Part shown: one piece after another, positions 1 to 64,000 of the stretch
How the letters are laid out: each line of letters begins with the position of its first letter
How positions within the stretch are numbered: position 1 is the first letter of the stretch
DNA from: Planctomycetota bacterium
GTDB lineage: Bacteria; Planctomycetota; J058; J103
DNA length: 64,000 bases
Direction of reading: 5' to 3'
NCBI GenBank assembly: GCA_026004615.1
Contig: BPJM01000001.1
Coordinates: 251,482-315,481, forward strand
Position numbers and translations under genes: made by a program
Notes under the pieces: generated by a model
Told to the model about the DNA's origin: nothing
The model's database searches: none
What the model saw: only the letters and a program-made list of their open reading frames with translations

Positions 1-1985
1 CCTTTCCCGCCAGCCCCACCTCGCAGGCCGATCTCGCGCTCGTCGGCGGCACCGTGCTCACCGTCACCCGCGGCACGATCGAACGCGGCACCGTGCTGGT
101 CCGCGGCGGGCGGATCGCCGCGGTCGGCCGCGAGCTGCCGGTGCCGCCCGGGGCGCGCACGATCGACTGCACCGGCCGCTACCTCATGCCGGGGATCATC
201 GATACCCATTCGCACATGGGGGTGTATCCCTGGACGATCGCGCGCGGCAACGCCGACGGCAACGAGGCCACCCAGCCGCTCACCCCGCACGTGCGCGCCG
301 CCGACTCGATCTACCTCGAGGACCCGGCGTTCGAGCGGGCGCGGGCCGGCGGGGTCACGGCGGTGCTGGTGATCCCGGGCAGCGCCAACCTGATCGGCGG
401 CGAGGGCGTGGTGCTCAAGCTGCGGCCGGGCGGCACGCTCGCCGCCATGCGGTTGGAGGGCGCGCCGCGCCAGCTCAAGATGGCGATGGGCGAGAACCCC
501 AAGCGCGTGTACGGATCGCGGGGCGAGATGCCCAGCACGCGCATGGGCAACCTGGCGTACCTGCGCGAGGCCTTCGCGCGGGCGCGCACTTACCGGGCTC
601 GCTGGCGCGAGTTCGAACAGGCGCGCGCGGCGGCGGCCGCGCGCAACGAGCCGCTCGGGCTGCTGCGCCCGGACTACGACGCGGAGCTGGAGCTGCTCGC
701 CCAGGTGCTGGAGGGCGAGCTGCGGCTGCAGGTGCACTGCTACACCCGCAGCGACATCCTGGCGCTCTTGCGCCTGGCCGACGAGGTGGGGCTGGAGATC
801 GCGGCGCTGCACCACGCGGTGGAGGCCTACAAGGTCGCCCCCGAGCTGGCGCGGCGCGGCATCGGGGTCTGCACCTGGGCGGACTGGTGGGGCTTCAAGC
901 AGGAGGCTTGGGACGCGATCCCGGAGAACGCGGCGATCTGCGCGCGCGCCGGGGTCACGGTGGCGATCCACTCCGACAGCTCCGCCCAGGTGCAGAAGCT
1001 CTATCTAGAGGCGGCCAAGACGATCGCGCACGGCATGAGCCCCGAGGCAGCGCTCGCCGCGATCACGATCGGGCCCGCGCGCATCCTGGGGATCGACGAC
1101 CGGGTCGGCTCCATCGAGCCGGGCAAGGACGCCGACCTGGCGGTCTTCTCGGGGCATCCGTTCACCGCCGCCGCCCGCGTCGAGCTCACGCTCATCGATG
1201 GCGAGGTCGTCTACGACCGCGCGGCCGCCGAGGCGAAGGGACCGCCCCTGCCGCCGCCCCTGCCCGAGCCGGCGCACGTGGTGATCCGCGGCGCGCGCGT
1301 GCTGCCGGTCGCCGGGGCGCCCATCGACAACGGGGTGATCGAGATCGCGGGCGGGCGCATCGTGGCGGTGGGCGGCCCGGCCACCCCGGTCTCCCCGCAG
1401 GCACGGGCGATCGAGGCGCGCGGGCGGACGGTGTTCCCCGGGCTGATCGACGCGTTCTCGCACGTGGGTCTGGTGGAGGTGGGGAGCGATCCAGCGCTGC
1501 GCGAGACCGACGCGATCGGCGGGCTCATGCTGCCCCACCTGCGGGTGACCGATGGCCTGCTGCCCGACAGCGAGACGGTGCGGGTGGCGCGCGCCGCCGG
1601 CGTCACCACCTGTCTGCTCGCGCCCGAGGAGCACAACGCCATCGCCGGCATGGCGGCGGTGGTGGATCTGCTGGGCGGCACGGTCGAGGACATGGTCGTG
1701 CTCGATCCGGCGGCGCTCTGCCTCAACCTGGGCACCAGCCCCGTCGCGTTCGGGCGCGAGCGGCGGGAGCTGGGCACGCGCATGGAGCTGGTGGCGCGGC
1801 TGCGCGCCTATCTGGTGGAGGCGGAGGAGTACGGCGCCCGCTGGGAGCGGCACGCGCGCGAGCGCGCGCGCTACAATGAGCGGTTCGGCCGCTGGCTGCG
1901 CGAGCGCGCGCGGCGGAAGCTCTGGGGCTGGCTCGCCCCGCCGGGTGCAGGCGAGGCGCGCCGGCGCAGCCGCGATGGCGACGGG
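1..1985 (+). CDS. amidohydrolase-family protein with two fused amidohydrolase domains, 5'-partial (frame-0 segment)
   Basis: Frame 0 is open from the window edge (..ADLALVGGTVLTVTRGTIERG..). Domain 1 has MPGIIDTHSHMG (HxH metal site) and GSIEPGKDADLAVF. A Pro-rich linker (GPPLPPPLPEPA) leads into a second amidohydrolase domain (VVIRGARVLP..FPGLIDAFSHVG). After about 1985 the frame-0 product becomes Arg/Gly/Pro junk until the stop at 2924. Confidence 0.75.
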
Positions 1986-2640
1986 GGGCGAGGACGCCGC
2001 GGGCGAAGAGGACCGCGATCCCGGGCTGCCCCCTGCCCCGCCGGCGCGCCGGCTCGAGCTGGAAGCGCTGCAGCCGGTGCTGCGCGGCGAGCTGCCGGTG
2101 CTGGTGCGCGCGCACACCGAGCGCGACATCCGGCAGGCGCTCGCGCTGTGCGAGGAGTTCGGCCTCAGGCCCATCCTCAACCACGGCACCGAGGCCTACC
2201 GGGTGGCCGATCTGCTGGCGGCGCGCGGGGTGCCGCTGGTGCTGGGACCGGTGACCACCCAGCCCTCCGGGGCGGAGACCTGGGGCGCGATCTACGAGAA
2301 CGCGGCGCTGCTCCAGGCCGCCGGCGTCCGCTTCGCGCTGCAGACCGCCTCCAGCCACGACGTGCGCCGGCTGCGCTGGGAAGCCGCGGTGGCGGTGGCG
2401 CACGGGCTCGATCGCGCCGCGGCGCTGCGGGCGCTCACCCTCGATGCCGCCCGCATCCTGGGGATCGATGCCGAGTACGGCTCGATCGAGGCCGGCAAGG
2501 TCGCCAACCTGGTGATCGCGACCGGCGATCCACTGGAGCCCCAGACCCGGATCGAGCGCGTGTTCATCCGCGGCCGCGAGGTGCCGCTAACCTCGCGGCA
2601 GACCGAGCTGCGCGATCGGTTCTGGCCCGAGACCCGCTGA
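1986..2640 (+). CDS. C-terminal part of the second amidohydrolase domain (frame 1; same gene as 1..1985 if one G of the G6 run at 1983-1988 is removed)
   Basis: The frame-1 translation ..EDAAGEEDRDPGLPPAPPARRLELEALQPVLRGELPVLVRAHTERDIRQAL..HGTEAY..GSIEAGKVANLVIATGDPLE..IRGREV is the natural continuation of the domain. Stop at 2638-2640. Confidence 0.7.
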
Positions 2641-2863
2641 GCGCCGCCCCGGGCGCACGCCGGCGTCCCCACCGCGCCGGCCGCCGCCCGGGGCGAGCAC
2701 CTACCCCGCCCGCGACCGCCGAACCGACCGGCCGCAGGCCGCCCACTGTCGGAGGCAGGGGCTACCATCCCGCTGCCGTCGAGCGGGGCGCGGGCGGCCG
2801 GGCGGGGGCGGCGACCCGCCCGCGGCCGGCGCCGCGTCACCGGCACCGGGGAGGCGGCCCGCC

Positions 2864-5284
2864 ATGGGCATCGAGGCGTTGCTGGCGGCGCTGCGGCAGG
2901 ACCCGCGGTTCATGGGGGCGGTGACCCACTGGGAGGTGGAGCCCGCCCGCCCGGCCAGCTGGGCGCCGTTTCCGGAAGCGATCGCTCCGGGCGTGCGCGC
3001 CGCCCTGGCGGCGCGCGGCATCGAGCGGCTGTACAGCCATCAGGCCGAGGCGGTGGCGCACGCGCTCGCCGGGCGGCACACGGTGGTGGTCACCCCCACC
3101 GCCAGCGGCAAGAGCCTGTGCTTCCACCTGCCGGTGCTGCAGCGGCTGCGCGAGCGGCCGGGCAGCCGCGCGCTCTATCTGTTCCCGACCAAGGCGCTCA
3201 GCCAGGACCAGGTGGCGGAGCTGACCGCGCTGGTGCGCGCGCTCGGCAGCGACTACCGGACCTACACCTACGACGGGGACACCCCGGCCGAGGCGCGCCG
3301 GCTGCTGCGCGATGGCGGGCACGTGGTGGTCACCAACCCCTATATGCTGCACACCGGCATCCTGCCCCACCACCCGCGCTGGACGAACCTGTTCCAGAAC
3401 CTGGGCTACGTGGTGATCGACGAGCTGCACACCTACCGCGGGGTGTTCGGCAGCCACGTGGCGAACGTGCTGCGGCGGCTGCGGCGGGTGTGCGCGCACT
3501 ACGGCGCGCAGCCCGTCTTCCTCTGCGCCTCGGCGACCATCGGCAACCCGCGCGAGCTGGCGGAGCGGCTGCTCGAGGTGCCGGTGGCGCTGGTCGAGCG
3601 CAGCGGCGCGCCGCGCGGCGAGCGGCACACGGTGCTGTACAACCCGCCGATCGTCCATGCGGAGCTGGGGCTGCGCGCCTCGGCGGTCGAGCAGGTGCGC
3701 CGCCTGGTGCGGCGCATGCTGCCGTTCGGGGTGCAGATCATCGTGTTCGCGCGCTCGCGCAACGAGGTCGAGGTGCTGGTCAAGTACGCCAAGGACGCCG
3801 CGGCGCGCGCCGGCCTGCCGGCGGAGGCGGTGGCCGGCTACCGCGGGGGCTATCTGCCGCGGCTGCGCCGCCGCATCGAGCAGGGGCTGCGGGCCGGCGA
3901 GATCCGCGTCGTCGTCGCCACCAACGCGCTCGAGCTCGGGGTCGACATCGGCGCGCTCGATGTGGCGGTCCTGACCGGCTATCCGGGCTCGATCGCGAGC
4001 TTTTACCAGCAGGCCGGCCGCGCCGGCCGCCGGCTGCGCCCGAGCCTGACGGTGCTGGTCGGCCGCTCGAGCCCGATCGACCAGTACCTGCTGCGCCACC
4101 CGCACGAGCTGCTGTACGCGCCCCGCGAACAGACCGTGATCGATCCGGACAACCTGCTGATCAAGGTGAACCACCTCAAGTGCTCGGTGTTCGAAGTGCC
4201 GTTCGGACCGGGCGAGAGCTTCGGCACCGCGGCGCCGCCGGCGCCGGCGGCGCCCGGGGGCGCGCGGCACGACCCGGCCGCCCCCGAGGTCGCGGCGCTG
4301 GAGGGCGGGCCGCGGCCGGACGAGACCCGACAGATCCTGGAGTATCTGGCGAGCGAGGCGCAGCTGCTCCATCGGGTGGGCGATACCTTCTACTGGATGG
4401 CGCAGGCCTATCCCGCCGAGGGGGTGAGCCTCGATACCACCGACGTCGACAACTTCATCGTCTACGACCTGGAGCGGCGGTGCGTGCTGGGCGAGGTCGA
4501 CCGGCCCAGCGCCATGACCGAGATCCACGAGGGTGCGATCTACGGCTGGCAGGGCGAGCAGTACCTGATCGAGCGGCTGGACTATCCAGGGCGGCGCGCC
4601 TATGCGCGCAAGGTCCAGTGCGACTACTTCACCCAGGCGGAGCTGGATCGCTCCATCAAGGCGCTGGCCGTGGATGCCGAAGCGCGGTTCGCCACCTACG
4701 AGGCCCGGCGCGGCGCGGTCGAGGTCACCACCCAGGCCACGCTCTACAAGAAGGTCCGCTTCTATACGCGCGAGAACGTCGGCGCGGGCGAGATCCATCT
4801 GCCGGCCGAGGTGCTGGACACCACCGCGTGCTGGTTCACGCTCGCCGCCCCGCTCGCCGCCCGCCATGGGCTGTTCGGCCCTCAGGCCGGCGCGCTGCTG
4901 GCGCTGCGCAACCTGCTCCAGCACACCGTGCCGCTGTTCGTGCGGTGCGATCCCAGGGACATCTGCGTCTGGAGCGAGGTACGCGCGCCCGCCTGGGGCG
5001 ACCGGCCGACGCTGTATCTGTTCGACCGCATGCCGGCCGGCAGCGGGCTCGCCGAGCGGGTGTTCGCGGCCCATCGCGCGATCTTCGCCACCATGCTGGC
5101 GGTGCTGCGCGACTGCCCCTGCCCGCACGGCTGTCCCGGCTGCGCCGGGGTCGAGCTGGAGATCGGCCCCGGCGCGAAACCCATCGCGCAACGGCTGCTG
5201 GCCGATCTGCTCGCGGATGATGCCGCCGATGGTCGCGCGCCCTCGCCCGGCCGGCTCGAGCTGCCCGCCGGCACGCCCGGTTGA
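2864..5284 (+). CDS. DEAD/DEAH-box helicase with C-terminal DUF1998/MZB zinc domain (MrfA/YprA-like)
   Basis: ATG at 2864 after GGGAGG. Motifs: SHQAEAV, TPTASGKS (Walker A), VIDELH (DExH), helicase-C region (VFARSRNEVE..ATNALELGVDIG..QQAGRAGR), C-terminal CPCPHGCPGC. Intact 806-aa ORF. Confidence 0.9.
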   Translation: MGIEALLAALRQDPRFMGAVTHWEVEPARPASWAPFPEAIAPGVRAALAARGIERLYSHQAEAVAHALAGRHTVVVTPTASGKSLCFHLPVLQRLRERPGSRALYLFPTKALSQDQVAELTALVRALGSDYRTYTYDGDTPAEARRLLRDGGHVVVTNPYMLHTGILPHHPRWTNLFQNLGYVVIDELHTYRGVFGSHVANVLRRLRRVCAHYGAQPVFLCASATIGNPRELAERLLEVPVALVERSGAPRGERHTVLYNPPIVHAELGLRASAVEQVRRLVRRMLPFGVQIIVFARSRNEVEVLVKYAKDAAARAGLPAEAVAGYRGGYLPRLRRRIEQGLRAGEIRVVVATNALELGVDIGALDVAVLTGYPGSIASFYQQAGRAGRRLRPSLTVLVGRSSPIDQYLLRHPHELLYAPREQTVIDPDNLLIKVNHLKCSVFEVPFGPGESFGTAAPPAPAAPGGARHDPAAPEVAALEGGPRPDETRQILEYLASEAQLLHRVGDTFYWMAQAYPAEGVSLDTTDVDNFIVYDLERRCVLGEVDRPSAMTEIHEGAIYGWQGEQYLIERLDYPGRRAYARKVQCDYFTQAELDRSIKALAVDAEARFATYEARRGAVEVTTQATLYKKVRFYTRENVGAGEIHLPAEVLDTTACWFTLAAPLAARHGLFGPQAGALLALRNLLQHTVPLFVRCDPRDICVWSEVRAPAWGDRPTLYLFDRMPAGSGLAERVFAAHRAIFATMLAVLRDCPCPHGCPGCAGVELEIGPGAKPIAQRLLADLLADDAADGRAPSPGRLELPAGTPG

Positions 5285-5397
5285 GCCCTTCCGGCGCCGC
5301 CGCGCGGCGAGCACGCCCCCCGGCCGCCCGCAGCCGGCCGGCGCTCGCGCTCGACCGCACGCTGCGGGGTGAGCCGGTGCGCGCGGAGGGAGCGGCC

Positions 5398-6729
5398 ATG
5401 AACCTGCGCGAACAGCTGCGCCGGCTCGTGCCGCCAGCGCCGCCCTCACCGCAGCCCGGGCTGCCCCGGCAGGCCGCCCGCCCGGAGCCGCCCGCCGCCA
5501 GCCCGCCGCCGCTCTTGCCGGTTGCCTCGGCCGAGCGCATCGAGCTGCGTGGCCCGCCCGGAGCGCGCTACTTCGTCCGGACGCTCCGCTTCGCCCCCGA
5601 AGCGCGCCACGGCCTGCGCCAGCTCGGCGAGCTGGCGGCGCTCGATGTGGCCTGGCTCGCCGAGCTCGCCGATGCCGAGCCGGTGCCGGGAGCGCCGGGC
5701 TCGCCGGTGTTTTTGGACGTGGAGACGACCGCGCTCGGCGGGGGGGCCGGGGTCTATGTGTTCCTGGTCGGGCTGGGGCGGCTCGAGCCCTCGGGATGGT
5801 TGCTGGAGCAGTGGCTGCTGCGCGAGCCGGCGGCCGAGCCCGCGCTGCTGGCTGAACTCGCGGCGCGCCTGCAGGGCGCGGCGCTGGTGGTCTCCTTCGG
5901 CGGCCGTTCCTTCGATGCCCGCATGCTGGCCGACCGCTTCCGGCTGCATCGGCTGCCCTCGCCGCTGCAGCGGCGCCACCATGCCGATCTCGCCACCCCG
6001 GCGCGGGCGCTGTGGCGCTCCCGGCTGGGCTCGTGCACGCTCCAGGCGATCGAGCGGCAGCGGCTGGGGATCGCGCGCACAGCCGACCTGCCCTCGGCGC
6101 TCTGCCCGCAGCTGTACTTCGACTGGTTGCGCCGACCGGGCGAGGAGCTGGCGCCCATGGCGCCGGTGCTCGCACACAACGCCGCCGATGTGCTGGCGCT
6201 GCCGGTGCTGGCGCTGGAGCTCGCCGCGCGCACCCGCCGCGGCACCGATCCCGCCGAGCGGCTCGGGCTCGGGCAGCACTGGCGCCGCCGCCGGCGCTGG
6301 GAGGCCAGCCGGCGCGAGCTGGAACGCAGCCTCGCGCTCGACCGCTCGCCGGGACATGCGCCGCTCGCTGCCCGCGAGCGCGCGATTCTGTTCGCCGAGC
6401 TGGGCCGCGTCTACCGCCGGCTCGGGCGATACGCAGAGGCGGCGCGCGCGTGGGCGGAACTGCTCCGGCTGCCCGAACCGCCGCTCGAGGCGCTGCTGGC
6501 GCTGGCACGCCTGGCCGAACACCGAACCCGCGAGCTGGTGCTCGCCGAGCACGCCGCCGCGCTGGCGCTCAGCCTGCTCAGGCGGCGTGCCGCCCGGCTG
6601 CCGGCCGAGCGAGCGGCGCGGCTGCAGGCCGAGCTCGTGCGGCGCCTGGAGCGGCTGGCCCGCAAGCGCGCGGCGGCGGCCGCCGCCGCGGGGCTCCGAA
6701 GCCGCCCGGCCGGCCCTAGCGCCGGTTGA
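5398..6729 (+). CDS. RNase H-like (YprB/MrfB-type) exonuclease domain protein with helical TPR-like tail
   Basis: ATG at 5398 after GGAGGG. VFLDVETTALGG..VYVFLVGLG is the N-terminal acidic motif of RNase-H-fold exonucleases, followed by ..HNAADVLALP. The C-terminal half is helical repeats (LFAELGRVYRRLGRYAEAARAW). It lies directly downstream of the helicase. Confidence 0.75.
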   Translation: MNLREQLRRLVPPAPPSPQPGLPRQAARPEPPAASPPPLLPVASAERIELRGPPGARYFVRTLRFAPEARHGLRQLGELAALDVAWLAELADAEPVPGAPGSPVFLDVETTALGGGAGVYVFLVGLGRLEPSGWLLEQWLLREPAAEPALLAELAARLQGAALVVSFGGRSFDARMLADRFRLHRLPSPLQRRHHADLATPARALWRSRLGSCTLQAIERQRLGIARTADLPSALCPQLYFDWLRRPGEELAPMAPVLAHNAADVLALPVLALELAARTRRGTDPAERLGLGQHWRRRRRWEASRRELERSLALDRSPGHAPLAARERAILFAELGRVYRRLGRYAEAARAWAELLRLPEPPLEALLALARLAEHRTRELVLAEHAAALALSLLRRRAARLPAERAARLQAELVRRLERLARKRAAAAAAAGLRSRPAGPSAG

Positions 6730-8530
6730 TGACCTTGACCTTGATGTCGCGGAAGTGGACCTCGGACTGCGGGTGCAGCGCGAAGCAGATCCCGCCGGCC
6801 AGCGAGTCCCGCATGCTGTCGTAGGCGATCTTGCGCGTGCGCCCGCCGGCCAGCATCTCCTGGAAGGCGTCCTCGTCGTAGCCGTAGACCAGCACCGTCA
6901 GCTTGTGCCAGTTGCCGTCCTTGACCAGCTCCGGCTCGAGCTTGACGAAACCGCGCCCGCTCGCGCGCACTCCGAGCGAGAACGAACCCCGCACCACCTT
7001 GTACTCGAGCTCGAGCAGATAATCCTGCCAGTCGGGCTTGCCCACCCCGGCGATGGCGCCGATCTCGCCGCCCCACTGCGACAGCGCCGCGCCCGCGGTC
7101 CCGTGCAGCTCCTTGTCGACCGGCTTCCAGCTCTCCTTGGGCGTCGGCTCGGGGAGCTTGTAGATCATGAGGTCGACGCCGAGGTTCTCCCACGGCATGC
7201 TGGCCAGGCGCGCCAGGTCGTCGCGCCGCTTCTGCGCGCGCTGGCGCTCGCGCTCGGCGGCCTGCTGGGCCTCCTTCTCCTTGATGCGGGCCACCGCCTG
7301 CTGCTGGGCCGCCTCGCTGCCCCCGCCGCGGTACTGCTCCCGCAGCGCCGCGATGCGCTCGCCCCACGTGGTGTCGCGGTAGCGCTCCAGATCGAAGCCC
7401 TCCAGCACCCCGAGCGCGCGCTCGTACTCGCCGGCCGCCGCGTACTGCTCCGCCTTGGCGAGCAGGGGCTCGGCCTCCGCCCTGGCCAGCGCCAGGCGCT
7501 CGAGCCGTTCGATCTCCGGCATCGCCTTGTCGGCCCACGCCTGCACGCGGCGGAAGCTGCCCGGCACCGCCGCCCACAGCTGGAGCGCCTCCTCCAGCTG
7601 CCCCTTGGCGGCGAGCGCGCCCGCCCGCTCTGCCACCTCGGCGATGCGGGCCGCGGCCGCCTGGTCCAGCTCGGTGCGCAGCCGCGCGATCTCGGCCTCC
7701 GCCTTGGTGGCCCACTCGCCGCTCAACTCCGCCCGCACCTCGCTCCAGCGCGCGATCGCCGCTGCGAGCTGTTCCGCTCGCGGCTCGCCCACCTCCGCCT
7801 GCGTCTGCTGGAACAGCCGCTCGGAGCGCGCGGCCGCCTCGGCCGCGAGCTGCTCGGCGCTCGGCCGCGCCGGGCGCGTGTCGGCCGCCCTCGGACCGGC
7901 GGCCATGACCGCCACGATGACGATCAGCACCCCGGCGGCCGCACACCCCCCGAGGATCAGCCCCATCGGCGGCCCGCTGCGGCGCGGCGCGGGCGCGCGC
8001 TCGCCCGAGCCGGAGCGGCCGCGCGGGGGCCCACCCGCCCGCCGCTTGAGCCCGCGCGCTCCAGCCCCGCCGGCCGCTCTGGCAGCTGCGCCCCCGGCGG
8101 CGCGCCGCTCGCCGGCCGCCTCCGCCGCTGGTGCGGCCGCCCTCGCCTCGCGTTGCGCCCGCACCGGCCTGCGCGCGGCGCCATTGGGCGCCCCTGCAGC
8201 TTCCTTCGCCCCTGCCTTGAGCCGCCGGCGCGCCGCGGCGCGCTGCGCGGGCGGCGAGCCCGCGCTCCTGGAGGCCGGGGCCTTGCGCCCGCCGGGCGCC
8301 GCCGCCGCAGGCGGCGCCTCGGGCGCAGCCGCCCCGGGCGCGGAGCGAGCACCGCCGGCCGCCGCGCCCGCTGCGGGCTCCTGCTCCTTCTTGCCGACCA
8401 GCGGCAGCACGTCGACCTTGCACTCGGCGCAGTAGTAGGCGTCGTCGACCTGCAGCGCCGCCCCGCCCGCGATGTCCTCGGCCGGGATCTTGGTGCCGCA
8501 GCTGTCGCAGTACCTGGAGACCACCCGCAA
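6716..8530 (-). CDS. membrane-anchored protein: N-terminal zinc ribbon, low-complexity linker, one TM, coiled-coil/TPR-like region, C-terminal DUF1080-like (concanavalin-type) domain
   Basis: TTG start at 8530 with AGGGGGA upstream. CDSCG..CAECK zinc ribbon. TM helix GLILGGCAAAGVLIVIVAVMAA. C-terminal ..WQDYLLELEYKVVRGSFSLGVRASG..GNWHKLTVLVYG..GICFALHPQSEVHFRDIKVKV resembles the DUF1080 beta-sandwich. The function call is inference. Confidence 0.7.
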   Translation of the reverse strand: MRVVSRYCDSCGTKIPAEDIAGGAALQVDDAYYCAECKVDVLPLVGKKEQEPAAGAAAGGARSAPGAAAPEAPPAAAAPGGRKAPASRSAGSPPAQRAAARRRLKAGAKEAAGAPNGAARRPVRAQREARAAAPAAEAAGERRAAGGAAARAAGGAGARGLKRRAGGPPRGRSGSGERAPAPRRSGPPMGLILGGCAAAGVLIVIVAVMAAGPRAADTRPARPSAEQLAAEAAARSERLFQQTQAEVGEPRAEQLAAAIARWSEVRAELSGEWATKAEAEIARLRTELDQAAAARIAEVAERAGALAAKGQLEEALQLWAAVPGSFRRVQAWADKAMPEIERLERLALARAEAEPLLAKAEQYAAAGEYERALGVLEGFDLERYRDTTWGERIAALREQYRGGGSEAAQQQAVARIKEKEAQQAAERERQRAQKRRDDLARLASMPWENLGVDLMIYKLPEPTPKESWKPVDKELHGTAGAALSQWGGEIGAIAGVGKPDWQDYLLELEYKVVRGSFSLGVRASGRGFVKLEPELVKDGNWHKLTVLVYGYDEDAFQEMLAGGRTRKIAYDSMRDSLAGGICFALHPQSEVHFRDIKVKVINRR

Positions 8531-8740
8531 CCGCGTATCCCCCTGCGCTCGCCCGCAGCCGCCGCCGTAGGGCCCATATCTTAAGCGAGAGCCCCGCCCC
8601 GATCAACGACCGCCGCACCCGGGCGGCGCGGCGGCGGCGAGCGGCTGCCCTCCGCCGGCGGCGGCTCCCCCGCGGGCGTGCAGCAGGTTACCATGGCGCG
8701 CGGGGCGGCCGCAGCGCCGCCGCGAGCGGGAGGAGAACGA

Positions 8741-9923
8741 ATGATCCCGGCGGACTACGAGTACGAACGGGGCGTGGAGATGGATGGGCCGCGCCCCCGC
8801 TCCGGGCGCCGCCCGCCGGCCGGGCTGCGGGGCGTGCAGGTGGCGCTGTGGCTGGCGTGCGCGGGCCTGCTCGTGCTGCTCGGCCTGGAATCGGGCCTGT
8901 TGCGCCCGCTCGTGGTGCCGCACGTCGAGCCCCGGCCGGTCACCCCCGCGCGGGCAGCTCTCCGAGCTGGAGCGCTCGCAGATCGAGCTGTTCGAGCGGG
9001 TCTCGCCGAGCGTGGTCTACATCACGAACGTCGCGGTGCGGCGGGATGTGTTCACCTTCAACCTGTTCCGCATCCCCCAGGGCACGGGCAGCGGCTTCAT
9101 CTGGGACGAGCATGGGCACATCGTGACCAACTACCACGTGGTCGAGCGCGCCAACGAGATCATCGTACGGCTGGACGACGAGACCGAGCTGCGCGGCCGG
9201 CTGGTGGGTGCCGCCCCGGACAAGGACCTCGCGGTCATCAAGGTCGATGCCGGGCTGCGAGCGTTGCGCCCGATCGCGCTCGGCACCTCCGAGGATCTGC
9301 GCGTCGGCCAGCTCGTGTATGCGATCGGCAACCCGTTTGGACTCGACCGCTCGATGACCTCGGGCATCGTCAGCGCGCTGGGACGCGAGATCGAGTCCGC
9401 AACCGGACGCGTGATCGAGGGCGTGATCCAGACCGATGCGGCGATCAATCCCGGCAACTCGGGCGGGCCGCTGCTGGACAGCGCCGGGCGGGTGATCGGG
9501 GTCAACACCGCGATCTACAGCCGCACCGGGCAGTATGCCGGGATCGGGTTCGCCGTACCGGTGGATACCGTGCGCCGGGTCGTGCCGCAGCTCATCGCGC
9601 GCGGGCGCCTGGTCCGGCCCTCGCTCGGAGTGCGGGTGGCACCCGACCACATCACGCGCCGCCTGGGGCTGGAGGGGGTGCTGGTGCTGGAGGTGGTGCC
9701 CGGCTCGGGGGCGGAGGCGGCGGGTCTGCGGCCCACGCGCTCGGTCCGCGGGCAGCTGGTGCTGGGCGATCTGATCGTCGCCATCGGCCAGCATCCGGTG
9801 CGCCGGACCGATGACCTGCTCAACGCGCTGGAGCTGTACCAGCCCGGCGAGAGCGTCACCGTGACCGTGCTGCGGGGCGAGGAGCGGCACGAGCTGCAGG
9901 TCGAGCTGGGACCGGGGACCTAG
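8741..9923 (+). CDS. htrA: HtrA/DegP-family serine protease with PDZ domain; apparent 1-nt frameshift at the C5 run 8943-8947
   Basis: ATG at 8741 after GGGAGGAG gives a signal anchor (VQVALWLACAGLLVLLGL) in frame 2. The protease body is in frame 0 from about 8948: ELFERVSPSVVYI, GSGFIWDEHGHIVTNYHVV (His), DLAVIKV (Asp), GNSGGPLLD (Ser), then PDZ (GVLVLEVVPGSGAEAAGL). Removing one C from the run joins ..EPRPVTPRGQLSELE... Confidence 0.85.
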
Positions 9924-9993
9924 CGGCCGCCGGCGCCGCTACCCCTCGCCCGCAGGACCGCCTCCCGGCCTCGCCACCCGCGCCGCGGCCTGC

Positions 9994-10938
9994 CTAGGAC
10001 GGCTCCTCCTCCCACCGCTCGAAGAACTGCGGAAAGGTGAACTCCAGCTCGAAGCCCAGCCGCCGGTAGAGCCGGATCGCGCCCGGGTTGTTGTCGTGGG
10101 TGAGGATGGTCGCCCGCTCCAGGCCCCGCTCGGCGATCGCCCCCAGCACCCGCGTCAGCACCGCCGCCCCGAGCCCGCGCCCGCGATGCTCGGGCGCGGT
10201 GTAGACGTGGTTGATGTAGCCGCGCACGGTCGCCAGCGAGAACGCCGCCAGCTCGCCGCCGGGTGCGAGCGCGAGCTGGCCCAGGCCGCCCGGGAACATG
10301 CAGCCGCCCGGTGCCGCCGCCCCCTCGATCGAGCGGCGGCACAGCCCCATGTCCCAGTAGATCGGGTCCGGCTCGGGCGAGCGCAGCATCATGGCGCACG
10401 CCTGCTCGAACCACCCATCCTCCCACGGCACCACCCGGTAGCCCGTGGGGACCGGCGCGGGCGCCGGGGCTCCGGCCCGGAGGTCGTATGCGAGATAGAC
10501 CCCCTCCAGCCGGCGCATGCCGAGCGCCGCCAGGGGCGCCACCAGATCGGGAGCGAACGGCTCGGTCCGCCACCAGTTGAAGGCGACATACAGCACGCGG
10601 CTCACGTCGCGCTCGCGCAACCAGGCGCGCGCCGACCGCACCAGCGCCACCACGGTGTCGCCGCGCTCGGGCCCCGGCCGCGCATAGAGGAACTCCAGCA
10701 TGTTCATGCCCGGGGCCGGCCGCGCGCAGACCAGCCCCAGCAGCCGCTCCCCGCCGCCCGGCGCCGGCTCGCGCGCCACCCAGGTCCGCGCCTGCGCCGG
10801 CGGCGGCAACACGGGCCAGCGCACCGGACGCGGCGCGCTGCCGCGCGCCTCCCCCCAGGCCACCTCGACGAGCTCGTAATAGCCCGCCACCCGCCGCACA
10901 TCCGCCGCCTCGACCGGCTCGATCGCGATCGCCGCCAT
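9994..10938 (-). CDS. GNAT-family N-acetyltransferase (two GNAT-like halves)
   Basis: ATG at 10938 (MAAIAIEP..). C-terminal acetyl-CoA motif: INHVYTAPEHRGRGLGAAVLTRVLGAIAERG..ILTHDNNPGAIRLYRRLGF. Confidence 0.8.
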   Translation of the reverse strand: MAAIAIEPVEAADVRRVAGYYELVEVAWGEARGSAPRPVRWPVLPPPAQARTWVAREPAPGGGERLLGLVCARPAPGMNMLEFLYARPGPERGDTVVALVRSARAWLRERDVSRVLYVAFNWWRTEPFAPDLVAPLAALGMRRLEGVYLAYDLRAGAPAPAPVPTGYRVVPWEDGWFEQACAMMLRSPEPDPIYWDMGLCRRSIEGAAAPGGCMFPGGLGQLALAPGGELAAFSLATVRGYINHVYTAPEHRGRGLGAAVLTRVLGAIAERGLERATILTHDNNPGAIRLYRRLGFELEFTFPQFFERWEEEPS

Positions 10939-11169
10939 CGCCTCGCACCCCCCGCGTCCCTCGCCCCCCAGCATAGCCGCGGCACCGGGCGGTGCCACGC
11001 CGGGGCGCGCCGCGCTAGCTCCGATCGCCGCCCGCCGCTGCGCCGGCAGGCGGGGCCCGGTCCACCCGCACCGGAACTGCGGTTTGACGCTCCGCCGGGG
11101 CAGGGCTAGCCTAGCATCTCCATCGCGCGGAAGGAACGGCGCGCGGACAGCAGCCGGGGCGCGCAGCGG

Positions 11170-11391
11170 ATGGGCGAGCAGTCGGACACGATCGCGCTGG
11201 TCGTCAACGGCGAGCCGTACCGGATTCCACGCGGCACCACGGCGGCCGAGCTGGTGGCGCGGCTGGCCCCGCGCACGCCGGCGTTCGCGCTCGAGCGCAA
11301 CGGCCGGCTGGTGCGGCGCCAGGATCTGGAGCAGACCGCGCTCGCCGACGGCGACCGGATCGAGATCGTCACCTTCGTCGGGGGCGGCTAG
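11170..11391 (+). CDS. thiS: sulfur-carrier protein ThiS
   Basis: 73 aa, beta-grasp-like sequence ending ..DRIEIVTFVGGG. It lies immediately upstream of thiG. Confidence 0.85.
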   Translation: MGEQSDTIALVVNGEPYRIPRGTTAAELVARLAPRTPAFALERNGRLVRRQDLEQTALADGDRIEIVTFVGGG

Positions 11392-11460
11392 CCCCGCGCG
11401 CGCAGAGCCAGGCGCGCGACCGCGCCCCCTGCTGGCAGGAACTGAGAGGGATCAGGGATC

Positions 11461-12254
<794 letters not shown>

Positions 12255-12255
<1 letters not shown>

Positions 12256-13172
12256 TGGACGGCCTGCCGTTCGTGGGCGAGGGCGGCTTCGATCCGGCCG
12301 CCTTCGAGGCGTACCTCGCCCTGCGCCTGCAGCACCGGCCCGATCTGGCGCGCGTGCAGCTGGCGGGGCTGGTGGTGAGCAGTGCGCTGGCGCTGGCGGG
12401 AGCCGTGCTGGTGCTGGTGCGGCTGGGGCGCCGGCGCACCGTACCGCCGCCCCCCGGCCCGCCGGCACGAGCCGGCTGGGGGCTGGGGCTGGTGGCGGCC
12501 CTGGTGGTGGCGTTCCCGCTCGCAGCCGTGCTCGCCGGCGCGCTCGCTGCACCCTGGGCCGCCGCCGAACCCCCGCGCGCCGGGCCGCCAGCGGCGCGCC
12601 TGCTCGCCGGCGCGCTCGCCCTGGTGCTGCTCGCCGCCGGGGGGCTGGCGGCGGCGGGCAGGGCGCCGCGCGGGCTCGAGCCGCTGGGGCTCGGCAGGGG
12701 GCCGGCCGGGCGCGTGCTCGGGATCGGCCTATGGTATCTGCTGCTCGCCTTCCCCTTCGTCATGGGGCTGCAGCTGCTCTCCCAGCAGCTGTGCGACCGC
12801 CTCGACTGGCCGCGCCTGCCCAACCCGGCCGCAGCGCTCTTTCTCACCACCGGCCGGCTGCTCGATCTGGTGCTGGTCGCCGCCATCGCCTGCGTGCTGG
12901 CGCCGCTGGCCGAGGAGGTGCTGTTCCGCGGCCTGCTGTATCTGCCGCTGCGAGCGCGGCTGGGCCGCACGGGCGCCATCGTGGCCTCGGCCGCACTGTT
13001 CGCCGCCGTCCATCCGCCGGTCGACATGCCGGCGGTATTCGCGCTGGGGGTCGCACTCGCACTCGCCTACGAGCGCGCGGGCAGTCTGTGGGCCCCCATC
13101 GCCGCGCACGCCGCCAACAACCTGTACACCGTCGGCACGCTGCTGCTGCAGCGCCACCTGGCCTACGGCTAG
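12255..13172 (+). CDS. CPBP-family (CAAX) intramembrane glutamic endopeptidase
   Basis: The ATG overlaps the thiG stop (TGATG). Multiple TM helices. Motifs: APLAEEVLFRGLLY, ALFAAVH, AAHAANNL. Confidence 0.8.
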
Positions 13173-13352
13173 CCGCGCGCCGGCCGCGCTCCCGCGCCGC
13201 GGCGCGGGCCCGCCGGCCGGCCTGGCCCGGCCGGCCCCCGGAGCGGGACTTGCCAGCGGACGCCGGGATGGGTAAGGGCGATGGTGCTGGCCGCCGGATG
13301 GCGGAGGAGCACTCCCGCCGCCGGCGAAAAGAGCCCGGCGGGAGCATCCGGC

Positions 13353-13652
13353 ATGACGCCCGAGACCCTCAAGCGGCTGATCCCCGAGATGCTCCAGGCC
13401 TACGAGGACCCGGACGTCCGGCGCCAGCTGGAGGAGGCCGCGCGCGCCGGCGATCGGCCTGCGGTGATGCGCATCGCCATGCAGGTGCAGAGCGCGGTGC
13501 TCTTGCGCTACCGGCTCGACCCCGAACAGGGCCTGCGCCGGATCGCCGCCGCCGCGCGCGAGCACCGGGACGACCCCGAGCTGGTGCGGCTGTGCGAGCA
13601 GCTGCGCTGGCGGCTGACGGCGCTGTGGAACGAGGCTCGCGCAGGAGGCTGA
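13353..13652 (+). CDS. small helical hypothetical protein
   Basis: ATG at 13353 after GGGAG. Non-repetitive composition (MTPETLKRLIPEMLQAYEDPDVRRQLEEAA..). The stop lies 4 nt before the next gene start, with GGAGG embedded. No recognisable domain. Confidence 0.5.
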   Translation: MTPETLKRLIPEMLQAYEDPDVRRQLEEAARAGDRPAVMRIAMQVQSAVLLRYRLDPEQGLRRIAAAAREHRDDPELVRLCEQLRWRLTALWNEARAGG

Positions 13653-13656
13653 CGCC

Positions 13657-14514
13657 ATGTGCGATGCGCGGGTGATGGCCGCGGCCGGCGCCGCCGCGCT
13701 CAGCCGGCGCCAGGCGCTGGGAGCCGCGCTCGCAGGCGGGGCGGCACTCCTGGGGGCGGCGCTCGGCGGCTGCAGCAGCGCATCGCTGGTGCCCGAGGAT
13801 GGGGGCCGCGCCGCCCCGCCCCGCCGCCTGCGCCACGTCCGGGATCTGACCCACGTGCTCCACCCGGGCTTTCCCACCTTCTCGGGCGAGCCGGCGCTGC
13901 TGGCCGAGACCACGACCACCGTCGCCGAGCACGGCTACTTCGGGCTCACGCTGCGCTACTACGAGCACAGCGGCACCCACATGGACGCCCCGGTGCACTT
14001 CGATCCCCGGGGCGCGAGCGTCGAGCGCCTGCCGCCCGCAGAGCTGGTGGTGCCGGCGGCGGTGGTCGACATCAGCGCGCGTGCCGCACGCGATCCCGAC
14101 ACCGCGCTCGAGGTGGATGACCTGCTCGCCTGGGAGCGGCGCCACGGGCGGCTGCCGCCGCGGGCGTGCGTGCTGGTCCACACGGGCTGGGCGGCGCGCG
14201 CCGCCGATCCCGCCGCCTTCCGCAACCCCGACGCCAGCGGCAGGCTGCACTTCCCGGGCATCGCGCCCGAGGCGGCGCGCTGGCTGCTCGCCGAGCGCAC
14301 CGTGACCGGGCTCGGGGTGGACACCCTGAGCCTCGACCCGGGAAGATCGACCGCGTTCGAGACCCACCAGATCTGGCTCGGCGCCGGCCGCTGGGGGCTG
14401 GAGAACGTCGCCGGGCTGGACGAGGTGCCGCCCTGCGGGGCCTGGCTCTTCGTCGGCGCACCGCGGGTCGCCGGCGGCTCGGGCGGGCCGTGCCGGCTGC
14501 TCGCGCTGTGGTAG
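13657..14514 (+). CDS. cyclase-family protein (kynurenine formamidase-like) with Tat/lipoprotein-type signal
   Basis: SRRQALGAALAGGAALLGAALGGC signal. Motifs: HPGFPTF, YEHSGTHMDAPVHF, VLVHTGW, FPGI..EAARWL, GLGVDTLSLD, THQIWLGAGRWGLENV. Confidence 0.85.
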   Translation: MCDARVMAAAGAAALSRRQALGAALAGGAALLGAALGGCSSASLVPEDGGRAAPPRRLRHVRDLTHVLHPGFPTFSGEPALLAETTTTVAEHGYFGLTLRYYEHSGTHMDAPVHFDPRGASVERLPPAELVVPAAVVDISARAARDPDTALEVDDLLAWERRHGRLPPRACVLVHTGWAARAADPAAFRNPDASGRLHFPGIAPEAARWLLAERTVTGLGVDTLSLDPGRSTAFETHQIWLGAGRWGLENVAGLDEVPPCGAWLFVGAPRVAGGSGGPCRLLALW

Positions 14515-14532
14515 CCACAAGCCCGCGGACGG

Positions 14533-16032
14533 CTACTTCACCCAGGGATAGATGCTGAGCCAGGCGTCGCCGTACTTGCGCATCCGCGTGAGGCAGCGAC
14601 CGCTCTTCAGCATCACGCGCGAGGAGTGCTCCGAGCTCTTGAACTCGCTCACCTCGGGCGGGCCATGGGTGGCCAGCTCGCGCACCGCCCGCTCGAAGCC
14701 CTCGCGCGTCAGCGTCAACCTGGCGGCATCGGAATGGGTCTGCTGGAAGGACTCGAAGTCGCCCGCGCGCAGCGCCGCCAGCATGGACTCGAAGGCGCGC
14801 GCGGGGCTGGACAGATCGAGCCGCACCCGCCGCTCCTCGCCGCCGCCGGCAGCCGTCCCGGTGCCAGCGGAGGTCGCGACGGCCTCGGCCTCCTCGTCCT
14901 CCAGGGCGCTGCCCACGCACGCCTCCTCCACCTCCACCGGCAACAGCGCGTCCCAACGCCGGCGCAGCCGCTGCGCCAGCTCGCCGAGCAGCCGCCGGTG
15001 CCGGTCGCCCTCCAGGCGCTTGTCGCGATAGGCGGCGCGGATCTCCTCCAGCCCCTGCCTGAGGTCCTTCGCCGACATCGCGCAGCGGCGGGCCTCCTCC
15101 AGGAAGGCCTTGATCTCCGCCTCCTCGCGCTCCTGGGCGCCGAGCCCGCTCGCCATGCCGCGCAGCCGCGCCACCTCGGCATCGTAGCGGGCGCGTTGCA
15201 TGGCGCGCAGCTTGCGCCTCTGCGCGAGCGCCTCCTTGTAGCTGTCGTCGTGTCCGCGCGCTGCAGGCGACAGGTGCGCGCGCGAGCGCTCGTCGAAGCC
15301 CTCGCTGGACGTCCAGCGCAAGAACAGCCGCCGCCCGCCGATCCGCACCGGAAGGCGGACATCGACGTGGTGCCGGGTCTCGACCTCGCCGAGCGCGTGC
15401 GCGCCGGCGGGAAAGCCGTTCTCCAGCGCCTCGAGCGCCGCCGTCGCCCGCACCACGTAGGGCGCCGCCTGCTCGATCGGCACCTGCTCCGCGCACACCA
15501 CGTGCTCCACGTCGTAGATGCGGCGGACCTCGCTCGCCGGCACCGCCACCGGGGGCAGCCGCACGCCGTCGCCCAGTTCCGGGATCTCGAAGCTGGTCCT
15601 GCTCACCCCCGCCACCGCCTCGCCGCGGGCCGCCCGCGCGGCACCGTCCGCGCTGATCGAGCCGCGCACCGCCGCCAGCACCTCGCCCTCGTCGCCGAAG
15701 GCCCAGAAGCGGCTCTCCAGCAGGTTGACCAGCGCCTTGAGCGGACCCACGTCGCGGGTCGCAACCCGGCCCTTCACCTCCAGCGTCGTGACGATGGGGC
15801 CGAGCAGCACCTCGTACTTGTCCGGCACCTCGGCCCGGAACAGATACGTCGTCTCGCCCTCCGTCTGGTGCTCGACCACGCCGTCCTGCCCGCGCCCGCA
15901 CATCCAGATGTCGGCGCCCTGCACCGCTCCCACCACGACCCCGAGGTTGCCGCCCATGCGCGGGCTGGGCACGTGGGTGAACGGCCTGTCCTCGCTGGTG
16001 TGCACGTCCACGAACACCGAGAGCTGGCTCAT
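14533..16032 (-). CDS. hypothetical protein (about 499 aa), no recognisable domain
   Basis: ATG at 16032 (MSQLSVFVDVHTSEDRPF..). Balanced, non-repetitive composition through a beta-rich N-half, a coiled-coil-like Arg/Glu middle and a C-terminal ..GDAWLSIYPWVK. Confidence 0.6.
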   Translation of the reverse strand: MSQLSVFVDVHTSEDRPFTHVPSPRMGGNLGVVVGAVQGADIWMCGRGQDGVVEHQTEGETTYLFRAEVPDKYEVLLGPIVTTLEVKGRVATRDVGPLKALVNLLESRFWAFGDEGEVLAAVRGSISADGAARAARGEAVAGVSRTSFEIPELGDGVRLPPVAVPASEVRRIYDVEHVVCAEQVPIEQAAPYVVRATAALEALENGFPAGAHALGEVETRHHVDVRLPVRIGGRRLFLRWTSSEGFDERSRAHLSPAARGHDDSYKEALAQRRKLRAMQRARYDAEVARLRGMASGLGAQEREEAEIKAFLEEARRCAMSAKDLRQGLEEIRAAYRDKRLEGDRHRRLLGELAQRLRRRWDALLPVEVEEACVGSALEDEEAEAVATSAGTGTAAGGGEERRVRLDLSSPARAFESMLAALRAGDFESFQQTHSDAARLTLTREGFERAVRELATHGPPEVSEFKSSEHSSRVMLKSGRCLTRMRKYGDAWLSIYPWVK

Positions 16033-16157
16033 CGCTCGCCCCCCTGGTCCGCCACGCCCGGTCCGCGACCGCGGTGCCGGCCGGAGCATGTCCGCCCGCG
16101 CCACGCACCCCGCCGCCCCGCCGGCCGGCCGCCCCGCTCCCCGTCAGGATACGCCGC

Positions 16158-17297
16158 TCAGTCGCCCGACCACAACCACCCCTTGCGCCGGAACCAGAGC
16201 AGCATCCCGCACGCCACGATCGCCATCGCCGCCAGGATCGCCGGATAGCCCCACCGCCAGCGCAGCTCCGGCATGTTGTAAGGGGATGTATCCGGGTCGA
16301 AGTTCATCCCGTACACCCCGGCGATGAACGTCAGCGGGATGAAGATGGTGGCGATGATCGTCAGGACCTTCATCACCTCGTTCATGCGGATGCTGAGGCT
16401 CGACAGATAGAGGTCGACGAAGCCCGAGGCCAGCTCGCGGTAGGTCTCGATGATGTCCGCGATCCGCAGCAGGTGGTCGTGGGTGTCGCGCAGGAACACG
16501 CGCGTCTCGGCCGTGATGCGCCCGCCCTCCTCGCGCAGCAGCGTCCCCACCCCCTCGCGCAGGGGCCACACCGCGCGCCGCAGCGCCAGCAGATCGCGCT
16601 TGGCAGCGTGCACCCGCCCGATGGTCTGCCGTTCCGGAGTACCGATCAGCTCCTGTTCCAGCCCCTCCAGCCGCTCGCCGAAGCCCTCCAGCACCGGGAA
16701 GTAGTGGTCGACCAGGGCGTCGAGCAAGGCATACGCGAGGTAGTCCGGCCCGCGCTTGCGCAGCCGCCCGCGGCCGTCGCGCAGCCGCTCGCGCACCGGA
16801 TCGAAGCAGTCCCCGCGCCGCTCCTGGAAGGTCAGCACCCAGTCCTCGCCGAGGAACATCGACAGCTGCTCGGTGTGCACCCCGTCCGGCTCCAGCGTCA
16901 CCATGCGGGTGACGATGAACAGATGCCCCGGATAGTGCTCCACCTTGGGGCGCTGCTGGACGTGGGCGACGTCCTCCAGCGCCAGCGGGTGCAGCCCGAA
17001 CATCTCGCCCAGCCGCCGCAGCACCTCCGCATCCCCGACGCCGTCGACGTTCACCCAGAGCACCGGCTGGCTGCCGCGCAGCTCGTGCACCCGCTCCAGG
17101 CTCACCCCTTGTTCGTCCGCGAACAACCCCTCGGGCCCGTACGCCATGACGCGGATCCAGGGCGGCGGCAGGTCCGGCTCGATCACGATCGTGCCCGGCG
17201 AGGCGCCGGGCCGGGTGCGCACCCGCCGCCAGGGCCACCAGCGGCGGCTGCCGGCCGCCACCCGCGAGGTCTGCTCCTCCCTGGCCGCCTCGTTCAT
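16158..17297 (-). CDS. corA: magnesium/cobalt transporter CorA
   Basis: ATG at 17297 overlaps the upstream gene's stop (ATGA). Full CorA layout with LTIIATIFIPLTFIAGVYGMNF (GMN motif) and a second TM, GYPAILAAMAIVACGMLLWF. Confidence 0.92.
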   Translation of the reverse strand: MNEAAREEQTSRVAAGSRRWWPWRRVRTRPGASPGTIVIEPDLPPPWIRVMAYGPEGLFADEQGVSLERVHELRGSQPVLWVNVDGVGDAEVLRRLGEMFGLHPLALEDVAHVQQRPKVEHYPGHLFIVTRMVTLEPDGVHTEQLSMFLGEDWVLTFQERRGDCFDPVRERLRDGRGRLRKRGPDYLAYALLDALVDHYFPVLEGFGERLEGLEQELIGTPERQTIGRVHAAKRDLLALRRAVWPLREGVGTLLREEGGRITAETRVFLRDTHDHLLRIADIIETYRELASGFVDLYLSSLSIRMNEVMKVLTIIATIFIPLTFIAGVYGMNFDPDTSPYNMPELRWRWGYPAILAAMAIVACGMLLWFRRKGWLWSGD

Positions 17298-18742
17298 GTC
17301 CGTCGTGCCCTCCTCGCCTGCCGGCTGCGCCCGCCCGGCGCCAGCCGCCCCGTCTCCGCGCGCAGCGCCCCCTCCAGCTCCGGGTGGGCGAAGGCAAACC
17401 CGGCCTCTTCGAGCCGCCGCGGCAGCACGCGCGCACCGGCCAGCAGCAGCTCCTCGCCGAGCTGGCCGAGGGTCCACCGGACCACCGGCGCCGGCAGTCC
17501 GAGGGCGGCCGGCCTGCCGAGCACGCGGCCGAGCGTGCGGGCGAAGGCGCGGTTGGAGACCGGAACCGGAGCCGTGACGTTGACCGGCCCCGCGAGCCGC
17601 TCGTCCCACAGCGCCTGGTACAACGCCCCCACCGCGTCGTCGATGTGCACCCAGCTCATGATCTGGCGGCCGCTCCCGATGGGCCCCCCGAGCCCGAGGC
17701 GAAACGCGGGCAGCATGCGCCCGAGCGCCCCGCCGCGCCCGCTCAGCACCACCCCGAGCCGCGCCTGCACCACCCGGATGCCGGCGCGGCGCGCCGGCTC
17801 CGCCGCCTCCTCCCAGGCGCGGCAGACCTCCGCCAGAAAGCCCGTGCCGGGCGGGCTCGCCTCCTCCAGCGGCTCCGCCGGCGGCCGGTCGCCGTACCAG
17901 CCGATCGCCGAGGCGCAGACCAGCACCCGCGGCGGCCGGGCGAGCGCGGCGAGCGCCTCGGCGATCGCGCGCGTGCCCTCCACCCGGCTCTGCCGGATGC
18001 GCCGCTTGCGCTCCGCGGTCCACCGCCCCGCGGCGATCGGCTCGCCCGCCAGGTGCACGACCGCATCGATCGCATCGAATGCCTGCGGGTCGAGCCGGCC
18101 CGCCAGCGCGTCCCAGCCGAAGGCCTCCCCGCCCGCCCCCGGCAAGGGCCCGGGCGGCGCGCCGTGCACCAGCCGCCGCACCGCATGGCCGCCCGCGGTC
18201 AAAAACGGACACAGCTCGCGGCCGATCAGCCCCCCCGCCCCGCTCACCAGCACCCGCAACGAGCGGCCGCCCAGCGCCGCGCGCGCCCGGCGGTGGCGCT
18301 CCAGTTCGGCGCGCAGCCGCCCCGCGCGCCAGGCGAAGGTGCGCTCCAGCTCCCGCCGCACCCACGAGCCGGCCACCGCCCGGCCCAGCCAGCCAGCCGG
18401 CTCTCGGTAGCGGATCCGGTCTTCGAGCGTGCAGGCATGCGGGCCCTCCGGCAGGAAGCGGTGTTCGTGGAACCAGCTCGCGAACGGGCCCTCGACCTGC
18501 TCGTCGGCAAAGCGCCTGCCCGGTTCATACCCGCGGTGCAGCGCCACCCAGCGCACCCGCAGCGGCCCCAGCCGCAACTGCAGCACCGCCCGGTCGCCGT
18601 TGCGGATGGTGCCCTGGCGCTCGAGCACGCGCATGCCGCTCCAGGGCGGCAGCAGCCGCTCCAGCGCTCCGGGCCGCTCGTGCCAGGCGAACAGCTCCTC
18701 GGCCGGCACCTCGAACCGGGCGCGATAGATCGCTTGCGCCAT
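17294..18742 (-). CDS. SRPBCC (cyclase/dehydrase) domain fused to a TIGR01777/YfcH-type NAD-dependent epimerase with DUF1731 C-terminus
   Basis: ATG at 18742 (MAQAIYRARFEVPAEELFAWHERPGALERL..). Rossmann motif VLVSGAGGLIGREL. ..VVHLAGEPIAAGRWT..K..I..SRV..T..GWYGD..GFLA.VC..WE.. and a DUF1731-like tail (RVLPRRLEEAGFAFAHPELEGAL). Confidence 0.8.
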   Translation of the reverse strand: MAQAIYRARFEVPAEELFAWHERPGALERLLPPWSGMRVLERQGTIRNGDRAVLQLRLGPLRVRWVALHRGYEPGRRFADEQVEGPFASWFHEHRFLPEGPHACTLEDRIRYREPAGWLGRAVAGSWVRRELERTFAWRAGRLRAELERHRRARAALGGRSLRVLVSGAGGLIGRELCPFLTAGGHAVRRLVHGAPPGPLPGAGGEAFGWDALAGRLDPQAFDAIDAVVHLAGEPIAAGRWTAERKRRIRQSRVEGTRAIAEALAALARPPRVLVCASAIGWYGDRPPAEPLEEASPPGTGFLAEVCRAWEEAAEPARRAGIRVVQARLGVVLSGRGGALGRMLPAFRLGLGGPIGSGRQIMSWVHIDDAVGALYQALWDERLAGPVNVTAPVPVSNRAFARTLGRVLGRPAALGLPAPVVRWTLGQLGEELLLAGARVLPRRLEEAGFAFAHPELEGALRAETGRLAPGGRSRQARRARRT

Positions 18743-18839
18743 GCCCCCTCCCTCCGAGCCCGGACCGCGCCCGCCGGGCCGGCCGCTGGCCCATCCGGCC
18801 CATGGGCACCGCCCGGTGCGGCGTCTATACTCTAGCCCG

Positions 18840-19157
18840 ATGGCGCAGGACGCACAGGCCACCAAGATGCGCGTGCGCGGGACCTGGGTCCGGCACGGGC
18901 TCGATGCCGATCGGCTCTCGGTGACGATCTCGCGCGACGTGCTGACGGTGCGCGGCGAGGTCCGGTACCTGCCGGCGCGCGCGCGCGTGCAGGGCGAGGT
19001 GAACGCCGAGGTGCTGGCGCGCATCGAGCAGGAGCTGCGCACCTTCCCCGAGATCAAGCACATCCGCTGGCAGCTGGACAACTGGCGGCGCGAGAGCGGG
19101 GGCTGGTATCCGACCGCCGGCCAGCGCCGGCGGCAGCCCCGCAAGGGAAAGGGTTGA
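18840..19157 (+). CDS. small hypothetical protein (105 aa)
   Basis: ATG at 18840. MAQDAQATKMRVRGTWVRHGLDADRLSVTISRDVLTVRGEVRYL..IKHIRWQLDNW has natural composition with a basic tail. No domain assigned. Confidence 0.45.
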   Translation: MAQDAQATKMRVRGTWVRHGLDADRLSVTISRDVLTVRGEVRYLPARARVQGEVNAEVLARIEQELRTFPEIKHIRWQLDNWRRESGGWYPTAGQRRRQPRKGKG

Positions 19158-19201
19158 GCGGCGAGGCTGGCTGCCGCGCGCGGCGCGCCGTCGCTGCGGT
19201 C

Positions 19202-20434
19202 TCACTCCTTGAGGAACAGGTAGAAAAGCCGGCCCACCGACATGGTGGCGCCGGCGATCCGCTCGGCCTCGGGCCCGGTACCGAGGAAGATGTCGCACCG
19301 CCCGGCGCTGCGGATCGCGCCCCCGGTGTCCTGATCCAGGCAGAAGGCGCGGAACGGGGCCTGCTCCAGGCTGCCATCCGGTTGCGGGCGCGGCAGCCGG
19401 CAGTCGGCGAAGGCGAGCGCGGCGCGCGGGAAGACCGACTTGTCGGTCGCGATCGTGACCCGCGGGGTGACCCGCTCGTTGAGCGATCCGTAGGGCCCGC
19501 CCTCGGCGACGCGGAAGAACACGTAGCTCTCGTTCTCGAACAGATACGGCCATAGCTCGGCTGGCCGCTCGCGGAAGTGGCGCTTGATCGCGCCGAGCGA
19601 CATCTCCTCCTTGGCGACCTTGCCGTCGCGCACCAGCGCCTGGCCGAGGCTGCGGTACGGCCGGTCGGTCTTGCCGGCGTATCCCACCGGCAAGAGCCTC
19701 CCCCCCTCGTGCACCAGACGGAGCCGCGCCGAGCCCTGCACGTGGACCAGGTAGGCCTCGAGCGGATCGGCGAGCCAGACCAGCTCCAGCCCCCGGCCGC
19801 GCAGCGCCCCGCCGGCGTCGATCTGTTCCCGCGTGAAATAGGGCACCAGCCGGCCGTCGGGCAGGCGGCGGCCGAGCGGCACCCCCTCCTCGGTCGATAC
19901 CAGGTCGTCCGGGCGCCGGTAGAGCGGGAAGCGAAACCGCGCGTCCGGGCGCAGCGCCGCCTCGTAGATCGGCTCGCAGTAGCCGGTGAACAGCACCTCG
20001 CCCGTGCCGCGGCGGCCGCGCGAGCGGTACAGCTCGAACCGCTGGCGCAGCGCCCGGGCGAGCTCTTCGGGCCCGAGCCCGCTGCTGACCAGGTCCCGGA
20101 ACGCCTCGAGCGAGCGGACCACCCGCCCATGCGAGATGTCCAGGTAGGGGTAGTAGCGCCGCGAGGACGGCTTGGCGAGATAGTGCAGGCTGCGCTCGAT
20201 CGCCTCCAGCAGGGCCGCGCGGTCCTCGATCGGCACCGCCAGCTCCGGCCAGGCCGCCGGATCGGTCACCTTCTCCAGCGCCAGCTCGCCCGGCGGCAGC
20301 TCCTCGGCGAACTCCGCGCGCGAGGGCGCGGGCAGCGAGACCACGCGCAGCGGCTCGTAGGCGGTGTGCACCGCGCAGCCGGCGGCGGCGCCCAGCGCCA
20401 GAACGAGCGCGGCTGCACTCGGGCGAAGCGGCAC
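19202..20434 (-). CDS. mltA: membrane-bound lytic murein transglycosylase A (MltA) lipoprotein
   Basis: GTG at 20434 preceded by GGAGGAGGAGGGG. Lipobox LALGAAAGC. MltA-specific region (FTGYCEPIYEA..LADPLEAYLVHVQGSARL..VGYAGKTDRPYRSLG) and 3D domain (DQDTGGAIRSAGRCDIFLGTG). Confidence 0.88.
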   Translation of the reverse strand: MPLRPSAAALVLALGAAAGCAVHTAYEPLRVVSLPAPSRAEFAEELPPGELALEKVTDPAAWPELAVPIEDRAALLEAIERSLHYLAKPSSRRYYPYLDISHGRVVRSLEAFRDLVSSGLGPEELARALRQRFELYRSRGRRGTGEVLFTGYCEPIYEAALRPDARFRFPLYRRPDDLVSTEEGVPLGRRLPDGRLVPYFTREQIDAGGALRGRGLELVWLADPLEAYLVHVQGSARLRLVHEGGRLLPVGYAGKTDRPYRSLGQALVRDGKVAKEEMSLGAIKRHFRERPAELWPYLFENESYVFFRVAEGGPYGSLNERVTPRVTIATDKSVFPRAALAFADCRLPRPQPDGSLEQAPFRAFCLDQDTGGAIRSAGRCDIFLGTGPEAERIAGATMSVGRLFYLFLKE

Positions 20435-20651
20435 GGTCCTGCCCCTCCTCCTCCGGCGGGCCCGCCCCTGCCGGGCAGCCCGCACGCCCTTCAGGGTATC
20501 GGCCGCGCCGCCGGCCGGCTTTCGCCCCCGCCGGCTGGCCGGCCTGCCCGCCGGTGGGCTATGCTTGCGGGGAGCGGGCGGCAGCCGCCGGGGGGAGCGG
20601 CCGGGCGCCCGCTGTGATCCGGGGGGCGGTGGTCGGTGGAGTCTCCAGGCC

Positions 20652-23600
20652 ATGCGCGCACGCTTCTGTCGGCTCGCTCGGCGTCTGTTGCGTTCGGGTT
20701 GCCGCCCGCTCCCGGCCCGCTGCGCCGCCGGGGCGCTGCGGGCCGCGCTGGTGGCGGCGTTGCTGTTCTTCGGCATGGGGCCGCTGTGGGCCGAGGAGGT
20801 CCGCTGGAAGGAGCCCGTGAGCGGCTCCTGGTACGACGCCAGCCGCTGGCTGAGCGCGAGCGGCGCGGAGCGGGTGCCGGGCACGGGCGACGTGGCGGTG
20901 ATCGACGCCGTGGACCCTGTCCAGCCGGGGCGCACCTACACGATCAGGCTGGCCGCCGCCCAGGCCGCGGTGGGGGGCCTGCGCCTCGCCTCGGCGCAGG
21001 CGACGCTGCTGCTCGCGCGGGGTGATCTGACCGTCGGCGAAGCGGGAGCCTCCCTCGAGCGGGGTCGGGTCCAGTTCGTCTGGGACGGCTTTCCCTCCGC
21101 CTGGCGCGGTAGCGGCACGCTCGCGGTCGGCTCCGATGCGGTCTTCGAGGTCATCGGCCATGCCAACACAATCTACAGCCCCCTGGAGAACCGGGGCGAG
21201 GTGCGCATCGTCGCCCGCGGGACCTTCGAGAACGCCGCCGGCGGCACCACCACCGGCGCCTTCGCACAGCTGATCCTCGCCGGGAAAGCCACCAACGCGG
21301 GCACGATGCTGCTGACCTCGGCGCCCGTCTCCGAAGGGGTCTCCCCGCAGAGCGCCGAGCTGATCGTGGACCCGCAGGGCTCGTTCACGAACCAGGGACT
21401 GCTGCGCGCCGAGACGGGCGCGAGCGGCGGCGAGCGGGTGATCGCGGGGGTCTGGACCAACGGAAGCGCCGGCACGGTCCGGATCGCCGACCCGCGGGTG
21501 CGGCTGACCAACCCACCCACGGGTCCCATGCACGTGATCAACGAGGGCACGTTCTGGATCGAGGACAAGGCCGGGGCGATCGTGCTCAGCGGCGGCCGCC
21601 GCTTCAGCCAGCGGGGCGGGCTGCTGCGCGTGGGGGGCGGCTTCTGGATGAACAACGGCCGCTTCGACTACGAGGGCGGCACGATCGAGGGCGTGCCCGA
21701 GCTGGTGTCCGCGGGCGGCCGGCAGGAGCTCTCCTTCGGCACTGGGCCGCTCGAGCCGGCAACCCTGCTGGTGGCGGGCCGGGACGTGCGCGTGCTCGGC
21801 GCGATCGCGCACGGGGTAACCCTGTCGCTGCAGGGCGGGGGCACCTTCGGCCCTCTGGGCTGGCAGGCTGCGTGGCTGGAGCTCAAGCCGGAGAAGGACG
21901 GCGGCAGCTTCACCAACCACGGCAGGCTGGAGATCGGCACCGCGACGGGCACCCAGGCGCTGATCAACGTGGAGCCCGGCGGCCGGTTCACCAACGCCCC
22001 CGATGGCGAGGTCATCTGGAAGAAGGGAGCAGGCGGCGACCGCAACTTCGTCGGCAACGTGACCAACCAGGGGACCGTGCTCGTGAAGTCCGGTGTCACC
22101 CTCGGCCTGCTCGGAGGCGGAGCAGAGTTCGTGAACGAAGGGCAGGTGCAGGTGCAGTCCGGAGCGCGGCTGTTGCTCCACAGCCAGCGCCGCTTCGTGC
22201 AGCACGCCGGCACGCTCGAGCTCGACGACGGCGGCACGCCCGAGGACCGGGCCGACGACGGCAGCTTCTGGGTCCAGAACGCGCGCTTCAGCTACCTCGG
22301 CGGGCGGATCGCCGGCATCCCGGAGATGACCTCGGTCGGCGGCAGCCTGGAGCTCAGCTTCGGCACCGGCCCGCTCGCGCCCCTGGCGCTGCTGCTCGGC
22401 GGCAGGGCGATCCGGCTGCGCTCGGATGTGCCCGCAGGGGTGGAGCTGCTGCTTTCCAGCGGCACCGTCGCCGGCAAGTCCGACTTCACCGTGCTCTCGG
22501 GTTGGAACGGGAGCAGCGTCGCCAGCTTCGCCAACGCGGGGCGCATCGTGATGGGCGCGGCGGGGGCGAGCGAGATCCGGATCGACTGCGCCGGCGAGGG
22601 CGTCGTGTTCACCAATCTTCCTGCAGGCGAAATCGAGGTCCGCAAGGCGGCGGGCGGAACGCGCAAGTTCAACGGCAACGTGGTCAACGAAGGCACCGTG
22701 CGGGTGCTGGAGGGCACCACCCTCGTCCTCGGCGACGGCACCACCCACCTGACCAACCGCGGCGTCTTGGAGGTCGCCGCCGGCGGCCTGGTACGCGCCT
22801 TCAGCAGCGGCCGCGGCTTCAGCCAGGAAGCGGGGGAGCTGAAGCTCGACGGCGGGCTGTGGATCCACAATGGCCGGTTCGACTTCCTCGGAGGCAGGAT
22901 CACCGGCCCGGGCACGGTCCAGCTCGCCGCGGGCGGCACCGCCGCCTCCCGGCTCACCTTCGGGTCGGGGCCGCTGGGGGGACAGCTGCTCCTCGGCGGC
23001 AACGAGCACATCCTCGAGGGCGACGTGCCGGCGGGGGTGACGCTCGCGCTGCAGGGCGGGGGCACCGTCGCCGGCAGCAGCGTCGGGATCACCGTGCTGA
23101 GATCGCCGAGTGGCTTCACCAACCACGGCACCATCCGCATGCAGGGCGGCTCGGAGGTGAAGATCGCCGTCCCGAAGAGCTCTGCCTCCGGCCCCAGGTT
23201 CACCAACGGCCCAGATGGGCTGCTGGACGTCACCTTCGGCGGGGGCGGGGTCGTGCGGCGGCTCAACGCCGAGTTCGTGAACCTCGGGGAGGCGCGCTTC
23301 GAGGCCTCGACCACCACCATCGGCTTCGATGTCAGTGCGCCGCGCCACCTCAACGAGGGACTGTTCTCCGTGAGGCGCGCCGACGCCCGCGTGCAGCTGT
23401 TCGGCACGGCCGCGCTCAACCAGGGCTCGGGCCGACTGGAAGGAGTGGGCATCGTCCAGGTGCTCGAGGTGGACCAGGACCTGTTGCAGAGCGCGGCGGT
23501 GGTGGCGCCCGGGATCGACAGGCCCGGCGTGTTGACCATCGAGGGCAGGTACGCGCAGCGGCAGACCGAGACGGCAGCGGGCACGCTCGAGATCGAGCTC

Positions 23601-25271
23601 GCCGGCACCGCGCCCGGAAGTGGCTACGACCGGCTGCTGGTGACCTCGAGCGTGGCGGAGGCGAACCTGAATGCCGAGCTCCGGGTCGTGCTGCGCGATG
23701 GGTTCGTCCCGGCGCCCACCGATACCTTCACCATCCTGCAGACCTCGACCAGCTCGGGCCGCAAGGGCCACTTCGCCAACGCGCCGCCGGTCACCACCGC
23801 CCCGGACGGCGCCGAGGTCGGCTTTGCGGAGAGCGGCGGCTGGCAGTTCGCCGTGCTCTACTATCCCGACCGCGTCGTGCTGGGGCAGTTCAAGCTGCTG
23901 GCCGACGCGGGGCCGGACCAGACCGTGGACGAGGGCGCGCTGGTGCAGCTCGACGGCTGCTCCTCGGTGCCAGGGGCCAGCTACCAGTGGGAGCAGATCG
24001 CAGGCGAGCCCCAGGTCGTGCTCTCCGATCCCACCGACTGCCGGCCCACCTTCACCGCGCCCTTGATCAGCGGCGAGTCGGTCGTGCTGACCTTCCGGCT
24101 CACCGTCTCGCTCGGCGAGCAGAGCGCCACCGACACCGTCGACATCACGGTCCGCAACACCAACCAGCAGCCGGTCGCCGTGGCGGGACCGGACCAGCTC
24201 GTCAACGAGGGCAGCACGGTCACGCTCGACGGCTCGAAGAGCTATGATCCCGATGGCGACTCGCTCAGCTATTCGTGGGTGCAGATCCTCCGGAGCTCGG
24301 AGCCGGCGGTCGTGCTGTCCGGAGCCGACTCCCCCACCGCCACCTTCCTCGCCCCCGAGGTGCCGAACGGCCAGACGCTCGTGCTCGCGTTCGAGCTGAC
24401 GGTGAGCGACGGCGAGCTGAGCGCGACCGATCAGGTGGTGGTCACCGTCGAACCGGTCAACCACCCGCCCATCGCGGATGCCGGGCCCGATCAGACGGTG
24501 CCTGCGGGCGAACGGGTCTACCTGGACGCCACCCGGAGCTCCGACCCGGACGGCGACCAGCTGAGCTACCTGTGGGAGCAGCTCGCCACCGACGAGATCC
24601 AGGTGAAGCTCGAGGGCGCGAGGACGGCGAGCCCCTCGTTCGTCGCCCCGAGCGAGGGCACGCTGCTGCACTTCCAGCTCACGGTCGATGACGGCTTCGG
24701 GGGGCGCGCCGACGACGAGGTGCAGGTGCTCGTCATCGATCCGAACGATCCCCCGGTCTGCGACCACGCCCGCCCGAGCATCGCGGTGATCTGGCCGCCG
24801 AACCACCGGATGGTCGAGATCGGGATCGAGGGCGTGATCGACGCCGACGGCGAGCGGGCGCAGATCACGATCACCGGCGTGTACCAGGATGAACCGGTCG
24901 ACGGGCTCGGCGACGGCCGGCACGCCCCCGACGCGATCATCCTGGATGGCGGCCGGCGGGTGCTGGTGCGCGCCGAGCGGAGCGGGCTGGGCAACGGGCG
25001 CGTCTACCACATCCAGTTCACGGCCGAGGACGGCCGCGGGGGCAGCTGCAGCGGCACCGTCCAGGTCGGGGTGCCGCACGATCTGCGGCGGGGATTCGTG
25101 ATCGTCGACGACGGCCCGCTGTACGACTCGACCGCGGGGCCGCCCTCGCCGCCGCCAGCCAGGGCCCATCCCGAGGGCGGCGGCCGCGCGAGGCCGGCCG
25201 GCCCGCCGCCGGGCGCCGTTCCGCAGGGCGGCAGCGACAAGCCCCCCCGGCCCGCCCCCGGCCGCCGCTGA
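20652..25271 (+). CDS. giant secreted/surface repeat protein: beta-helix-like N-region with three ~200-aa modules, three PKD/cadherin-like repeats, C-terminal beta-sandwich domain
   Basis: ATG at 20652 gives a signal-like N-terminus (..ALVAALLFFGMGPLWAEE). Modules start near 21597, 22191 and 22812 (R/GF[SV]Q..G.L.L..G.W..N.RF.Y/F.GG.I.G....GG...L.FG.GPL). Repeats with [AV]AGPDQ[TL]V.EG lie between 23904 and about 24760. Intact 1539-aa frame. Confidence 0.85.
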   Translation: MRARFCRLARRLLRSGCRPLPARCAAGALRAALVAALLFFGMGPLWAEEVRWKEPVSGSWYDASRWLSASGAERVPGTGDVAVIDAVDPVQPGRTYTIRLAAAQAAVGGLRLASAQATLLLARGDLTVGEAGASLERGRVQFVWDGFPSAWRGSGTLAVGSDAVFEVIGHANTIYSPLENRGEVRIVARGTFENAAGGTTTGAFAQLILAGKATNAGTMLLTSAPVSEGVSPQSAELIVDPQGSFTNQGLLRAETGASGGERVIAGVWTNGSAGTVRIADPRVRLTNPPTGPMHVINEGTFWIEDKAGAIVLSGGRRFSQRGGLLRVGGGFWMNNGRFDYEGGTIEGVPELVSAGGRQELSFGTGPLEPATLLVAGRDVRVLGAIAHGVTLSLQGGGTFGPLGWQAAWLELKPEKDGGSFTNHGRLEIGTATGTQALINVEPGGRFTNAPDGEVIWKKGAGGDRNFVGNVTNQGTVLVKSGVTLGLLGGGAEFVNEGQVQVQSGARLLLHSQRRFVQHAGTLELDDGGTPEDRADDGSFWVQNARFSYLGGRIAGIPEMTSVGGSLELSFGTGPLAPLALLLGGRAIRLRSDVPAGVELLLSSGTVAGKSDFTVLSGWNGSSVASFANAGRIVMGAAGASEIRIDCAGEGVVFTNLPAGEIEVRKAAGGTRKFNGNVVNEGTVRVLEGTTLVLGDGTTHLTNRGVLEVAAGGLVRAFSSGRGFSQEAGELKLDGGLWIHNGRFDFLGGRITGPGTVQLAAGGTAASRLTFGSGPLGGQLLLGGNEHILEGDVPAGVTLALQGGGTVAGSSVGITVLRSPSGFTNHGTIRMQGGSEVKIAVPKSSASGPRFTNGPDGLLDVTFGGGGVVRRLNAEFVNLGEARFEASTTTIGFDVSAPRHLNEGLFSVRRADARVQLFGTAALNQGSGRLEGVGIVQVLEVDQDLLQSAAVVAPGIDRPGVLTIEGRYAQRQTETAAGTLEIELAGTAPGSGYDRLLVTSSVAEANLNAELRVVLRDGFVPAPTDTFTILQTSTSSGRKGHFANAPPVTTAPDGAEVGFAESGGWQFAVLYYPDRVVLGQFKLLADAGPDQTVDEGALVQLDGCSSVPGASYQWEQIAGEPQVVLSDPTDCRPTFTAPLISGESVVLTFRLTVSLGEQSATDTVDITVRNTNQQPVAVAGPDQLVNEGSTVTLDGSKSYDPDGDSLSYSWVQILRSSEPAVVLSGADSPTATFLAPEVPNGQTLVLAFELTVSDGELSATDQVVVTVEPVNHPPIADAGPDQTVPAGERVYLDATRSSDPDGDQLSYLWEQLATDEIQVKLEGARTASPSFVAPSEGTLLHFQLTVDDGFGGRADDEVQVLVIDPNDPPVCDHARPSIAVIWPPNHRMVEIGIEGVIDADGERAQITITGVYQDEPVDGLGDGRHAPDAIILDGGRRVLVRAERSGLGNGRVYHIQFTAEDGRGGSCSGTVQVGVPHDLRRGFVIVDDGPLYDSTAGPPSPPPARAHPEGGGRARPAGPPPGAVPQGGSDKPPRPAPGRR
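21597..23394 (+). repeat. three tandem in-frame coding modules (period about 198-207 codons) inside the surface-protein gene
   Basis: Recurring strings: FSQRGGLLRVGGGFWMNNGRFDYEGGTIEG / FVQHAGTLELDDGG..FWVQNARFSYLGGRIAG / FSQEAGELKLDGGLWIHNGRFDFLGGRITG. Each is followed by L[ST]FG[ST]GPL..LL.GG and FTN..G motifs. Confidence 0.8.
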
Positions 25272-25374
25272 GGCCCGGGCGCCGGCGCACCGCGCACCGG
25301 CCAGCCGCGCTTGAGCGATCCGGAATGCCGCGTACCATGCTCGGGGACAGCGGGACCGCGAGGGGAGGAGCGGC

Positions 25375-25587
25375 ATGGAGCGCCAGCCGGAGCTGACGGA
25401 GGCGGAATGGCAGCTGGTGCTGGAGCTGCTGGAGTGTGAGCGGCGCGACCTGGTGAGCGCCATCCACCACGCCGGCTCCTCGGCCGACCGCGAGGAGTTG
25501 CGCGCGCGGCACGAGCTGGTGCACCAGCTCGTACGCAAGATCAACGCCGCGCGCGGCGGGGCCGAGGTGGTGCTGGGCGAGGACTGA
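25375..25587 (+). CDS. small hypothetical protein (70 aa)
   Basis: Strong RBS GGGGAGGAG 5 nt upstream of the ATG. Helical, acidic sequence MERQPELTEAEWQLVLELLECERRDLVSAIHH... Confidence 0.5.
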   Translation: MERQPELTEAEWQLVLELLECERRDLVSAIHHAGSSADREELRARHELVHQLVRKINAARGGAEVVLGED

Positions 25588-25684
25588 AGGGCGCGCGGGG
25601 CCGCGAGCGACCGGCACGGGCGTCCGCGGTGCCGCCGGTGGCCGCTGGGGGCGGCAGCACGGCGCGGAGCGAGGAGGGCCCGCA

Positions 25685-26479
25685 GTGGAGCTCGGCCTCG
25701 AGGGACGGGCGGTGCTGGTCACCGGGGCCAGCGCCGGCATCGGGCGCGCGATCGCGGTCGCGTTCGCGCGCGAGCGAGCGCGCGTGGCGGTCATGGCGCG
25801 CCGCGCCGAGCTGCTGGCGGAGCTCTGCGCGGAACTGCGCGAGCGGCATGGCGCCCCGCAGGCGGTGCCGATCGCGGGCGACGTCGGCCGGGCCGAGGAT
25901 CTGAAGCGCGCGGTGGAGCTGGCGCGCGCGGAGCTGGGAGCACTGGACGTCGCCGTCAGCAACGCCGGCGGGCCGCCGCCCGGAGCGTTCCTGGAGTGCA
26001 CCGACGCGATGTGGCAGCAGGGCTTCGAGCGCAACTTCCTGGCGCTGGTGCGGCTGGCCCGGCTCGTGATCCCGATCATGCGAGGGCGGCGCTGGGGCCG
26101 GATCGTGCACGTCTCGAGCGTGGCGGCGCGCGAGCCGATCGCGCGGCTGGTCATCTCGAGCGCGCTGCGCGCGGGGCTGCTCGGCCTGGTGCGCGCGATC
26201 GCGCGCGAGCACGCCGCGGACGGGATCGGGATCTCGTGCGTGCTGCCGGGCTATACCGCGACCGAACGCTTGGCGGAACTGGCGGCCGACCTGGCGAGCC
26301 GGCGCGGGGTGTCCCCCGAAGCGATCCGGGCGGGCTGGTGCGCCGAAATCCCGGCAGGGCGGCTCGGCACGCCGGAGGAGATCGCCGACGCGGTGCTGTT
26401 CCTGGCGAGCGAGCGCGCGGGCTACGTCAACGGCATCGGGCTCGCCGTCGACGGCGGGCTGTTGCGGAGCATCGGCTAG
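25685..26479 (+). CDS. SDR-family oxidoreductase (FabG-like fold)
   Basis: VLVTGASAGIGRAIA Rossmann motif, NAGG, VHVSSVAA, ..VLPGYTATER, GYVNGIGLAVDGG. A canonical YxxxK is not evident (..VISSALRAG..), so activity is uncertain. Confidence 0.8.
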   Translation: MELGLEGRAVLVTGASAGIGRAIAVAFARERARVAVMARRAELLAELCAELRERHGAPQAVPIAGDVGRAEDLKRAVELARAELGALDVAVSNAGGPPPGAFLECTDAMWQQGFERNFLALVRLARLVIPIMRGRRWGRIVHVSSVAAREPIARLVISSALRAGLLGLVRAIAREHAADGIGISCVLPGYTATERLAELAADLASRRGVSPEAIRAGWCAEIPAGRLGTPEEIADAVLFLASERAGYVNGIGLAVDGGLLRSIG

Positions 26480-26501
26480 TGCGGTCCGCTCCGGACCGCA
26501 C
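26479..26501 (+). terminator. perfect 9-bp stem / 5-nt loop hairpin between the SDR gene and the DUF309 gene (no U-tract)
   Basis: GTGCGGTCC-GCTCC-GGACCGCAC, starting at the last base of the stop codon. No T-run follows, so a terminator role is only tentative. Confidence 0.3.
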
Positions 26502-26510
26502 GGGCCGGCC

Positions 26511-27074
26511 GTGTGCCCGGGCGTGAACGAGCGCCCCCAGCCGCCGCCGCGCTACGCCCCCGAGCTGCCGCTGCCGCCGTATGCCTTCGTCGCCCCCTTC
26601 TGGCCCCACCCCGAAAAGGACGCGCGCGGGCACAGCTACGGCCGGCCCGCCGCGGCGCCCAGGCCGCTGGAACCGGCGCGCTGGCGGGAGCACCTGGGGT
26701 GGCGCCACGCCGCCGATCTGTTCAACCACGGCTACTACTGGGAGGCGCACGAGGTGTGGGAGCAGCTGTGGCACGCCGCGGGGCGCACGGGCGTGGTGGC
26801 CGAGCTGTGCAAGGGGCTGATCAAGCTCGCCGCCGCAGGCATCAAGGTGCGGCAGGGCCGGCCGCGCGGGGTACGGCGACACGCCCTCGCCGCCGCGCGC
26901 CACCTGGGGCAGGTGCGCGCCGCGCTCCGGGAAGCGGGCCGCTTCGCCGGGCTCGACCTCGGAGCGCTGATCCGGGCAGCGGAACGGACCGCCGCCGCGG
27001 CCGGCGCGCTCGCGGGCGATCCTCGCCAGCCGGTCGAGGTCGTCTTCGACTGGCGGCTCGAACTCGAGCCCTAG
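26511..27074 (+). CDS. DUF309 domain protein
   Basis: FNHGYYWEAHEVWEQLW..GLIKLAAAGIKVRQG matches the DUF309 signature as I remember it. Confidence 0.7.
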   Translation: MCPGVNERPQPPPRYAPELPLPPYAFVAPFWPHPEKDARGHSYGRPAAAPRPLEPARWREHLGWRHAADLFNHGYYWEAHEVWEQLWHAAGRTGVVAELCKGLIKLAAAGIKVRQGRPRGVRRHALAAARHLGQVRAALREAGRFAGLDLGALIRAAERTAAAAGALAGDPRQPVEVVFDWRLELEP

Positions 27075-27232
27075 CGGGCGCGGCCCGGCGGCCCTCGCCC
27101 GCCCCCTTCCCACCCCGGCCTTCCTGCGGGGCAGTGGCCCGAGGCGCGGCGCCCCTGGAGGCCGCTGCGAAACGCCGCCTCGCCCCCCGGGGTCGGCCGA
27201 ACAGCCCCGATGGCCGGTCGCGGCCGCCCCCG

Positions 27233-28061
27233 CTAGCGCGTGAAGTGGTGGTGGACCTCGGTGTCCCGCACGCGGCGCCAGACGGAGCGGTAGCCCCGCT
27301 CGGACAGCCAGCCGGCGATCTCCGACTCGCTCTTGTCGAGCCGCTCCAGCGCTGGCACATGCAGCTCCACGAACAGCTCGCGAACGCCCCCCGGCACCAG
27401 GAGCCCTTCCATGCCCTCCAGGACGTCGGCTTCCGCCCCCTCCACGTCGATCTTGACCACCGCCGGACGCACACCGAGCTGGCGAGCGAAGGCATCACCC
27501 CCGCTCGACGGGGACCCAACGGGGCTCCGCGCGGTGCCAGGCGCCAGGCACCAGGGAGGCCGCACCCGGATTGTCCGCGTGCGGGTAGAGCGGCAGCCGG
27601 CCGCGCTGCCGCCCCAGAGCCAGCGCATGCACCCGGATGCTGTGCGTACAGCCGTTGAGCCGCGCGTTCGCGGCGATCCGCTCCGCCAGCTCCTTCTGCG
27701 GCTCGAAGGCGTGGACCGCGACCCCCGCGGGCCTGCCCACCACGGCGGCGAGCACGCTGACCACCCCCACGTTCGCCCCCACGTCGAACAGCACCTCGCC
27801 CGGCCGCAACGCTCGCAGCAGGCGATCGACGAACGGTCCCTCGATGCGCCGGAACCAGTCCAGCCAGGCCAGCTCCGCCCGGTCGGCGACCGCAAACCGC
27901 ACGAGCTGGCCCGCCACGCGCAGCCGGTGGGTGCCCCGGCGCAGGATCGCCCTTTCGTACGGCCCGAGCACCAGCTCCCGCAGTCCGAGCCGCCGCAACG
28001 CCCGCGCCAGCGCCGATCCGCCGAGCCGGCCCCGTACCCGCGACAACCACTCGAGCAGCAT
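27233..28061 (-). CDS. FkbM-family methyltransferase; apparent 1-nt frameshift at the homopolymer 27498-27502
   Basis: N-part (27495..28061 frame): LFDVGANVGVVSVLAA..VHAFEPQKELAERIAANARLNG..LALG. C-part (27233.. frame): DAFARQLGVRPAVVKIDVEGAEADVLEGM. Removing one G from the G5 run (minus sense) gives ..VPVERGDAFARQLG... Confidence 0.8.
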
Positions 28062-28097
28062 CGACCTCCGCTCCCCCCCACGCCCCGGCCCCCGCCT

Positions 28098-29270
28098 TCA
28101 ACCCGAGCGCGCGCGCCCGAGCGCGAACTCGCCGACGGTGCGGCGAAATCCCTCCATGAACCGCTCCGCCGAAAACTCCCCGCCCCTGAGCAAGAGCTGG
28201 GCCGACAGGCGCCGCGCGAGTGCTTCGTCGCGCAGCACCGCGTCGATCTTGGCCACCGCTTCCTCGGTCGTCCGGAAGAGCAGTCGCCGATCCGCCAGGA
28301 TCTCCGCCGGTCCGCCGCGATCCGGGGCGAACACCACGCAGCCCGCCTTGCACATCTCCGCCACCGCAATCCCGAAGGACTCGCCCTGACAGGCATGGAT
28401 CCCGAAGCGATGCCGGGCGAGCAGCTCCCACTTCTCGCGGCCGATCCGCTCCCCCTCCCAGACGACCCAGTCGCCCCGGGCGCGCGCCAGCCGCCGCAAG
28501 GAGCGGGCATAGCCGCTCGCGAGCGGCCCGCCCACGACGTGCAGGTGCACCCGGTGGCCCCTGTCGCGCACGCGCGCGAGGATCTCGATGATCTGTTCGA
28601 TCCGCTTCTCGGGACGCAGCCGCCCCAGACACACGAAGCCCGGCTCGCGCCGCGCGAACGGCAGCGGGTCCGCAGCGCCGCATACGGGGGGATACAGCAC
28701 CCCGGCCGGCTCGATCCCCAGCCGCTCGCGCAGCACTTCCGCCGTGAACCGCGAGTTGGCCACGATCCGGTCCTGACCGCTGAACAGATCGCGCCCGGAG
28801 GGACGAGCCAGCCACCGCACCAGCAGCCCGTAGGCGGTGCGCAGGCCCGCCAGGCGGTGGATCGAACGCAGCGCCGTTCGGTGCAGGGGTCCCTGCAGCT
28901 CCCACCAGGTCTGCGGCGACCAGGAGAAGTCGGCCACCAGGTGCAGCGCCGGCACCCCGACGTCCAGCGGATTGTGCGTGCTCACGAGCAGGTCGAACTC
29001 CTTGTGCACGCCGGAGCAGAACCGCTGGAAGAACGCACGGCGCACGCGGTGCCCCTTGAGCAGCCTGCCCAGGCCCGCCGCGGGCTGCCGCACGCGGAAC
29101 TGCCCCGCTGCGAGCGAGGTCCCGTAGAAGGCGTTGAGGCGCTCGAGATCGACCCGGTCCAGCGTCAGCAGCGTCAGTTCGTGCTGCTCCCGCAGCGCCT
29201 GCAGCCCCCAGATCGCCGCCGCTTCGGCCCCGCCGTAGCCGAGGTCGGGCTGCGCCAGGCCGATTTTCAT
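28098..29270 (-). CDS. glycosyltransferase family 4 (GT-B, GT1 superfamily)
   Basis: ATG at 29270 ([18 protein letters not shown]..). C-terminal ..[53 protein letters not shown] (E-x7-E type). Confidence 0.85.
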
Positions 29271-29454
29271 CGCTCGCCTCCGCCGCCAGCACCGCCCGCC
29301 CAAAGACGAGCACCGGCACCCGCGCCGCCGGTTCCGCCTGTCCCCTGGTCGGCGGCGGCGCCGGCACGGCCGGGCTCCCTTTGGCGTGCGGTTCGCGGCC
29401 CGTGCCCCCGGCAGCTGCTCGCCATGGCGACCGCCAGGGATCGGCGCCCGGGCG

Positions 29455-30177
29455 CTACCCCGATCTCCTGCCGCCAGCTGCCGAATCGGCACCGGGCGAG
29501 CCCGCCTCCAGCTGCGCCACGATGCTCTCGATCGCCGCCAGGCCGAAGGTGATCTTCTTGAAAAAGGACGGGTTGTGCGGGACCAGCACGAACCGCTCGT
29601 GCTGCGACCAGATCTCCCGCAGCCGCCGGTCCAGCTCCAGCGCCTGCTCGGCGGACTCGATGCGGAAGCGGTTTCCGCCGTCGATCCGCAGTCCCCCCGC
29701 CGCCGCGGTCTCGAAGAAGATGCAGGCGTCGTAGCGCGCCAGCTCCTGCTCCAGGCTCGTGCCCAGGGCGCGGAAGAACGCTTCGGGCGCGCCGGGCCAG
29801 TAGGCCGCCCCGTCGACCGTACCGCGGTCGCACAGCAGGATGCGGCCCGGAAAGCGCGCGGACTGGACGTCCTCCAGGTTGCGCTGCACGTGGTAGATGG
29901 CGCGCTGCACCGCCTCGATCGCAAGCCGGTCGCCGGTGCGCGGAAAGCCGCCCGCAAACAGCATGCTCGCCGCCTCGGGCACCACCACCACCCGCTCGCC
30001 GAGCTCGCGCCGAAACAGGTCCGCCGCGGTGGTCTTGCCCGCGCCCGGCCCACCGGTCAGCACCAGGCGGCAGCGGCCGTTGCGCGCCTGCGGCGGCGCG
30101 AGCTCGGGCGAGGCAGCTTCGGAGAGCGGTGCCGCTGGCCCCGGGCGCGCTGGCTGCCGCCGGCCGCGCGCGCTCAA
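29455..30177 (-). CDS. P-loop NTPase (AAA_28-like ATPase)
   Basis: [13 protein letters not shown] Walker A, ILLCDRG Walker-B-like. The TTG start overlaps the stop of the upstream USP gene. The exact start is uncertain because the N-terminus is low complexity. Confidence 0.65.
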
Positions 30178-30725
30178 TCCCGGTCCTCCGGCGCGCAGGC
30201 TGGTTCAGCGGCGCCGCTCGCCTGCTGCTCCCCTGCCCGCGCACCGCTCCCCGGCGCGGGCTGCACGGTCAGCACCGGGACCGGCGCCAGCCGCAGCACC
30301 TTCTCCGCCACGCTGCCGAACACCAGCCGCGACAGGCCCGAGCGACCATGCGTGCCGATCACGATCAGGTCCGCCCCCAGCTCGGCCGCGCCCTGGACGA
30401 TCGTGCGCGCCGCCGGCCCGCGCCGCGTGCACAGGCGCAGGCGGAGTTGCTGCGGCAGAGCGCTCTGCCGGACGAACTCGGCCAGCGCCGGGTCGAGCGC
30501 GCGCTCCATGCCCGCCACCAGCTCCGCCAGCCGCATGTGGGGCACGATGTCCACCCCCTGCGCCTCCAGCGCGCTGGTGTCGATGACCGACAGCACCACC
30601 AGCTCGGCTCCCACCCGCGCTGCGAGCCAGCCCGCCAGCTCGACCGCCCGCCGGGACGCCTCGGACAGATCGGTCGCGACCAGGATCCGCCGGATCGGCG
30701 GCGCTCCACCCCCAGCAACCTCCAT
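30174..30725 (-). CDS. universal stress protein (UspA family)
   Basis: ATG at 30725. [62 protein letters not shown]. Confidence 0.85.
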
Positions 30726-30800
30726 CGCCTGGCGCTCCCTCACGGCCGTGGCGCCCTGGGTTGCGGTGCCCCACCGCCCGCCCCCGACCGGCCCTTGCGC

Positions 30801-30877
30801 TGGCACGCCCGGAGGGATTCGAACCCCCGACCCGCGGATTAGAAATCCGCCGCTCTATCCAGCTGAGCTACGGGCGC
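30801..30877 (-). tRNA. tRNA-Arg (anticodon UCU), CCA encoded
   Basis: The reverse complement GCGCCCGTAGCTCAGCTGGATAGAGCGGCGGATTTCTAATCCGCGGGTCGGGGGTTCGAATCCCTCCGGGCGTGCCA folds as a cloverleaf: D arm GCTC/GAGC, anticodon stem GCGGA/TCCGC with loop TTTCTAA, T arm GGGGG-TTCGAAT-CCCTC. Confidence 0.93.
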
Positions 30878-30990
30878 ACAGAAGCGCCATCTTAGAGGTC
30901 TGCCCGCACCGGCGGCAAGCGCCTGCCGCCGGCGCGCCCCCAGCCGCTGCCCGGTGGGCCGCTGGCCCGTCCACATACCGGCGGCCGCGG

Positions 30991-31020
30991 TTGGAATGAG
31001 ATCCGGCCCGCAGCTATAGT
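30991..31020 (+). promoter_or_regulatory. sigma70-like promoter upstream of the JAMM gene (TTGGAA-N18-TATAGT)
   Basis: TTGGAA at 30991-30996 and TATAGT at 31015-31020 form an AT-rich hexamer that stands out in this GC-rich DNA. It lies about 55 nt upstream of the start at 31077, which has a GGTGGAGGA RBS. Confidence 0.4.
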
Positions 31021-31076
31021 GACGTCCCGGGCGCTGCACGGTCAGCCGTGGCTGCCGGCGCCGGTGGAGGAATCCG

Positions 31077-31553
31077 ATGGTGCGGTGCCAGCCCTCCGCC
31101 ATGCGGGCGATCATCGAGCACGCCGAGGAGGGATACCCCGCCGAGGTGTGCGGGCTGCTGCTGGGGCGGCAGGCCGAGCAGGGCTGCACCGTGGAGTGCG
31201 CGCTGCGCGCGCGCAACCTCGAGCCGGCGCGGGCGCGCGAGCGCTACGAGCTCGATCCGCGCGATTATCTCCGCGCCGACGAACAGGCCCGCGCGCAGGG
31301 GCTCGAGATCGTCGGGGTCTACCATTCCCACCCCGATCATCCCGCGCGGCCGTCGGCGACCGACCGCGAGCGGGCGTGGGAGGGCTGGCGCTACCTGATC
31401 GTCGCGGTCGCGGCCGGCCGGGCGCAGCAAGTGCGCGCCTGGCGGCTCGCGGGCGAGGAGTTCCTCGAGGAGCCGATCGCCCCCGGCCCTCCGGGCGAGC
31501 AGCCCGCCGGCGGGCCGGTGCCAGCGAACAGACCCGGCCGGCATCCATGGTGA
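31077..31553 (+). CDS. mec: JAMM/MPN+ metalloprotease (Mec-type, CysO-associated)
   Basis: EVCGLLLG (catalytic Glu) and VGVYHSHPDHPARPSATD (HxH..S..D JAMM motif). It lies adjacent to the Ubl/E1 and cysM genes. Confidence 0.85.
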   Translation: MVRCQPSAMRAIIEHAEEGYPAEVCGLLLGRQAEQGCTVECALRARNLEPARARERYELDPRDYLRADEQARAQGLEIVGVYHSHPDHPARPSATDRERAWEGWRYLIVAVAAGRAQQVRAWRLAGEEFLEEPIAPGPPGEQPAGGPVPANRPGRHPW

Positions 31554-31650
31554 GCGGCAGAGCCCGCCCGCGCTCCGGTCCGGGCAAAGCCGCCCGCACG
31601 GCCGCTGCGGCCGGTCACCGAAAGGAAAAAAGGAAAGGTGGAGAGCTGCG

Positions 31651-33117
31651 ATGGCCATCGTGAGGATTCCGACCCCGCTGCGCAGCCTGGTCGGCGGGGC
31701 CGACGAGGTCGAAGTGGCGGCGGCGAACGTGCGCGAGGCGCTGGAGGAGCTGTCCCGGCGGCACGAGGGCCTGCGGGAGCGGCTGCTCGGCCCGGACGGC
31801 GAGCTGCGCCACTTCGTGAACCTGTACGTGGGCGCCGACGATATCCGCGATCGCGACGGACTGGAGACACCGCTCGCGGAGCGCGACGTGGTCTCGATCG
31901 TGCCCGCGATCGCGGGCGGCCTGCCCGATGTGCGCGCGCTGATGGCGGAGCTGCGCCAGCGGGTGCGCGAGGTGAGCGCCGAGCAGGTGCACGAGCTGCT
32001 GCGCCGCCCGGGCCCCAGGCCCGTGCTCATCGACGTGCGGGAGCCGGACGAGGTCGAGCAGGGCATGATCCCCGGCGCGCTCGCCATCCCGCGCGGACTG
32101 CTCGAGTTCCGCATCGAGCAGGCGGTACCCGACCGCGCCACCCCTATCGTCGTGCACTGCGCGAGCGGCGGCCGCTCGCTGCTCGCGGCGGACAGCCTGC
32201 AGCGGCTCGGCTACCGGGACGTCGCCTCCATGGCGGGCGGCTACCGCGCCTGGGAGCAGGCGGGCTACGAGACGACCCGGCCGTTGCGGCTGAGCCCCGC
32301 GCAGCGCCGCCGCTACCTGCGGCATCTGGCGATCCCGGAGGTCGGCGAGCAGGGCCAGCTGCGGCTGCTCGGCGCCACGGTGCTGCTCGTGGGCGCAGGG
32401 GGCCTGGGCTGCCCGGCGGCCTATTTCCTGGCCGCCGCCGGAGTGGGCCGGCTCGTCATCGTCGATGACGACGTGGTGGACGAGACCAACCTGCAGCGGC
32501 AGATCCTGCACACCGTCGACCGCATCGGCCAGCCGAAGGTGGACTCCGCGCGCCGCCAGCTGCTCGCGCTCAACCCCGACATCGAGGTGGTCGGGGTGCA
32601 GCAGCGGCTGACCAGCGCCAACGTCTCGGAGCTGGTCGCCGCCGCCGATGTGGTGCTCGATGGCTCGGACAACTTCCCCACCCGGTACCTGCTCAACGAC
32701 GCGTGCGTGCTGCACCGCAAGCCCTGCGTGCACGGCAGCGTCTTCCGCTTCGAGGGCCAGGTGACGGTGTTCTGGCCCGGGCGCGGCCCCTGCTACCGGT
32801 GCCTGTATCCGGCGCCGCCGCCCCCGGAGCTGGCGCCCTCGTGTGCGGAAGCAGGGGTGCTCGGGGTGCTGCCCGGGGTGATCGGGCTGCTCGAGGCGGT
32901 GGAGGTGATCAAGATCATCCTCGGCCAGGGCGAACCGCTGGTCGGCCGCCTGCTCACCTACGATGCCCTGCGGGCGCGGTTCACCGAGCTGCGCACCCGG
33001 CGCGATCCGGACTGCGCCTACTGCGGCGAGGGCCGTCCCTTCCCGGGCTTCATCGACTACGAGCAGTTCTGCGCCAGCGCGGGTGCAGGCCAGCCGGCCG
33101 CGCCCGCAGCGCGCTGA
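31651..33117 (+). CDS. triple fusion: CysO/MoaD-like ubiquitin-fold sulfur carrier (aa 1-90, ending AIAGG) + rhodanese + MoeB/ThiF-type E1 adenylyltransferase (MoeZ-like)
   Basis: MAIVRIPTPLR..HFVNLYVGADDI..VSIVPAIAGG (beta-grasp ending in GG at 31915-31920) runs straight on, with no stop, into a rhodanese domain (VLIDVREPDE..IVVHCASGGRS active loop). Then an E1 domain: LLVGAGGLGCPAAYFLAAAGVGRLVIVDDDVVDETNLQRQ, CYRC and CAYC zinc pairs, PSCAEAGVLG. Confidence 0.85.
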   Translation: MAIVRIPTPLRSLVGGADEVEVAAANVREALEELSRRHEGLRERLLGPDGELRHFVNLYVGADDIRDRDGLETPLAERDVVSIVPAIAGGLPDVRALMAELRQRVREVSAEQVHELLRRPGPRPVLIDVREPDEVEQGMIPGALAIPRGLLEFRIEQAVPDRATPIVVHCASGGRSLLAADSLQRLGYRDVASMAGGYRAWEQAGYETTRPLRLSPAQRRRYLRHLAIPEVGEQGQLRLLGATVLLVGAGGLGCPAAYFLAAAGVGRLVIVDDDVVDETNLQRQILHTVDRIGQPKVDSARRQLLALNPDIEVVGVQQRLTSANVSELVAAADVVLDGSDNFPTRYLLNDACVLHRKPCVHGSVFRFEGQVTVFWPGRGPCYRCLYPAPPPPELAPSCAEAGVLGVLPGVIGLLEAVEVIKIILGQGEPLVGRLLTYDALRARFTELRTRRDPDCAYCGEGRPFPGFIDYEQFCASAGAGQPAAPAAR

Positions 33118-33130
33118 GGCGGCAGCGCCC

Positions 33131-34189
33131 ATGGCTCGCCGCCCGCCGGCGGAGCCGGCCCCCGGGCCCGGGCAGCGCGGCAGCGCGCCACCGGCGACCG
33201 GCCTCGACCTTCGTACCGCTCCGGCGCTCGCGGAGCTCCCGGTGCGCCCGGGCCCGGGCCTGCCGCCCGAGCCCCGCTACCGCGAGCTGCTGGCGCGCCA
33301 CCCGGTGCTGGCGCTGATCGGCAACACGCCGCTGGTGCGGATCGATCTGTTCCGCGAGGAGCTGCCCGGGGTCGAGATCTGGGCCAAGGCCGAGTTCCTC
33401 AATCCGGGCGGCTCGCTCAAGGATCGCCCCGTGCTGCGGATGCTGGCGGAGGCCTGGCTGGCGGGCGCGCTCGCCGGCCGTACCGTGATCGACTCCTCCT
33501 CGGGCAACGCCGGCATCGCGTACGCGATGATCGGTGGCTTGCTCGGGGTCGCGATCGAGCTGGTGGTGCCGGGCAACGCCTCCGCCGAACGCCAGCAGCG
33601 GATCGTGGCGCACGGCGCGCAGCTGCGGCTGACCGATCCGCTGCTCGGCTACGACGAGGCCTTGCGCGAGGCGCACCGGCGCGCCGCCGCCGAGCCGGAC
33701 CGGTATTACCTGGCGGATCAGTACGCCAACCCCCACAACTGGCTCGCCCACTATCACGGCACCGCCGCCGAGATCCTGGCGCAGACCGGGGGCGAACTCA
33801 CCGACTTCGTGGCCGGCGTCGGTACCGGCGGCACCATCACCGGCTGTGGCCGCCGGCTCAAGGAGCACGACCCGCGCATCGAGGTGAGCTGCGTGCGCCC
33901 GGAGAGCTTCCCCGGCATCGAGGGGCTCAAGCCGCTCGGCGCGCCGGGCGACATCGTGCCGGCGATCCTGGACCAGGGCGTGATCGACCGCTGGATCGAG
34001 GTGCGGAGCGAGGACGCCCGCGCGGTCTGCCGGGCGCTGGCGCGCCAGGGGCTGTTCGTGGGGCTGAGCTCGGGGGCGTATCTGTATGCCGCGCGCGAGG
34101 TGGCGCGCCTGCGGGGCCGCGGCCGTATCGTGACCCTGCTCAACGACACCGGCGAGCGCTACTTCTCGACGCGGCTCTGGCAGACCTGA
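33131..34189 (+). CDS. cysM: cysteine synthase B-type PLP enzyme (CysM-like, thiocarboxylate-dependent)
   Basis: GNTPLVRI, AEFLNPGGSLKDRP (PLP lysine), DSSSGNAGIA, GVGTGGTITG, GLSSGA. The start at 33131 gives a low-complexity N-extension, so the true start may be further downstream. Confidence 0.88.
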   Translation: MARRPPAEPAPGPGQRGSAPPATGLDLRTAPALAELPVRPGPGLPPEPRYRELLARHPVLALIGNTPLVRIDLFREELPGVEIWAKAEFLNPGGSLKDRPVLRMLAEAWLAGALAGRTVIDSSSGNAGIAYAMIGGLLGVAIELVVPGNASAERQQRIVAHGAQLRLTDPLLGYDEALREAHRRAAAEPDRYYLADQYANPHNWLAHYHGTAAEILAQTGGELTDFVAGVGTGGTITGCGRRLKEHDPRIEVSCVRPESFPGIEGLKPLGAPGDIVPAILDQGVIDRWIEVRSEDARAVCRALARQGLFVGLSSGAYLYAAREVARLRGRGRIVTLLNDTGERYFSTRLWQT

Positions 34190-34239
34190 GGCACGCGGCA
34201 CAGGCGGACAGGCGCAGAGCGGCACCCGCCTGCGATGCC

Positions 34240-34295
34240 CTCGCCCCCTCACCCTGGCCCTCTCCCCCGCAAGCGGGGGAGAGGGGATCCAGAAG
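34240..34295. repeat. palindromic intergenic repeat, copy 1 (13-bp perfect stem)
   Basis: CCCTCTCCCCCGC-AAG-GCGGGGGAGAGGG at 34258-34286, followed by GATCCAGAAG and preceded by CCCTCGCCCCCTCACCCTGG. Confidence 0.85.
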
Positions 34296-34324
34296 CCCGT
34301 CCCCCTCGTACCGGGTTCGGAGCC

Positions 34325-34370
34325 CCGCTCCACCCTCTCGCCCCCGAGCGGCGAAGAGGGATCCAGCAGC
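34325..34370. repeat. palindromic intergenic repeat, copy 2 (degenerate)
   Basis: CCCTCTCGCCCCCGAGCGGCGAAGAGGG followed by ATCCAGCAG. It has the same architecture as copies 1 and 3 but an imperfect stem. Confidence 0.6.
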
Positions 34371-34482
34371 TGGCCGTGCTGTGGGGATCCAACAGCGCGG
34401 CGCTCGGTCCTGCACCTCCTCGCTCCGCAAAGAGCTCCGGCGCGCCCGCGGCAGTCGCCTTCGCGGCCAACCGCGCGCCTGC

Positions 34483-34541
34483 ACTGCCCCCTCGCCCCGG
34501 CCCTCTCCCCCGCGAGCGGGGGAGAGGGGATCCAGAAGGCA
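34483..34541. repeat. palindromic intergenic repeat, copy 3 (13-bp perfect stem)
   Basis: CCCTCTCCCCCGC-GAG-GCGGGGGAGAGGG at 34501-34529, followed by GATCCAGAAGG and preceded by CCCCCTCGCCCCGG. It ends about 20 nt from the glpK stop. Confidence 0.85.
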
Positions 34542-34559
34542 GCAGCCCGCGCCAGCAGG

Positions 34560-36050
34560 TCAGCGGCTGCGCACCCGCGCCACCGCCTGCTGCCAGCCGC
34601 GGTACAGCGCCTCGCGCCGCTCGGGAGCGAGCCCGGGCTCGAAGCGCCGCTCTGCCTGGTGCACCAGCGGCTCGATCTCGGCGAACGAGCCCCAGAACCC
34701 GGTCGCCAGCCCGCACAGAAACGCCGCCCCGCGCGCGGTGGTCTCGATGTCGGCCGGCCGCACGCACGGCTTGCCGAGCAGGTCGGCCTGCAGCTGGCAC
34801 AACAGCGCGTTCTCCACCGCACCGCCATCGATCCGCAGCTCCGGGATCTCGCGCCCCGAAGCGGCCTCCAGCGCCTCCAGCAGGTCGCGGCTCTGATAGC
34901 AGATCGCCTCCAGCGCCGCCCGCACGATGTGCGCGCGGGTGCTGCCGCGGGTCAACCCCAGGATGGCGCCGCGCGCATCCATGTCCCAGTACGGCGCGCC
35001 CAGCCCCGCGAACGCGGGCACGAAATAGACGCCGCCGCTGTCCGGCACCGAGCGCGCGAGCGACTCGCTCTCGGCGGCCGTCTGCAGCACGCCCAGCCCG
35101 TCGCGCAGCCACTGCACGACCGCGCCCGCGATGAACACCGAGCCCTCGAGCGCATACGTGGCCTCGCCGCCCGGCCCGCAGGCGATGGTGGTCACCAGAC
35201 CGCGCGGCTCGGCCGGCCGTTCGGAGCCGCACTGGATCAGCGCGAAACAGCCGGTGCCGTAGGTGTTCTTCGAGCTGCCCGGCTCTACGCAGCCCTGCCC
35301 GAACAGCGCCGCCTGCTGGTCGCCGGCGATGCCGCCCAGCGGCACCGGGGCCCCGAGCAGCTCCGGTGCGCTCTCGCCATAGACCTCGGCCGAGCCGACC
35401 ACGCGCGGCAGCATGACCGGCGGCAGCTCGAACAGCGCTGCCAGATCCTCGCAGAAGCACCGCTGCTCGATGTCGTACAGCAGCGTGCGCGAGGCGTTCG
35501 TCGGGTCGGTCACATGCGCGCGGCCGCCGCTCAGCCGAAACGCCAGCCAGCTGTCGATCGTGCCGCAGCACAGCTCCTCGGGTGCCTGGCGCACGCGCCG
35601 GCGGATCTCCCCGTGGTGCCGGATCAGCCACTGCAGCTTGGTCCCGCTGAAGTACGCATCGAGCAGCAGCCCCGTGCGCCGCCGCAGCTCGGCACCGTGG
35701 CCCGCCGCCTCGTGCTCCTGGCACAGATCGCGCGTCCGCCGGTCCTGCCACACGATCGCGCGCCCGAGCGGCCGGCCGCCCTGGCGCTCCCAGATCAGAG
35801 CGGTCTCGCGCTGGTTGGTGATCCCGATCCCCGCCACCGCGGCGGGCCCGCCCACCTCGCGCACGACCTCCTGCAACAGCCCGCGCGTGACCGACCAGAT
35901 CTCCTCGGCGTCGTGCTCCACCCAGCCCGGCTGCGGGTAGTGCTGCGCGAACTCCCGGTAGCGGCTGTGCACCCGTTGCGCCTGGCGATCGTACGCGTTG
36001 ACCCGGATGCCGGTGGTCCCGGCATCGATCGCGATCACGTGCTCGGGCAT
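34560..36050 (-). CDS. glpK: glycerol kinase
   Basis: ATG at 36050. IAIDAGTTGIR, GWVEHDAEEIW, GITNQRETALIWE, DAYFSGTKLQW, GIAGDQQAALFGQ, NTYGTGCF, ..GGAVEN. Full-length FGGY kinase. Confidence 0.93.
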   Translation of the reverse strand: MPEHVIAIDAGTTGIRVNAYDRQAQRVHSRYREFAQHYPQPGWVEHDAEEIWSVTRGLLQEVVREVGGPAAVAGIGITNQRETALIWERQGGRPLGRAIVWQDRRTRDLCQEHEAAGHGAELRRRTGLLLDAYFSGTKLQWLIRHHGEIRRRVRQAPEELCCGTIDSWLAFRLSGGRAHVTDPTNASRTLLYDIEQRCFCEDLAALFELPPVMLPRVVGSAEVYGESAPELLGAPVPLGGIAGDQQAALFGQGCVEPGSSKNTYGTGCFALIQCGSERPAEPRGLVTTIACGPGGEATYALEGSVFIAGAVVQWLRDGLGVLQTAAESESLARSVPDSGGVYFVPAFAGLGAPYWDMDARGAILGLTRGSTRAHIVRAALEAICYQSRDLLEALEAASGREIPELRIDGGAVENALLCQLQADLLGKPCVRPADIETTARGAAFLCGLATGFWGSFAEIEPLVHQAERRFEPGLAPERREALYRGWQQAVARVRSR

Positions 36051-36337
36051 GAGCCGATCTCCCCCACGTACTCCCCGGCCGCGGCTGCTCGGCTGCGTAG
36101 CTAACCCCCGGCGCCAGACCGCGTCAAGGCTCGGCCGCGCCCGGCGCGCCGCCCCCGCGGGCGCAGGCGCGCAGCCGGGGCGCGCCGGAGCCGGAGGCGG
36201 CGCCGACCGGGGTCCGCTTGACGGCATCCCGCCGTCGGACGAGCATGGGCGGGGCACCGCCGGGCGGCAATAGCGGTGTGGGAGGCGCCGGGCGGCACAT
36301 CGGCACTGCACGCGAAAACCAAGGGGGGCGGGCGGAC

Positions 36338-36898
36338 ATGGCCGCGATCGCGAACAACCGACTGACGCTGGAGCAGTTCGTGCTGGAGATCGCACGCATC
36401 CCGCGCGAACAGCTCGACCTCGAGGCGCTCCGGGACCTGGTGCGGCGGCTCGATGTGTGCGATGACCTCATCCGCCAGCACATCCGCTTCCGCCCCGACA
36501 GCTACGCCCGCAACCTGGTCTGCCGCACCCCTGCCTTCGACATGCTGGTGCTGTGCTGGCGGCCGGGGCAACAGACCGTCATCCACGACCACGGCGAGTC
36601 GCTCAACGTGACGCGGGTGGTCGGCGGCCGGCTGTGCTCGCGCATGTTCGTGGAAGCCGCCCGCCCCGAGCCGGGGCGGGTGCTCGTGCGCCCGACGGTC
36701 GACGAGCTGCTCGACGGGATGGCGTTCTCCTGCGTGGATGCGGGCGAGATCCACCAGCTCGCCAACACCTCGGAGGCGGATCTGGTCACGCTGCACGTGT
36801 ACGCGCGCCCGCTCAAGGACATCCGCGTCTACTGCCCGAACACCGGGGAAGTCGACACCGTCCGGCTCCGCTACACCCTGGAGGACGACTACGTCTGA
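36338..36898 (+). CDS. cysteine dioxygenase type I-like cupin protein
   Basis: ATG at 36338. ..YARNLVCRTPAFDMLVLCWRPGQQTVIHDHGES.. and ..GEIHQLAN..LVTLHVYARPL fit the CDO-type cupin layout. Substrate unknown. Confidence 0.65.
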   Translation: MAAIANNRLTLEQFVLEIARIPREQLDLEALRDLVRRLDVCDDLIRQHIRFRPDSYARNLVCRTPAFDMLVLCWRPGQQTVIHDHGESLNVTRVVGGRLCSRMFVEAARPEPGRVLVRPTVDELLDGMAFSCVDAGEIHQLANTSEADLVTLHVYARPLKDIRVYCPNTGEVDTVRLRYTLEDDYV

Positions 36899-37038
36899 GG
36901 AGGGCGAAGGCTTCCTGGCGCCCGGGGCGGTGCCCGCGAGGCGGCGCCGGCTCGCCACCCGCTGTTGGGAGCGGCGCGCCGAGCCGCCGCCTCGCCAGAC
37001 CTCCCCGCCCGCCCGCGGTCCCGCCCCCGCGGCCCGCG

Positions 37039-37067
37039 TTGACGGCGCCGGTGCCGTGGCGTATCTT
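37039..37067 (+). promoter_or_regulatory. sigma70-like promoter TTGACG-N17-TATCTT, predicting a leaderless TetR mRNA
   Basis: TTGACG at 37039-37044 and TATCTT at 37062-37067 with a 17-nt spacer. The TetR ATG (37075) lies 7-8 nt after the -10 box and has no room for an RBS. Confidence 0.45.
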
Positions 37068-37074
37068 CCCGCGC

Positions 37075-37677
37075 ATGGCGCGCAGCGGCGCGAGCAGGCG
37101 CGAGCGGATCGTCGAAGCGGCGGCGCAGATCGCCTCGCACCGCGGGCTCAAGGGCACCAGCCTCAGCCGCATCGCGGAGCGCGCCGGGCTGACCAAGAGC
37201 GGCCTGGTCGCGCACTTCCCCTCCAAGGAGGAGCTGACGCTGGCGGTCATCGACCACGCGGCGAACGTGTTCGGCCGCCAGGTGCTCAAGGGCATCGACC
37301 ACAGCCGGCCGGCGCGCGAGCGGCTGCTCGACATGTTCGAGCGTTACCGGCGCTACGTGGTCGAGGAGACCTTCGAAGGAGGCTGCCTGTTCCTCGCCAT
37401 GACCGTGGAGATCGACGACGCCAGCCCGCGCGAGCGCGAGCGCATCACCCACTACATGACGGTCTGGCGCGACTGGGTGGCGCGGGTGGTGCGGGACGGC
37501 ATCGCGCGGGGGGAACTCCGCCCGGACACGCAACCCGAAGGGGTGGCGGCCGCGATGCTGGCGCTCTGCCTCGGCATGGGTCCGGTGAGCCGCATCTTTC
37601 GCGCCCCGGAGTACTTCGAGCACGCCCGCGCGGCCGCGGTGCGCTATCTGGACGGCCTGGCGCCTGGCACCCCCTGA
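37075..37677 (+). CDS. TetR/AcrR-family transcriptional regulator
   Basis: RRERIVEAAAQIASHRGLKGTSLSRIAERAGLTKSGLVAHFPSKEEL is the TetR HTH. The C-terminal domain is helical and ligand-binding-like. Confidence 0.9.
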   Translation: MARSGASRRERIVEAAAQIASHRGLKGTSLSRIAERAGLTKSGLVAHFPSKEELTLAVIDHAANVFGRQVLKGIDHSRPARERLLDMFERYRRYVVEETFEGGCLFLAMTVEIDDASPRERERITHYMTVWRDWVARVVRDGIARGELRPDTQPEGVAAAMLALCLGMGPVSRIFRAPEYFEHARAAAVRYLDGLAPGTP

Positions 37678-37731
37678 GTCGCTCCTCCACGAGCGCCGCG
37701 GCGGGCGAGCAGAGCTGCGGCACGCGCCGCG

Positions 37732-39543
<1,812 letters not shown>

Positions 39544-39559
39544 GCGCGCGCCATCCCTC

Positions 39560-40426
39560 TCACCGTTGCGCCTCGTCGATGCGGTCACACACCGCAAAGT
39601 GGTACACGAAGGCGAGCAGGGCTGCGAGCACCAGCAGTACCGCGCCGCCCCAGCCCGGCCGCAATCCCATGAGCACCAGCCCGCACAGCACGCTCGCGCC
39701 CACCAGCCCGGCAAGCAGCCAGGCATTCGCCCGATTGCTGCGCCGCCGGACCACGGCGACCACGACCGGATGGAGCGCAAACGGCAGGCCGCCGGTGAAC
39801 AACAACCAGACGAGCAACCGCACCAGGCCCGAGAACGACCGCATCGTCGCATCCAGCCAGTCCACGGACCACCGGCTGTCGATGCGCCTGGCGCTTCGCA
39901 CCAACCCGCCGGGGACCTCCGCCTCGTCGCGCAGCCGGATCAGCCGCGCGCGCAGCTCGACCTCGGCCCCGAGGCCCCGGCGCCCGTCGGTGAATGCTCC
40001 CAGCTCGGAGAACAGCACTCCTTCCACCAGCTCGTCGCCTGCGGCCAGCGCGCGGCCGAGCTCGATCGCCTGCTCGCGGTTTGCCGGCGCCGCGCCGCCG
40101 AACCGCTCGGCGACGACCTCGCGCACCCGCCCCAGCCCGACCAGAAAATAGAGTTCCCGGTCCTCGACCGCCTCGTAGAGCAGGTCCGTCACCCGCCCGT
40201 CGAGGTCGCGGTATACCGGCGCCACCACCAGCTTGCGGATCTCGTCGCGCCGCGGCAGCGCGGCCGCCACCTCGCGCACCACCCGCTCGGCCAGCACGCG
40301 CCGGTACGGATCCAGCTCGCGCCGGGGCTGCCCGCCGAACAGCTTGCCGGCCAAAAACCAGACCAGCACGCCGGTGGCGGCTGCCAGAAAGGCGATTTCG
40401 ACGATCCGCGCCGCCGTCCGAAACAT
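39560..40426 (-). CDS. polytopic membrane protein, unknown function (cluster member)
   Basis: N-terminal TM (IVEIAFLAAATGVLVWFLAG), a ~170-aa soluble region, then three C-terminal TM helices. There are 16 nt to the downstream kinase gene and 3 nt to the upstream gene. Confidence 0.7.
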   Translation of the reverse strand: MFRTAARIVEIAFLAAATGVLVWFLAGKLFGGQPRRELDPYRRVLAERVVREVAAALPRRDEIRKLVVAPVYRDLDGRVTDLLYEAVEDRELYFLVGLGRVREVVAERFGGAAPANREQAIELGRALAAGDELVEGVLFSELGAFTDGRRGLGAEVELRARLIRLRDEAEVPGGLVRSARRIDSRWSVDWLDATMRSFSGLVRLLVWLLFTGGLPFALHPVVVAVVRRRSNRANAWLLAGLVGASVLCGLVLMGLRPGWGGAVLLVLAALLAFVYHFAVCDRIDEAQR

Positions 40427-40429
40427 GCC

Positions 40430-42424
40430 TCAGACCGCCGCGTGCATGGGTTCGCGGATCACCCACAGATCCTGCACCCGCTCGGCGGTGCGGATCGTGA
40501 ACGCGACCTCCTCCCGCCGCTCCGCCTCCCAGACATGAAGCGCGAATCCGCCGCGCGTCACGCCGAACACCAGGTCCGAGGCCCCATCGACCCAGCGGAT
40601 CTGATCGGGGCCGCGGTAGTCGAACGAGCCGCCCTCCTCGAGCGAAACCGCGGTGATGCCGTGCTCCTTGGCGCCGATGAGCAGGTGCGGCATGCCGCCG
40701 ATCTCGGCCACCCGCAGCATGTAGATCGGATTGGCCTTGCGCACCCCGACCTCCCGCGGCGAACCCGGGTCATCCACCGACCAGCGCAGCACCCGACCCT
40801 CGCTGGTGCCTGCGAAGATCTCGTGGCGGGTGGTGGCAAAGGCCGTGACGGCGCCATGACCACCCCGGTAGCGCACAAGCGCCCGTTCCGGGTGCAGCAG
40901 CTCCGCGCGGTAGACGTCCGGCCCCGACGAGAAGTACATGCGCCCCTGACCGTCGATCGTCACCCCGCGCGTGACCTCCTGCCCGCGCGTCACCTCCTCG
41001 AACAGCTGCTCCGGTCCGCGCACCTGATACTGGTCCCAGCGGTACAAGCCCAGCTCGGAATGGGTGGCGTAGATGTAGCCGTCGAAGTACGCAGCCGCGT
41101 TGACCCCGCCCTGGCCGCGCGGCTCGCGCGGAAAGCGCAGCGCACGCGCCGTCGCGGGCAGCCCCTCCTGCACCAGATAGACCCCGCGCTGCGCGCCGGC
41201 CAGCACGCACGGCCCCTCGCGGGTGACGGCAGCCCGCACGCTGCGCACGAATCCGAGCGGCCCCCCGGTGAAGTCGTAGCACTCGCGGGGCCCCTCGCGC
41301 CGGCTCGGATTGGCCGGATCGTAGGCGAGCGCCTGCTGCCCGAGGGCCAGCAGCACGCGCCGGGTACGCATGCCCCCCTCCGCCAGCCGCCGCTGCCGCT
41401 CCCCCTCGCACTGGGCCATGTGGCGGGCAAACTTCTCCAGCCGCTCCTGCAGCCGCCGCTCCAGCTCGTCCACCTGCGCCGCGGCGAGCTGTTCCGGCGT
41501 CATGTCGCGGCGGATCAGCTCGCGGATCAGCTCCGCGCGCAGCCGCTCGTCCTCCAGGAGGAAGATGAGCGCCTTGGTCTCGTCCATGCCCAGCTGGCGC
41601 CGGATGGCCTCGAAACGGCGCAGCTCCTCCTCGGTCCGGCGGCGTTCCAGCTCGCTCTTGAGCGAGAGATCCTTGAGCACGCCCTGGAAGCGCAGCGCCC
41701 GCGCCAGTTCCTCGACCTCGGCGCGCTGCAGCTGATCGCTGCGCTCGATGCGCACCCGCAGCTCCTGGATCCGCTCGTGCTGCGCCAGTGCCTCCTCACG
41801 CGCGCGCGCCTCGGCGCGCTGGCGGCGCAGCTCCTCGTACGCCGCACAGGCGAACGAGGGGTAGCGCACCTCCAGCACCTCCAGCCCGGCACCGAACGCA
41901 AGCGCCCCCAGCTCCTCGCGCACCAGCGGCTCCAGCACCGCGCGCGCCTCCGACTCCATGAGTTCCTCGGTGCCGCAGCCGCGCACGTAGCGTCCCAGCC
42001 CCGCCTGCACCCCGGGCCTGAGATAGGCACGCAGATCGTCGAGCGCCACCGCTGCCCGCGCCCGCGCGACCAGCAGCGTCCGCTCGAACTGCTCGACGTC
42101 GATGGCGCGGCGCGGCAGCCGCACCACCACCTCGACGCCCGCGGTCGCCTCGTCGCCGTCGCGCGTCCGCAATCCGCTCACCTCGAAGGCAATCGCAACG
42201 TCCAGCTGCTTGATCAACAGCGCCCGAAAACCGTCCCGCGGCCCGCTCGCCCGCTCGCCCTCCCCCAAAAGCCGCTCCTGCCCGTCGTCGTAGCGCACGA
42301 GCGCCACCGCGCCCTGCGGGACCACGAGCTGCTTCGACAGCAGACCCGGCAGCTCGGCCGCCTCGACGCGCAGCCCCAGCACCTCCGGCGCGTCCGCAAA
42401 GCCCGACCACTCGCTCGTGCCCAT
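40430..42424 (-). CDS. SPFH/band-7-like N-domain + long coiled coil + C-terminal beta-propeller-like protein (cluster member)
   Basis: ATG at 42424 (MGTSEWSGF..). N-part: LVVPQGAVALVRYDDG..DVAIAFEVSGLRTRDGDEATAGVEVVVRLPRRAIDVEQF.. (SPFH-like, by inference). Glu/Arg coiled coil: EELRRQRAEARAREEALAQHERIQELR... C-part: repeated beta-strand blades (..VYLV..YIYATHSELGLYRW..GRMYFSSG..EIFAGTSEGRVLRWS..LLIGAKEHGITAV..). Confidence 0.7.
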   Translation of the reverse strand: MGTSEWSGFADAPEVLGLRVEAAELPGLLSKQLVVPQGAVALVRYDDGQERLLGEGERASGPRDGFRALLIKQLDVAIAFEVSGLRTRDGDEATAGVEVVVRLPRRAIDVEQFERTLLVARARAAVALDDLRAYLRPGVQAGLGRYVRGCGTEELMESEARAVLEPLVREELGALAFGAGLEVLEVRYPSFACAAYEELRRQRAEARAREEALAQHERIQELRVRIERSDQLQRAEVEELARALRFQGVLKDLSLKSELERRRTEEELRRFEAIRRQLGMDETKALIFLLEDERLRAELIRELIRRDMTPEQLAAAQVDELERRLQERLEKFARHMAQCEGERQRRLAEGGMRTRRVLLALGQQALAYDPANPSRREGPRECYDFTGGPLGFVRSVRAAVTREGPCVLAGAQRGVYLVQEGLPATARALRFPREPRGQGGVNAAAYFDGYIYATHSELGLYRWDQYQVRGPEQLFEEVTRGQEVTRGVTIDGQGRMYFSSGPDVYRAELLHPERALVRYRGGHGAVTAFATTRHEIFAGTSEGRVLRWSVDDPGSPREVGVRKANPIYMLRVAEIGGMPHLLIGAKEHGITAVSLEEGGSFDYRGPDQIRWVDGASDLVFGVTRGGFALHVWEAERREEVAFTIRTAERVQDLWVIREPMHAAV

Positions 42425-42483
42425 GAATGCCGATCCTCGCCGTCTCGGCCCGGCACGCCGCCGGGCTCGCTCCTTCCGCACCC

Positions 42484-43635
42484 TCAGTTCGCGCGCGCGT
42501 ACTGCTCGAACCGCGCCAGCTCCTCCGGTCGCACCGAAGGGCGCAGCTCCTCCAGCAACCGCTCCAGCAGCGCCGCGTCGATCACCGCTTCCTCCCCGCG
42601 CTCCACCGCCGCCAGGAAGGACTCCGCGGCCGCGGTGTCGCACAGGTTGCGTACATCCGCCCCCGACCAGCCCTCCAGCCGTGCCGCCAGCAGGTCCAAA
42701 TCGACGTCGCGGGCCACCGGCCGCTCCGCCAGGTACATCTCCAGCATCTTGCGCCGCGCCGGCAGGTCCGGCAGCGGCACGTACACCTTGGCGTCGAACC
42801 GCCCCGGCCGCAGCACCGCCGGATCGAGCGACCACGGCTCGTTGGTCGCGCCCAAGAAGAGCAGCGGGTTCTTGCCGTCGCTGTCGAACCCCTCCAGCTC
42901 CGCGAGCACCTGTGGCACCACGCGCTGCATCACGCTCGACTGGGTGTCGCGCCGCGCCGGCACCAGCGCCTCGATCTCGTCGATGAAGATCACGCTCACC
43001 GGGTGGCGCCGCGCCTCGGCGAACAGCTCCGCCACGTTCTTCTCCGACTCGCCGACCCACTTCGACAGGATCTCGCTGGGGCGCACCGTGAAGAACGCTG
43101 CCTCGACCTCGCCCGCCACCGCCTTCGCGATCAGCGTCTTGCCCGTGCCCGGCGGCCCGTAGAGCAACAGCCCCCCTCCGGGACGGATCCGGTACCGGCG
43201 GGCCACCTCGGCGTGCCGCAGGGGATAGATCAACTTGAGCCGGATCTGCTCCTTGACCTCCTCCAGCCCGGCCACGTCCGCAAACCGTACCCGCGGCCGC
43301 TCGGCCTGACGGAAGCCGGCCGGCCCCGCTGCCTCCAGCGCCTCCGCCTGGCCCAGGCGCGCGGGCGCGGCGCCCTCGGCGCGCGCCGCGCCGCCCCGCG
43401 GCGGCGCCTGCGGGTCGATACGGCGCGCCAGCTCCTTGAGCCGGTGCGCGTTGCGCACGCGCTGTTCGCGCAGCCGGCCCTCGGAGGCCGCCGCCACCCG
43501 GTACAGGTATTCCGCAGCCTTGAGCAGGCGGTAGCGCGCTTCCTGCCACGCGCCGGCGCGGTAGGCCGCCAGCCCGCGTTCGCGGCTCTCCTCGAAGCGC
43601 TCCAGCAGGAAGCGCTGGCTCGCGCCGCCGCCCAT
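42484..43635 (-). CDS. Vps4/katanin/spastin-clade AAA+ ATPase with N-terminal MIT-like three-helix domain (copy 1)
   Basis: ATG at 43635. N-terminus: RERGLAAYRAGAWQEARYRLLKAAEYLYRVAAASEGRLREQRVRNAHRLKELARRI (MIT-like). GLLLYGPPGTGKT (Walker A), SKWVGESEKNVAELF (pore loop 1 of the meiotic clade), VIFIDEIEAL (Walker B), GATNEPWSLDPAVLRPGRFD, VYVPLPDLPARRKML. Confidence 0.85.
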   Translation of the reverse strand: MGGGASQRFLLERFEESRERGLAAYRAGAWQEARYRLLKAAEYLYRVAAASEGRLREQRVRNAHRLKELARRIDPQAPPRGGAARAEGAAPARLGQAEALEAAGPAGFRQAERPRVRFADVAGLEEVKEQIRLKLIYPLRHAEVARRYRIRPGGGLLLYGPPGTGKTLIAKAVAGEVEAAFFTVRPSEILSKWVGESEKNVAELFAEARRHPVSVIFIDEIEALVPARRDTQSSVMQRVVPQVLAELEGFDSDGKNPLLFLGATNEPWSLDPAVLRPGRFDAKVYVPLPDLPARRKMLEMYLAERPVARDVDLDLLAARLEGWSGADVRNLCDTAAAESFLAAVERGEEAVIDAALLERLLEELRPSVRPEELARFEQYARAN

Positions 43636-43691
43636 CACCCCGGCTCCCGTGCCCGGCCGTGCCCGGCCCACACCGCGCTCACTGCCTCCGC

Positions 43692-45233
43692 CTACCAGCA
43701 GGCGCGGCGTGTCCCTGCCGCACCCGAGCCCTCGCGCGGCGCCGGCAGGCGGTAGGTGGCGAGCGGCTCGCGTTCGCCCCGCCGGTAGACCCGCACCAGG
43801 CGTTCCCCGCTGACGGCATCCGTGGCGAGCACCATGCGAAAGCGGCCGCTGCGATACACTCCATCCGGGCGCCCGTCGTGCGCCAGCCAGCCCGCGGCCC
43901 CGGCGGCCCGCTCGAGCGGGGGCAGCTCCAGCCCGTCCCACCGAACGCCCAGCCCCTGGCGCGAGAGCACCAGCCACGCGGCCACCGCGAGCGGCGAGGC
44001 CACCGCCCCCAGCACGAGGGCAGCACCCAGTGCCCGCGAGGCGCGCCGGCTGGGCCGGCTGCCGGCGCTGCGCCCCGCGGCCGGCCCAGCCGGCTGCTGC
44101 GCCCGCCGCCCCGAGCGGAGCGCGCGCCAGCCCTCGCCGCCAGCACCGAACGGCGCGAGGTGGCCGGCCCCCGACGGCGCCAACGAGCCCGGTCCCTGCC
44201 CGCTCGCAACAAAGCCCGCCACCTGCCCGGCGCCAGCTGGCCCGGCGCAGAGAACCGGCCCCGCCGCCCGGCCTTCGCCACTCCCGCCCTGGCGCGCCTC
44301 CTCGCCGAACAAGGCGCCCAGAACCGCCGCCCAGCTCGCCGCCACAGGCGCCCCGGACGCAACGGCACGCACCGCCGCCGCCCCGGGTCGCTGGCTGGGC
44401 AGCTCACCCCAGCGCGGACCGCCGGCGATCGCCTCCAGGTCGCGGGCCAGCTCCGCCAGCGAACCGTAGCGCCGCTCGCGGCCCGTGTAGCAGCGGCTGT
44501 AGATGTGGTCCCACCACCACGAGATCGCCGGGTTCACGTCGCTCGGCAGGTCGCGCCCCTGCGGCAGGATCCCGGTCAACATCTCGAACAACAACACCCC
44601 GATCGCGTAGATATCGGCGCGGTGGTCGATCTGTTCGCCGGGCCGCTCCTGCTCCGGCGCCATGTAGTGCACGGTCCCGAGCGCGCCCCCGGTCACCAGG
44701 CTCGGGCGGAGCCCGTCCTGCCCCGGCGGAGCCTGCCCGGCGCTCGGGCCACCGCCGACCTGGAAGTCCGTGATGCGCACCCGCCAGGTCTCTGCCCGCC
44801 CGCCCGCCTCCGCCCCCTCGACGAGCACGTTTTCCGGCTTGAGGTCGCCGTGCACCACCCCGCGGGCGTGCGCGTAACCTACGGCCTCCACCACCTGGCG
44901 CAACACCGCGGCGGCGTCCGCCACCTCCAGCCGCCCCCGCTCGCGCAACAGCTGCCGCAGGCTGCGCCCCACCACCAGCTCCCGCACCAGGAACGCCGGG
45001 CGGTGGCTGAGGTTGACATCGTGCACGCGGACGATCCCGGGGTGCTCCAGGCCGAACTGCGCCCGCGCTTCCCGCAACAGCCCCGCGATCGCGCTGTCCG
45101 AGGTGGCGAGCTTGAGGGCGACCGTTCGCGACAGATAGACGTGCTCGGCCCGCCACACCTCGCCGTGCGCCCCGACGCCGAGGCGCTCGACCAGCCGCCA
45201 CTGCTGCACCCGCGTCCCCTCGCGCACGTCCAT
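43692..45233 (-). CDS. membrane-anchored Ser/Thr kinase-like protein with atypical catalytic motifs (HGD, DFQ)
   Basis: ATG at 45233. LGVGAHGEVW, VALKL, HGDLKPENVLV, ITDFQVGG, VHYMAPEQ. A long Gly/Ala/Pro linker, then a TM (ALGAALVLGAVASPLAVAAWLVL) and a ~100-aa extracytoplasmic tail. Confidence 0.82.
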   Translation of the reverse strand: MDVREGTRVQQWRLVERLGVGAHGEVWRAEHVYLSRTVALKLATSDSAIAGLLREARAQFGLEHPGIVRVHDVNLSHRPAFLVRELVVGRSLRQLLRERGRLEVADAAAVLRQVVEAVGYAHARGVVHGDLKPENVLVEGAEAGGRAETWRVRITDFQVGGGPSAGQAPPGQDGLRPSLVTGGALGTVHYMAPEQERPGEQIDHRADIYAIGVLLFEMLTGILPQGRDLPSDVNPAISWWWDHIYSRCYTGRERRYGSLAELARDLEAIAGGPRWGELPSQRPGAAAVRAVASGAPVAASWAAVLGALFGEEARQGGSGEGRAAGPVLCAGPAGAGQVAGFVASGQGPGSLAPSGAGHLAPFGAGGEGWRALRSGRRAQQPAGPAAGRSAGSRPSRRASRALGAALVLGAVASPLAVAAWLVLSRQGLGVRWDGLELPPLERAAGAAGWLAHDGRPDGVYRSGRFRMVLATDAVSGERLVRVYRRGEREPLATYRLPAPREGSGAAGTRRACW

Positions 45234-45393
45234 GGTCGCACCACTCCCTGGGCTGTGCTGTCGTTGCGGCGGCGGGTCCTTCCTCCCACGCCCGGCGCGC
45301 CCGCGGCCGGCCCCCGGTCCGTGCGCTTTCACGGTAGCACCCGCCACGCCCCGCGACAAGCCGATCCGGGGCGGAGCTGGGCGGGACCGGGAC

Positions 45394-45990
45394 TTACTCG
45401 CGCTCGCGCAGCTCGCGTTCGATCTCGCCGAGCCCCGACTCGATCTCGCGGTCCAGCGCCCGCTGTTCCTCGTGCGCCGCTTCCTCCTCGATGAGCCGGT
45501 CGATCTCGGCCTCGCTGACCTCCTCCTCGTCGAAGGCCTTCTCGGTGAACATCGTCTCCTGCGAGGCCTCGAGGAACAGCTCCGCCTGCTGCTCGAAGGT
45601 CTCGGCCTGCAGCATGGCCTTCTCGAAGTTGGCCTGGACCTCCGCCCAGTTGATGTCCCCGAAGACCTCGGCGATCGACTTCGAGATCATGGCCAGCGAG
45701 CGGGCGAACTGGCCCTGCATCTCCATCTGGTTCTTGCGCTGCGCGGCCGTCTCGATCGCCAGCAGCTGCCGTTCCAGTGCCCGCCGCTGCGCCGCCGTCT
45801 GGCGGATGGTGCGCTTGAGGAAGCGGACCTGGTCCTCCGCGCCGAGCTGGCGCGCTCGCCGCGCCTTCTTGATGTACTCCTGCTCGTGGCGCAACAGCTC
45901 CCGGATGCTCCGCTTGCAGGCGTTGATGCCCTTGCGGATCTCCATGTCTCGCTCCAGCTTGCGTTCCTGCTTGGACTTGAACAGCCCCAT
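45394..45990 (-). CDS. ESCRT-III superfamily protein, CHMP2/3 (Vps2/24)-like (198 aa)
   Basis: ATG at 45990. MGLFKSKQERKLERDMEIRKGINACKRSIRELLRHEQEYIKKARRARQLG..FLKRTIRQTAAQRRALERQLLAIETAAQR..QMEMQGQFARSLAMISKSIAEV.. has a basic helical-hairpin N-half and an acidic C-tail ..EEEVSEAEIDRLIEEE... Confidence 0.8.
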   Translation of the reverse strand: MGLFKSKQERKLERDMEIRKGINACKRSIRELLRHEQEYIKKARRARQLGAEDQVRFLKRTIRQTAAQRRALERQLLAIETAAQRKNQMEMQGQFARSLAMISKSIAEVFGDINWAEVQANFEKAMLQAETFEQQAELFLEASQETMFTEKAFDEEEVSEAEIDRLIEEEAAHEEQRALDREIESGLGEIERELRERE

Positions 45991-46098
45991 CGGACGGCGC
46001 TCCTCATCGCCAGCAGCCGGCGGCGCCTCGGCCGGTGGCGCACCCGGCTGCCGCGCCGCCCGCCGCACCGCCCCTGCTCCGCCACACCCTGCCCTGCC

Positions 46099-47385
46099 TC
46101 AGACCGACATGCTCTCCTGCCAGCGGATGAACTGCTCCATCTCCTCCGGACTGGTCTGCGGCGTGATGCGCTGCGCGGCGTGCTCGAAGTCCGCCCGCGT
46201 CAGCTGGCGCACCCGCAAGCGGTAACCGCGCACCGCCTCCAGGCCGCGGTCGACGAGCTCCGCCAGCTCGGGGTTCATCTCCGCGATCATGCGGTTCTGC
46301 ACCTCCTTGGCGAACCGCTCCAGCTCCCGGCCGCTGTAGCCGGCCGTCATCTCGACCAGCTCCTCCAGCGGCACCTCGCTCGCAAACCCCTTGGCGGCGA
46401 AGTGGATGTTCAGGATCGCGGCGCGGCTCGCCGCGTCGGGCAACGGGATGAGCACCTTCTTGTCGAAGCGCGACAGCACCGCCTCATCGAGATCCCAGGG
46501 ACGGTTGGTGGCGGCGATCGTCAGCACGTAGATGTCATCCCGGCCCTTCTCGGCCAGCCCATCGAGCTCCGCCAGGATGGTCGACAGCAGTCGCCGCTCC
46601 GCCCCCGAATCCTCGCGGTCACGCGAGCCGGCGAGCGCATCGAACTCATCCAGGAACACCACCGAGGGCGAGGCATCGCGTGCCTGCCCGTACAGCTCGC
46701 TGACCAGCCGCGCCGACTCGCCGAAGTACTTGGACATGAGCGAGCTGACCTTGACGTTGTAGAACACCGCACGCGTCTCGTGTCGCGCGCTGCGCCGCAA
46801 CGCGTTGGAGGTGGCGGCGGCCAGCAGCGTCTTGCCGGTGCCGGGAGGGCCATAGAACATCATGTTCCGAAAGCGGCTGACCCGCACCCCCTCGGGCGCC
46901 TGCGCCAGCGAGAGTGCAAGCGCATACTTGATCTCGCGCTTGACCTCCTCCAGCCCCCCGATCTCGTCCCAGGTCACGCTCGAGGCTGTGATGAGCCCGG
47001 CGACCGCACTGGCCAGCGCCTCGTCGTCCTCGCGCGCCACCGAGCCTGCACGCCGCTCCAGGCCCGCGGCACCGCTCGCTCGCCCGCCGGCGGCGGGCTG
47101 ATCCTGCCGGTCGGCGGCCGGCTCCGCGCCGCGGCCCCGCTCGTGCACCGGCGGCGCCTCGCCGGCGAGCAGGCGCTTGCCCACCTCACGGAAGCGCAGC
47201 GCATCCTTTTTGTGCTTGTATTCCGAGCGCCGGTCGGGCGCGTTGTGGGCGAGCTTGAGCGCCAGCCGCGACGCCAGCTCGTAGTCCGCGGCCGCGCGCG
47301 CGTCCTCGCCTGCCAGATAGCGCTTGCGCGCCCGCTCCAGCGTCTGTACCAGCGCGCGCCTCAGATCCGTGCTCAGATCGACCAT
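46099..47385 (-). CDS. Vps4-like AAA+ ATPase with MIT-like N-domain (copy 2)
   Basis: ATG at 47385. N-terminus: LERARKRYLAGEDARAAADYELASRLALKLAHNAP..KHKKDALRFREVGKRL (MIT-like). MMFYGPPGTGKT, SKYFGESARLVSELY, VVFLDEFDAL, AATNRPWDLDEAVLSRFDKKVLIPLPD (compare Vps4 ATNIPW.LD.A..RRFE.RIYIPLPD), and a C-terminal helix ..SPEEMEQFIRWQESM. Confidence 0.85.
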   Translation of the reverse strand: MVDLSTDLRRALVQTLERARKRYLAGEDARAAADYELASRLALKLAHNAPDRRSEYKHKKDALRFREVGKRLLAGEAPPVHERGRGAEPAADRQDQPAAGGRASGAAGLERRAGSVAREDDEALASAVAGLITASSVTWDEIGGLEEVKREIKYALALSLAQAPEGVRVSRFRNMMFYGPPGTGKTLLAAATSNALRRSARHETRAVFYNVKVSSLMSKYFGESARLVSELYGQARDASPSVVFLDEFDALAGSRDREDSGAERRLLSTILAELDGLAEKGRDDIYVLTIAATNRPWDLDEAVLSRFDKKVLIPLPDAASRAAILNIHFAAKGFASEVPLEELVEMTAGYSGRELERFAKEVQNRMIAEMNPELAELVDRGLEAVRGYRLRVRQLTRADFEHAAQRITPQTSPEEMEQFIRWQESMSV

Positions 47386-47413
47386 GGCCGTGCCGAACCC
47401 GCCCGCCCCTCGC

Positions 47414-48052
47414 TCACAGCTCGCTCTCGGAAACGGGCTCCTCTTCGAGCCGCTTCGCCAGCTTCTCCTCCCGCTCCAGCGCCTCGTCGAGCTGCCCCGC
47501 CGCCTCGGCGGCATTGATGGCGTCGATCTCCTCGAGGAACCGCGCCTTGTCCGGATCCGCCTCCTCGGTCTCCCACGATTCGATCTCGATTCCGACCTCG
47601 TCGAGCGTCGCGTTCAGCTCGTCGATGTAGGCCGCCTCATCCACCTCTGCCCCCCGCAGCTTCTCGTCGAGTCCGGAGACGCGCACCCGCTCGATCAGCG
47701 AGCGGATACGGTTCTGGTCCCCGCTGCGCTCCAGCCGCTCCAGCCCGCGCAGATACCGCGTCAGGCCGACCATCTCCAGCGCCACCACCTTGCTCTCGCG
47801 CTTGAGATAGGCGGTATCGATCCGCACCTGGCGCAGCTCCTCCCACAGCACGTCCACCTCGACGCCGCTGCCCTCCCGCCGCGCCCGCTTGATGCGGTCC
47901 ACCAGCTCGGAGCGGCGGCTCTCCAGCTTGCGCATCTGCATGCGCTTCTTGCGCGCCTCACGCTTGAGCCCCAGCAGCGCCACCTTGAGGTCGCGGCTGG
48001 TGACCTCCTTTTTGCGGCCGAAGAGCTGCTCGAAGATCCCCTTGATCGGCAT
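47414..48052 (-). CDS. ESCRT-III/Snf7-like protein (212 aa) with MIM-like C-terminal motif
   Basis: ATG at 48052 after GGGAGA. MPIKGIFEQLFGRKKEVTSRDLKVALLGLKREARKKRMQMRKLESRRSELVDRIKRARREG.., a helical hairpin with a basic N-half. Acidic C-half ending ..LEREEKLAKRLEEEPVSESEL. Confidence 0.75.
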   Translation of the reverse strand: MPIKGIFEQLFGRKKEVTSRDLKVALLGLKREARKKRMQMRKLESRRSELVDRIKRARREGSGVEVDVLWEELRQVRIDTAYLKRESKVVALEMVGLTRYLRGLERLERSGDQNRIRSLIERVRVSGLDEKLRGAEVDEAAYIDELNATLDEVGIEIESWETEEADPDKARFLEEIDAINAAEAAGQLDEALEREEKLAKRLEEEPVSESEL

Positions 48053-48160
48053 CCGCGATCTCCCGTCCCACTCCGACCGCCGCCAGCCCGCCCGCCCAGC
48101 GGGCGCACCGCGGCCTCCTTCGCCCTCCGCGCGCCCGGCCCTGCCCGCGCGCTCGCTGCG

Positions 48161-48961
48161 CTACTCCAGCTCCAGGCGCCGTTCCCGCACCTCCTCGGTC
48201 GGCTCGCGCCGCGGCGGAGCGGGCGCCGGTTCCCCGCGCTCGATCTCCCTCTCGATCGCGTCTCCTTGCTGGGCGGCGCGCTCGGCCGGCGGGGCGGCTT
48301 CGCCCGCCGGCGGTGCGAGCTCGCGCACCGGGCGCGCGAGCTCGGCGGCCGGAGGTGCCAGCTCGGCCGCGGGCTCCCGCCCGCACTGCGCGGACTCGCC
48401 TTCCGCCGCCCCCGCCTCCCCGAGCAGCTCCGCCTCCAGCGCCTCCAGCTCCCGGTCCTCGCGCTCCGCACCCAGCTCCATGCTGGTGTCCAGGGTGGCG
48501 ACAGCGTGCATCGCCTCCTCGAACTTCTCGCGGCTCTCCTCGAAGCGCAGCGCGATCTCCTCGATCTGCTTGTCGTCCACGCCCCTGAGCTTCATCGCCT
48601 CCATCTCCTGGATCTTGCCGATGAGCTGCAGGTGCAGGTTGATGTTGTGCCGGTAGATGCGCTGCCGCTGCTCGTAGAGGTCCATCTGCCGGCGCAGGCG
48701 CTGGATCTGGAACAGCACGCTCTTCTTGCGGCGGCCATCGACGACGCCCGCGCGCACCTTCGCCGCCTCGCTGCGCTCCAACGCCTCCAGCTTGGCCAGC
48801 TCGCGGTCCAGCTCGTTCAGTTCCACCTCGTTGTGGGTCAGCAGCCGGTCCAGACCGTGCAGCAGCTCGCGCGTGCTGCGCGCGGTCTCGAACAGCCGCC
48901 GCGTCTCCTCCGGCAGATCCGGCCGCACGAACAGGCTCTTGATCCGATCCAGCAACGCCAC
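48161..48961 (-). CDS. ESCRT-III/Snf7-like protein (266 aa) with extended Pro/Ala/Glu-rich tail
   Basis: GTG at 48961 after GGGGAAGGA. ..ELNELDRELAKLEALERSEAAKVRAGVVDGRRKKSVLFQIQRLRRQMDLYEQRQRIYRHNINLHLQLIGKIQEMEAMK..DDKQIEEIALRFEESREKFEE.. parallels the Snf7/CHMP4 alpha1-alpha4 layout. The tail has the repeat AAELAPPAAELARPVRELAPPAGEAAPPAE. Confidence 0.72.
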   Translation of the reverse strand: MALLDRIKSLFVRPDLPEETRRLFETARSTRELLHGLDRLLTHNEVELNELDRELAKLEALERSEAAKVRAGVVDGRRKKSVLFQIQRLRRQMDLYEQRQRIYRHNINLHLQLIGKIQEMEAMKLRGVDDKQIEEIALRFEESREKFEEAMHAVATLDTSMELGAEREDRELEALEAELLGEAGAAEGESAQCGREPAAELAPPAAELARPVRELAPPAGEAAPPAERAAQQGDAIEREIERGEPAPAPPRREPTEEVRERRLELE

Positions 48962-49024
48962 GCCAGTCGTCCTTCCCCGCTCGGTCTTCAGGCCACCGGG
49001 CGCGACACGCCGGCACCCACGGCC

Positions 49025-50455
49025 TCACAGGCGCCGGCGCTTGAGGATCGCGCGCTCGCCGACCTCCAGGAGCGACAGCTCCGGATCGCGCGCGAGCAAC
49101 TCCCCCACCGCGCGCGCCAGCAGGCGCTCCTCCACCTCCATCTCCTCCTGGATCGCCCGCACCACCACGTGCCCGCCCCGCAGCGACAGCTCCGGATGCG
49201 ACTCCAGGTGCCGCCGCACCCGCTCCACCTTCTCGCGATCGCTCTCGGGATCGAACAGCCGCAGCACCCCGCCCCACCGCTCGTCCTCAGCATGCTGGAG
49301 CTGCCAGCGCGTGCCCCCCCGCCACTGGACCGCGCAGACCAGCCGATCGCGGCCCGCCAGGTGGTGCGCGACCTCGGGCTCCCAGCCGGTGGTCGACAGC
49401 ACCCCGACGTAGCAGAACGGCTCCTCCACCCCCCCTGCCCCCGCCAGCCCGATCAGCTCCAGCGCCCGTTCCAGCTCCGGCACCCCGGCGGGCCGACTCG
49501 CGCACCGGCGCACGAGCAGCTCCTGCAGCGGCGAGACGACACACGCTGCAAGCACCAGCCGCGTCTCGCGCCGCCCGAAGATCGAGCGCGTGAACACGCG
49601 GTAGACCGACGCCTCGTCGCGCGGCATCGCATCGAGCAGCGCCCGTTCGTAGATGCGGTGCCGCTTCATGAGGTCGACCACCTCGTCGGAGCGCGCGCGC
49701 CGCTGGTGCGTGCGGTCGCGTGGACCCGCGTTGAGCATGGTCCCGTCGAGCGGATGCGGCAGGCGGCGCACCTCCGCCATCTTCTCGTCGAAGCGCGCGA
49801 TGAACAGCTCCTCCAGCGCGCGTGCGCGCTCCAGCAGCACCGCCCCGTCGGGCAGCGCCTCGGGCAAGGGCAGCGCCGGCACCGGCGGCGGATCGCCCGC
49901 GCGGCCGCCTCCCACCACCTCGGCGACCAGGTCCAGCACCGAGACCTCGCTCGGCTGCAGCGCCCGCTTGCCGGTCAGCCGCGCGAAGAAGGCCTCCACC
50001 ACCTCGTGCGCCTGCTCGCTCGTCAGCGCCACCGGCACCAGACCCGGCGCCAGGCGCGCAGGCGGCTCGGGCGCCCCAGCCCCGGACAGCTCGCAACCGG
50101 CCGGCTGCAGGACATCCTCGTACAGCGCGCGCAGCTTCTCGGCCAGCAGCGCCGGCTCCTCGCGCAGGTTGCGCAGCACCTCGCGGATCTCCGCCAGCGA
50201 GCGGCCGAAGCGCGTCTTCATGGCGTGGATCGCCAGCAGCACCGGCAGGATCCAGTCCTCGCGGTACACCGGTGTCCGCCCGCCGCGACGCGCCTGCGGC
50301 GGCGGCAGCACGCCCTCGCTCACGTAGAAGCGCAGCGTGCGCTCCGAGGTCGGAAACCCCAGCGCCGTCGAGCGCTCCTCGATCTCGCGGTAATCGAGCA
50401 GGCGCTCCTCCTCGTCCTTCAGGCGGGCCCCCAGCTCCTGCAGTCGCTCGTTCAC
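49025..50455 (-). CDS. MerR-type HTH domain protein with large uncharacterised C-terminal region (cluster member)
   Basis: GTG at 50455. LLDYREIEERSTALGFPTSERTLRFYVSEGVLPPP is a MerR-like HTH/wing signature. The remaining ~380 aa have no domain I recognise. Confidence 0.7.
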   Translation of the reverse strand: MNERLQELGARLKDEEERLLDYREIEERSTALGFPTSERTLRFYVSEGVLPPPQARRGGRTPVYREDWILPVLLAIHAMKTRFGRSLAEIREVLRNLREEPALLAEKLRALYEDVLQPAGCELSGAGAPEPPARLAPGLVPVALTSEQAHEVVEAFFARLTGKRALQPSEVSVLDLVAEVVGGGRAGDPPPVPALPLPEALPDGAVLLERARALEELFIARFDEKMAEVRRLPHPLDGTMLNAGPRDRTHQRRARSDEVVDLMKRHRIYERALLDAMPRDEASVYRVFTRSIFGRRETRLVLAACVVSPLQELLVRRCASRPAGVPELERALELIGLAGAGGVEEPFCYVGVLSTTGWEPEVAHHLAGRDRLVCAVQWRGGTRWQLQHAEDERWGGVLRLFDPESDREKVERVRRHLESHPELSLRGGHVVVRAIQEEMEVEERLLARAVGELLARDPELSLLEVGERAILKRRRL

Positions 50456-50533
50456 GGTCCTCGCTCGCTCTCCCCTCCGGGCATCCGGCCGCAGCCGAAC
50501 CGCCCTCCCCGCGCCATCTCCCGCAGCCGCCAG

Positions 50534-50558
50534 GCAGCTGTCAGCAGCTGTCAGCAGC
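50534..50558 (-). promoter_or_regulatory. tandem 10-bp repeat carrying CAGCTG palindromes in the 5' leader of the HTH gene (candidate operator)
   Basis: Plus strand GCAGCTGTCA-GCAGCTGTCA-GCAGC (2.5 copies), located between the putative -10 box (50566-50571) and the GTG at 50455. Confidence 0.35.
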
Positions 50559-50565
50559 CTCCGGA

Positions 50566-50595
50566 ACTATAGCACCGCCACCGGCCATCGGGCAA
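50566..50595 (-). promoter_or_regulatory. sigma70-like promoter for the ESCRT-like operon (minus strand TTGCCC-N18-TATAGT)
   Basis: Minus-strand TTGCCC (50595-50590) and TATAGT (50571-50566). This is the only AT-rich hexamer in the 317-nt gap upstream of the HTH gene. Confidence 0.4.
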
Positions 50596-50772
50596 AGGTG
50601 GGCGCGCCCGGCCTGCCCCGCCGAACGCCCAGCGAACGGCGCGCCAGCGGGAGACCGAACCTGGCGCCGAATGCAACACGTTCGCAGAAAAGATGTTGGG
50701 CAGATGCGGGCGCGGCTGCCGCCGGGATCGACGCCAGCCCCGTGGCGTGGTTCCCCAACCGGCTGCGCCGGC

Positions 50773-51784
50773 TCAGCGCGCCGCGGCACCCTGCCGCGCC
50801 AGCGACGCCAGGCGCGCCGCCGCGCCGCCGGCGACCGAGGCCACCGCCTGCAGCTGCGCCGGCTGCTCGAGCACGCCCTTGCGCAGCAGCTGCGTGGCCT
50901 CCTGCTGCAGCGCCTGCAGCGCCGCGGGCGACAGCGTCTGCAGCCCGCCGCTCGCGAGCAGCTGCTGCGCATCGCTCGCGATGCGAGTGCAGGTCTCGGC
51001 CGCACGCTGCCGCAGCCCCAGGGCGAGCGCGGTGGCGAGCTCACGAGGCGGCTCGCGCTCCAGCCATCCGCGCTCGATCAGCCCCGCGCTCCACCGGAAG
51101 TCCTCCTCGGTGAGCCGCCGGTCGATGCCGCCGAGCTCGCGCGCCACCTGGAACCTGGCCAGCAGCTGCTCGGCGCTCTGCTGCGCCTGGGCCAGCTGCT
51201 GGCGCTCGAGCGGCACGCCGGATTGGCGCGCGGCCACGTACGCGCTGTCCGCGACCGCCAGCGCAAGCGCGACCTGCTCCTGCGCCGGCAGGGCAGCGGT
51301 GCCGAGCAGCTCCAGGCCCGCCTGCACGAATGCCGCGCTGCGCGCGGAGGCCTGGCTGCCCAGCCGCTCGCGCTCGTACAGCTGCATGAGCTCGCCGTGG
51401 CGCTGCAGCGCCTGGGCGCGCGCCTCCGCATGCGCCGTCCGGCCCAGCGCGGCCACCAGCGCCTGCACGCGCTCGCCGTCCAGCCGGCCCCCCCGCGATG
51501 GGTTCCCGCGCCTGCTGGCCGACGGCGGTGCTGGAGGCCCCACCCGCCAGGGCCGCCATGATCTGATCGAAACTGCGAAGGGTCTCGGCATCCGGGGTGC
51601 TCTCCAGCGAGGCGTGCAGCATGGCCGCCCCGAGATCGGGCACCGGGCCGCCGGTGCGCGGGATGCGGATCGGCTCCCCGCCCTTGCCGGCCTCCGCCGG
51701 GGGTGCGGCCGCCTCGGGCTCCGCCGCCCCCGGCTGCCAGTCGATCCCCTGCCCCTCGATCCCGCCCGCCCCACGGACCCCCAT
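50773..51784 (-). CDS. all-helical hypothetical protein; apparent 1-nt frameshift at the homopolymer 51488-51494
   Basis: ATG at 51784 after AGAGAGGA: MGVRGAGGIEGQGIDWQ..TLRSFDQIMAALAGG..AVGQQAREPIAGG. It then continues in the 50773 frame (RLDGERVQALVAALGRTAHAEARAQALQRHGELMQLYERERL..). The junction falls on a G7 run (minus sense). Confidence 0.6.
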
Positions 51785-52175
51785 GGCCGTCCTCTCTTCG
51801 CCGCCACGTGTCGCGCCCGCAATGTATGCTCACCCGCGGCGCTGCGCAATGGGCGTCCCACCCCAACCGCCGTCCGTGCCTGCACCGCCGCGCGGCGCAG
51901 CCCTCTCGCCGCTGGCCGCGCGCGTCCGCCGGGAGCAAGCGCGGCGGCACTCGCCTCGGTGGGGGCTGCGCGCCGGCTCACGCGCTCGCCGCGCCTGCGG
52001 CCGGCGCGCGCCCGCTCGTGCGGCGCCGCGGTTACAATCGGCCTGGCGCGCACCGCTGGCGCCCGCGCTGGCGGACCGCGAGCGCCCGGCGGCGCGCGCG
52101 CCAGGCGGGCATGGTGCCCGCGGGGCCGCGTCCGTGCGGCGAGCGGGCCCCGGAGCGGACAAGGAGGCAACAGCG

Positions 52176-52601
52176 GTGACAGCGAGACTGCACCACGTGG
52201 GGATCGCGGTGCGCGACCTCGAGCAGGCACGCGCGCGCTGGGAACTGGCCCTCGGAGCGGCAGCGGGTCCGGTCGAACAGGTACCGGAGGAGGGGGTGCG
52301 GATCGCGTTCATCGAGGCGGGCCAGAGCCGCATCGAGCTGCTGGAGCCGCTGGACGAACACGGTCCGGTCGCCCGCTTCCTCGCGCGCCGCGGTGAAGGG
52401 GTGCACCACCTGGCGTTCGCGGTCGATGACCTCGCAGCGGCGCTGGAGCGCCTGAAGGCCGCCGGCGTGCAGGTGCTGGACGAGCAGCCGCGCGTGCGCG
52501 GCAACGGCGATCGCTCCATCGTGTTCATCCATCCGCGCGCCATGGGCGGGGTACTGACCGAGCTGGTGGAGTACCACCGGCAGGGCGCCCGGGAGGGATG
52601 A
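52176..52601 (+). CDS. mce: methylmalonyl-CoA epimerase (VOC/glyoxalase fold)
   Basis: GTG at 52176, 8 nt after AAGGAGG. LHHVGIAVRDLEQA..IAFIEAGQSRIELLEPL..GPVARFLARRGEGVHHLAFAVDDL..FIHPRAMGGVLTELVE. Confidence 0.88.
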   Translation: MTARLHHVGIAVRDLEQARARWELALGAAAGPVEQVPEEGVRIAFIEAGQSRIELLEPLDEHGPVARFLARRGEGVHHLAFAVDDLAAALERLKAAGVQVLDEQPRVRGNGDRSIVFIHPRAMGGVLTELVEYHRQGAREG

Positions 52602-53161
52602 GCGCCCGGCCCGCCGGCCCGTCCGCCCACCCGCCCGCCACCACCGCCGATCGGACACCGACCCCCGGCCGTCGCCGCCGCTGCCGGAGCCTGCCGTGGG
52701 TCTCCGCCCCCGCCACCGCCGCCCACCGGAGGATGAGACCCCGCGCCCCGGCCGGGAGCCCTGCCCCCCGCCGGCAGGCTGCCCCGAGCCGGTGTTCGAG
52801 CCCATTTCCTCGACCCCTGGCTGCCCTGCCTGCGATCCAGATTCGTTGCAGACCGGGCCGCAATGCGTATCACGACCCGGACCGGCGCGCCGCGCCTTTT
52901 ACGGAACCGGGACTTGACGCGCTGCATTGCCAGGAGACAATGCCTGGCTCGATCCGCGAGGAGACGGCGGCCCGAGCTGCGCCGAGCAGCGGCGCAACTA
53001 CGGCGCGGGGGAGCTGGCGGGTGGATTGCGTTTCGGCACCTGCGTTGCTCCCCCGACCCGGCAACGATCGGTCAGGCTCCGTCGGACAGGGAGATCGGGC
53101 TCACGCGAGCCGGGGCACGGAACCGCCCGATCTCACAGGCGCACGAAGGAGGTGAGCAGAC

Positions 53162-55006
53162 GTGAGACCCAGAAGGACGAGGTGGGTGCTGCCAGCGGTG
53201 ACGGCGCTCAGCGTAGCCGGCCTGGTGGTCGGCTGCGGTAGCGGCAAGGACCGCACCACCGGCGGTGGCAGCAGCAGTGGCAGTACGACCGCCCAGGGAC
53301 AGTTCCACACCGTGGGTCAGCTGGTGACGGGCCGCAAGGGCCACTCCGCGACGCTGATCCCCTCGACGGGACAGGTGCTGGTGGTCGGCGGGTTGGCGCG
53401 CGCGGGTGGGACGGACGTCGCGGTGGAGACGGCGGAGCTGTTCGATCCCGCCAGCGGCCGCTTCGTGCCGGTGCAGGCCCGGCTGAGCACCGCGCGGGCC
53501 TACCACGCGGCGGCGGTCTCCGCGATCGGAAACGTGCTCATCGCCGGCGGGCAGCAGGACGCGCAGGGCAACCAGCTGCTGCAGACCGTCGAGGTCTACA
53601 GCGCGCAGACCGGCCGCTTCAGCACCGCGTCCTCGCTCGATTTCGCGGTCAGCGAGGCGCTGGCCTTCACCTACCCGTGGCAGGGCGCACAGCGCTTCCT
53701 GGTCGCCGGCGGGCGGGCGACGGGCCAGGTGGCTCGCGCGAACGGCTATCGCTACACCGCGGATGCCGCCCCGACGCGCGTGGGTGCGGCCTCCCTGCTC
53801 GCGGCGCGCTACGGCGCGCGCACGGCGCCGCTCGACGCCCAGGGCAACCGGGTGGTGGTGGCCGGCGGCCTGACGACGGCGGTCGAGGTCTTCCACGCCG
53901 CCACCGAGAGCTTCACCGTGGTGGGCCAGCTCACCGGCGTGCGCTACGGTGCCGCACTCGCTCCGCTCGGCAACGGCAAGGTCGCGATCATCGGCGGCCG
54001 CAGCGGCGTGGCGACGAATGCCGCCGCCGAGGCGACGATCGCGATCTACGATGACGCCACGGGCACGATCCAGCTCGCGACCCGCCAGCTGCAGACCGCG
54101 CGCTCGGACGCCACGGCCGTGGCCCTGCCCAACGGCGACATCCTCGTGGTCGGCGGGATCTCCTCGACCGGCCAGGTCCTGGCCAGCACCGAGGTGATCA
54201 GCGGCAACGGGATCGACCTCACGGTGCGCCAGGGCCCGAACCTGCAGGTGGCGCGGCGCGGCCACACCGCGACGCTACTGCCGAACGGCGCCGTGCTGAT
54301 CGCCGGCGGGGAGGATCAGAGCGGCACGCCGCTCGCCTCCGCCGAGGTGTTCGCCCTGCCGGGCGTGAACGTGCCCAAGCCGACGCTCAACCCCAACGCG
54401 CCGATTCCGCAGATCACCGCGATCAACCCGACGCAGGGCCCCACGGGCACGCACGTGACGATCACGGCGAGCGGCATCTCGACCAACGTGAACGAGATCA
54501 TCGTGAAGTTCGCCGGCCTGCTGACGCCTGCGCAGTCGGCGGTGCAGAACGGCAGCTCGGTGAACGTGACCGCCGTCGTGCCGCAGAACGCGGTGAGCGG
54601 CCCGGTGACGGTGACCGACGCGCTGAGCGGCCAGACCTCCAACGGGGTGCAGTTCACCGTGACCGGCTCGGGCGGTGGTGGCACCGGCACCGGTACGCCG
54701 CCGCGGATCTGGATCCTGCTGCCGAGCCGGGCGCCGGCGTTCGTGCCGGTCGGGATCGGCGGGGCGCACTTCTCCAACCCGAGCACCCCGTGGTTCATCC
54801 CGGTGGGCTCGGGCAACGGGGTGGCTTCGGTGACGCTGTTCAACTGGAGCGTGCAGAACATCCCGCTGATCGGCTCGGTCTCGGTCGGCTTCACGATCGT
54901 GCCGCCGGCGCTCCCGGTCGGATTCGCGACGGTCGAGGTCGAGTACCTCGGCATGCGCTCCAACGCCTTCCCCTTCGAGAAGACGACCCTGGTAGTGCGG
55001 CTGTAG
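53162..55006 (+). CDS. Kelch-repeat beta-propeller lipoprotein with C-terminal IPT/TIG domains
   Basis: GTG at 53162 after AGGAGG. Lipobox LVVGCGSG. Repeated ..R..H.A..L..G.VL..GG.. blades. IPT-like PQITAINPTQGPTGTHVTITASG..VSGPVTVT. Confidence 0.85.
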   Translation: MRPRRTRWVLPAVTALSVAGLVVGCGSGKDRTTGGGSSSGSTTAQGQFHTVGQLVTGRKGHSATLIPSTGQVLVVGGLARAGGTDVAVETAELFDPASGRFVPVQARLSTARAYHAAAVSAIGNVLIAGGQQDAQGNQLLQTVEVYSAQTGRFSTASSLDFAVSEALAFTYPWQGAQRFLVAGGRATGQVARANGYRYTADAAPTRVGAASLLAARYGARTAPLDAQGNRVVVAGGLTTAVEVFHAATESFTVVGQLTGVRYGAALAPLGNGKVAIIGGRSGVATNAAAEATIAIYDDATGTIQLATRQLQTARSDATAVALPNGDILVVGGISSTGQVLASTEVISGNGIDLTVRQGPNLQVARRGHTATLLPNGAVLIAGGEDQSGTPLASAEVFALPGVNVPKPTLNPNAPIPQITAINPTQGPTGTHVTITASGISTNVNEIIVKFAGLLTPAQSAVQNGSSVNVTAVVPQNAVSGPVTVTDALSGQTSNGVQFTVTGSGGGGTGTGTPPRIWILLPSRAPAFVPVGIGGAHFSNPSTPWFIPVGSGNGVASVTLFNWSVQNIPLIGSVSVGFTIVPPALPVGFATVEVEYLGMRSNAFPFEKTTLVVRL

Positions 55007-55023
55007 CTTCCGAATGCCTGACC

Positions 55024-55059
55024 GCTGGAGGGCCGCCTCGTGCGGCCCTCCAGCTTTTT
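55024..55059 (+). terminator. rho-independent terminator of the Kelch gene
   Basis: GCTGGAGGGCCGC-CTCGT-GCGGCCCTCCAGC (13-bp perfect stem, 5-nt loop) followed directly by TTTTT, 18 nt after the stop codon. Confidence 0.88.
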
Positions 55060-55343
55060 CGGGGACGCGAGGCAGCGCAGCGAGCGAACGCCCGCTGCCC
55101 GTCAGAGCGCGCCGTCCAGGGAAGGATCGCTCTGCGGGAGCGCGGGGCGATCGTCCGGAACGCGCCGGCGCCCGCCCCCGCCGCACCTGCCCCGGTGCCC
55201 GGCACCCTCGCGCCGCGCCGCGAGGCGGCGCACCGGTGGCGAGCGCCGCGGGCAGCCCGCCCCCGCCGCCGGGTTGCCTGCGCCCACCGCCTCGTGGTAG
55301 TGCTGGAGCTCGCCGAACGCCGATCCGAACCGGTACCCGCACC

Positions 55344-56443
55344 ATGCCCCGAGCCGAACCGACGACCGCCGCTGAGGACGCCGGAGCGCGCACCGGACCG
55401 GCCGTCGAGCGCCGGGCTCCGCACCGCCCCTGGTACGGCTTTCTGTATTACGCCCTGGGCGCCCAGGGCACGTTCCTGCTCTGGGTGCTGGTGCTGCTCG
55501 GGCTCTACGCGACCCGCAAGGAGGCAGTGCTGTTTCTGTTCAACCGCGAACCCGTGCCGAGCACCGTCGCCCGCCTCGGCCCAGGGGCAGGTCGGGCTGC
55601 ACCGCTGGTTCCGCCTCAGCGCCGTCGAGATCGACCTGGAGACCGTGCGCGCGGCGCTGGCGGGCGAGGGTCGACTGGCACCGTTCGCCTCCCGCAGGGC
55701 GTACCGTGCTCATCGATCCGGACGCGCCCGCCGCCACCCGCATGGCGCGAGTGGCTTGCGCGTTCCGAGGCCCTCGCCCGCTCGCCCGTCGAGGAGCCGG
55801 ACCGGTTGCTCGCCCAGTTGAGCGAGCTGGTGCACCAGGCCCGGGCGGCGTCCCTCATGCCGCGGCTCGCACTGGTGGTCGTGCCCGCACCCGAGCGCTC
55901 CTCCCAGCCACCGGACACGGCCGCCGAGGCGCGCCGCCCGGGCCTGGCGGCCGGCGGGACGCCTCCGCCGGGGGATGCGCCGACGCCCGCCGCCTGCCGC
56001 CCTCCGTCACCGGGCAGCGCCGGCCAGCATCCCGCCACCGCCGTGCCCGACGCCTTCAGGCGCTGGCTGCTGCAGGTCGAACGAGCGCTCGAAGCGGACG
56101 TGGCGGCGAAGGGCTACACCCCGGAGTTCGCCGCCCGCCTGCGCGCGCTGTTGCACGAGGCCGGAGCGGCGGTGCAGGCGCTGCGCGCTGCGGTGCGCCC
56201 CGGGGTCGTGCGCCAGGGCCTGCTGCACCGGCTGCAGAGCGGGACGGTACAGTTGTATCGCGAGCGGTTCGGCGGTGGAGGTCGCCCGCTTCGCGCTGCG
56301 TGACCGGCCAGCGGCCGAGCCACGTGTTGGCCCTGGTCTTCGGCGGACTCGCGCTGGTGCTGCTCTTCCTCATCGCGGGGCTGTTCACCCTGCGCCGGGC
56401 GGGTGAGGAGCGCCTCGAGGCGGCCGGGGACTCGACAGCGTGA
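55344..56443 (+). pseudogene. hypothetical two-TM membrane protein, reading frame broken at least three times
   Basis: Sensible peptide segments alternate between frames. Frame 0: MPRAEPTT..WYGFLYYALGAQGTFLLWVLVLLGLYATRKEAVLFLFNREPVP. Frame 1: GLHRWFRLSAVEIDLETVRAALAGEG. Frame 0: PPAWREWLARSEALARSPVEEPDRLLAQLSELVHQARAA..RRWLLQVERALEADVAAKGYTPEFAARLRALLHEAG. Frame 2: HVLALVFGGLALVLLFLIAGLFTLRRAGEE. Confidence 0.45.
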
Positions 56444-56809
56444 GAGGCGAGCCGTCGCGGCGCGCGCCCGCCTGCCCGCCAGCCCCTGTTGCCCGGTGGG
56501 CGCAGAGGCAGAACGGGGGCGCCTGCCCCGCGGTCCTGCCCCGTCCGCCCGGGCGCCCGGCACCATGGCACCCCGGCTGCGCCGCCACTTCCCTGCCGCT
56601 CGCTAGCGGGCGCCTCGTTTCGCGAACACGCAGACGCGGGGGTTCCGCTCGGGCCCGCGCCCTGCACTGCAGTCCTGCCGCCGCGCACGCCGATTGCGAG
56701 AGTGAAGGCTACGCGGGGCGCCAGCTTGGGCATTGGGACCCTTGCGCACCGCACCGCGGCCACGGGCAGAGTACCGGGCGCCGCAACGTCCGGCGGGGAG
56801 GAGACGCGC

Positions 56810-57888
56810 TTGATCCGGAGGCGGACCGTAGCCCCCTGCGGGGCAGGACTGGTACTGGCCGCGGCGGTGGCCCTGGGCGGGCTGCTCGGCCGGCAGCTCG
56901 GATCGCCAGCCCCGCCAGCAGCCGGCGCGCCCCTTCCGTCCCGGCGCAAGGCGAGGCTCCGGCAGGCCGCGTGTCTGCTGCCGACCCCGACCCGAGACCC
57001 CTGCCGCCACCGCCTCCCGGCCCCGGCGTCCCGGCGCGGCCGCGCTGGGCAGCTGGGCCGCCGATCTGCCCCAGCCGGCGACGGCCGAGGACGCGGCTCC
57101 GCCGGCACCGGATGGCGAGCCGGCCTCCGCGCCCACCCCCGAAGGCCCACCCGCTTCGGCCGGCGCGCCGCTCGCCGGGCAGCCGGAGCCCCTTGCCGGC
57201 AGTGCCCCGCCAACCCGCCGCGTTCGAGCCGCTTCGTCCCCTCGTGGTTCGACGGCGAGCGCACTGCCTCGCACGCCGGTGCGGGCGCGGCTGCTCCCGC
57301 CCGGCGAAGGGCTGGAGAGGGGACCGACGTCCCGCGCGGAGACCTCGCCTGCGAGGCGGCACGGGTCGAGCAGGCGATCGACGGCGATACCCTGCGGCTC
57401 GCCGACGGCCGGCGCGTGCGGCTGATCGGGGTGAATGCCCCCCGAGCGCGGCGAGCCGCTGTACGAGGAGGCTACCCGGCTACTGTCCCACTGGACGAAG
57501 GGCCGCGAGGTCACGCTGTGCTGGGAGGTGGAGCGGGAGGACTTCTACGGGCGCGCCCTCGCGCACGTCTGGGTGGGCGAGCGGCTGGTGAGCGCCGTGC
57601 TGGTGCGCCACGGCCTGGCGCACGTCTACACCTTTCCGCCCAACGTGCGCTTCGCCCAGACGCTGGTCGCGCTCCAGCGCCAGGCGCGGGCCGAGGGCCT
57701 GGGATTGTGGAGTCTGCCGCCGCCGGCGCCGGAAGAGATCTACCTCGCCGGGGCGCGGCAGGCGCACTTCCACCGCCCGAGCTGCGAGATCGCGCGCCGC
57801 ATCCGGCCGGAAGATCGCTGCGGTCTTCCACTCGCGCGACGCGGCCTTCGACAGCGGCCGCGGTGCCTGCAGCCGGTGCCGCCCCTGA
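56810..57888 (+). pseudogene. secreted thermonuclease (SNase-like) with C-terminal Cys-rich motif; at least two frameshifts
   Basis: TTG at 56810 after GGGGAGGAG gives the signal anchor (CGAGLVLAAAVALGGLLG). SNase core in frame 2: VEQAIDGDTLRLADGRRVRLIGVNAP. After the C6 run at 57438-57443 it continues in frame 0: [68 protein letters not shown]. It ends in frame 1: [23 protein letters not shown], stop 57886-57888. The linker between the signal and the core is not resolved. Confidence 0.6.
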
Positions 57889-58069
57889 TGGTGCGGCCGC
57901 CGCTGGAGGGTGCCCGAGCTGCCGGAGCCCGCGGGCGCCGGCGCCGGCCTCCGGCAGCCAGCCGCCCACCTGCGGGCGCCGCCCCGCCACCCGCGCCCTG
58001 GCGGTAGGTGGCGGGGGGCGGCGGCGGCAGGCCCGCCCGGAGCCCCTGACCGGCTGCCCTGCGAGCGGA

Positions 58070-60629
<2,560 letters not shown>

Positions 60630-60995
60630 CGCGCTCTTGCCCTTCCTCTGCGTGTCTCGTCGTCGCGGCGCGCCGGCAGCCAGTCCGCCGTGCCGCGGGG
60701 TCCTGTTTTTCGACCCCTGCTCTCGGACGTCGGGCCTATCGTACTTCCGCGCCGGGCGAGCTGCAAGCGAACCAGGCCCCGCGCGAGCCATCGGCGCCCA
60801 TCCTCCAGTATGGCGCCGCCATTCCCGCCTGCCCGGCGGTGCCGCCGGCGCGAGGCGTCCGGGCCGCCCCCGGCCGGCACTCGCTCCGGCCCTCCGGCCC
60901 GCCGCGCCCGCGGTGCGCCAGCGGCGCGCGCCGGCGGGCAGCGCTCCCCGAACCGCTCTCCCCTGCGCCACCGCTGCCGGATGGAGCAGACCGTA

Positions 60996-62089
60996 TCAGA
61001 CGGGCTGTAGCGGGCCCAACACGGAGCGGATGAACTCGGCGCGCTTGATGTCGCGCTCGCGCGACTCCAGCGGACCGCCGTGCATGCGCTGCAGGGTGCC
61101 CGGGCCTGGGTGTGGATGAACAGCCGATTGACCGTGGCGATGGACAGGCCGGGCAGTACCCCGAGATGGACCCCCATCCGCACCGCGCTCAACAGGTCCA
61201 TCGTCCTCCTCGCTCGTGATGCTGCGTGCCGCCCGCAGCATCCCGTAGGCGCGGCCAGATCCTGTCCTCCAGCATGGTGCGGTTGTCGGCCAGCAGGGCC
61301 TCGCGCACCGCGCGCTCGTACTTGACGATCTGCGGCACGACCTCCTTGATCTGGGTCAGGATCTGCTCCTCGCTCCGCCCGAGTGTCACCTGGTTGGAGA
61401 TCTGGTACAGATCCCCGCTCGCCTGCGTACCCTCGCCGTAGAAGCCCCGCACCGCGAGGTTGATCTTGCTCACCGCCTGGAAGACGCGCTCGATCTGTTT
61501 GGTCATGACCAGCGCCGGCAGATGGAGCATGACCGAGATCCTGAGCCCGGTACCGCAGTTCGTCGGGCATGCGGTGAGATAGCCGAACTGGGTGCTGAAC
61601 GCGTAGGGCACCACCCGTTCCAGCCGATCGTCGATCTCGGCGACCTGATTCCACGCCGCGTCCGGCTCGAAGCCAGACCGCAGGACCTGGATCCGGAGGT
61701 GGTCCTCCTCGTTGACCATGATGCTGACGGATTCGCGGCGGCCGCACGCCACCCCCGCGCTCACCCTCGCCCGCCGCCAGCTCCTTCGAGATCACGTGGC
61801 GCTCGACCAGGCACTGCCGGTCCACCGGCCCCGTCTCGGCGAGGTTCGCGTACACCAGCGGCCCGCGCCCGACGGCATCGTCCAGGTCCAGCTCGTCGAT
61901 GCCGGCCTGGGCGAATGCAGGTGCGCAGCCGCTGCTCCAGCTCCGCCCGCTGGCGCGGGCTGGCGCGGGTCAGAAACGGGGCAATCGGCGAGATTGCGCG
62001 CCAGGCGGATCCGGGTCGAGACGACGATGTCGGCGTCGGCCCCGCGCGCGCTGAGCCACTCGCCCAGGCCGCTCGCCGAACGACTCCAT
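60996..62089 (-). pseudogene. mcsB: protein arginine kinase McsB (ATP:guanido phosphotransferase), frameshifted several times
   Basis: Central intact block (61189..61764 frame): SIMVNEEDHLRIQV..FGYLTACPTNCGTGLRISVMLHLPAL..AVRGFYGEGTQASGDLYQISNQVTLG. N-terminal pieces (VVSTRIRLARNLADCPF / VYANLAETGPVDRQCLVERHVIS) and C-terminal pieces (DLLSAVRMGVHLGVLPGLS..NRLFIHTQ / GTLQRMHGG..RERDIKRAEFIR) lie in other frames. Confidence 0.8.
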
Positions 62090-62137
62090 GAGCGCCACGT
62101 CGCGCTGCTCCGGCACCCCCTTCCCCCCGGTCCGCCC

Positions 62138-62663
62138 TCAGGCGCGCTCGCGTTCCTCGAGCACGTAGATCTCGTCGCGCAGCTTGGCGGCGCGCCTCGT
62201 AGTCCTCGCCCTGGATGGCGCGGTTCAGCTCCTCGCGCAGCGCCGCGACCTCGCGGCGCCGCTGCAGCCGCTCGTGGACCTGCCGCGGCACCCGCCCGGT
62301 GTGCTGGGTGCTACCGTGGATCTTCTCGCACAGCTGCAACAGTCCGCGCCGGAATGCGACGTAGTCGTTCGCGCAGCCCAGGCGCCCGGAGGCGCGGAAC
62401 TGGGCGAACGTGATCCCGCACACCGGACAGGACAGCGCCGACAGCTCATCCTGGCGCACCAGCGCTCCCGACGCCGCCTTCAGCAACGACGCTCCGATCG
62501 CGACCGCCGCCCCCGCCACCGCCGAGGTATCCAGCTCCGGCTGCACGCTGATGCCCTTGTTGCGGGCGCAGTCCTCGCACAGGTGGCGCTCGCTCTTCTT
62601 CTGGTTGACGATCTCGGTCAACTTGACCGTCGCCACATTCTGACCGCACTCATCGCACAGCAT
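62138..62663 (-). pseudogene. mcsA: McsA (zinc-finger plus UVR-motif activator of McsB); one frameshift near 62190
   Basis: ATG at 62663: MLCDECGQNVATVKLTEIVNQKKSERHLCEDCA..LSCPVCGITFAQF..GRLGCANDY..HTGRVP..REELNRAIQGEDYE. The UVR motif AAKLRDEIYVLEERERA* is then reached only after dropping one base (GAGGCG[C]GCCGCCAAG). Confidence 0.78.
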
Positions 62664-62668
62664 GGCGC

Positions 62669-63049
62669 TCACCCCTCGCGCGGCTCCCGGCGGTAGGTCG
62701 CCGCCGAGCGCTCGTTCTCCCATACCGTCACCGCATCGACCGCGATGCCTTCCGGCATCCTCGGCTCCAGCTCCGCGAAGATGTAGTGCGCGAGGTGTTC
62801 CGCCGTCGGATTGCGGACCTGAAACGCCGGCAGCTCGTTCAGGTCCTGGTGATCCAGCCCCGCCAGGAGCGCTCGCACGATCCGCTTGAGCTCGGCGAAG
62901 TCCATCAGCAGCCCCGCCGGCCCCAGCTGCGAGCCCCGCACCGCCACCTCGACCCGGAAGTTGTGCCCGTGGGGCCGGGCGCACTTGCCGTCGTACTCGC
63001 GCAATGCGTGCGCGGCGGCGAATTCCTCGCACACCGTCAGGAGGTACAT
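62669..63049 (-). CDS. queD: 6-carboxy-5,6,7,8-tetrahydropterin synthase QueD (PTPS family)
   Basis: MYLLTVCEEFAAAHALREYDGKCARPHGHNFRVEV..LLMDFAELK..LDHQDLNE..NPTAEHLA.YI. An alternative GTG start lies at 63070. The stop is 5 nt before mcsA. Confidence 0.85.
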   Translation of the reverse strand: MYLLTVCEEFAAAHALREYDGKCARPHGHNFRVEVAVRGSQLGPAGLLMDFAELKRIVRALLAGLDHQDLNELPAFQVRNPTAEHLAHYIFAELEPRMPEGIAVDAVTVWENERSAATYRREPREG

Positions 63050-63410
63050 GTCGGCCACCGTAGGTCGCACGGTGCGGAGCGCCGGTCCGCGTCGAGGCCA
63101 GGCCCTTCGCCCGCAAACATAAGTCTTTGCCGGGCTTATATGTGCGTCCGTCCTACCCGTTCTGGATTCTAGCAGCCCGGCTCGGGGGTGTCAAGGCGAG
63201 CCAGCCCGCGCAGGCGCTCCCGGCAAGGAGCTGCGGCTAGGCGCCGGGGTGTCAACTTGACAGCTCGGGCTCATCCAAATAGCATGGGGCGTCCGTTCCG
63301 GGACGTGCGCGGCACTTCCGCGGGGCGGCGGGTGCGGGGAGCCGCCGGGGCGCCCCTCGGGCGTGCCCGTGCGTCCCCGTTGTGTTGTTTCTATGGAGCC
63401 CACCGTGGGA

Positions 63411-64000
63411 ATGGGAAGCGAACTGCTGCGGCTGGTCGATGTGATCCAGCGCGAGAAGCACATCGACAAGGAGGCCGTGTTCGAGGGGCTGGAGCAGGCG
63501 CTGCTCGCCGCGGCGCGCAAGCGGCTGCCCAATCCGGATGAGGTCTCGGTGCACATCGACCGGCAGACGGGCGAGATCTCCGCCTACGAGGGCACGCGGC
63601 CGATCGACCCGGCGGAGCTGGGTCGGATCGCGGCGCTGACCGCCAAGCAGGTCATGATCCAGAAGTTCCGCGAGGCGGAACGGGACGTGATCTACGAGGA
63701 GTTCGAGGGCAAGGTCGGCGAGATGATCACCGGCTTCGTGCAGCGCGTCGAGCGCTCGCACGTGATCATCAGCCTCGGCCGCTCGGAGGCGATCCTGCCG
63801 GCACGCGAGCAGCCCGCCGGCGAGTCCTATCACGTCGGCGAGCGCATCAAGGCCCTCATCATCGACGTGCGCAAGGTCGGCCAGCGCGTCCGCATCGTCT
63901 GTTCGCGCTCGCATCCCGACATCGTCCGCACGCTGTTCGCGCTCGAGGTTCCGGAGATCCAGGACCGGGTCGTCGAGATCAAGGGCATCGCCCGCGATCC
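63411..64000 (+). CDS. nusA: transcription termination/antitermination factor NusA, 3'-partial
   Basis: MGSELLRLVDVIQREKHIDKEAVFEGLEQALLAAARKR.., the S1 domain (MITGFVQRVERSHVIISLGRSEAILPAREQ..GE.Y..GERIKALI.DV) and ..RSHPDIVRTLFALEVPEIQDRVVEIKGIARD. The frame is open to the window end. An in-frame alternative ATG lies at 63393. Confidence 0.9.
   Translation, partial: MGSELLRLVDVIQREKHIDKEAVFEGLEQALLAAARKRLPNPDEVSVHIDRQTGEISAYEGTRPIDPAELGRIAALTAKQVMIQKFREAERDVIYEEFEGKVGEMITGFVQRVERSHVIISLGRSEAILPAREQPAGESYHVGERIKALIIDVRKVGQRVRIVCSRSHPDIVRTLFALEVPEIQDRVVEIKGIARD

What the first reader, a model, noticed from the sequence alone, without database searches (positions are those of the whole stretch)
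42484..43635. Second MIT-AAA ATPase (copy 1) with near-canonical Vps4 pore loop SKWVGESEK
The N-terminus RERGLAAYRAGAWQEARYRLLKAAEYLYRVAAASEGRLREQRVRNAHRLKELARRI follows the MIT pattern (compare Vps4 ..A..D.AGNYEEAL.LY..A..YFL......). The AAA core has ILSKWVGESEKNVAELF, VIFIDEIEAL, GATNEPWSLDPAVLRPGRFD and VYVPLPDLPARRKML, the last being close to the yeast Vps4 IYIPLPDLAAR as I recall it. Two divergent Vps4-like paralogues in one cluster could form a hetero-hexamer or serve different ESCRT-III subunits. That is unlike archaeal Cdv systems, which have one CdvC.
Basis: partly seen in the sequence, partly recalled or inferred. Interest (0 to 1): 0.7.

Follow-up and report, generated by a model that had tools for sequence, protein, structure and literature searches.

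The report
Bacterial Vps4-like ATPase beside ESCRT-III gene
This gene in a probable Planctomycetota bacterium encodes an ATP-driven motor with a Vps4/CdvC-like layout, sitting in a conserved cluster with a true ESCRT-III (Snf7-family) gene, a pairing that recent reviews say is confined to archaea and eukaryotes.

Summary
The ORF is real: 42484-43635, minus strand, 383 aa, and every quoted motif is present. It is a complete single-cassette AAA ATPase. Its N-terminal 75 residues form a confident three-helix bundle, and the best structural matches are MIT domains, led by Sulfolobus CdvC/Vps4.

SKWVGESEK is the exact D2 pore loop of archaeal Cdc48, and the core keeps the Cdc48-type RPGRFD. The core belongs to its own clade, roughly equidistant from Cdc48-D2 and from a validated yeast Vps4. 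It does share the Vps4 "N-x-P-W" signature, which none of 122 Cdc48/FtsH-type domains has.

Several relatives align end to end with the CdvC model. The family is mostly Planctomycetota. The gene lies in a conserved cluster with a Snf7-family protein (profile hit to CHMP3 at 1e-4) that carries a conserved MIM1-like C-terminal helix, plus an SPFH protein, kinases and often the second ATPase.

The two ATPases do not always co-occur: clusters exist with either one alone.

Best reading: a Vps4/CdvC-like ESCRT-III remodelling ATPase in bacteria, and a new variant of a known kind. The function is inferred, not shown.

The parts
42484..43635 (-). AAA1, the finding: a 383-aa MIT-like plus single-cassette AAA ATPase (stop codon 42484-42486).
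43411..43635 (-). N-terminal MIT-like three-helix bundle (residues 1-75; helices 3-27, 30-49, 53-71).
   Evidence: AF2 pLDDT above 94. Foldseek top hits are 2w2u and 2v6y (CdvC MIT; TM about 0.7) plus many other MITs. Weak profile hits to MIT and TPR_2.
43306..43410 (-). Low-complexity, disordered linker (residues 76-110) of variable length among homologues.
   Evidence: pLDDT below 50 for residues 82-103. The alignment is gappy here.
42487..43305 (-). AAA core, lid and C-terminal helix (residues 111-383).
   Evidence: Pfam AAA 1e-40 and AAA_lid_3. AF2 secondary structure. Invariant catalytic residues.
43135..43158 (-). Walker A motif GPPGTGKT (residues 160-167).
   Evidence: Invariant in 48 of 48 homologues.
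43051..43062 (-). Pore loop 1, K192-W-V-G195, within SKWVGESEK.
   Evidence: Conserved in the family. Identical to the archaeal Cdc48 D2 loop.
42793..42843 (-). Second region of homology, N265-E-P-W ... R276-P-G-R279-F-D281. It combines the Vps4-like 'NxPW' with the Cdc48-like 'RPGRFD' arginine fingers.
45394..45990 (-). E3a: a 198-aa Snf7-family ESCRT-III homologue. It has an MGLFKSK N-terminus and a conserved C-terminal helix DxxIxxGLxxIxKxL (MIM1-like register). It is the proposed client of AAA1.
   Evidence: Pfam Snf7 1.7e-4 for the window protein; 6 of 8 orthologues hit, best 1.2e-6. Profile against PDB: CHMP3 1e-4, CHMP2A 6e-3. C-terminal conservation across 118 homologues.
46099..47385 (-). 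AAA2 ('copy 2'): a 428-aa AAA ATPase with a related helical N-domain. It has the pore loop SKYFGES and a katanin/Vps4-type 'NRPWDLD...SRF' motif.
47414..48052 (-). E3b: a 212-aa helical protein with an '..LFGRKK' N-terminus and an 'E.KLAKRLEEE' C-terminus. ESCRT-III homology is not demonstrated.
48161..48961 (-). E3c: a helical protein of about 264-266 aa with a Pro-rich tail. The start codon is approximate (GTG). ESCRT-III homology is not demonstrated.
49025..50455 (-). A 476-aa protein with an N-terminal MerR-type HTH. It is the first conserved gene of the array.
   Evidence: Pfam MerR_1 1.7e-7. Synteny.
43692..45233 (-). A Ser/Thr protein kinase (513 aa) lying between E3a and AAA1.
   Evidence: Pfam Pkinase 1.6e-33. 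Its presence varies between relatives.
40430..42424 (-). A 664-aa protein with an N-terminal SPFH/Band-7-like region, a coiled coil and a beta-rich C-terminal part. It lies immediately downstream of AAA1.
   Evidence: The orthologue at 53% identity passes Pfam Band_7 (30.8 bits against a 23.6-bit cut-off). Synteny: present in 22 of 35 loci.
39560..40426 (-). A 288-aa membrane protein, conserved in the cluster.
37732..39543 (-). A Ser/Thr kinase fused to FHA and to an RDD membrane domain (603 aa). It is the last gene of the array.
   Evidence: Pfam Pkinase 3.3e-36, FHA 5.5e-7, RDD 5.3e-19. Synteny.

Best explanation
AAA1 is a catalytically competent, ring-forming classic-clade AAA+ translocase. 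It is the Vps4/CdvC-type 'ESCRT-IV' ATPase of a bacterial (Planctomycetota-centred) ESCRT-III-like system.

Proposed mechanism, all inferred:
- The N-terminal MIT-like three-helix bundle docks onto the conserved C-terminal amphipathic helix (MIM1-like, DxxIxxGLxxIxKxL) of the co-encoded Snf7-family protein E3a, and possibly onto the acidic C-terminal helices of E3b and E3c.
- The flexible linker lets the AAA ring assemble on the polymer.
- The K-W-V pore loops thread subunits out of the polymer, remodelling or disassembling it at the inner membrane.
- The SPFH protein, the membrane protein and the Ser/Thr kinases (FHA, RDD) probably localise and regulate the system.
- AAA2 is a second, katanin/Vps4-like MIT-type ATPase with an overlapping or sub-specialised role.

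Shown here: the domain architecture, intact catalytic motifs, fold-level MIT similarity, Snf7 homology of E3a, and conserved gene linkage. Inferred: binding, hexamerisation, substrate identity and the cellular process.
For: - Architecture: a three-helix N-domain, a disordered linker, one AAA cassette and a C-terminal helix.
- N-domain Foldseek hits are dominated by MIT domains. The top 3 are the CdvC MIT, one of them solved in complex with an ESCRT-III MIM.
- Relatives P0044, P0043 and P0097 align end to end with the NCBIfam CdvC model at 212-235 bits. True yeast Vps4 scores 244 on that model.
- The 'NxPW' signature is shared with validated Vps4 and is absent from 122 Cdc48/FtsH-type domains.
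- Walker A and B, sensor-1, the Arg fingers and the pore loop are invariant.
- E3a is Snf7-family: CHMP3 1e-4, and Pfam Snf7 in 6 of 8 orthologues.
- E3a lies directly upstream of AAA1 in L005, L008, L088, L089, L172 and about 14 'type C' loci. It is present in 21 of 35 AAA1 loci with adequate flanks.
- E3a's C-terminal helix is as conserved as its core.
- The whole 11-gene array is syntenic at about 60% identity.
Against: - By sequence and structure the core is nearer Cdc48/p97 D2 than Vps4. NCBIfam gives CDC48 243.9 against CdvC 192.6 bits for the window protein. No Vps4 entry appears in the Foldseek top 50. Identity is 41-45% to Cdc48 D2 and 39.9% to yeast Vps4.
- It has RPGRFD, not the Vps4 'RRRF'.
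- In a rough NJ tree yeast Vps4 groups with AAA2, not AAA1.
- The MIT similarity is fold-level only. Foldseek E-values are 0.03-0.09, Pfam MIT hits 3 of 35 members, and an exhaustive profile search finds only 261 clusters and does not reach canonical MITs.
- 11 of 35 loci have AAA1 with no detectable ESCRT-III neighbour.
- E3b and E3c show no detectable ESCRT-III homology.
- The central Arg of MIM1 is replaced by Gly in E3a.
- No binding or activity data exist.
Confidence: 0.6

Rival explanations
1. AAA1 is a generic Cdc48-like unfoldase or segregase. Its helical N-domain is an adaptor for clients other than ESCRT-III, for example the SPFH protein, phosphorylated kinase substrates or membrane proteins. 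On this reading the neighbourhood with Snf7-like genes reflects a shared membrane-stress regulon rather than an enzyme-substrate pair.
For: - The best sequence and structure matches are Cdc48/p97 D2.
- The pore loop is identical to that of archaeal Cdc48 D2, and the RPGRFD motif is Cdc48-type.
- A sizeable subgroup has no ESCRT-III neighbour: 11 of 35 loci, including L004 and L087.
- The closest outgroups are tandem AAA proteins without any N-domain (P0030, P0022).
- The SPFH-like gene is as frequent a neighbour as E3a (22 of 35 loci).
Against: - The N-domain matches MIT domains specifically, not the Cdc48 N-domain fold.
- There is a single cassette plus a C-terminal helix, and relatives align end to end with CdvC.
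- E3a is immediately adjacent in many lineages, sometimes with overlapping stop and start codons (L088).
- E3a carries a conserved MIM-like tail.
Confidence: 0.2
2. This is the first reader's variant: AAA1 and AAA2 are obligate partners that form a hetero-hexamer.
For: - Both are encoded in one array in the window and in L001-3, L006, L091, L092, L132, L168 and L172.
- At least 15 contigs carry both families.
- The two N-domains are probably homologous (hhalign E=8.8e-5).
Against: - Complete clusters exist with AAA1 only (L005, L088, L089 and about 14 type C loci) and with AAA2 only (L171).
- The cores are only 36% identical and fall in different AAA clades.
Confidence: 0.08
3. The array is an anti-phage or abortive-infection membrane system, and AAA1 is its ATPase effector or regulator.
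For: PADLOC gives partial hits of both AAAs to IetA and TRIP13, and of the kinases to PD-T4-6. Kinase, FHA and membrane-protein modules are common in defence islands (my own knowledge).
Against: - The hits are generic AAA and kinase similarity (about 120 bits, partial).
- None of the system-specific proteins (E3a-c, SPFH, TM, MerR-like) matches any PADLOC model.
- The array sits in the same housekeeping context (FGGY kinase, glyoxalase) across relatives at about 60% identity, which is unlike a mobile defence island.
Confidence: 0.05

Closest known systems
Archaeal CdvC / eukaryotic Vps4 (ESCRT-IV; MIT plus one AAA cassette)
   Same: - N-terminal three-helix MIT-like bundle, flexible linker, single classic AAA cassette and C-terminal helix.
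- The 'N-x-P-W-x-L-D' motif.
- No beta-domain, and relatives fit the 370-position CdvC model end to end.
- Encoded next to a Snf7-family gene whose C-terminus carries a MIM1-like helix.
   Different: - The core is not specifically Vps4-type. It has RPGRFD instead of RRRF, and it scores higher on Cdc48-D2 profiles.
- It does not group with yeast Vps4 in a rough tree.
- The N-domain is not detectable as MIT by Pfam for the window protein.
- It is bacterial, and it comes with SPFH, Ser/Thr kinase-FHA-RDD and MerR-like partners that I do not know from Cdv or ESCRT loci.
Archaeal Cdc48/VAT and p97, D2 domain
   Same: - Identical pore loop SKWVGESEK, the RPGRFD arginine fingers, and VY(V/I)PLPD.
- 41-45% identity.
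- Top PDB, NCBIfam and Foldseek matches.
   Different: - One cassette, not two.
- A helical MIT-like N-domain instead of the Cdc48 N-domain.
- The 'PW' in the SRH is absent from all 122 Cdc48/FtsH-type domains examined.
- It forms a separate clade.
Bacterial 'MIT+Vps4-AAA-ATPase' noted by Ravi et al. 2024 (mSystems, PMC11237479, Suppl. Text S2.2; e.g. ACB74714.1 of Opitutus terrae)
   Same: A MIT-type AAA ATPase in bacteria, with Planctomycetes explicitly listed, interpreted there as acting close to the membrane.
   Different: [quoted passage not shown] Here Snf7-family genes are retained next to the ATPase. I could not obtain ACB74714.1 to test whether it belongs to the AAA1 family, the AAA2 family or neither.
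PspA/Vipp1 with PspF (bacterial ESCRT-III superfamily systems)
   Same: A bacterial ESCRT-III-superfamily protein encoded with an AAA+ protein. An SPFH/Band-7 partner is also reported for some PspA loci.
   Different: E3a matches Snf7/CHMP, not PspA_IM30. PspF is a sigma-54 activator AAA+, not a classic-clade translocase with a MIT-like domain.
Tandem 'NxPW...RPGRFD' AAA proteins (P0030 from a Heimdallarchaeota MAG; P0022 and P0114)
   Same: They have the closest cores outside the family (52.6% and 46.7% identity) and the same hybrid SRH motif.
   Different: They have two cassettes and no N-terminal helical domain. Their context and function are unknown.

Membership tests
Vps4/CdvC (ESCRT-IV) | N-terminal MIT domain (three-helix bundle that binds ESCRT-III MIMs) | tested here: met
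   Met at the fold level. AF2 gives a three-helix bundle at pLDDT 94.5. The Foldseek top 3 are the CdvC MIT (2w2u, 2v6y; TM 0.66-0.71, prob 1.0), followed by more than 15 other MIT entries. Sequence support is weak: 2mpk, which I recall as the MIT domain of an oomycete chitin synthase, at E=0.023; Pfam MIT in 3 of 35 members; no reach to canonical MITs. MIM binding was not tested.
Vps4/CdvC (ESCRT-IV) | A single classic-clade AAA cassette with intact Walker A and B, pore loop 1 aromatic residue, sensor-1 and Arg fingers | tested here: met
   Pfam AAA 1e-40. G160-T167, D219/E220, K192-W193, N265 and R276/R279 are invariant or nearly so in 48 homologues.
Vps4/CdvC (ESCRT-IV) | C-terminal helix after the lid (Pfam Vps4_C region) | tested here: inconclusive
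   AF2 predicts helix 370-382. Vps4_C is precomputed or found for several family members but is not found in the window protein at E<=0.01. p97 D2 has a similar C-terminal segment.
Vps4/CdvC (ESCRT-IV) | Meiotic-clade SRH signature: N-x-P-W-x-L-D followed by R-R-(R)-F | tested here: not met
   The first half is present: NEPWSLD is invariant, against 0 of 122 Cdc48/FtsH-type domains. The second half is RPGRFD, the Cdc48/FtsH type, not the RRRF of validated yeast Vps4.
Vps4/CdvC (ESCRT-IV) | Score at or above the curated NCBIfam CdvC equivalog cut-off (650 bits) | tested here: not met
   The window protein scores 192.6 bits and relatives score 212-235. Bona fide yeast Vps4 also reaches only 244.1, so this cut-off defines crenarchaeal CdvC orthologues only.
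Vps4/CdvC (ESCRT-IV) | Phylogenetic placement within the Vps4/CdvC clade | tested here: inconclusive
   In an NJ tree and a group-HMM matrix with one validated Vps4 and no CdvC sequences, AAA1 forms its own clade. AAA1 to Cdc48-D2 scores 258, Vps4 to the AAA1 family 223, and Vps4 to Cdc48-D2 233 bits. A well-sampled ML tree is needed.
Vps4/CdvC (ESCRT-IV) | Genomic or functional coupling to ESCRT-III (Snf7-family) subunits | tested here: met
   Genomic coupling is met. E3a (Snf7-family) is present in 21 of 35 family loci and is often the gene immediately upstream.
Vps4/CdvC (ESCRT-IV) | ATP-dependent disassembly of ESCRT-III polymers | not testable with these tools
   Requires biochemistry.
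Cdc48/p97/VAT | Two tandem AAA cassettes (D1-D2) | tested here: not met
   There is one AAA domain in 383 aa.
Cdc48/p97/VAT | N-terminal Cdc48-type substrate/adaptor domain (double-psi barrel) | tested here: not met
   The N-domain is an all-helical three-helix bundle.
Cdc48/p97/VAT | D2-type core motifs (SKWVGESEK pore loop, RPGRFD) | tested here: met
ESCRT-III / Snf7 (for the partner E3a, 45394-45990) | Match to Pfam Snf7 or to solved CHMP/Snf7 structures over the whole helical core | tested here: met
   A profile of 8 orthologues hits CHMP3 at E=1e-4 (collinear over positions 13-167), CHMP2A at 6e-3 and Snf7 at 0.05. Pfam Snf7 hits 6 of 8 orthologues (best 1.2e-6). The window protein itself scores 21.7 bits, below the 27.3-bit gathering score.

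The most novel reading that the evidence does not exclude
Planctomycetota and relatives possess a genuine ESCRT-III plus Vps4-type membrane-scission machine, made of Snf7-family subunits and one or two MIT-AAA ATPases under Ser/Thr-kinase control. It would drive a eukaryote- or Cdv-like process: FtsZ-independent division or budding, or formation of vesicles or invaginations of the cytoplasmic membrane. Its ATPase would represent an intermediate between Cdc48-D2 and Vps4. That would mean either that the ESCRT-III/Vps4 partnership is older than the archaeal stem, or that it was assembled twice.
Probability: 0.15. Interest if true: 0.92.

Novelty: new variant of a known kind. Interest (0 to 1): 0.72.

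Why it matters
[quoted passage not shown] 2024, PMC10936438). They also state that "a Vps4-like ATPase ... appears absent in bacteria" (2025 review, PMC7619361). The one comparative-genomics note of bacterial MIT+Vps4-AAA proteins says snf7 is displaced there (PMC11237479).

This gene family shows the opposite. It gives a conserved bacterial operon that pairs a Snf7-family protein, carrying a MIM-like tail, with a MIT-like AAA translocase.

If the inferred mechanism holds, three things follow:
- It extends the ESCRT-III/ATPase partnership to Bacteria.
- It offers a concrete candidate machine for membrane remodelling or division in Planctomycetota. The Planctomycetia are cited among FtsZ-less lineages in PMC10936438.
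- It provides an AAA core that combines Cdc48-D2 and Vps4 signatures, which bears on the proposed origin of Vps4 from Cdc48.

The proposal is directly testable with peptide-binding, polymer-disassembly and localisation experiments.

Tried and rejected
1. Pfam and PDB sequence searches of the window N-domain alone found no MIT hit. Family profiles and structure prediction were needed.
2. 'Top PDB hits are p97' turned out not to be evidence against Vps4-likeness. Validated yeast Vps4 also gets p97/VAT next, because two-domain proteins are scored twice. I moved to per-domain comparisons.
3. The genome-contig scan with the full family alignment was swamped by the generic Walker A pattern. Only L007 and L008 are family members, so no systematic taxonomic census was possible. 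Those loci were reused as real Cdc48/FtsH references.
4. The listing of cluster members returned no names. P0001 itself is not on record in the look-up of encoding contigs.
5. E3b and E3c as ESCRT-III paralogues: hhalign probability below 1% against E3a, and no PDB hits.
6. Defence-system reading: PADLOC gave only generic AAA and kinase hits.
7. My interim claim that 'AAA1 is the constant ATPase and AAA2 an add-on' was partly an ascertainment artefact, because the loci were found through AAA1. L171 shows an AAA2-only cluster.
8. I had no CdvC, katanin or spastin sequences, so a properly sampled phylogeny could not be built.
9. Four literature searches found no paper describing this bacterial Snf7 plus MIT-AAA cluster. 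A fifth search surfaced only the Ravi et al. note discussed above. The library is incomplete, so prior description elsewhere cannot be excluded.
Full report
**1. Observation**

The window is about 75% GC, so long spurious ORFs occur in every frame. Codon-position GC identifies one continuous minus-strand gene array from about 37.7 to 50.5 kb.

The finding's ORF is real. It runs from the ATG at 43635 to the TGA at 42486-42484 and encodes 383 aa.
- A GGGAG lies 8 nt upstream of the start.
- The start is 56 nt downstream of the preceding kinase gene's stop.
- The next gene's ATG (42424) follows 59 nt after the stop.

Pfam gives AAA (E=1e-40) and AAA_lid_3 (1.2e-8). It gives no MIT or Vps4_C hit at E<=0.01.

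**2. A conserved family**

More than 100 proteins of 365-410 aa align over about 97% of the query at 51-72% identity, including the first 75 residues.
- Named hits are 'ATP-binding protein [Planctomycetota bacterium]' or Tepidisphaeraceae.
- JGI auto-annotation calls them 'transitional endoplasmic reticulum ATPase'.
- These residues are invariant or nearly so: Walker A (G160-T167), Walker B (D219, E220), pore loop 1 (K192-W193-V194-G195), N265, P267, W268, R276 and R279.

The protein should therefore be an active translocase. This is an inference from the motifs.

**3. N-terminal domain**

AlphaFold2 with the family alignment gives pLDDT 89.6 overall. It predicts three helices (4-27, 30-50, 53-71) at pLDDT above 94, a disordered linker (82-103), the AAA fold, and a terminal helix at 370-382. 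There is no beta-domain insertion.

The N-domain modelled alone has pLDDT 94.5. Its Foldseek hits against the PDB are as follows.
- 2w2u_A and 2w2u_B lead. This is the S. solfataricus Vps4-like MIT bound to an ESCRT-III peptide.
- 2v6y_A, the same MIT alone, follows. TM is 0.66-0.71 and probability 1.0.
- Next come the MITs of SKD1, NRBF2, spartin, VPS4A/B, yeast Vps4, MITD1, katanin p60 and spastin.

E-values are weak (0.03-1), as expected for 75 helical residues. The enrichment for MIT entries is nevertheless unmistakable.

Sequence-level support is thin.
- The family profile's best PDB hit is 2mpk at E=0.023. I recall this entry as the MIT domain of an oomycete chitin synthase.
- Pfam MIT is hit by 3 of 35 members (best 4e-4), and TPR_2 by 21 of 35.
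- An exhaustive profile search of 1.84 billion representatives finds only 261 clusters. These are nearly all N-terminal to AAA cassettes and do not include canonical MIT proteins.

Conclusion: this is a MIT-like fold, a narrow and divergent family.

**4. AAA core: which subfamily?**

Whole-protein searches rank Cdc48/p97/VAT first. NCBIfam gives CDC48 243.9 > PAN 217 > FtsH 198 > CdvC 192.6 bits.

True Vps4 scores CdvC 244.1 against CDC48 237.9, so these models barely separate the two.

Other family members (P0044, P0043, P0097) align end to end with the 370-position CdvC model, for example residues 7-368 to positions 10-364. They score 212-235 bits there, against 241-252 on CDC48.

Motif tests with real sequences:
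- The exact SKWVGESE[KR] is the D2 pore loop of archaeal Cdc48 in 20 fetched loci, including Nitrosopumilus, Promethearchaeum and Halobacteriales.
- 'RPGRFD' is the Cdc48/FtsH form, seen in 94 of 122 SRH motifs. Vps4 has RRRF instead.
- The invariant 'N-x-P-W' is found in 0 of 122 Cdc48/FtsH-type domains, but it is present in Vps4 (NIPWQLD) and in AAA2 (NRPWDLD).

A rough NJ tree places the AAA1 family in its own clade. Its sisters are domain 1 of a tandem AAA protein from a Heimdallarchaeota MAG (P0030, 52.6% identity) and P0022. Yeast Vps4 groups with the AAA2 family.

Group-HMM cross-scores:

| Query | Target HMM | Bits |
|---|---|---|
| AAA1 (held out) | Cdc48-D2 | 258 |
| Vps4 | AAA1 family | 223 |
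| Vps4 | Cdc48-D2 | 233 |

The core is thus a distinct lineage, roughly equidistant from Cdc48-D2 and Vps4, with a hybrid SRH.

**5. Neighbourhood**

Transcription order in the window:
1. MerR-HTH protein
2. E3c
3. E3b
4. AAA2
5. E3a
6. Ser/Thr kinase
7. AAA1
8. SPFH-like 664-aa protein
9. Membrane protein
10. Kinase-FHA-RDD

The entire array is syntenic in relatives at about 60% identity (L001-L003).

E3a is a genuine Snf7-family protein.
- A profile of 8 orthologues hits CHMP3 at E=1e-4, collinear from 'MGLF...' to 'EIDR(L/I)'.
- It also hits CHMP2A (6e-3) and Snf7 (0.05).
- Pfam Snf7 hits 6 of 8 orthologues.
- Many of its 190 or so homologues carry a precomputed Snf7 hit. All named ones are 'hypothetical protein [Planctomycetota bacterium]', with one from Sumerlaeota.

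E3a's C-terminal helix has the consensus D-x-x-I-x-x-G-L-x-x-I-x-K-x-L. It is as conserved as the core across 118 homologues. It matches the register of the MIM1 consensus (D/E)xxLxxRLxxL(K/R), which I cite from my own knowledge of Obita et al. and Stuchell-Brereton et al. 2007, except that Gly replaces the Arg. In Planctomycetales-type loci the tail reads '...LRAELADLKG'.

E3b and E3c are ESCRT-III-sized helical proteins. They have CHMP-like N-termini ('LFGRKK', 'IKSLF.R') and acidic C-terminal helices. They show no significant profile similarity to E3a or to solved ESCRT-III structures, so their status is open.

The SPFH call rests on an orthologue that passes Pfam Band_7.

**6. Co-occurrence**

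HMMs for each component were scored on all ORFs of family loci from metagenomes. The 35 loci counted have at least 5 kb upstream and at least 2.5 kb downstream of AAA1.

| Neighbour of AAA1 | Loci (of 35) |
|---|---|
| E3a | 21 |
| SPFH-like | 22 |
| AAA2 (always together with E3a) | 6 |
| None of these | 11 |

This sample is ascertained through AAA1 and biased towards its nearest relatives. Matching contig lengths between the AAA1 and AAA2 hit lists shows at least 15 contigs carrying both.

The clearest cases:
- Complete clusters with AAA1 only: L005, L088, L089.
- A compact core '212-201-AAA2-E3a-AAA1': L172.
- A cluster with AAA2 only: 'MerR-like-E3c-E3b-AAA2-kinase-E3a' on a 3.09-Mb Planctomycetes contig, L171.

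The paralogues therefore do not always co-occur, and either can be the sole ATPase. This argues against an obligate hetero-hexamer and for overlapping or sub-specialised roles.

The AAA2 N-domain aligns collinearly with that of AAA1 (hhalign E=8.8e-5, probability 60%). Both probably carry the same MIT-like module. I could not fold AAA2.

**7. Organism**

The window also encodes the following:
- MltA.
- An HtrA-like protease.
- ThiG.
- A MrfA/MrfB-like pair.
- A JAB-ThiS/ThiF-PALP sulfur-carrier cluster.
- A tRNA-Arg.

It is bacterial. The nearest relatives of E3a, AAA1 and AAA2 are all labelled Planctomycetota.

**8. Mechanism**

The steps are inferred unless marked otherwise.
- MIT-like domain binds the MIM-like C-terminal helix of E3a, and perhaps of E3b and E3c.
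- The ring assembles on the polymer.
- The K-W-V pore loops extract subunits.
- The ESCRT-III polymer is remodelled at the inner membrane.
- SPFH and the membrane protein act as a platform, and the kinases with FHA act as regulators.

Shown: the architecture, motif integrity, fold similarity, Snf7 homology and conserved linkage. Confidence is about 0.6.

Rivals:
- A generic Cdc48-like unfoldase with other clients (0.2), supported by the 'solo' subgroup and the Cdc48-like core.
- An obligate AAA1/AAA2 heteromer (0.08).
- A defence system (0.05). PADLOC shows only generic hits.

**9. Known or new?**

Makarova et al. [quoted passage not shown] A 2025 review says a Vps4-like ATPase appears absent in bacteria.

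Ravi et al. 2024 (Suppl. S2.2) did note 'MIT+Vps4-AAA-ATPase' proteins transferred to several bacterial phyla, including Planctomycetes. In those operons, however, snf7 is displaced by a TPR+6TM protein.

I found no paper in the held library describing a bacterial Snf7-family plus MIT-AAA operon with SPFH and kinase partners. I rate it a new variant of a known kind, an ESCRT-III/Vps4-type system, with three new elements: the domain (Bacteria), the AAA lineage (a Cdc48-D2/Vps4 hybrid) and the accessory set.

**10. Verdict**

Interest is 0.72.

The most novel reading not excluded is a Cdv-like scission or division machine in Planctomycetota, whose class Planctomycetia is cited among FtsZ-less lineages. 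I give it a probability of about 0.15.

Noticed in passing
window 31023-34189 (+): Prok-JAB (31023-31553), a ThiS-rhodanese-ThiF fusion (31399-33117) and a PALP/CysM-like enzyme (32909-34189) lie together. This looks like a ubiquitin-like sulfur-carrier (CysO/Mec-type) cysteine-biosynthesis cluster. It sits about 3.5 kb beyond the end of the ESCRT-like array. It is probably unrelated to the array, but it is worth noting because Asgard ESCRT loci are linked to ubiquitin-like systems.
   Followed up: partly
window 46099-47385 (-) and loci L171, L172: The AAA2 ('copy 2') family is itself widespread in Planctomycetota. It carries katanin/Vps4-type 'NRPW...SRF' motifs and groups with yeast Vps4 in a rough tree. 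It can be the only ATPase of such a cluster, as in L171 on a 3.09-Mb contig.
   Followed up: partly
P0030 (Heimdallarchaeota MAG, 643 aa); P0022 and P0114: These are tandem duplications of the same hybrid 'NxPW...RPGRFD' AAA cassette, without any N-terminal helical domain. They are the closest outgroup of AAA1 (52.6% identity for P0030 D1). This hints at cross-domain exchange or a mis-binned contig.
   Followed up: no
window 47414-48052 and 48161-48961 (-): E3b and E3c are conserved helical proteins of about 200-265 aa. They have CHMP-like N-terminal motifs ('LFGRKK', 'IKSLF.R') and acidic or Pro-rich tails. They have no detectable homology to anything solved or to E3a. They could be highly divergent ESCRT-III subunits or new adaptor proteins.
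   Followed up: partly
window 40430-42424 (-): This 664-aa protein combines an SPFH/Band-7-like N-terminal region, a long coiled coil and a beta-rich (propeller-like) C-terminal half. Pfam has no hit for the window copy. It is a conserved downstream neighbour of AAA1 in 22 of 35 loci.
   Followed up: partly
loci L004, L087, L103-L105, L113, L114, L120, L128, L131, L136, L161, L166, L169: A 'solo' subgroup of the AAA1 family (N-terminus 'MPV(T/S)WDTFERYRQKGLDARRAGQWDSAR', Tepidisphaeraceae-like) has no detectable Snf7-like, SPFH or AAA2 neighbour. In L004 and L087 an aminopeptidase-like gene (Creatinase_N, with Peptidase_M24 in L004) lies upstream. Its client is unknown.
   Followed up: partly
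window 2591-6729 (+): A DEAD/Helicase_C/MZB protein (MrfA-like) is followed by an RNase_H_2+TPR protein (MrfB-like). This is a putative mitomycin-repair-type pair.
   Followed up: no
window 20361-25271 (+) and 53156-55006 (+): There is a very large (about 1636 aa) PKD/REJ/Big_9 surface protein, and a Kelch-propeller+TIG protein with a signal-peptide-like N-terminus.
   Followed up: no
window 58000-64000: G+C drops from about 0.75 to 0.67-0.70 over the last 6 kb of the window. This could be a foreign or differently constrained segment. Its genes were not examined.
   Followed up: no
P0383 (796 aa): In this protein the family's N-domain is fused to a SpoVK-type AAA (AAA_lid_6) followed by FtsK_alpha and FtsK_SpoIIIE domains. 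It may be a real fusion or a gene-call merge.
   Followed up: no

Follow-up and report, generated by a model that had tools for sequence, protein, structure and literature searches.

A likely Snf7/CHMP-type ESCRT-III protein encoded alongside Vps4-like ATPases in a conserved planctomycete gene cluster

Can a bacterium encode a true relative of the ESCRT-III proteins of eukaryotes and archaea? Snf7-type ESCRT-III and Vps4 have been stated to be confined to archaea and eukaryotes (PMC10936438), according to a 2025 review bacteria appear to lack a Vps4-like ATPase (PMC7619361), and the bacterial members of the superfamily are given as PspA and Vipp1 only (PMC7619361, PMC8281802). The question is raised by a gene, here named E3a, that lies in a 64,000-nucleotide stretch of planctomycete DNA (the window). 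The evidence indicates that E3a is likely truly related to the membrane-cutting ESCRT-III proteins of eukaryotes and archaea and is a bacterial subunit of the Snf7/CHMP type. The data establish homology and charge layout, a predicted ESCRT-III fold, conserved motifs, the MIT-AAA+ architecture, and a gene order conserved among bacteria and on an archaeal plasmid.

E3a (reading MGLFKSKQERKLERDMEIRK ... EEEVSEAEIDRLIEEE ... RELRERE) had been described in an earlier note, made from sequence alone, as a 198-aa protein; this held, although the note left the minus strand unstated. The plus-strand frame over the same interval is open yet meaningless. The mechanical ORF runs up to a GTG at 46068, giving 224 aa. 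ATG 45990 is taken as the real start because all 32 aligned homologues open with MG[LI]FKS and a GAGGAG Shine-Dalgarno-like site is located 9 nt upstream. The protein combines an MGLFKSK N-terminus, a basic hairpin, an acidic C-terminal half with a D-x-E-I-D-R-L-I (alpha5-like) motif, and a terminal amphipathic helix that is MIM1-like. The earlier claim of an MGLFKSK start, a basic hairpin and an acidic EIDRL tail was confirmed in E3a and found to be conserved across the family. The claimed polarity of a basic core and an acidic tail also held: net charge is +14 over residues 1-100 and -21 over residues 101-198, and 214 full-length family members follow the same trend (mean +10.9 over residues 1-85 and -15.1 over the rest). 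An M[GS][LI]F-type N-terminus, a putative membrane-insertion motif that aligns with the MGLF of CHMP3, is present in 162 of these 214 proteins. Within the last 32 residues, 172/214 members carry a MIM1-like core, [DE]xx[LIVMF]xxx[LIVMF]xx[LIVMF], against a mean of 14 in shuffled tails. The spacing of this core is that of the MIM1 consensus. The Arg/Lys residues of canonical MIM1 are missing from the helix, which is a putative MIT-interacting motif only.

Homology to ESCRT-III rests on the family more than on the single sequence. Pfam Snf7 (PF03357) aligns to residues 16-174 of E3a over model positions 4-157 of 171 with E=1.7e-4; the score of 21.7 bits falls under the gathering cut-off of 27.3 bits. 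The same model matches 23 of 32 family members (best 6.5e-8), and the precomputed PF03357 annotation is attached to about 40 of 120 listed homologues. Thus, the outcome that the earlier note would have accepted as a refutation, the absence of any Snf7-family profile match, did not occur at the family level. The family comprises 323 clusters at 50% identity (E<=1e-10). When its profile was compared with the PDB, CHMP2A (2.5e-5), CHMP3 (8.4e-5), CHMP1B (3e-3) and Snf7 (5e-3) were matched, together with weak archaeal matches to CdvB2 (0.018) and CdvB (0.63). Both Snf7 and CHMP3 are aligned collinearly over almost the full length. The CHMP3 alignments place MGLF on 'MGLFGK' (3frv) and 'aeiDRll' on 'EIDRIL' (3frt, 2gd5), so that the resemblance to CHMP3 at both termini, described in the earlier note, was borne out and is greater than expected by chance. 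Identity to eukaryotic ESCRT-III is about 16-25%. Single-sequence phmmer against the PDB returned CHMP1B alone, at E=0.27, and no NCBIfam model matched E3a.

The predicted structure is consistent with this assignment. The AF2 model contains helices at residues 7-49, 52-109, 115-127, 132-147 and 160-197, arranged as a long alpha1-alpha2/3 hairpin followed by shorter helices. The structural check proposed earlier thus found the expected ESCRT-III hairpin, with two caveats. Model confidence is modest (overall pLDDT 68; 78-89 in the hairpin and a low 43-75 in the C-terminal half), and the top Foldseek matches, CHMP2A, CHMP1B and CHMP3, combine probabilities of 0.99-1.0 with weak E-values of about 1e-2. 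Foldseek discriminates weakly on hairpins.

The genomic context exceeds what the earlier note had claimed, as the operon further encodes a pair of MIT-AAA+ (Vps4-like) ATPases and, besides E3a, two ESCRT-III-like proteins (Table 1).

Table 1. Features of the E3a gene cluster, in window coordinates.
Feature	Position	Strand	Length	Description
Sigma-70-like promoter match	50566..50595	minus		TTGCCC-18-TATAGT with TG, upstream of the MerR-like gene
MerR-like protein	49025..50455	minus	476 aa	N-terminal MerR-type HTH (MerR_1 E=1.7e-7)
E3c	48161..48961	minus	266 aa	Helical-hairpin protein; N-terminus MALLDRIKSLF; acidic, proline-rich disordered tail
E3b	47414..48052	minus	212 aa	Helical protein; N-terminus MPIKGIFEQLFGRKK; basic N-half, acidic tail
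AAA1	46099..47385	minus	428 aa	MIT-linker-AAA+ (Vps4-like); start set by orthologue lengths
E3a (target)	45394..45990	minus	198 aa	Likely Snf7/CHMP-type ESCRT-III protein
Ser/Thr protein kinase	43692..45359	minus	555 aa (ORF)	Pkinase E=1.9e-33
AAA2	42484..43635	minus	383 aa	Second MIT-like-AAA+ ATPase; AAA E=1.8e-40
SPFH-like/propeller protein	40430..42424	minus	664 aa	SPFH/Band_7-like N-domain, then coiled coil
Putative membrane protein	39560..40426	minus	288 aa	Hydrophobic segments by reading the sequence
Second Ser/Thr kinase (FHA kinase)	37732..39852	minus		Pkinase 4.6e-36, FHA 1.2e-7, RDD (membrane) 4.9e-19

All genes of the cluster are co-directional, in the order MerR-like, E3c, E3b, AAA1, E3a, Ser/Thr kinase, AAA2, SPFH-like/propeller, membrane protein and FHA kinase. 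The first gene is found in 43 of 64 loci, in each case upstream of E3c. The C-terminal domain of its product is conserved and of unknown function, and a regulator or adaptor role for the protein is a tentative presumption. The sigma-70-like site preceding it is a consensus match only (1 observed against 0.2 expected). Kinases recur within the cluster in 21 loci. The start of the kinase adjoining E3a is uncertain and may be an ATG near 45233, while the FHA kinase, whose mechanical ORF runs into the preceding gene, probably starts downstream of 39560. The FHA kinase fits the '...Big-TM-STK' ending seen at other loci.

The SPFH-like gene is conserved in 32-33 loci, and the 288-aa gene is conserved behind it in several. 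Pfam gave no match for the 288-aa protein or for the full-length 664-aa protein. Band_7 matches were obtained in 10 of 17 orthologues of the latter (best 1.9e-5), with the window copy at 0.0063, under the cut-off; hhalign did not significantly align its N-domain with Band_7_1 proteins from distant loci. The SPFH assignment is partial and, resting solely on these Band_7 matches, remains no more than possible. The same applies to the resemblance of the C-terminal region to a beta-propeller, which comes from reading the sequence. The cluster equals its flanks in GC and is surrounded by ordinary chromosomal genes. Recent foreign acquisition in this genome was considered and rejected because of this native GC and the synteny conserved across many genomes.

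AAA1 carries a Walker A motif GPPGTGKT, a pore loop KYFGES and a Walker B motif VVFLDEF, and matches Pfam AAA at E=2.4e-34 and Vps4_C weakly at E=0.025. AAA2 has the pore loop KWVGESEK, the Walker B motif VIFIDEI and an RPGRFD motif. The AAA1 N-domain profile matched the MIT domain of VPS4B (4.1e-5) and full-length VPS4B (1.8e-4), the latter alignment continuing into the start of the AAA domain; VPS4A, MITD1 and yeast Vps4 were further matches. Pfam MIT itself matches just 3 of 28 AAA1 N-domains, and a Pfam search with the N-termini of the window AAA1 and AAA2 alone returned no match, MIT included. The N-domain of AAA2 aligns with the MIT domain of AAA1 (hhalign 95%, E=3.4e-8; shuffle and reversal controls passed), and its best PDB match is weak (2mpk, 0.016). 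Both enzymes thus likely share the Vps4/CdvC layout of an N-terminal MIT domain, a linker and a single classical AAA+ cassette in about 370-440 aa.

Their subfamily is less clear. On the NCBIfam CdvC equivalog model, whose cut-off is 650 bits, the two ATPases reach 161.7 and 191.4 bits, and the PAN and CDC48 models score them as high as CdvC or higher, so that HMM scores do not bring them nearer to CdvC than to PAN/CDC48. Two-domain p97 dominates the PDB rankings, which are uninformative at this level. AAA1 and AAA2 fall into separate clades of a neighbor-joining tree, in which an ATPase from a Thermococcus plasmid, the only archaeal sequence, is sister to the bacterial AAA1 clade; the tree has no bootstrap support values and includes no reference Vps4 sequences. 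This archaeal AAA1-type orthologue ends in RYEKWAEEFGG. Such endings are typical of Vps4 and the meiotic clade. As a separate observation, the Vps4_C match in locus L067 is faint.

E3b and E3c are related to E3a with differing degrees of certainty. BLASTP of E3a against either was not significant, and profiles were needed to link the proteins as a result. E3b aligned with the E3a family over 148 collinear columns (hhalign probability 92.5%, E=5e-7; shuffle and reversal controls passed) and is likely a distant paralogue. Its own profile retrieved nothing relevant from the PDB, so that ESCRT-III structures are not reached by E3b alone. E3c aligned with E3b at an hhalign score of 36, against at most 19 in controls, and not significantly with the E3a family. 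The AF2 model of E3c is a hairpin with pLDDT >90 over residues 1-150, for which Foldseek matches were non-specific (YscO, Smac and UvsY beside PspA, Vipp1 and CdvB2). The topology of E3c may be called ESCRT-III-like; its homology is transitive only, and its identity as an ESCRT-III protein is unproven.

A scan based on two peptide patterns only recovered the cluster in 63 of 185,579 species-level genomes, mostly of Planctomycetota, with conserved gene order. All 63 are metagenome-assembled genomes (MAGs), with no named cultured planctomycete among them. A broad-alignment homologue search (A2) returned essentially the same planctomycete set again. E3a is flanked by AAA1 and/or AAA2 in nearly every locus of sufficient length. 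The 'Kuenenia' label of one locus (L052; GC 63%) was discounted as doubtful. The same core of an E3a-type protein, ATPases and an SPFH protein is found in unrelated bacteria of 25-56% GC, and the ATPases of these genomes carry the same N-domain (MIT2 profile, 4e-18 to 2e-5). Hosts outside Planctomycetota include low-GC bacteria of unknown phylum, Chloroflexota, and plasmids or megaplasmids, among them a Chlorohelix replicon of 375 kb. A plasmid of Thermococcus peptonophilus OG-1 (NZ_CP014751) carries a directly homologous cluster in the order E3b, E3b, STK, AAA1-type ATPase, PP2C and E3a, with the ATPase matched at E=9e-74 and E3a at 9e-35. E3a-family proteins are fused to an FtsK motor in four cluster representatives. 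The fusion point is the place where the membrane/septum-targeting domain of FtsK normally resides. A RuvB motor is fused or adjacent to family members in some bacteria. Neighbors at distant loci include TIR, TerD, trypsin-Sel1 and IS elements.

These data suggest a working model in which bacterial ESCRT-III copolymers on a membrane are remodeled by Vps4-like ATPases under phospho-control in an accessory role. As a whole the model is considered likely, with polymerization, membrane binding and role being inferred. The basic hairpin and N-terminal MGLF motif of E3a would bind the cytoplasmic face of the inner membrane, and E3a would co-polymerize with E3b and E3c, for which there is no experimental evidence. 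The acidic C-terminal half, through its alpha5 'DxEIDRLI' segment, may fold back in autoinhibition or bridge neighboring subunits. The terminal MIM1-like helix is proposed to recruit the MIT domains of AAA1 and AAA2, a contact that is inferred; the ATPases would then extract subunits, driving stepwise remodeling or disassembly of the polymer. The SPFH-like/propeller and membrane proteins would probably mark or scaffold the membrane site, and the two Ser/Thr kinases, one with an FHA domain, and the MerR-like protein would probably control the time of firing, phospho-regulation again being an inference. The output is thought to be regulated accessory membrane remodeling, such as repair and maintenance or vesicle budding and scission, rather than universal core cytokinesis; this cellular role is inferred. 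An accessory function is suggested because the module also occurs in low-GC bacteria, Chloroflexota and plasmids or megaplasmids.

Among the alternatives, the one that survives best keeps the same machine and assigns it to a conflict, defense or stress island, in which membranes are sealed against phages or toxins, or to vesicle-mediated DNA export by mobile elements. In its favor are the patchy distribution, including the Thermococcus plasmid and the Chlorohelix replicon, the TIR, TerD, trypsin-Sel1 and IS neighbors at distant loci, the DNA motors FtsK and RuvB, which are fused to family members or lie beside them, and the kinase, FHA and PP2C signaling parts. Against it, PADLOC-DB 2.0 holds no match for E3a, E3b, E3c or the MerR-like, 664-aa and 288-aa proteins; the matches that it does return are generic AAA (IetA, TRIP13) and kinase (PD-T4-6, mad6) domains. 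Phage matches were not found, and the window cluster sits amid ordinary chromosomal genes at native GC, in an order strongly conserved in many planctomycete genomes. This reading is considered unlikely.

A second alternative also keeps the machine and gives it a role in cytokinesis or bud scission in FtsZ-less Planctomycetota, in a Cdv-like fashion coupled to chromosome translocases. Most hosts are labelled Planctomycetota, a phylum reported to be FtsZ-less with an unknown division mechanism (PMC5147048). Cell division by ESCRT-III/Vps4 is known from Crenarchaeota (PMC10936438), in Chlamydia, which lack FtsZ, the divisome is nucleated by FtsK (PMC11975371), and E3a-family::FtsK fusions exist in the four cluster representatives noted above. 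However, the two-pattern scan detected the cluster in just 63 of 185,579 species genomes, all MAGs and none a named cultured planctomycete, and the FtsK fusions come from genomes that are not planctomycete-like (55% GC). This reading is considered improbable. A bolder form of this reading, in which Ser/Thr phosphorylation times Cdv-like division or budding and ESCRT-III::FtsK fusions provide the coupling to translocases in some bacteria, is held to be just as improbable. If division were the function, this would be the first ESCRT-based cytokinesis in Bacteria and would explain how FtsZ-less Planctomycetota divide, but the prospect is remote.

The remaining alternatives deny the ESCRT-III assignment itself and are all but excluded. 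E3a might be a bacterial stress protein of the PspA/Vipp1 type whose termini became CHMP-like by convergence. PspA and Vipp1 are the usual bacterial representatives of the same superfamily (PMC8281802), their structures appear at ranks 10-25 of the E3a Foldseek list, and PspA likewise has a known SPFH partner (YdjI, cited in PMC10936438). However, no PspA_IM30 Pfam match was obtained for E3a (E<=1) or for 32 family members (0.01), and PDB profile searches (E<=10) matched five ESCRT-III proteins without reaching PspA or Vipp1, whose structures were present in the library. The difference from PspA/Vipp1 asserted in the earlier note thus held at the sequence-profile level. Moreover, the partner ATPases are MIT-AAA+ enzymes and not PspF, and PspF, PspB, PspC and LiaI/Toastrack were not found in the cluster with Pfam, NCBIfam or PADLOC. 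That E3a is merely a generic charged coiled coil and its similarity a compositional artefact is suggested by the helical, charge-rich, low-complexity sequences, by a designed repeat protein that topped one profile search and by the weakness of Foldseek on hairpins, but every non-designed top match is an ESCRT-III protein with collinear, near full-length Snf7/CHMP3 alignments, the profile-profile scores vanish when profiles are column-shuffled or reversed, and the terminal motifs and MIT-AAA+ partnership are conserved across genomes of 25-74% GC and an archaeon.

With E3a read as a likely ESCRT-III protein, the published picture outlined at the outset (PMC10936438, PMC7619361, PMC8281802) is contradicted by this conserved bacterial operon, which encodes three ESCRT-III-like proteins alongside two MIT-AAA+ ATPases. 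No earlier description of this bacterial E3a/Vps4-like operon was found in the literature searched. The operon adds evidence on the age of the ESCRT-III/Vps4 partnership, whether ancient or exchanged between domains, and is a possible means by which members of a phylum known for unusual membranes invaginate them, form vesicles or divide independently of FtsZ. The FtsK and RuvB fusions hint at an unexplored tie between ESCRT-type scission and DNA translocation, and the operon may offer a compact bacterial model of ESCRT-III/Vps4 mechanics.

Among known systems, the best profile and fold matches of E3a are the eukaryotic A-type proteins CHMP3/Vps24, CHMP2A/Vps2 and CHMP1B, which are of similar length (about 200 aa). 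With these proteins E3a shares the MGLF start, a basic hairpin of alpha1 and alpha2, an acidic C-terminal half containing EIDR[IL]L, a C-terminal amphipathic helix at the MIM position and the partnership with an MIT-AAA+ ATPase. Unlike the eukaryotic systems, it resides in a bacterial host with two distinct ATPase paralogues and bacterial-type accessory genes (MerR-like, SPFH/propeller, Hanks kinases), and ESCRT-0/I/II and ubiquitin components were not seen. In crenarchaeal CdvABC, ESCRT-III paralogues and an MIT-AAA+ ATPase are likewise encoded together. However, a homologue of CdvA (PRC-barrel) was not seen, the window ESCRT-III proteins lack a C-terminal winged helix, and the NCBIfam CdvB and CdvC equivalog cut-offs were unmet. 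PspA/Vipp1 (IM30) share the superfamily and hairpin fold and form cytoplasmic membrane-remodeling polymers, with an SPFH partner in the case of Bacillus subtilis PspA; they differ in that profile similarity is undetectable and PspA acts with PspF/B/C in place of MIT-AAA+ ATPases.

A similar gene content is observed in the euryarchaeal 'Main' and Halo_FHA/Meth_adaptin systems, which combine a Vps4-type ATPase with several ESCRT-III proteins, STK/phosphatase, FHA, winged-helix and SPFH proteins and a zinc ribbon (Makarova et al., 2024, PMC10936438). The 'Main' clade is defined by Vps4 and ESCRT-III with arCOG09748 (wH) and arCOG08177, often accompanied by STK and STP (PMC10936438). The window cluster resembles it in part, through its Vps4-like ATPases, ESCRT-III-like proteins and STK, and differs in its AAA2 clade, MerR-like first gene and SPFH-propeller fusion. 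The Thermococcus plasmid locus fits the STK/STP-associated 'Main' systems (PMC10936438) and, unlike the window cluster, includes a phosphatase (PP2C). In bacteria, VPS4-like ATPases and occasional Snf7-like proteins have been reported, Planctomycetes included (Ravi et al., 2024, PMC11237479). In the operons of that study, a TPR-6TM protein is reported to displace snf7, or a divergent membrane-anchored Snf7 is combined with a double-AAA+ ATPase (PMC11237479). The window cluster differs from both arrangements by pairing soluble Snf7-type proteins of three families with single-cassette MIT-AAA+ ATPases.

The 198-aa protein quoted in the earlier note held up: E3a, the ESCRT-III target, is encoded by an ORF at 45394-45990 on the minus strand. 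The plus-strand frame across the same interval is open yet meaningless, as is typical of 74% GC DNA. Read mechanically, the ORF runs up to a GTG at 46068; the true start, however, is the ATG at 45990, because all aligned homologs begin with MG[LI]FKS and this ATG is preceded at 9 nt by a GAGGAG motif. The protein carries a net charge of +14 over residues 1-100 and -21 over residues 101-198, and the means for 214 full-length relatives are +10.9 in the basic part versus -15.1 in the acidic part.

E3a aligns nearly end to end with Pfam Snf7 (protein residues 16-174, model positions 4-157 of 171) at E=1.7e-4 and 21.7 bits, under the gathering score of 27.3 bits, and no NCBIfam model matches it. 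Clustering at 90% leaves 191 relatives; PF03357 is precomputed for many of them, and the named ones are nearly all from MAGs of Planctomycetota. When 1.84 billion representatives were searched exhaustively with a profile, 544 family clusters passed E<=1e-3 and 323 of them E<=1e-10. Snf7 is matched by 23 of 32 close members (best 6.5e-8), PspA_IM30 by none of them. Two profiles, from a close alignment of the family (A1) and from a broad one reaching down to 22% identity (A2), were compared with all PDB sequences, and ESCRT-III proteins were the only ones returned, a designed-protein artefact aside. A1 matched CHMP3 (8e-4) and Snf7 (5e-3), while A2 matched CHMP2A (2.5e-5), CHMP3 (8.4e-5), CHMP1B (3e-3), CdvB2 (0.018) and CdvB (0.63). 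PspA and Vipp1 were never matched in these searches, though both are present in the library. The formal top match of A2 is a designed eight-repeat protein, rejected as an artefact that sums non-significant repeats. By profile alignment, the family's MGLF falls opposite MGLFGK of CHMP3 and its 'aeiDRll' opposite EIDRIL, so the likeness to CHMP2/CHMP3 drawn in the earlier note is accurate at both motifs.

The AlphaFold2 model of E3a, built from A1, is of moderate quality (pLDDT 68). It predicts a long hairpin of helices 7-49 and 52-109 (pLDDT 78-89) and, beyond it, three more helices (115-127, 132-147 and 160-197). Foldseek against the PDB places polymer structures of CHMP2A, CHMP1B and CHMP3 on top (probability 0.99-1.0, E ~1e-2), with Loki CHMP4-7, Vipp1, Snf7 and PspA at lower ranks. 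Helical hairpins can be expected to give E-values as weak as these, but the ranking of the predicted fold agrees with the sequence evidence. Besides the N-terminal motif, two more are kept across the family: D-x-E-[IL]-D-x-[LM]-[LI] around residue 160, and a terminal amphipathic segment, D-x-x-I-x-x-G-L-x-x-I-x-x-E-L, whose hydrophobic spacing is that of the MIM1 consensus. The basic positions of that consensus are not kept. Of 214 members, 172 have a relaxed MIM1-like core in their final 32 residues; shuffled tails gave a mean of 14 and at most 27.

E3a lies among minus-strand genes separated by short gaps. A sigma-70-like site is found upstream of the MerR-HTH gene (1 versus 0.2 expected by chance), and a long ORF outside the GC3-based gene call (50773-52230, minus strand), which may or may not be a gene of the cluster, lies immediately upstream of this promoter-like site. 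The N-domain of the 664-aa protein matches Pfam Band_7 (SPFH) in 10 of 17 orthologs (best E 1.9e-5), the window copy scoring 0.0063. PADLOC recognized no defense system.

Genes of the cluster around E3a, in transcriptional order
Feature	Positions	Strand	Description
MerR-HTH protein	49025-50455	-	opens the cluster
E3c	48161-48961	-	helical-hairpin protein
E3b	47414-48052	-	distant paralog of E3a
AAA1	46099-47385	-	MIT-AAA+ ATPase
E3a (target)	45394-45990	-	Snf7/CHMP-type ESCRT-III
Ser/Thr kinase	43692-45359	-	start uncertain
AAA2	42484-43635	-	AAA+ ATPase with MIT-like N-domain (second of two)
664-aa protein	40430-42424	-	SPFH-like N-domain
288-aa protein	39560-40426	-	probable membrane protein (hydrophobic)
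FHA- and RDD-bearing kinase	from 37732	-	start uncertain

Elsewhere in the window are a typical MrfAB-like pair (2864-6729, plus strand), in which an RNase_H_2-superfamily/TPR protein comes after an MrfA-like DEAD-box helicase that has an MZB zinc-binding domain; a 1635-aa, probably large surface protein with PKD, REJ, Big_9 and cadherin-like repeats (20364-25271, plus); a tRNA gene, the sole Rfam match at gathering threshold (30804-30877, minus); and a single 488-aa protein joining ThiS, rhodanese and ThiF, a sulfur-carrier/activating-enzyme fusion (31651-33117, plus).

The two further ESCRT-III-like proteins, E3b and E3c, share ESCRT-III-like N-termini (MGIxxxLFG, MLLDKIKxLFG) and acidic tails. 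E3b aligns with the E3a family over 148 collinear columns (hhalign 92.5%, E=5e-7; score 49.9 versus <=15 in controls) and is a distant paralog, although its profile alone found no ESCRT-III in the PDB. E3c is linked to E3b (score 36.3 versus <=19 in controls) and not, by hhalign, to the E3a family. Its model is confident (pLDDT >90 over residues 1-150) and predicts a short helix at the N-terminus, then a hairpin and two further helices, with the tail disordered; Foldseek on this model was non-specific. The tail (48161-48400, alignment A4) is rich in proline, alanine and glutamate and poorly conserved, and many orthologs have short hydrophobic-acidic ends (…LELE, …MFEE, …LYEE, …ELE). Such ends could conceivably represent a second type of motif for binding an ATPase or a partner.

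The starts of AAA1 and AAA2 were set from ortholog lengths (about 405 and 372 aa). In both, a conserved helical N-domain (~75 residues) is joined through a variable linker to a single AAA+ cassette of the classical type, with intact Walker motifs and pore loops KYFGES (AAA1) and KWVGESEK (AAA2). The AAA1 N-domain profile matches the VPS4B MIT domain (4.1e-5), VPS4A MIT, MITD1 and yeast Vps4; against full-length VPS4B (1.8e-4) the alignment extends to the ATPase start. The AAA2 N-domain profile weakly matches 2mpk (0.016), a 74-residue chitin synthase domain of the MIT type, and is homologous to that of AAA1 (hhalign 95%, E=3.4e-8; score 48.6 versus <=21 in column-shuffled and reversed controls). 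Support from single sequences is thin, with Pfam MIT matched by 3 of 28 orthologs. With the NCBIfam CdvC model the two ATPases reach 162 and 191 bits, well short of the cut-off and no higher than with PAN and CDC48. A neighbor-joining tree without bootstrap separates AAA1 and AAA2 as clades, with an archaeal ATPase sister to all bacterial AAA1. By their MIT-AAA+ layout both may tentatively be called Vps4-like; orthology with Vps4 is not established.

Scanning species-representative genomes yielded 63 loci; the label is Planctomycetota for almost all of them and Sumerlaeota, Hydrogenedentes or just 'bacterium' for a few. The recurring order is MerR-E3c-E3b(x1-2)-AAA1-E3a-AAA2-(664-aa)-(TM)-STK, STK being the Ser/Thr kinase. 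Counts over 64 loci, the window included, are lower bounds because many contigs are truncated: E3a at least 63, E3b at least 53, E3c at least 46, MerR and AAA2 at least 43 each, AAA1 at least 40, the 664-aa protein at least 33 and the kinase at least 21. One locus, L033, is labeled Ca. Brocadiia. Another, L052, in a record titled Candidatus Kuenenia stuttgartiensis isolate FI88_62_9, has 63% GC. Kuenenia has ~41% GC; the label is probably wrong because of this poor fit, and the cluster should therefore not be inferred for anammox bacteria from L052. Recent acquisition by the window genome is improbable given native GC and conserved synteny.

The family includes representatives fused to the alpha and motor domains of FtsK and others fused to RuvB; the loci of these and other distant members have 25-56% GC. 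Their core comprises E3a-type proteins, often two or three, ATPases with the N-domain of the cluster ATPases (MIT2 profile, E=4e-18 to 6e-18 in L065 and L064, 5e-13 in L067, 2e-5 in L069), an SPFH protein of the Band_7_1 type, in one case bearing a zinc ribbon, and additional 'MGLF...' proteins, with RuvB adjacent or fused. L064:10001-11863 encodes a fusion in which an E3a-type domain precedes the FtsK alpha and FtsK/SpoIIIE motor domains and no transmembrane region is annotated; this locus also has two more E3a paralogs, a Band_7_1 protein and an AAA2-type MIT-AAA+ ATPase, and the same fusion type occurs in representatives P0206, P0251, P0254 and P0258. L067:8001-9812 encodes a fusion of an E3a-type protein with a RuvB-like AAA+ ATPase that has a winged-helix domain, and in L069 an E3a-type gene (8001-8582) is directly upstream of such a RuvB-like gene (8612-10786), also with a winged-helix domain. 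TIR, TerD and trypsin-Sel1 genes lie near these RuvB-linked genes. The RuvB link is a second, independent tie between the family and a DNA-translocase-type motor.

Searching annotated plasmids by tblastn gave two matches; no matches were found in phage sequences. The Chloroflexota phototroph Ca. Chlorohelix allophototropha has E3a on a 375-kb replicon (NZ_CP128401; L071:2583-12302), in the order HTH, 471-aa hypothetical, SMP-30/propeller protein, 6-bladed propeller, E3a-like and two FHA proteins, with no AAA+ ATPase found within 9 kb; IS66 and IS3 transposases adjoin this locus. Thermococcus peptonophilus OG-1 has a homologous cluster on a 49-kb plasmid (NZ_CP014751; L072:4017-9558): two E3b copies (1e-10 and 1e-16), a Ser/Thr kinase, an AAA1-type MIT-AAA+ ATPase that ends in RYEKWAEEFGG and scores 9e-74 by phmmer and 2e-16 with the MIT1 profile, a PP2C phosphatase and E3a (9e-35). 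The genus is known for DNA-carrying vesicles (references in PMC10936438), and it is conceivable, by inference only, that a plasmid-borne ESCRT module serves plasmid spread there.

The evidence supports, without proving, a working ESCRT-III/Vps4-type machine, and this is the likely reading; polymerization, membrane binding, MIM-MIT contact and phospho-regulation are inferred. The inner membrane would be the target of the basic hairpins and N-terminal motifs, and E3a, E3b and E3c would form a copolymer of three subunit families. Its MIM-like tails would recruit the two MIT-AAA+ ATPases, which would remodel it under kinase/FHA control, with the SPFH-type protein as a putative membrane scaffold. 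A role in division has three points for it, namely the FtsK fusions of E3a-type proteins, the reported lack of FtsZ in the phylum of most hosts (PMC5147048) and the part played by FtsK in FtsZ-less Chlamydia (PMC11975371), yet it is judged unlikely. The cellular role remains open; an accessory function in repair or budding is favored, by inference, because of the patchy distribution, the plasmid and megaplasmid locations and the stress or defense neighbors in distant loci.

Nothing relevant on planctomycete ESCRT, Snf7 or Vps4, or on bacterial Vps4, was found in the full-text literature searched, which does not cover all journals, so an earlier description is possible. ESCRT homologs have been reported in archaea 'but not in bacteria' (Makarova et al., 2024; PMC10936438), and a 2025 review states that a Vps4-like ATPase 'appears absent in bacteria' (PMC7619361). 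The closest prior note is that of Ravi et al. (2024; PMC11237479), who described VPS4-like ATPases transferred to bacteria, Planctomycetes included, in operons where snf7 is displaced by a TPR-6TM protein, and also a divergent membrane-anchored Snf7 with a double-AAA+ ATPase. In the euryarchaeal 'Main', Halo_FHA and Meth_adaptin systems, Vps4 and ESCRT-III are found with Ser/Thr kinases and phosphatases, FHA, winged-helix and SPFH-plus-zinc-ribbon partner proteins (PMC10936438), and it is these systems that the bacterial cluster mirrors.

Follow-up and report, generated by a model that had tools for sequence, protein, structure and literature searches.

Two unannotated helical proteins of predicted ESCRT-III-like shape in a conserved operon of Planctomycetota

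Gene organisation of the locus

The analysed window is a stretch of 64,000 nucleotides from a Planctomycetota bacterium (GenBank assembly GCA_026004615.1, contig BPJM01000001.1, positions 251,482 to 315,481). It contains a cluster of genes in which two unannotated proteins, here called A (212 aa) and B (266 aa), are encoded beside an AAA ATPase with Vps4-like architecture (AAA1) and a true Snf7-family ESCRT-III protein (C). All genes of the cluster lie on the same strand, with gaps of 3–108 nt between them. The features of the locus are listed in Table 1.

Table 1. Coordinates (positions within the window) and properties of the features at the locus
Position	Strand	Feature	Size	Description
49025..50455	-	First gene of the cluster	476 aa	MerR-type winged HTH at the N-terminus (Pfam MerR_1 1.7e-7) plus an unknown C-terminal domain; conserved upstream of B in type-1 loci
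48161..48961	-	Gene B (GTG start)	266 aa	Predicted α0 3-11, short helix 18-26, hairpin 30-70 and 76-125, helices 130-155 and 165-188, disordered tail
48194..48406	-	Glu/Ala/Pro-rich tail of B	res 186-256	Disordered (pLDDT below 50)
48285-48365	-	Tandem repeat in the tail of B	21 nt (7 aa), about 3.9 copies	AAELAPP-like
48164..48181	-	Extreme C-terminus of B		RRLELE-COOH; conserved terminal motif ...[ED][LIVM]E
47414..48052	-	Gene A (ATG start)	212 aa	Predicted α0 6-13, hairpin α1 19-59 and α2/3 63-110, helices 113-126, 139-152, 167-184 and 188-204
48011..48043	-	N-terminal motif of A	res 4-14	KGIFEQLFGRK; putative membrane-inserting α0
47438..47470	-	C-terminal motif of A	res 195-205	EEKLAKRLEEE, in the last predicted helix
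46099..47385	-	AAA1	428 aa	MIT-like N-domain, AAA domain (Pfam AAA 2.4e-34), weak Vps4_C match (E=0.025, below cutoff); immediately downstream of A
45394..45990	-	Gene C	198 aa	Snf7-family ESCRT-III protein (Pfam Snf7 E=1.8e-4)
43692..45359	-	Ser/Thr protein kinase (start uncertain)		Pfam Pkinase 1.9e-33; between C and AAA2 only in the window and its close relative L002, elsewhere kinases flank the cluster
42484..43635	-	AAA2 (start uncertain)	about 383 aa	Second AAA ATPase (Pfam AAA 1.8e-40, AAA_lid_3) with a marginally MIT-like N-domain; conserved in type-1 loci
40430..42424	-	664-aa protein	664 aa	N-domain, charged coiled coil, C-terminal repeat-like region; no Pfam, NCBIfam or PDB hit; weak Band_7/SPFH match (E=0.023) in the homologue from locus L049; conserved in type-1 loci
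39560..40426	-	Putative membrane protein	288 aa	Hydrophobic stretches, read by eye and not predicted by a tool; starts 3 nt after the stop of the previous gene; conserved in type-1 loci
37732..39537	-	Second Ser/Thr kinase, end of the cluster		Pfam Pkinase 3.3e-36, FHA 5.8e-7, RDD 5.3e-19; kinases in the same position in loci L009, L015, L022, L041, L046 and L049

Both open reading frames exist exactly as the sequence-only reading had described them, with the N-terminal GIFEQLFGRKK, the C-terminal REEKLAKRLEEEPVSESEL, RRKKSVLFQIQRLRRQMDLYEQ..., AAELAPPAAELARPVRELAPPAGEAAPPAE and the ending RERRLELE, so that its observation is confirmed. Chance reading frames were rejected on the basis of codon usage and conservation. 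In detail, both genes show the codon-position GC pattern of real genes in this 74% GC genome (GC3 0.92, GC2 0.44–0.45), and homologues form 60 clusters for A and 18 for B at 90% identity, and 79 clusters for A at 50% identity.

The operon claim of that reading holds as well. In 46 Planctomycetota species genomes the order B-A-AAA1-C is kept wherever the contig is long enough, and B lies directly upstream of A in every locus that extends upstream of A. Two architectures were found, namely MerR-B-A-AAA1-C-AAA2-Big-TM (type 1; Big and TM being the 664-aa protein and the predicted membrane protein) and B-A-AAA1-Kdo kinase-C. A tblastn search for homologues on plasmids or phages gave no match, and an Rfam and tRNA scan of the window showed nothing relevant to the locus.

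Relationships of C and the two ATPases

Protein C is a member of the Snf7 family, as its family profile hits CHMP3 (8.7e-4), Snf7 (4e-3) and CHMP2A, and relatives carry PF03357. Single-sequence Pfam scans did not detect MIT in either ATPase. However, the N-domain profile of AAA1 hits the MIT domains of Vps4B/SKD1 (7e-4) and Vps4A (0.02) as well as those of calpain-7 and MITD1, whereas the N-domain profile of AAA2 gave only marginal hits (chitin synthase MIT 0.024, CdvC MIT 0.97). The ATPase domain of AAA1 scores about equally against the NCBIfam models of PAN (178 bits), CDC48 (177 bits) and CdvC (162 bits, with a cutoff of 650).

Sequence and profile searches with A and B

Profile comparison with Snf7 and PspA had been named beforehand as a test of the ESCRT-III reading. 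Pfam scans of the window protein A and of 33 close homologues gave no Snf7 hit at E<=1, and only 1 of 56 diverse members hit Snf7, at E=0.02 and thus below cutoff. No Snf7 or PspA hit was found for 18 members of B, and no PspA_IM30 hit for any of the 33+56 A members. Apart from this, the scans returned only noise such as THF_DHG_CYH and Band_7 tails, and neither NCBIfam nor PADLOC gave a hit for A or B. In addition, HMM profiles of A and B (two alignments each) found no ESCRT-III sequence in the PDB at E<=10.

With the first, shallow alignments (Neff 2–3), hhalign of A against the C family gave a P of about 0.015 and B gave nothing. Only a more diverse 56-sequence alignment of A raised the comparison with C above the nulls. 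In detail, A aligns collinearly with the C family over helices α1–α5 with a probability of 57% and P=1e-4, covering 141 columns (36-186 against 25-173), whereas reversed nulls gave P 0.09–0.17 and block-shuffled nulls reached the real score in 0 of 100 (7-column blocks) and 1 of 100 (21-column blocks). A divergent A member (L051_229) also hits the C HMM at E=1.8e-5 in a set of 17 sequences. A comparison with a single CHMP3 fragment gave P=0.24 for A, but this test has too little power, as even C gave only P=1.3e-3. A coiled-coil segment of the 664-aa protein, which was used as a negative control, gave no signal against A, B or C.

The comparison of B with A looked promising at first (P=7e-4, 158–162 collinear columns) but was rejected, because reversed-sequence controls scored nearly the same (P 0.003–0.008). 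In the repeated comparison the real score (P about 1e-3) equalled the reversed nulls (P 0.0015–0.0018). B against C is null (P=0.02–0.05).

Predicted structures

The AF2 model of A (pLDDT 84) shows the core topology of the ESCRT-III superfamily, i.e. a hairpin of α1 and α2/3 followed by α4 and α5 and preceded by an N-terminal membrane motif. The top Foldseek matches are the closed form of CHMP3 (TM 0.65 normalised to target), CdvB, CHMP2A-CHMP3, CdvB2, PspA, CHMP1B and Vipp1, with PspA at rank 11 and Vipp1 at rank 18. However, the best E-value is 0.22, so the match is topological and not statistically significant.

For B, the core is predicted with a pLDDT above 90 and comprises α0, a hairpin of 41 and 50 residues, and α4 and α5 of ESCRT-III-like lengths. 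Its Foldseek matches (all at E>=0.23) are unspecific, being led by YscO, the dynein stalk and other generic coiled-coil hairpins (SMAC among the hits), with PspA (rank 4), Vipp1 (rank 11), CdvB2 and Asgard ESCRT-IIIB interspersed. It should be noted that helical hairpins match many unrelated folds.

All three proteins have a basic N-terminal and an acidic C-terminal half, with net charges of +13/-20 for A, +5/-20 for B and +13/-20 for C.

Terminal motifs

In the N-terminal motif of A, F7 is nearly invariant and F11 invariant, and the predicted helix has a hydrophobic moment of 0.42; membrane binding is inferred only.

The C-terminus of A had been read as MIM1-like. Of the consensus (D/E)xxLxxRLxxL(K/R), the window protein matches 4 of 6 positions (E195, L198, R201 and L202) but has E205 and P206 in place of L and K/R. 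The full consensus occurs in 0 of 75 family members, [DE]xx[LIM]xx[RK][LM] in 45 of 75 and the half-motif Lxx[RK][LM] in 57 of 75 (background 0.01 per 45-aa window), and across the family only L198-x-x-[RK]-[LM]-[ED]-x-E is kept. The canonical MIM1 pattern was absent in all three families, A, B and C.

The Pro/Ala/Glu tail of B is a real tandem repeat in the window, but the repeat sequence is not conserved. In homologues the tail is 13–123 aa long with 24% E, 17% A and 10% P, and other short repeats occur in 22 of 59; only the composition is conserved. In addition, E264 is nearly invariant and 42 of 59 homologues end in [LIVM]E.

Interpretation

Taken together, the interpretation given by the sequence-only reading is partly supported. 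Both proteins are fixed members of an operon with a Snf7-family protein and a MIT-AAA ATPase, and both are predicted to have the helix order and the charge polarity of ESCRT-III. For A, there is moderate profile-profile and fold evidence of homology to Snf7-type ESCRT-III, and it is probably a very divergent subunit. B has the shape only, so that its designation as a Snf7 paralogue is unproven. The MIM1 reading fails the consensus test, and the proposed roles of nucleator, main filament and Vps4 recruiter rest on analogy alone.

We consider it somewhat more likely than not that A and B are two of three small structural subunits of a chromosomal ESCRT-III/Vps4-like membrane-remodelling module conserved in Planctomycetota. 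Each has a short N-terminal amphipathic helix with an invariant Phe, a basic helical hairpin and an acidic C-terminal half ending in a short conserved motif. In this view, the N-terminal helix and the basic hairpin would bind the cytoplasmic membrane and the hairpins would polymerise, probably into a mixed polymer with C. The acidic C-halves would autoinhibit the subunits and present their terminal motifs (Lxx[RK][LM][ED]xE in A; a disordered E/A/P linker ending in [ED][LIVM]E-COOH in B) to the MIT domain of the adjacent AAA1, and perhaps to AAA2. The ATPases would then extract subunits to remodel or disassemble the polymer, while the linked Ser/Thr kinases, the MerR-type protein, the 664-aa protein and the predicted membrane protein would regulate and target the machine. 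Our analysis establishes that the genes are real, their strict synteny, the Snf7 identity of C, the MIT-like domain of AAA1, the predicted helix topology, the charge polarity and the conservation of the motifs. The homology of B, polymerisation, membrane binding, the binding of MIT domains by the terminal motifs and the cellular process served (division, vesiculation or repair) are, however, inferred.

A less likely possibility is that A, and especially B, are not ESCRT-III homologues but unrelated coiled-coil adaptors or regulators of the C/AAA system, which might recruit or template the polymer (as CdvA does for CdvB), act as ATPase cofactors, or be substrates that only mimic the hairpin shape. 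The lack of Snf7, PspA and PDB ESCRT-III hits for either family, the null-level profile scores of B and its generic fold matches point in this direction. On the other hand, A aligns with C above the nulls and has CHMP3 as its best fold match, and both proteins share with C the α0 with an invariant Phe, the helix lengths, the charge polarity and a conserved short C-terminal motif.

It is rather unlikely that A and/or B belong to the PspA/Vipp1 branch of the superfamily, in which case the operon would combine a PspA-like membrane-stress scaffold with an acquired Snf7/AAA pair, as in the neighbourhoods of Snf7, PspA and a third coiled-coil protein noted in Deltaproteobacteria and Bacteroidetes (PMC11237479). 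PspA and Vipp1 structures are indeed among the Foldseek hits. However, no PspA_IM30 hit appears in any member scanned, the best fold hits of A are CHMP3 and CdvB, and its only above-null profile link is to the Snf7-type C family.

A stress or anti-phage signalling island with A and B as coiled-coil sensors or effectors unrelated to membrane remodelling is very unlikely. In its favour, the two Ser/Thr kinases (PD-T4-6-like) and the two AAA ATPases (IetA-like and TRIP13-like) give generic PADLOC hits. However, these hits come from shared kinase and AAA domains only, A, B, C and the other genes have none, the core is syntenic across 46 species without plasmid or phage copies, and a Snf7-family protein and a MIT domain are present.

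If A and B are co-polymerising subunits, bacteria have a composite, ATPase-remodelled ESCRT-III machine, which was thought to be an archaeal and eukaryotic trait. This bears on when composite ESCRT-III polymers arose, by ancient inheritance or by transfer, on how planctomycetes remodel or divide their unusual membranes, and on how MIT domains can read motifs other than MIM1 and MIM2. The two new protein families also give clear predictions, namely polymerisation, MIT binding and regulation by phosphorylation.

In its widest form this reading remains tentative. Planctomycetota would carry a chromosomal composite ESCRT-III machine, conserved across the phylum, with at least three subunit families (A, B, C; five small proteins in some genomes), one or two MIT-type AAA ATPases and dedicated kinases, performing ATP-driven membrane scission or remodelling. 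The process could be cell division or budding, in a phylum known for FtsZ-less division, or the remodelling of its invaginated membranes. [quoted passage not shown]

Comparison with known systems

Reviews describe bacteria as lacking machines of ESCRT-III plus Vps4. As in archaeal and eukaryotic ESCRT-III (Snf7/CHMP/CdvB) with Vps4/CdvC, several small subunits are encoded here together with a MIT-domain AAA ATPase, and the subunits have a predicted α0, an α1–α2/3 hairpin, α4 and α5, a basic core, an acidic C-half and short C-terminal motifs, one of them (C) being a true Snf7-family protein. In contrast, the host is bacterial, A and B are too divergent for the Snf7 HMM, there is no canonical MIM1 or demonstrated MIM2, and the AAA domains of the two ATPases are no closer to CdvC than to PAN or CDC48. 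Extra conserved partners are present (Ser/Thr or Kdo-type kinases, the MerR-type wHTH protein, the 664-aa protein and the predicted membrane protein), and no ESCRT-I, ESCRT-II or CdvA homologue was seen.

The bacterial PspA/Vipp1 (IM30) proteins are hairpin proteins of the ESCRT-III superfamily with an amphipathic α0 and a similar helix order. However, A and B show no PspA_IM30 sequence signal, PspA systems are described as lacking a Vps4-like ATPase (PMC7619361, PMC7615534) whereas a MIT-AAA gene is adjacent here, and no PspB/C/F or Toastrack-type partner was found among the cluster genes scanned against Pfam.

Finally, sporadic bacterial Snf7-family genes next to AAA+ ATPases have been reported by Ravi et al. 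2024 (PMC11237479), together with neighbourhoods containing an extra PspA-like coiled-coil protein, and ATP-dependent membrane remodelling was proposed. The cases described there involve ABC transporter/OmpA operons, or a Vps4-like ATPase whose snf7 partner is replaced by a TPR-6TM protein, and no word beginning with "planctomycet" occurs in the main text. The B-A-(MIT-AAA)-C core with kinases described here is a different architecture, and the A and B families are unannotated.

Identification and conservation of A and B

Both open reading frames proposed by the sequence-only reading are present on the minus strand of the window, which has a GC content of about 74%, and all peptide strings cited for them were recovered from their translations. 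Both show the codon-position GC signature of real genes in this genome, with a GC3 of 0.92 and a GC2 of 0.44–0.45, and both have conserved homologues. In detail, 60 clusters at 90% identity were found for A (46–81% identity) and 18 for B, while an exhaustive HMM search returned 79 A-family clusters at 50% identity. Where a source names these homologues, they are listed as hypothetical proteins of Planctomycetota MAGs, with one exception that is labelled Nitrospira (representative P0058). The observation as such is therefore confirmed.

Some divergent A-family proteins (among the representatives P0196–P0228) are considerably longer, with 466–684 aa, and five of 56 scanned members carry DnaJ-type CXXCXGXG zinc-finger domains (best E=1.2e-5).

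Operon structure

A and B lie in a cluster of genes on the same strand which are separated by gaps of only 3–108 nt. The longest ORF for AAA1, the first of two AAA ATPases of the cluster, overlaps gene A by about 100 nt, however the homologues start at the MVDL/MDL position, so that the ATG at 47385 is most likely the real start.

Features of the window and of related loci discussed in the text
Sequence	Feature	Coordinates	Strand	Description
window	MerR-type protein	49025-50455	-	MerR-type wHTH protein
window	B	48161-48961	-	266 aa, GTG start
window	A	47414-48052	-	212 aa, ATG start
window	AAA1	46099-47385	-	MIT-AAA architecture; longest ORF 46099-47514
window	C	45394-45990	-	Snf7 family
window	First kinase	43692-45359	-	Ser/Thr kinase between C and AAA2
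window	AAA2	42484 to about 43635	-	second AAA ATPase
window	664-aa protein	40430-42424	-	no family hit
window	288-aa protein	39560-40426	-	hydrophobic stretches, read by us as a membrane protein
window	Second kinase	37732-39537	-	Ser/Thr kinase with FHA and RDD (membrane) domains, closes the cluster
window	tRNA-Arg(TCT)	30801-30877	-	only RNA gene found in the window
window	Kelch-repeat plus IPT/TIG protein	53162-55006	+	downstream of the cluster on the other strand
L020	Kdo/WaaP-family kinase	11861-12670		type-2 locus
L030	Kdo/WaaP-family kinase	12307-13116		type-2 locus
L049	A paralogues and neighbouring small proteins	3418-8089		divergent locus, GCA_054868705.1
L049	Homologue of the 664-aa protein	9260-11083		weak N-terminal SPFH/Band_7 match
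L051	A-like protein and helical partner	7095-8690		no AAA ATPase nearby
L052	A-like protein and helical partner	7329-8747		no AAA ATPase nearby

A scan of one genome per species identified 46 loci (numbered with the prefix L), of which 44 are titled Planctomycetota or a lower planctomycete taxon and two are titled only 'uncultured bacterium'. Mapping by tblastn and blastp showed that B-A-AAA1-C are adjacent in that order wherever the contig is long enough. Two architectures can be distinguished. Type 1 is MerR-B-A-AAA1-C-AAA2-Big-TM (Big being the 664-aa protein and TM the putative membrane protein), often followed by a kinase, and the full type-1 cluster is also carried by a MAG which its depositor labelled Candidatus Kuenenia stuttgartiensis, of the anammox lineage (L016, DYIT01000088.1). 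Type 2 is shorter, B-A-AAA1-(Kdo/WaaP-family kinase)-C, where the kinase (Pfam Kdo 1.5e-29) sits between the MIT-AAA gene and the Snf7-family gene and where AAA2, the MerR gene and the large proteins are absent.

The Ser/Thr kinase between C and AAA2 was found only in this genome and its close relative L002. In other type-1 loci C is directly followed by AAA2. In contrast, kinases are found in the same position as the second kinase of the window in several related loci, suggesting that the module is regulated by phosphorylation.

More distant versions of the locus exist as well. The divergent locus L049 encodes two tandem A paralogues (209 and 208 aa), a weakly B-like protein of 274 aa, a 194-aa protein with no family assigned and a C homologue, flanked by two AAA ATPases; the repertoire of small proteins has expanded there. 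In L051 and L052 a distant A-family member is preceded by a helical partner of 212 or 222 aa (N-terminus MSFLSWLFGR...) with no AAA ATPase nearby, which may represent an ATPase-independent version of the system. No copies were found on plasmids or phages.

Neighbouring proteins

C is a true Snf7-family protein. Pfam Snf7 gives E=1.8e-4 for the copy in the window, several relatives carry PF03357, and the family profile hits CHMP3 (8.7e-4), yeast Snf7 (4e-3) and CHMP2A among the PDB sequences. The N-terminal 85 residues of AAA1, used as a profile of 25 sequences, match the MIT domain of Vps4B/SKD1 over their full length (7e-4) and in addition the MIT domain of Vps4A (0.02), the calpain-7 MIT domain and MITD1, alongside TPR designs. 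AAA1 therefore has a MIT-AAA architecture, together with a Vps4_C match below threshold, whereas the N-domain of AAA2 is only marginally MIT-like. Both ATPase domains score about equally against the PAN, CDC48 and CdvC models, and "Vps4-like" is thus used here as a statement on architecture and not as a demonstrated orthology. The conserved 664-aa protein has no family hit, but its homologue in L049 gives a weak N-terminal match to SPFH/Band_7 (E=0.023); SPFH proteins are partners of PspA and ESCRT systems.

Relationship of A to ESCRT-III

Direct sequence comparisons did not identify A as an ESCRT-III protein. Neither the window protein nor 33 close homologues gave a Pfam Snf7 or PspA hit, only one of 56 diverse members hit Snf7 (E=0.02), there was no NCBIfam hit, and two family profiles searched against the PDB found no ESCRT-III sequence. 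Profile-profile comparison (hhalign) with the Snf7 family C of the same operon was weak as long as shallow alignments were used (P about 0.015), but rose to a probability of 57% and P=1e-4 with a diverse alignment of the A family (Neff 5.9). This match comprises 141 collinear columns, A 36-186 against C 25-173, and runs from α1 through the hairpin tip (ARRxGxxxEVD against AKQLGxxDQL) to the α5 motif (EIDAINAAE against EIDRLIEEE). As controls, reversed profiles gave P 0.09–0.17 and an unrelated charged coiled coil gave P 0.13, while block shuffles reached the real score in 0 of 40 (14-column), 0 of 100 (7-column) and 1 of 100 (21-column) trials. In addition, a divergent A member from L051 (L051_229) hits the C HMM directly.

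The AF2 model of A (pLDDT 84) has a short N-terminal helix, a hairpin of 41+48 residues and four further helices. Its best Foldseek match is closed CHMP3 (TM 0.65 normalised to target), followed by CdvB, CHMP2A-CHMP3, CdvB2, PspA, CHMP1B-IST1 and Vipp1, however every E-value is 0.22 or higher. Taken together, we consider A to be probably a highly divergent Snf7-type ESCRT-III protein.

Relationship of B to ESCRT-III

For B all sequence comparisons failed. No relevant Pfam hit was obtained for 18 members and no ESCRT-III sequence was found in the PDB with two profiles. hhalign against C gave P 0.02–0.05, and the value against A (P about 1e-3) was equalled by the reversed controls. The predicted AF2 core is confident (pLDDT above 90) and shows an order and length of helices compatible with ESCRT-III, in detail α0 at 3-11, an extra short helix, a hairpin at 30-70 and 76-125 and the helices 130-155 and 165-188, followed by disorder. 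The Foldseek list is however generic and is led by YscO and the dynein stalk, with PspA at rank 4, Vipp1 at 11, CdvB2 at 12 and Asgard ESCRT-IIIB at 18. The case for B rests on its shape, its charge polarity, its N-terminal helix with an invariant Phe (F11, as in A) and its fixed position directly upstream of A. Homology of B to ESCRT-III remains possible but tentative, whereas its membership in the machine is much more likely and is considered very probable.

C-terminal motifs

The C-terminal sequence of A, EEKLAKRLEEE, had been suggested to resemble MIM1 and indeed matches four of six MIM1 positions, but no member of the A, B or C families has the full (D/E)xxLxxRLxxL(K/R) consensus. What is conserved in A is Lxx[RK][LM][ED]xE on the last predicted helix; its Lxx[RK][LM] part occurs in 57 of 75 members, against a background of 0.01 per 45-aa segment.

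The tail of B contains a real tandem repeat of 21 nt with about 3.9 copies. In the homologues this tail varies from 13 to 123 aa and keeps only its Glu/Ala/Pro-rich composition, often with other short repeats. The extreme C-terminus ...[ED][LIVM]E is retained, as 42 of 59 homologues end in [LIVM]E. On sequence grounds alone these motifs are plausible handles for MIT domains or ATPases, with binding itself being inferred.

Conclusions and comparison with known systems

Our analysis confirmed that A and B are real, conserved genes, which we read as components of a bacterial ESCRT-III/Vps4-like module, while the suggestion that both are Snf7-like paralogues, one with a MIM1-like motif and the other with a Pro/Ala/Glu repeat tail, is supported only in part. 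A is probably a cryptic Snf7-type paralogue. B has the predicted ESCRT-III shape, but its homology is unproven. The assignment of MIM1 did not hold, and the repeat tail is a feature of composition and not of sequence. The existence and conservation of both genes, their order in the operon, the Snf7 identity of C and the MIT-AAA architecture of AAA1 thus follow from the data, whereas the homology of B, the regulation by phosphorylation and the binding of the C-terminal motifs to MIT domains or ATPases are inferences.

The relevant literature includes Makarova et al., and two reviews state that a Vps4-like ATPase appears to be absent in bacteria (PMC7619361; PMC7615534). Full-text searches for ESCRT together with Planctomycetes or Planctomycetota found no description of the operon analyzed here. 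The general idea exists already, however, as Ravi et al. 2024 (PMC11237479) report transfers of Vps4-like ATPases to bacteria in which snf7 is displaced, as well as bacterial Snf7 or PspA genes next to AAA+ ATPases and neighbourhoods which combine Snf7, PspA and a third coiled-coil protein.
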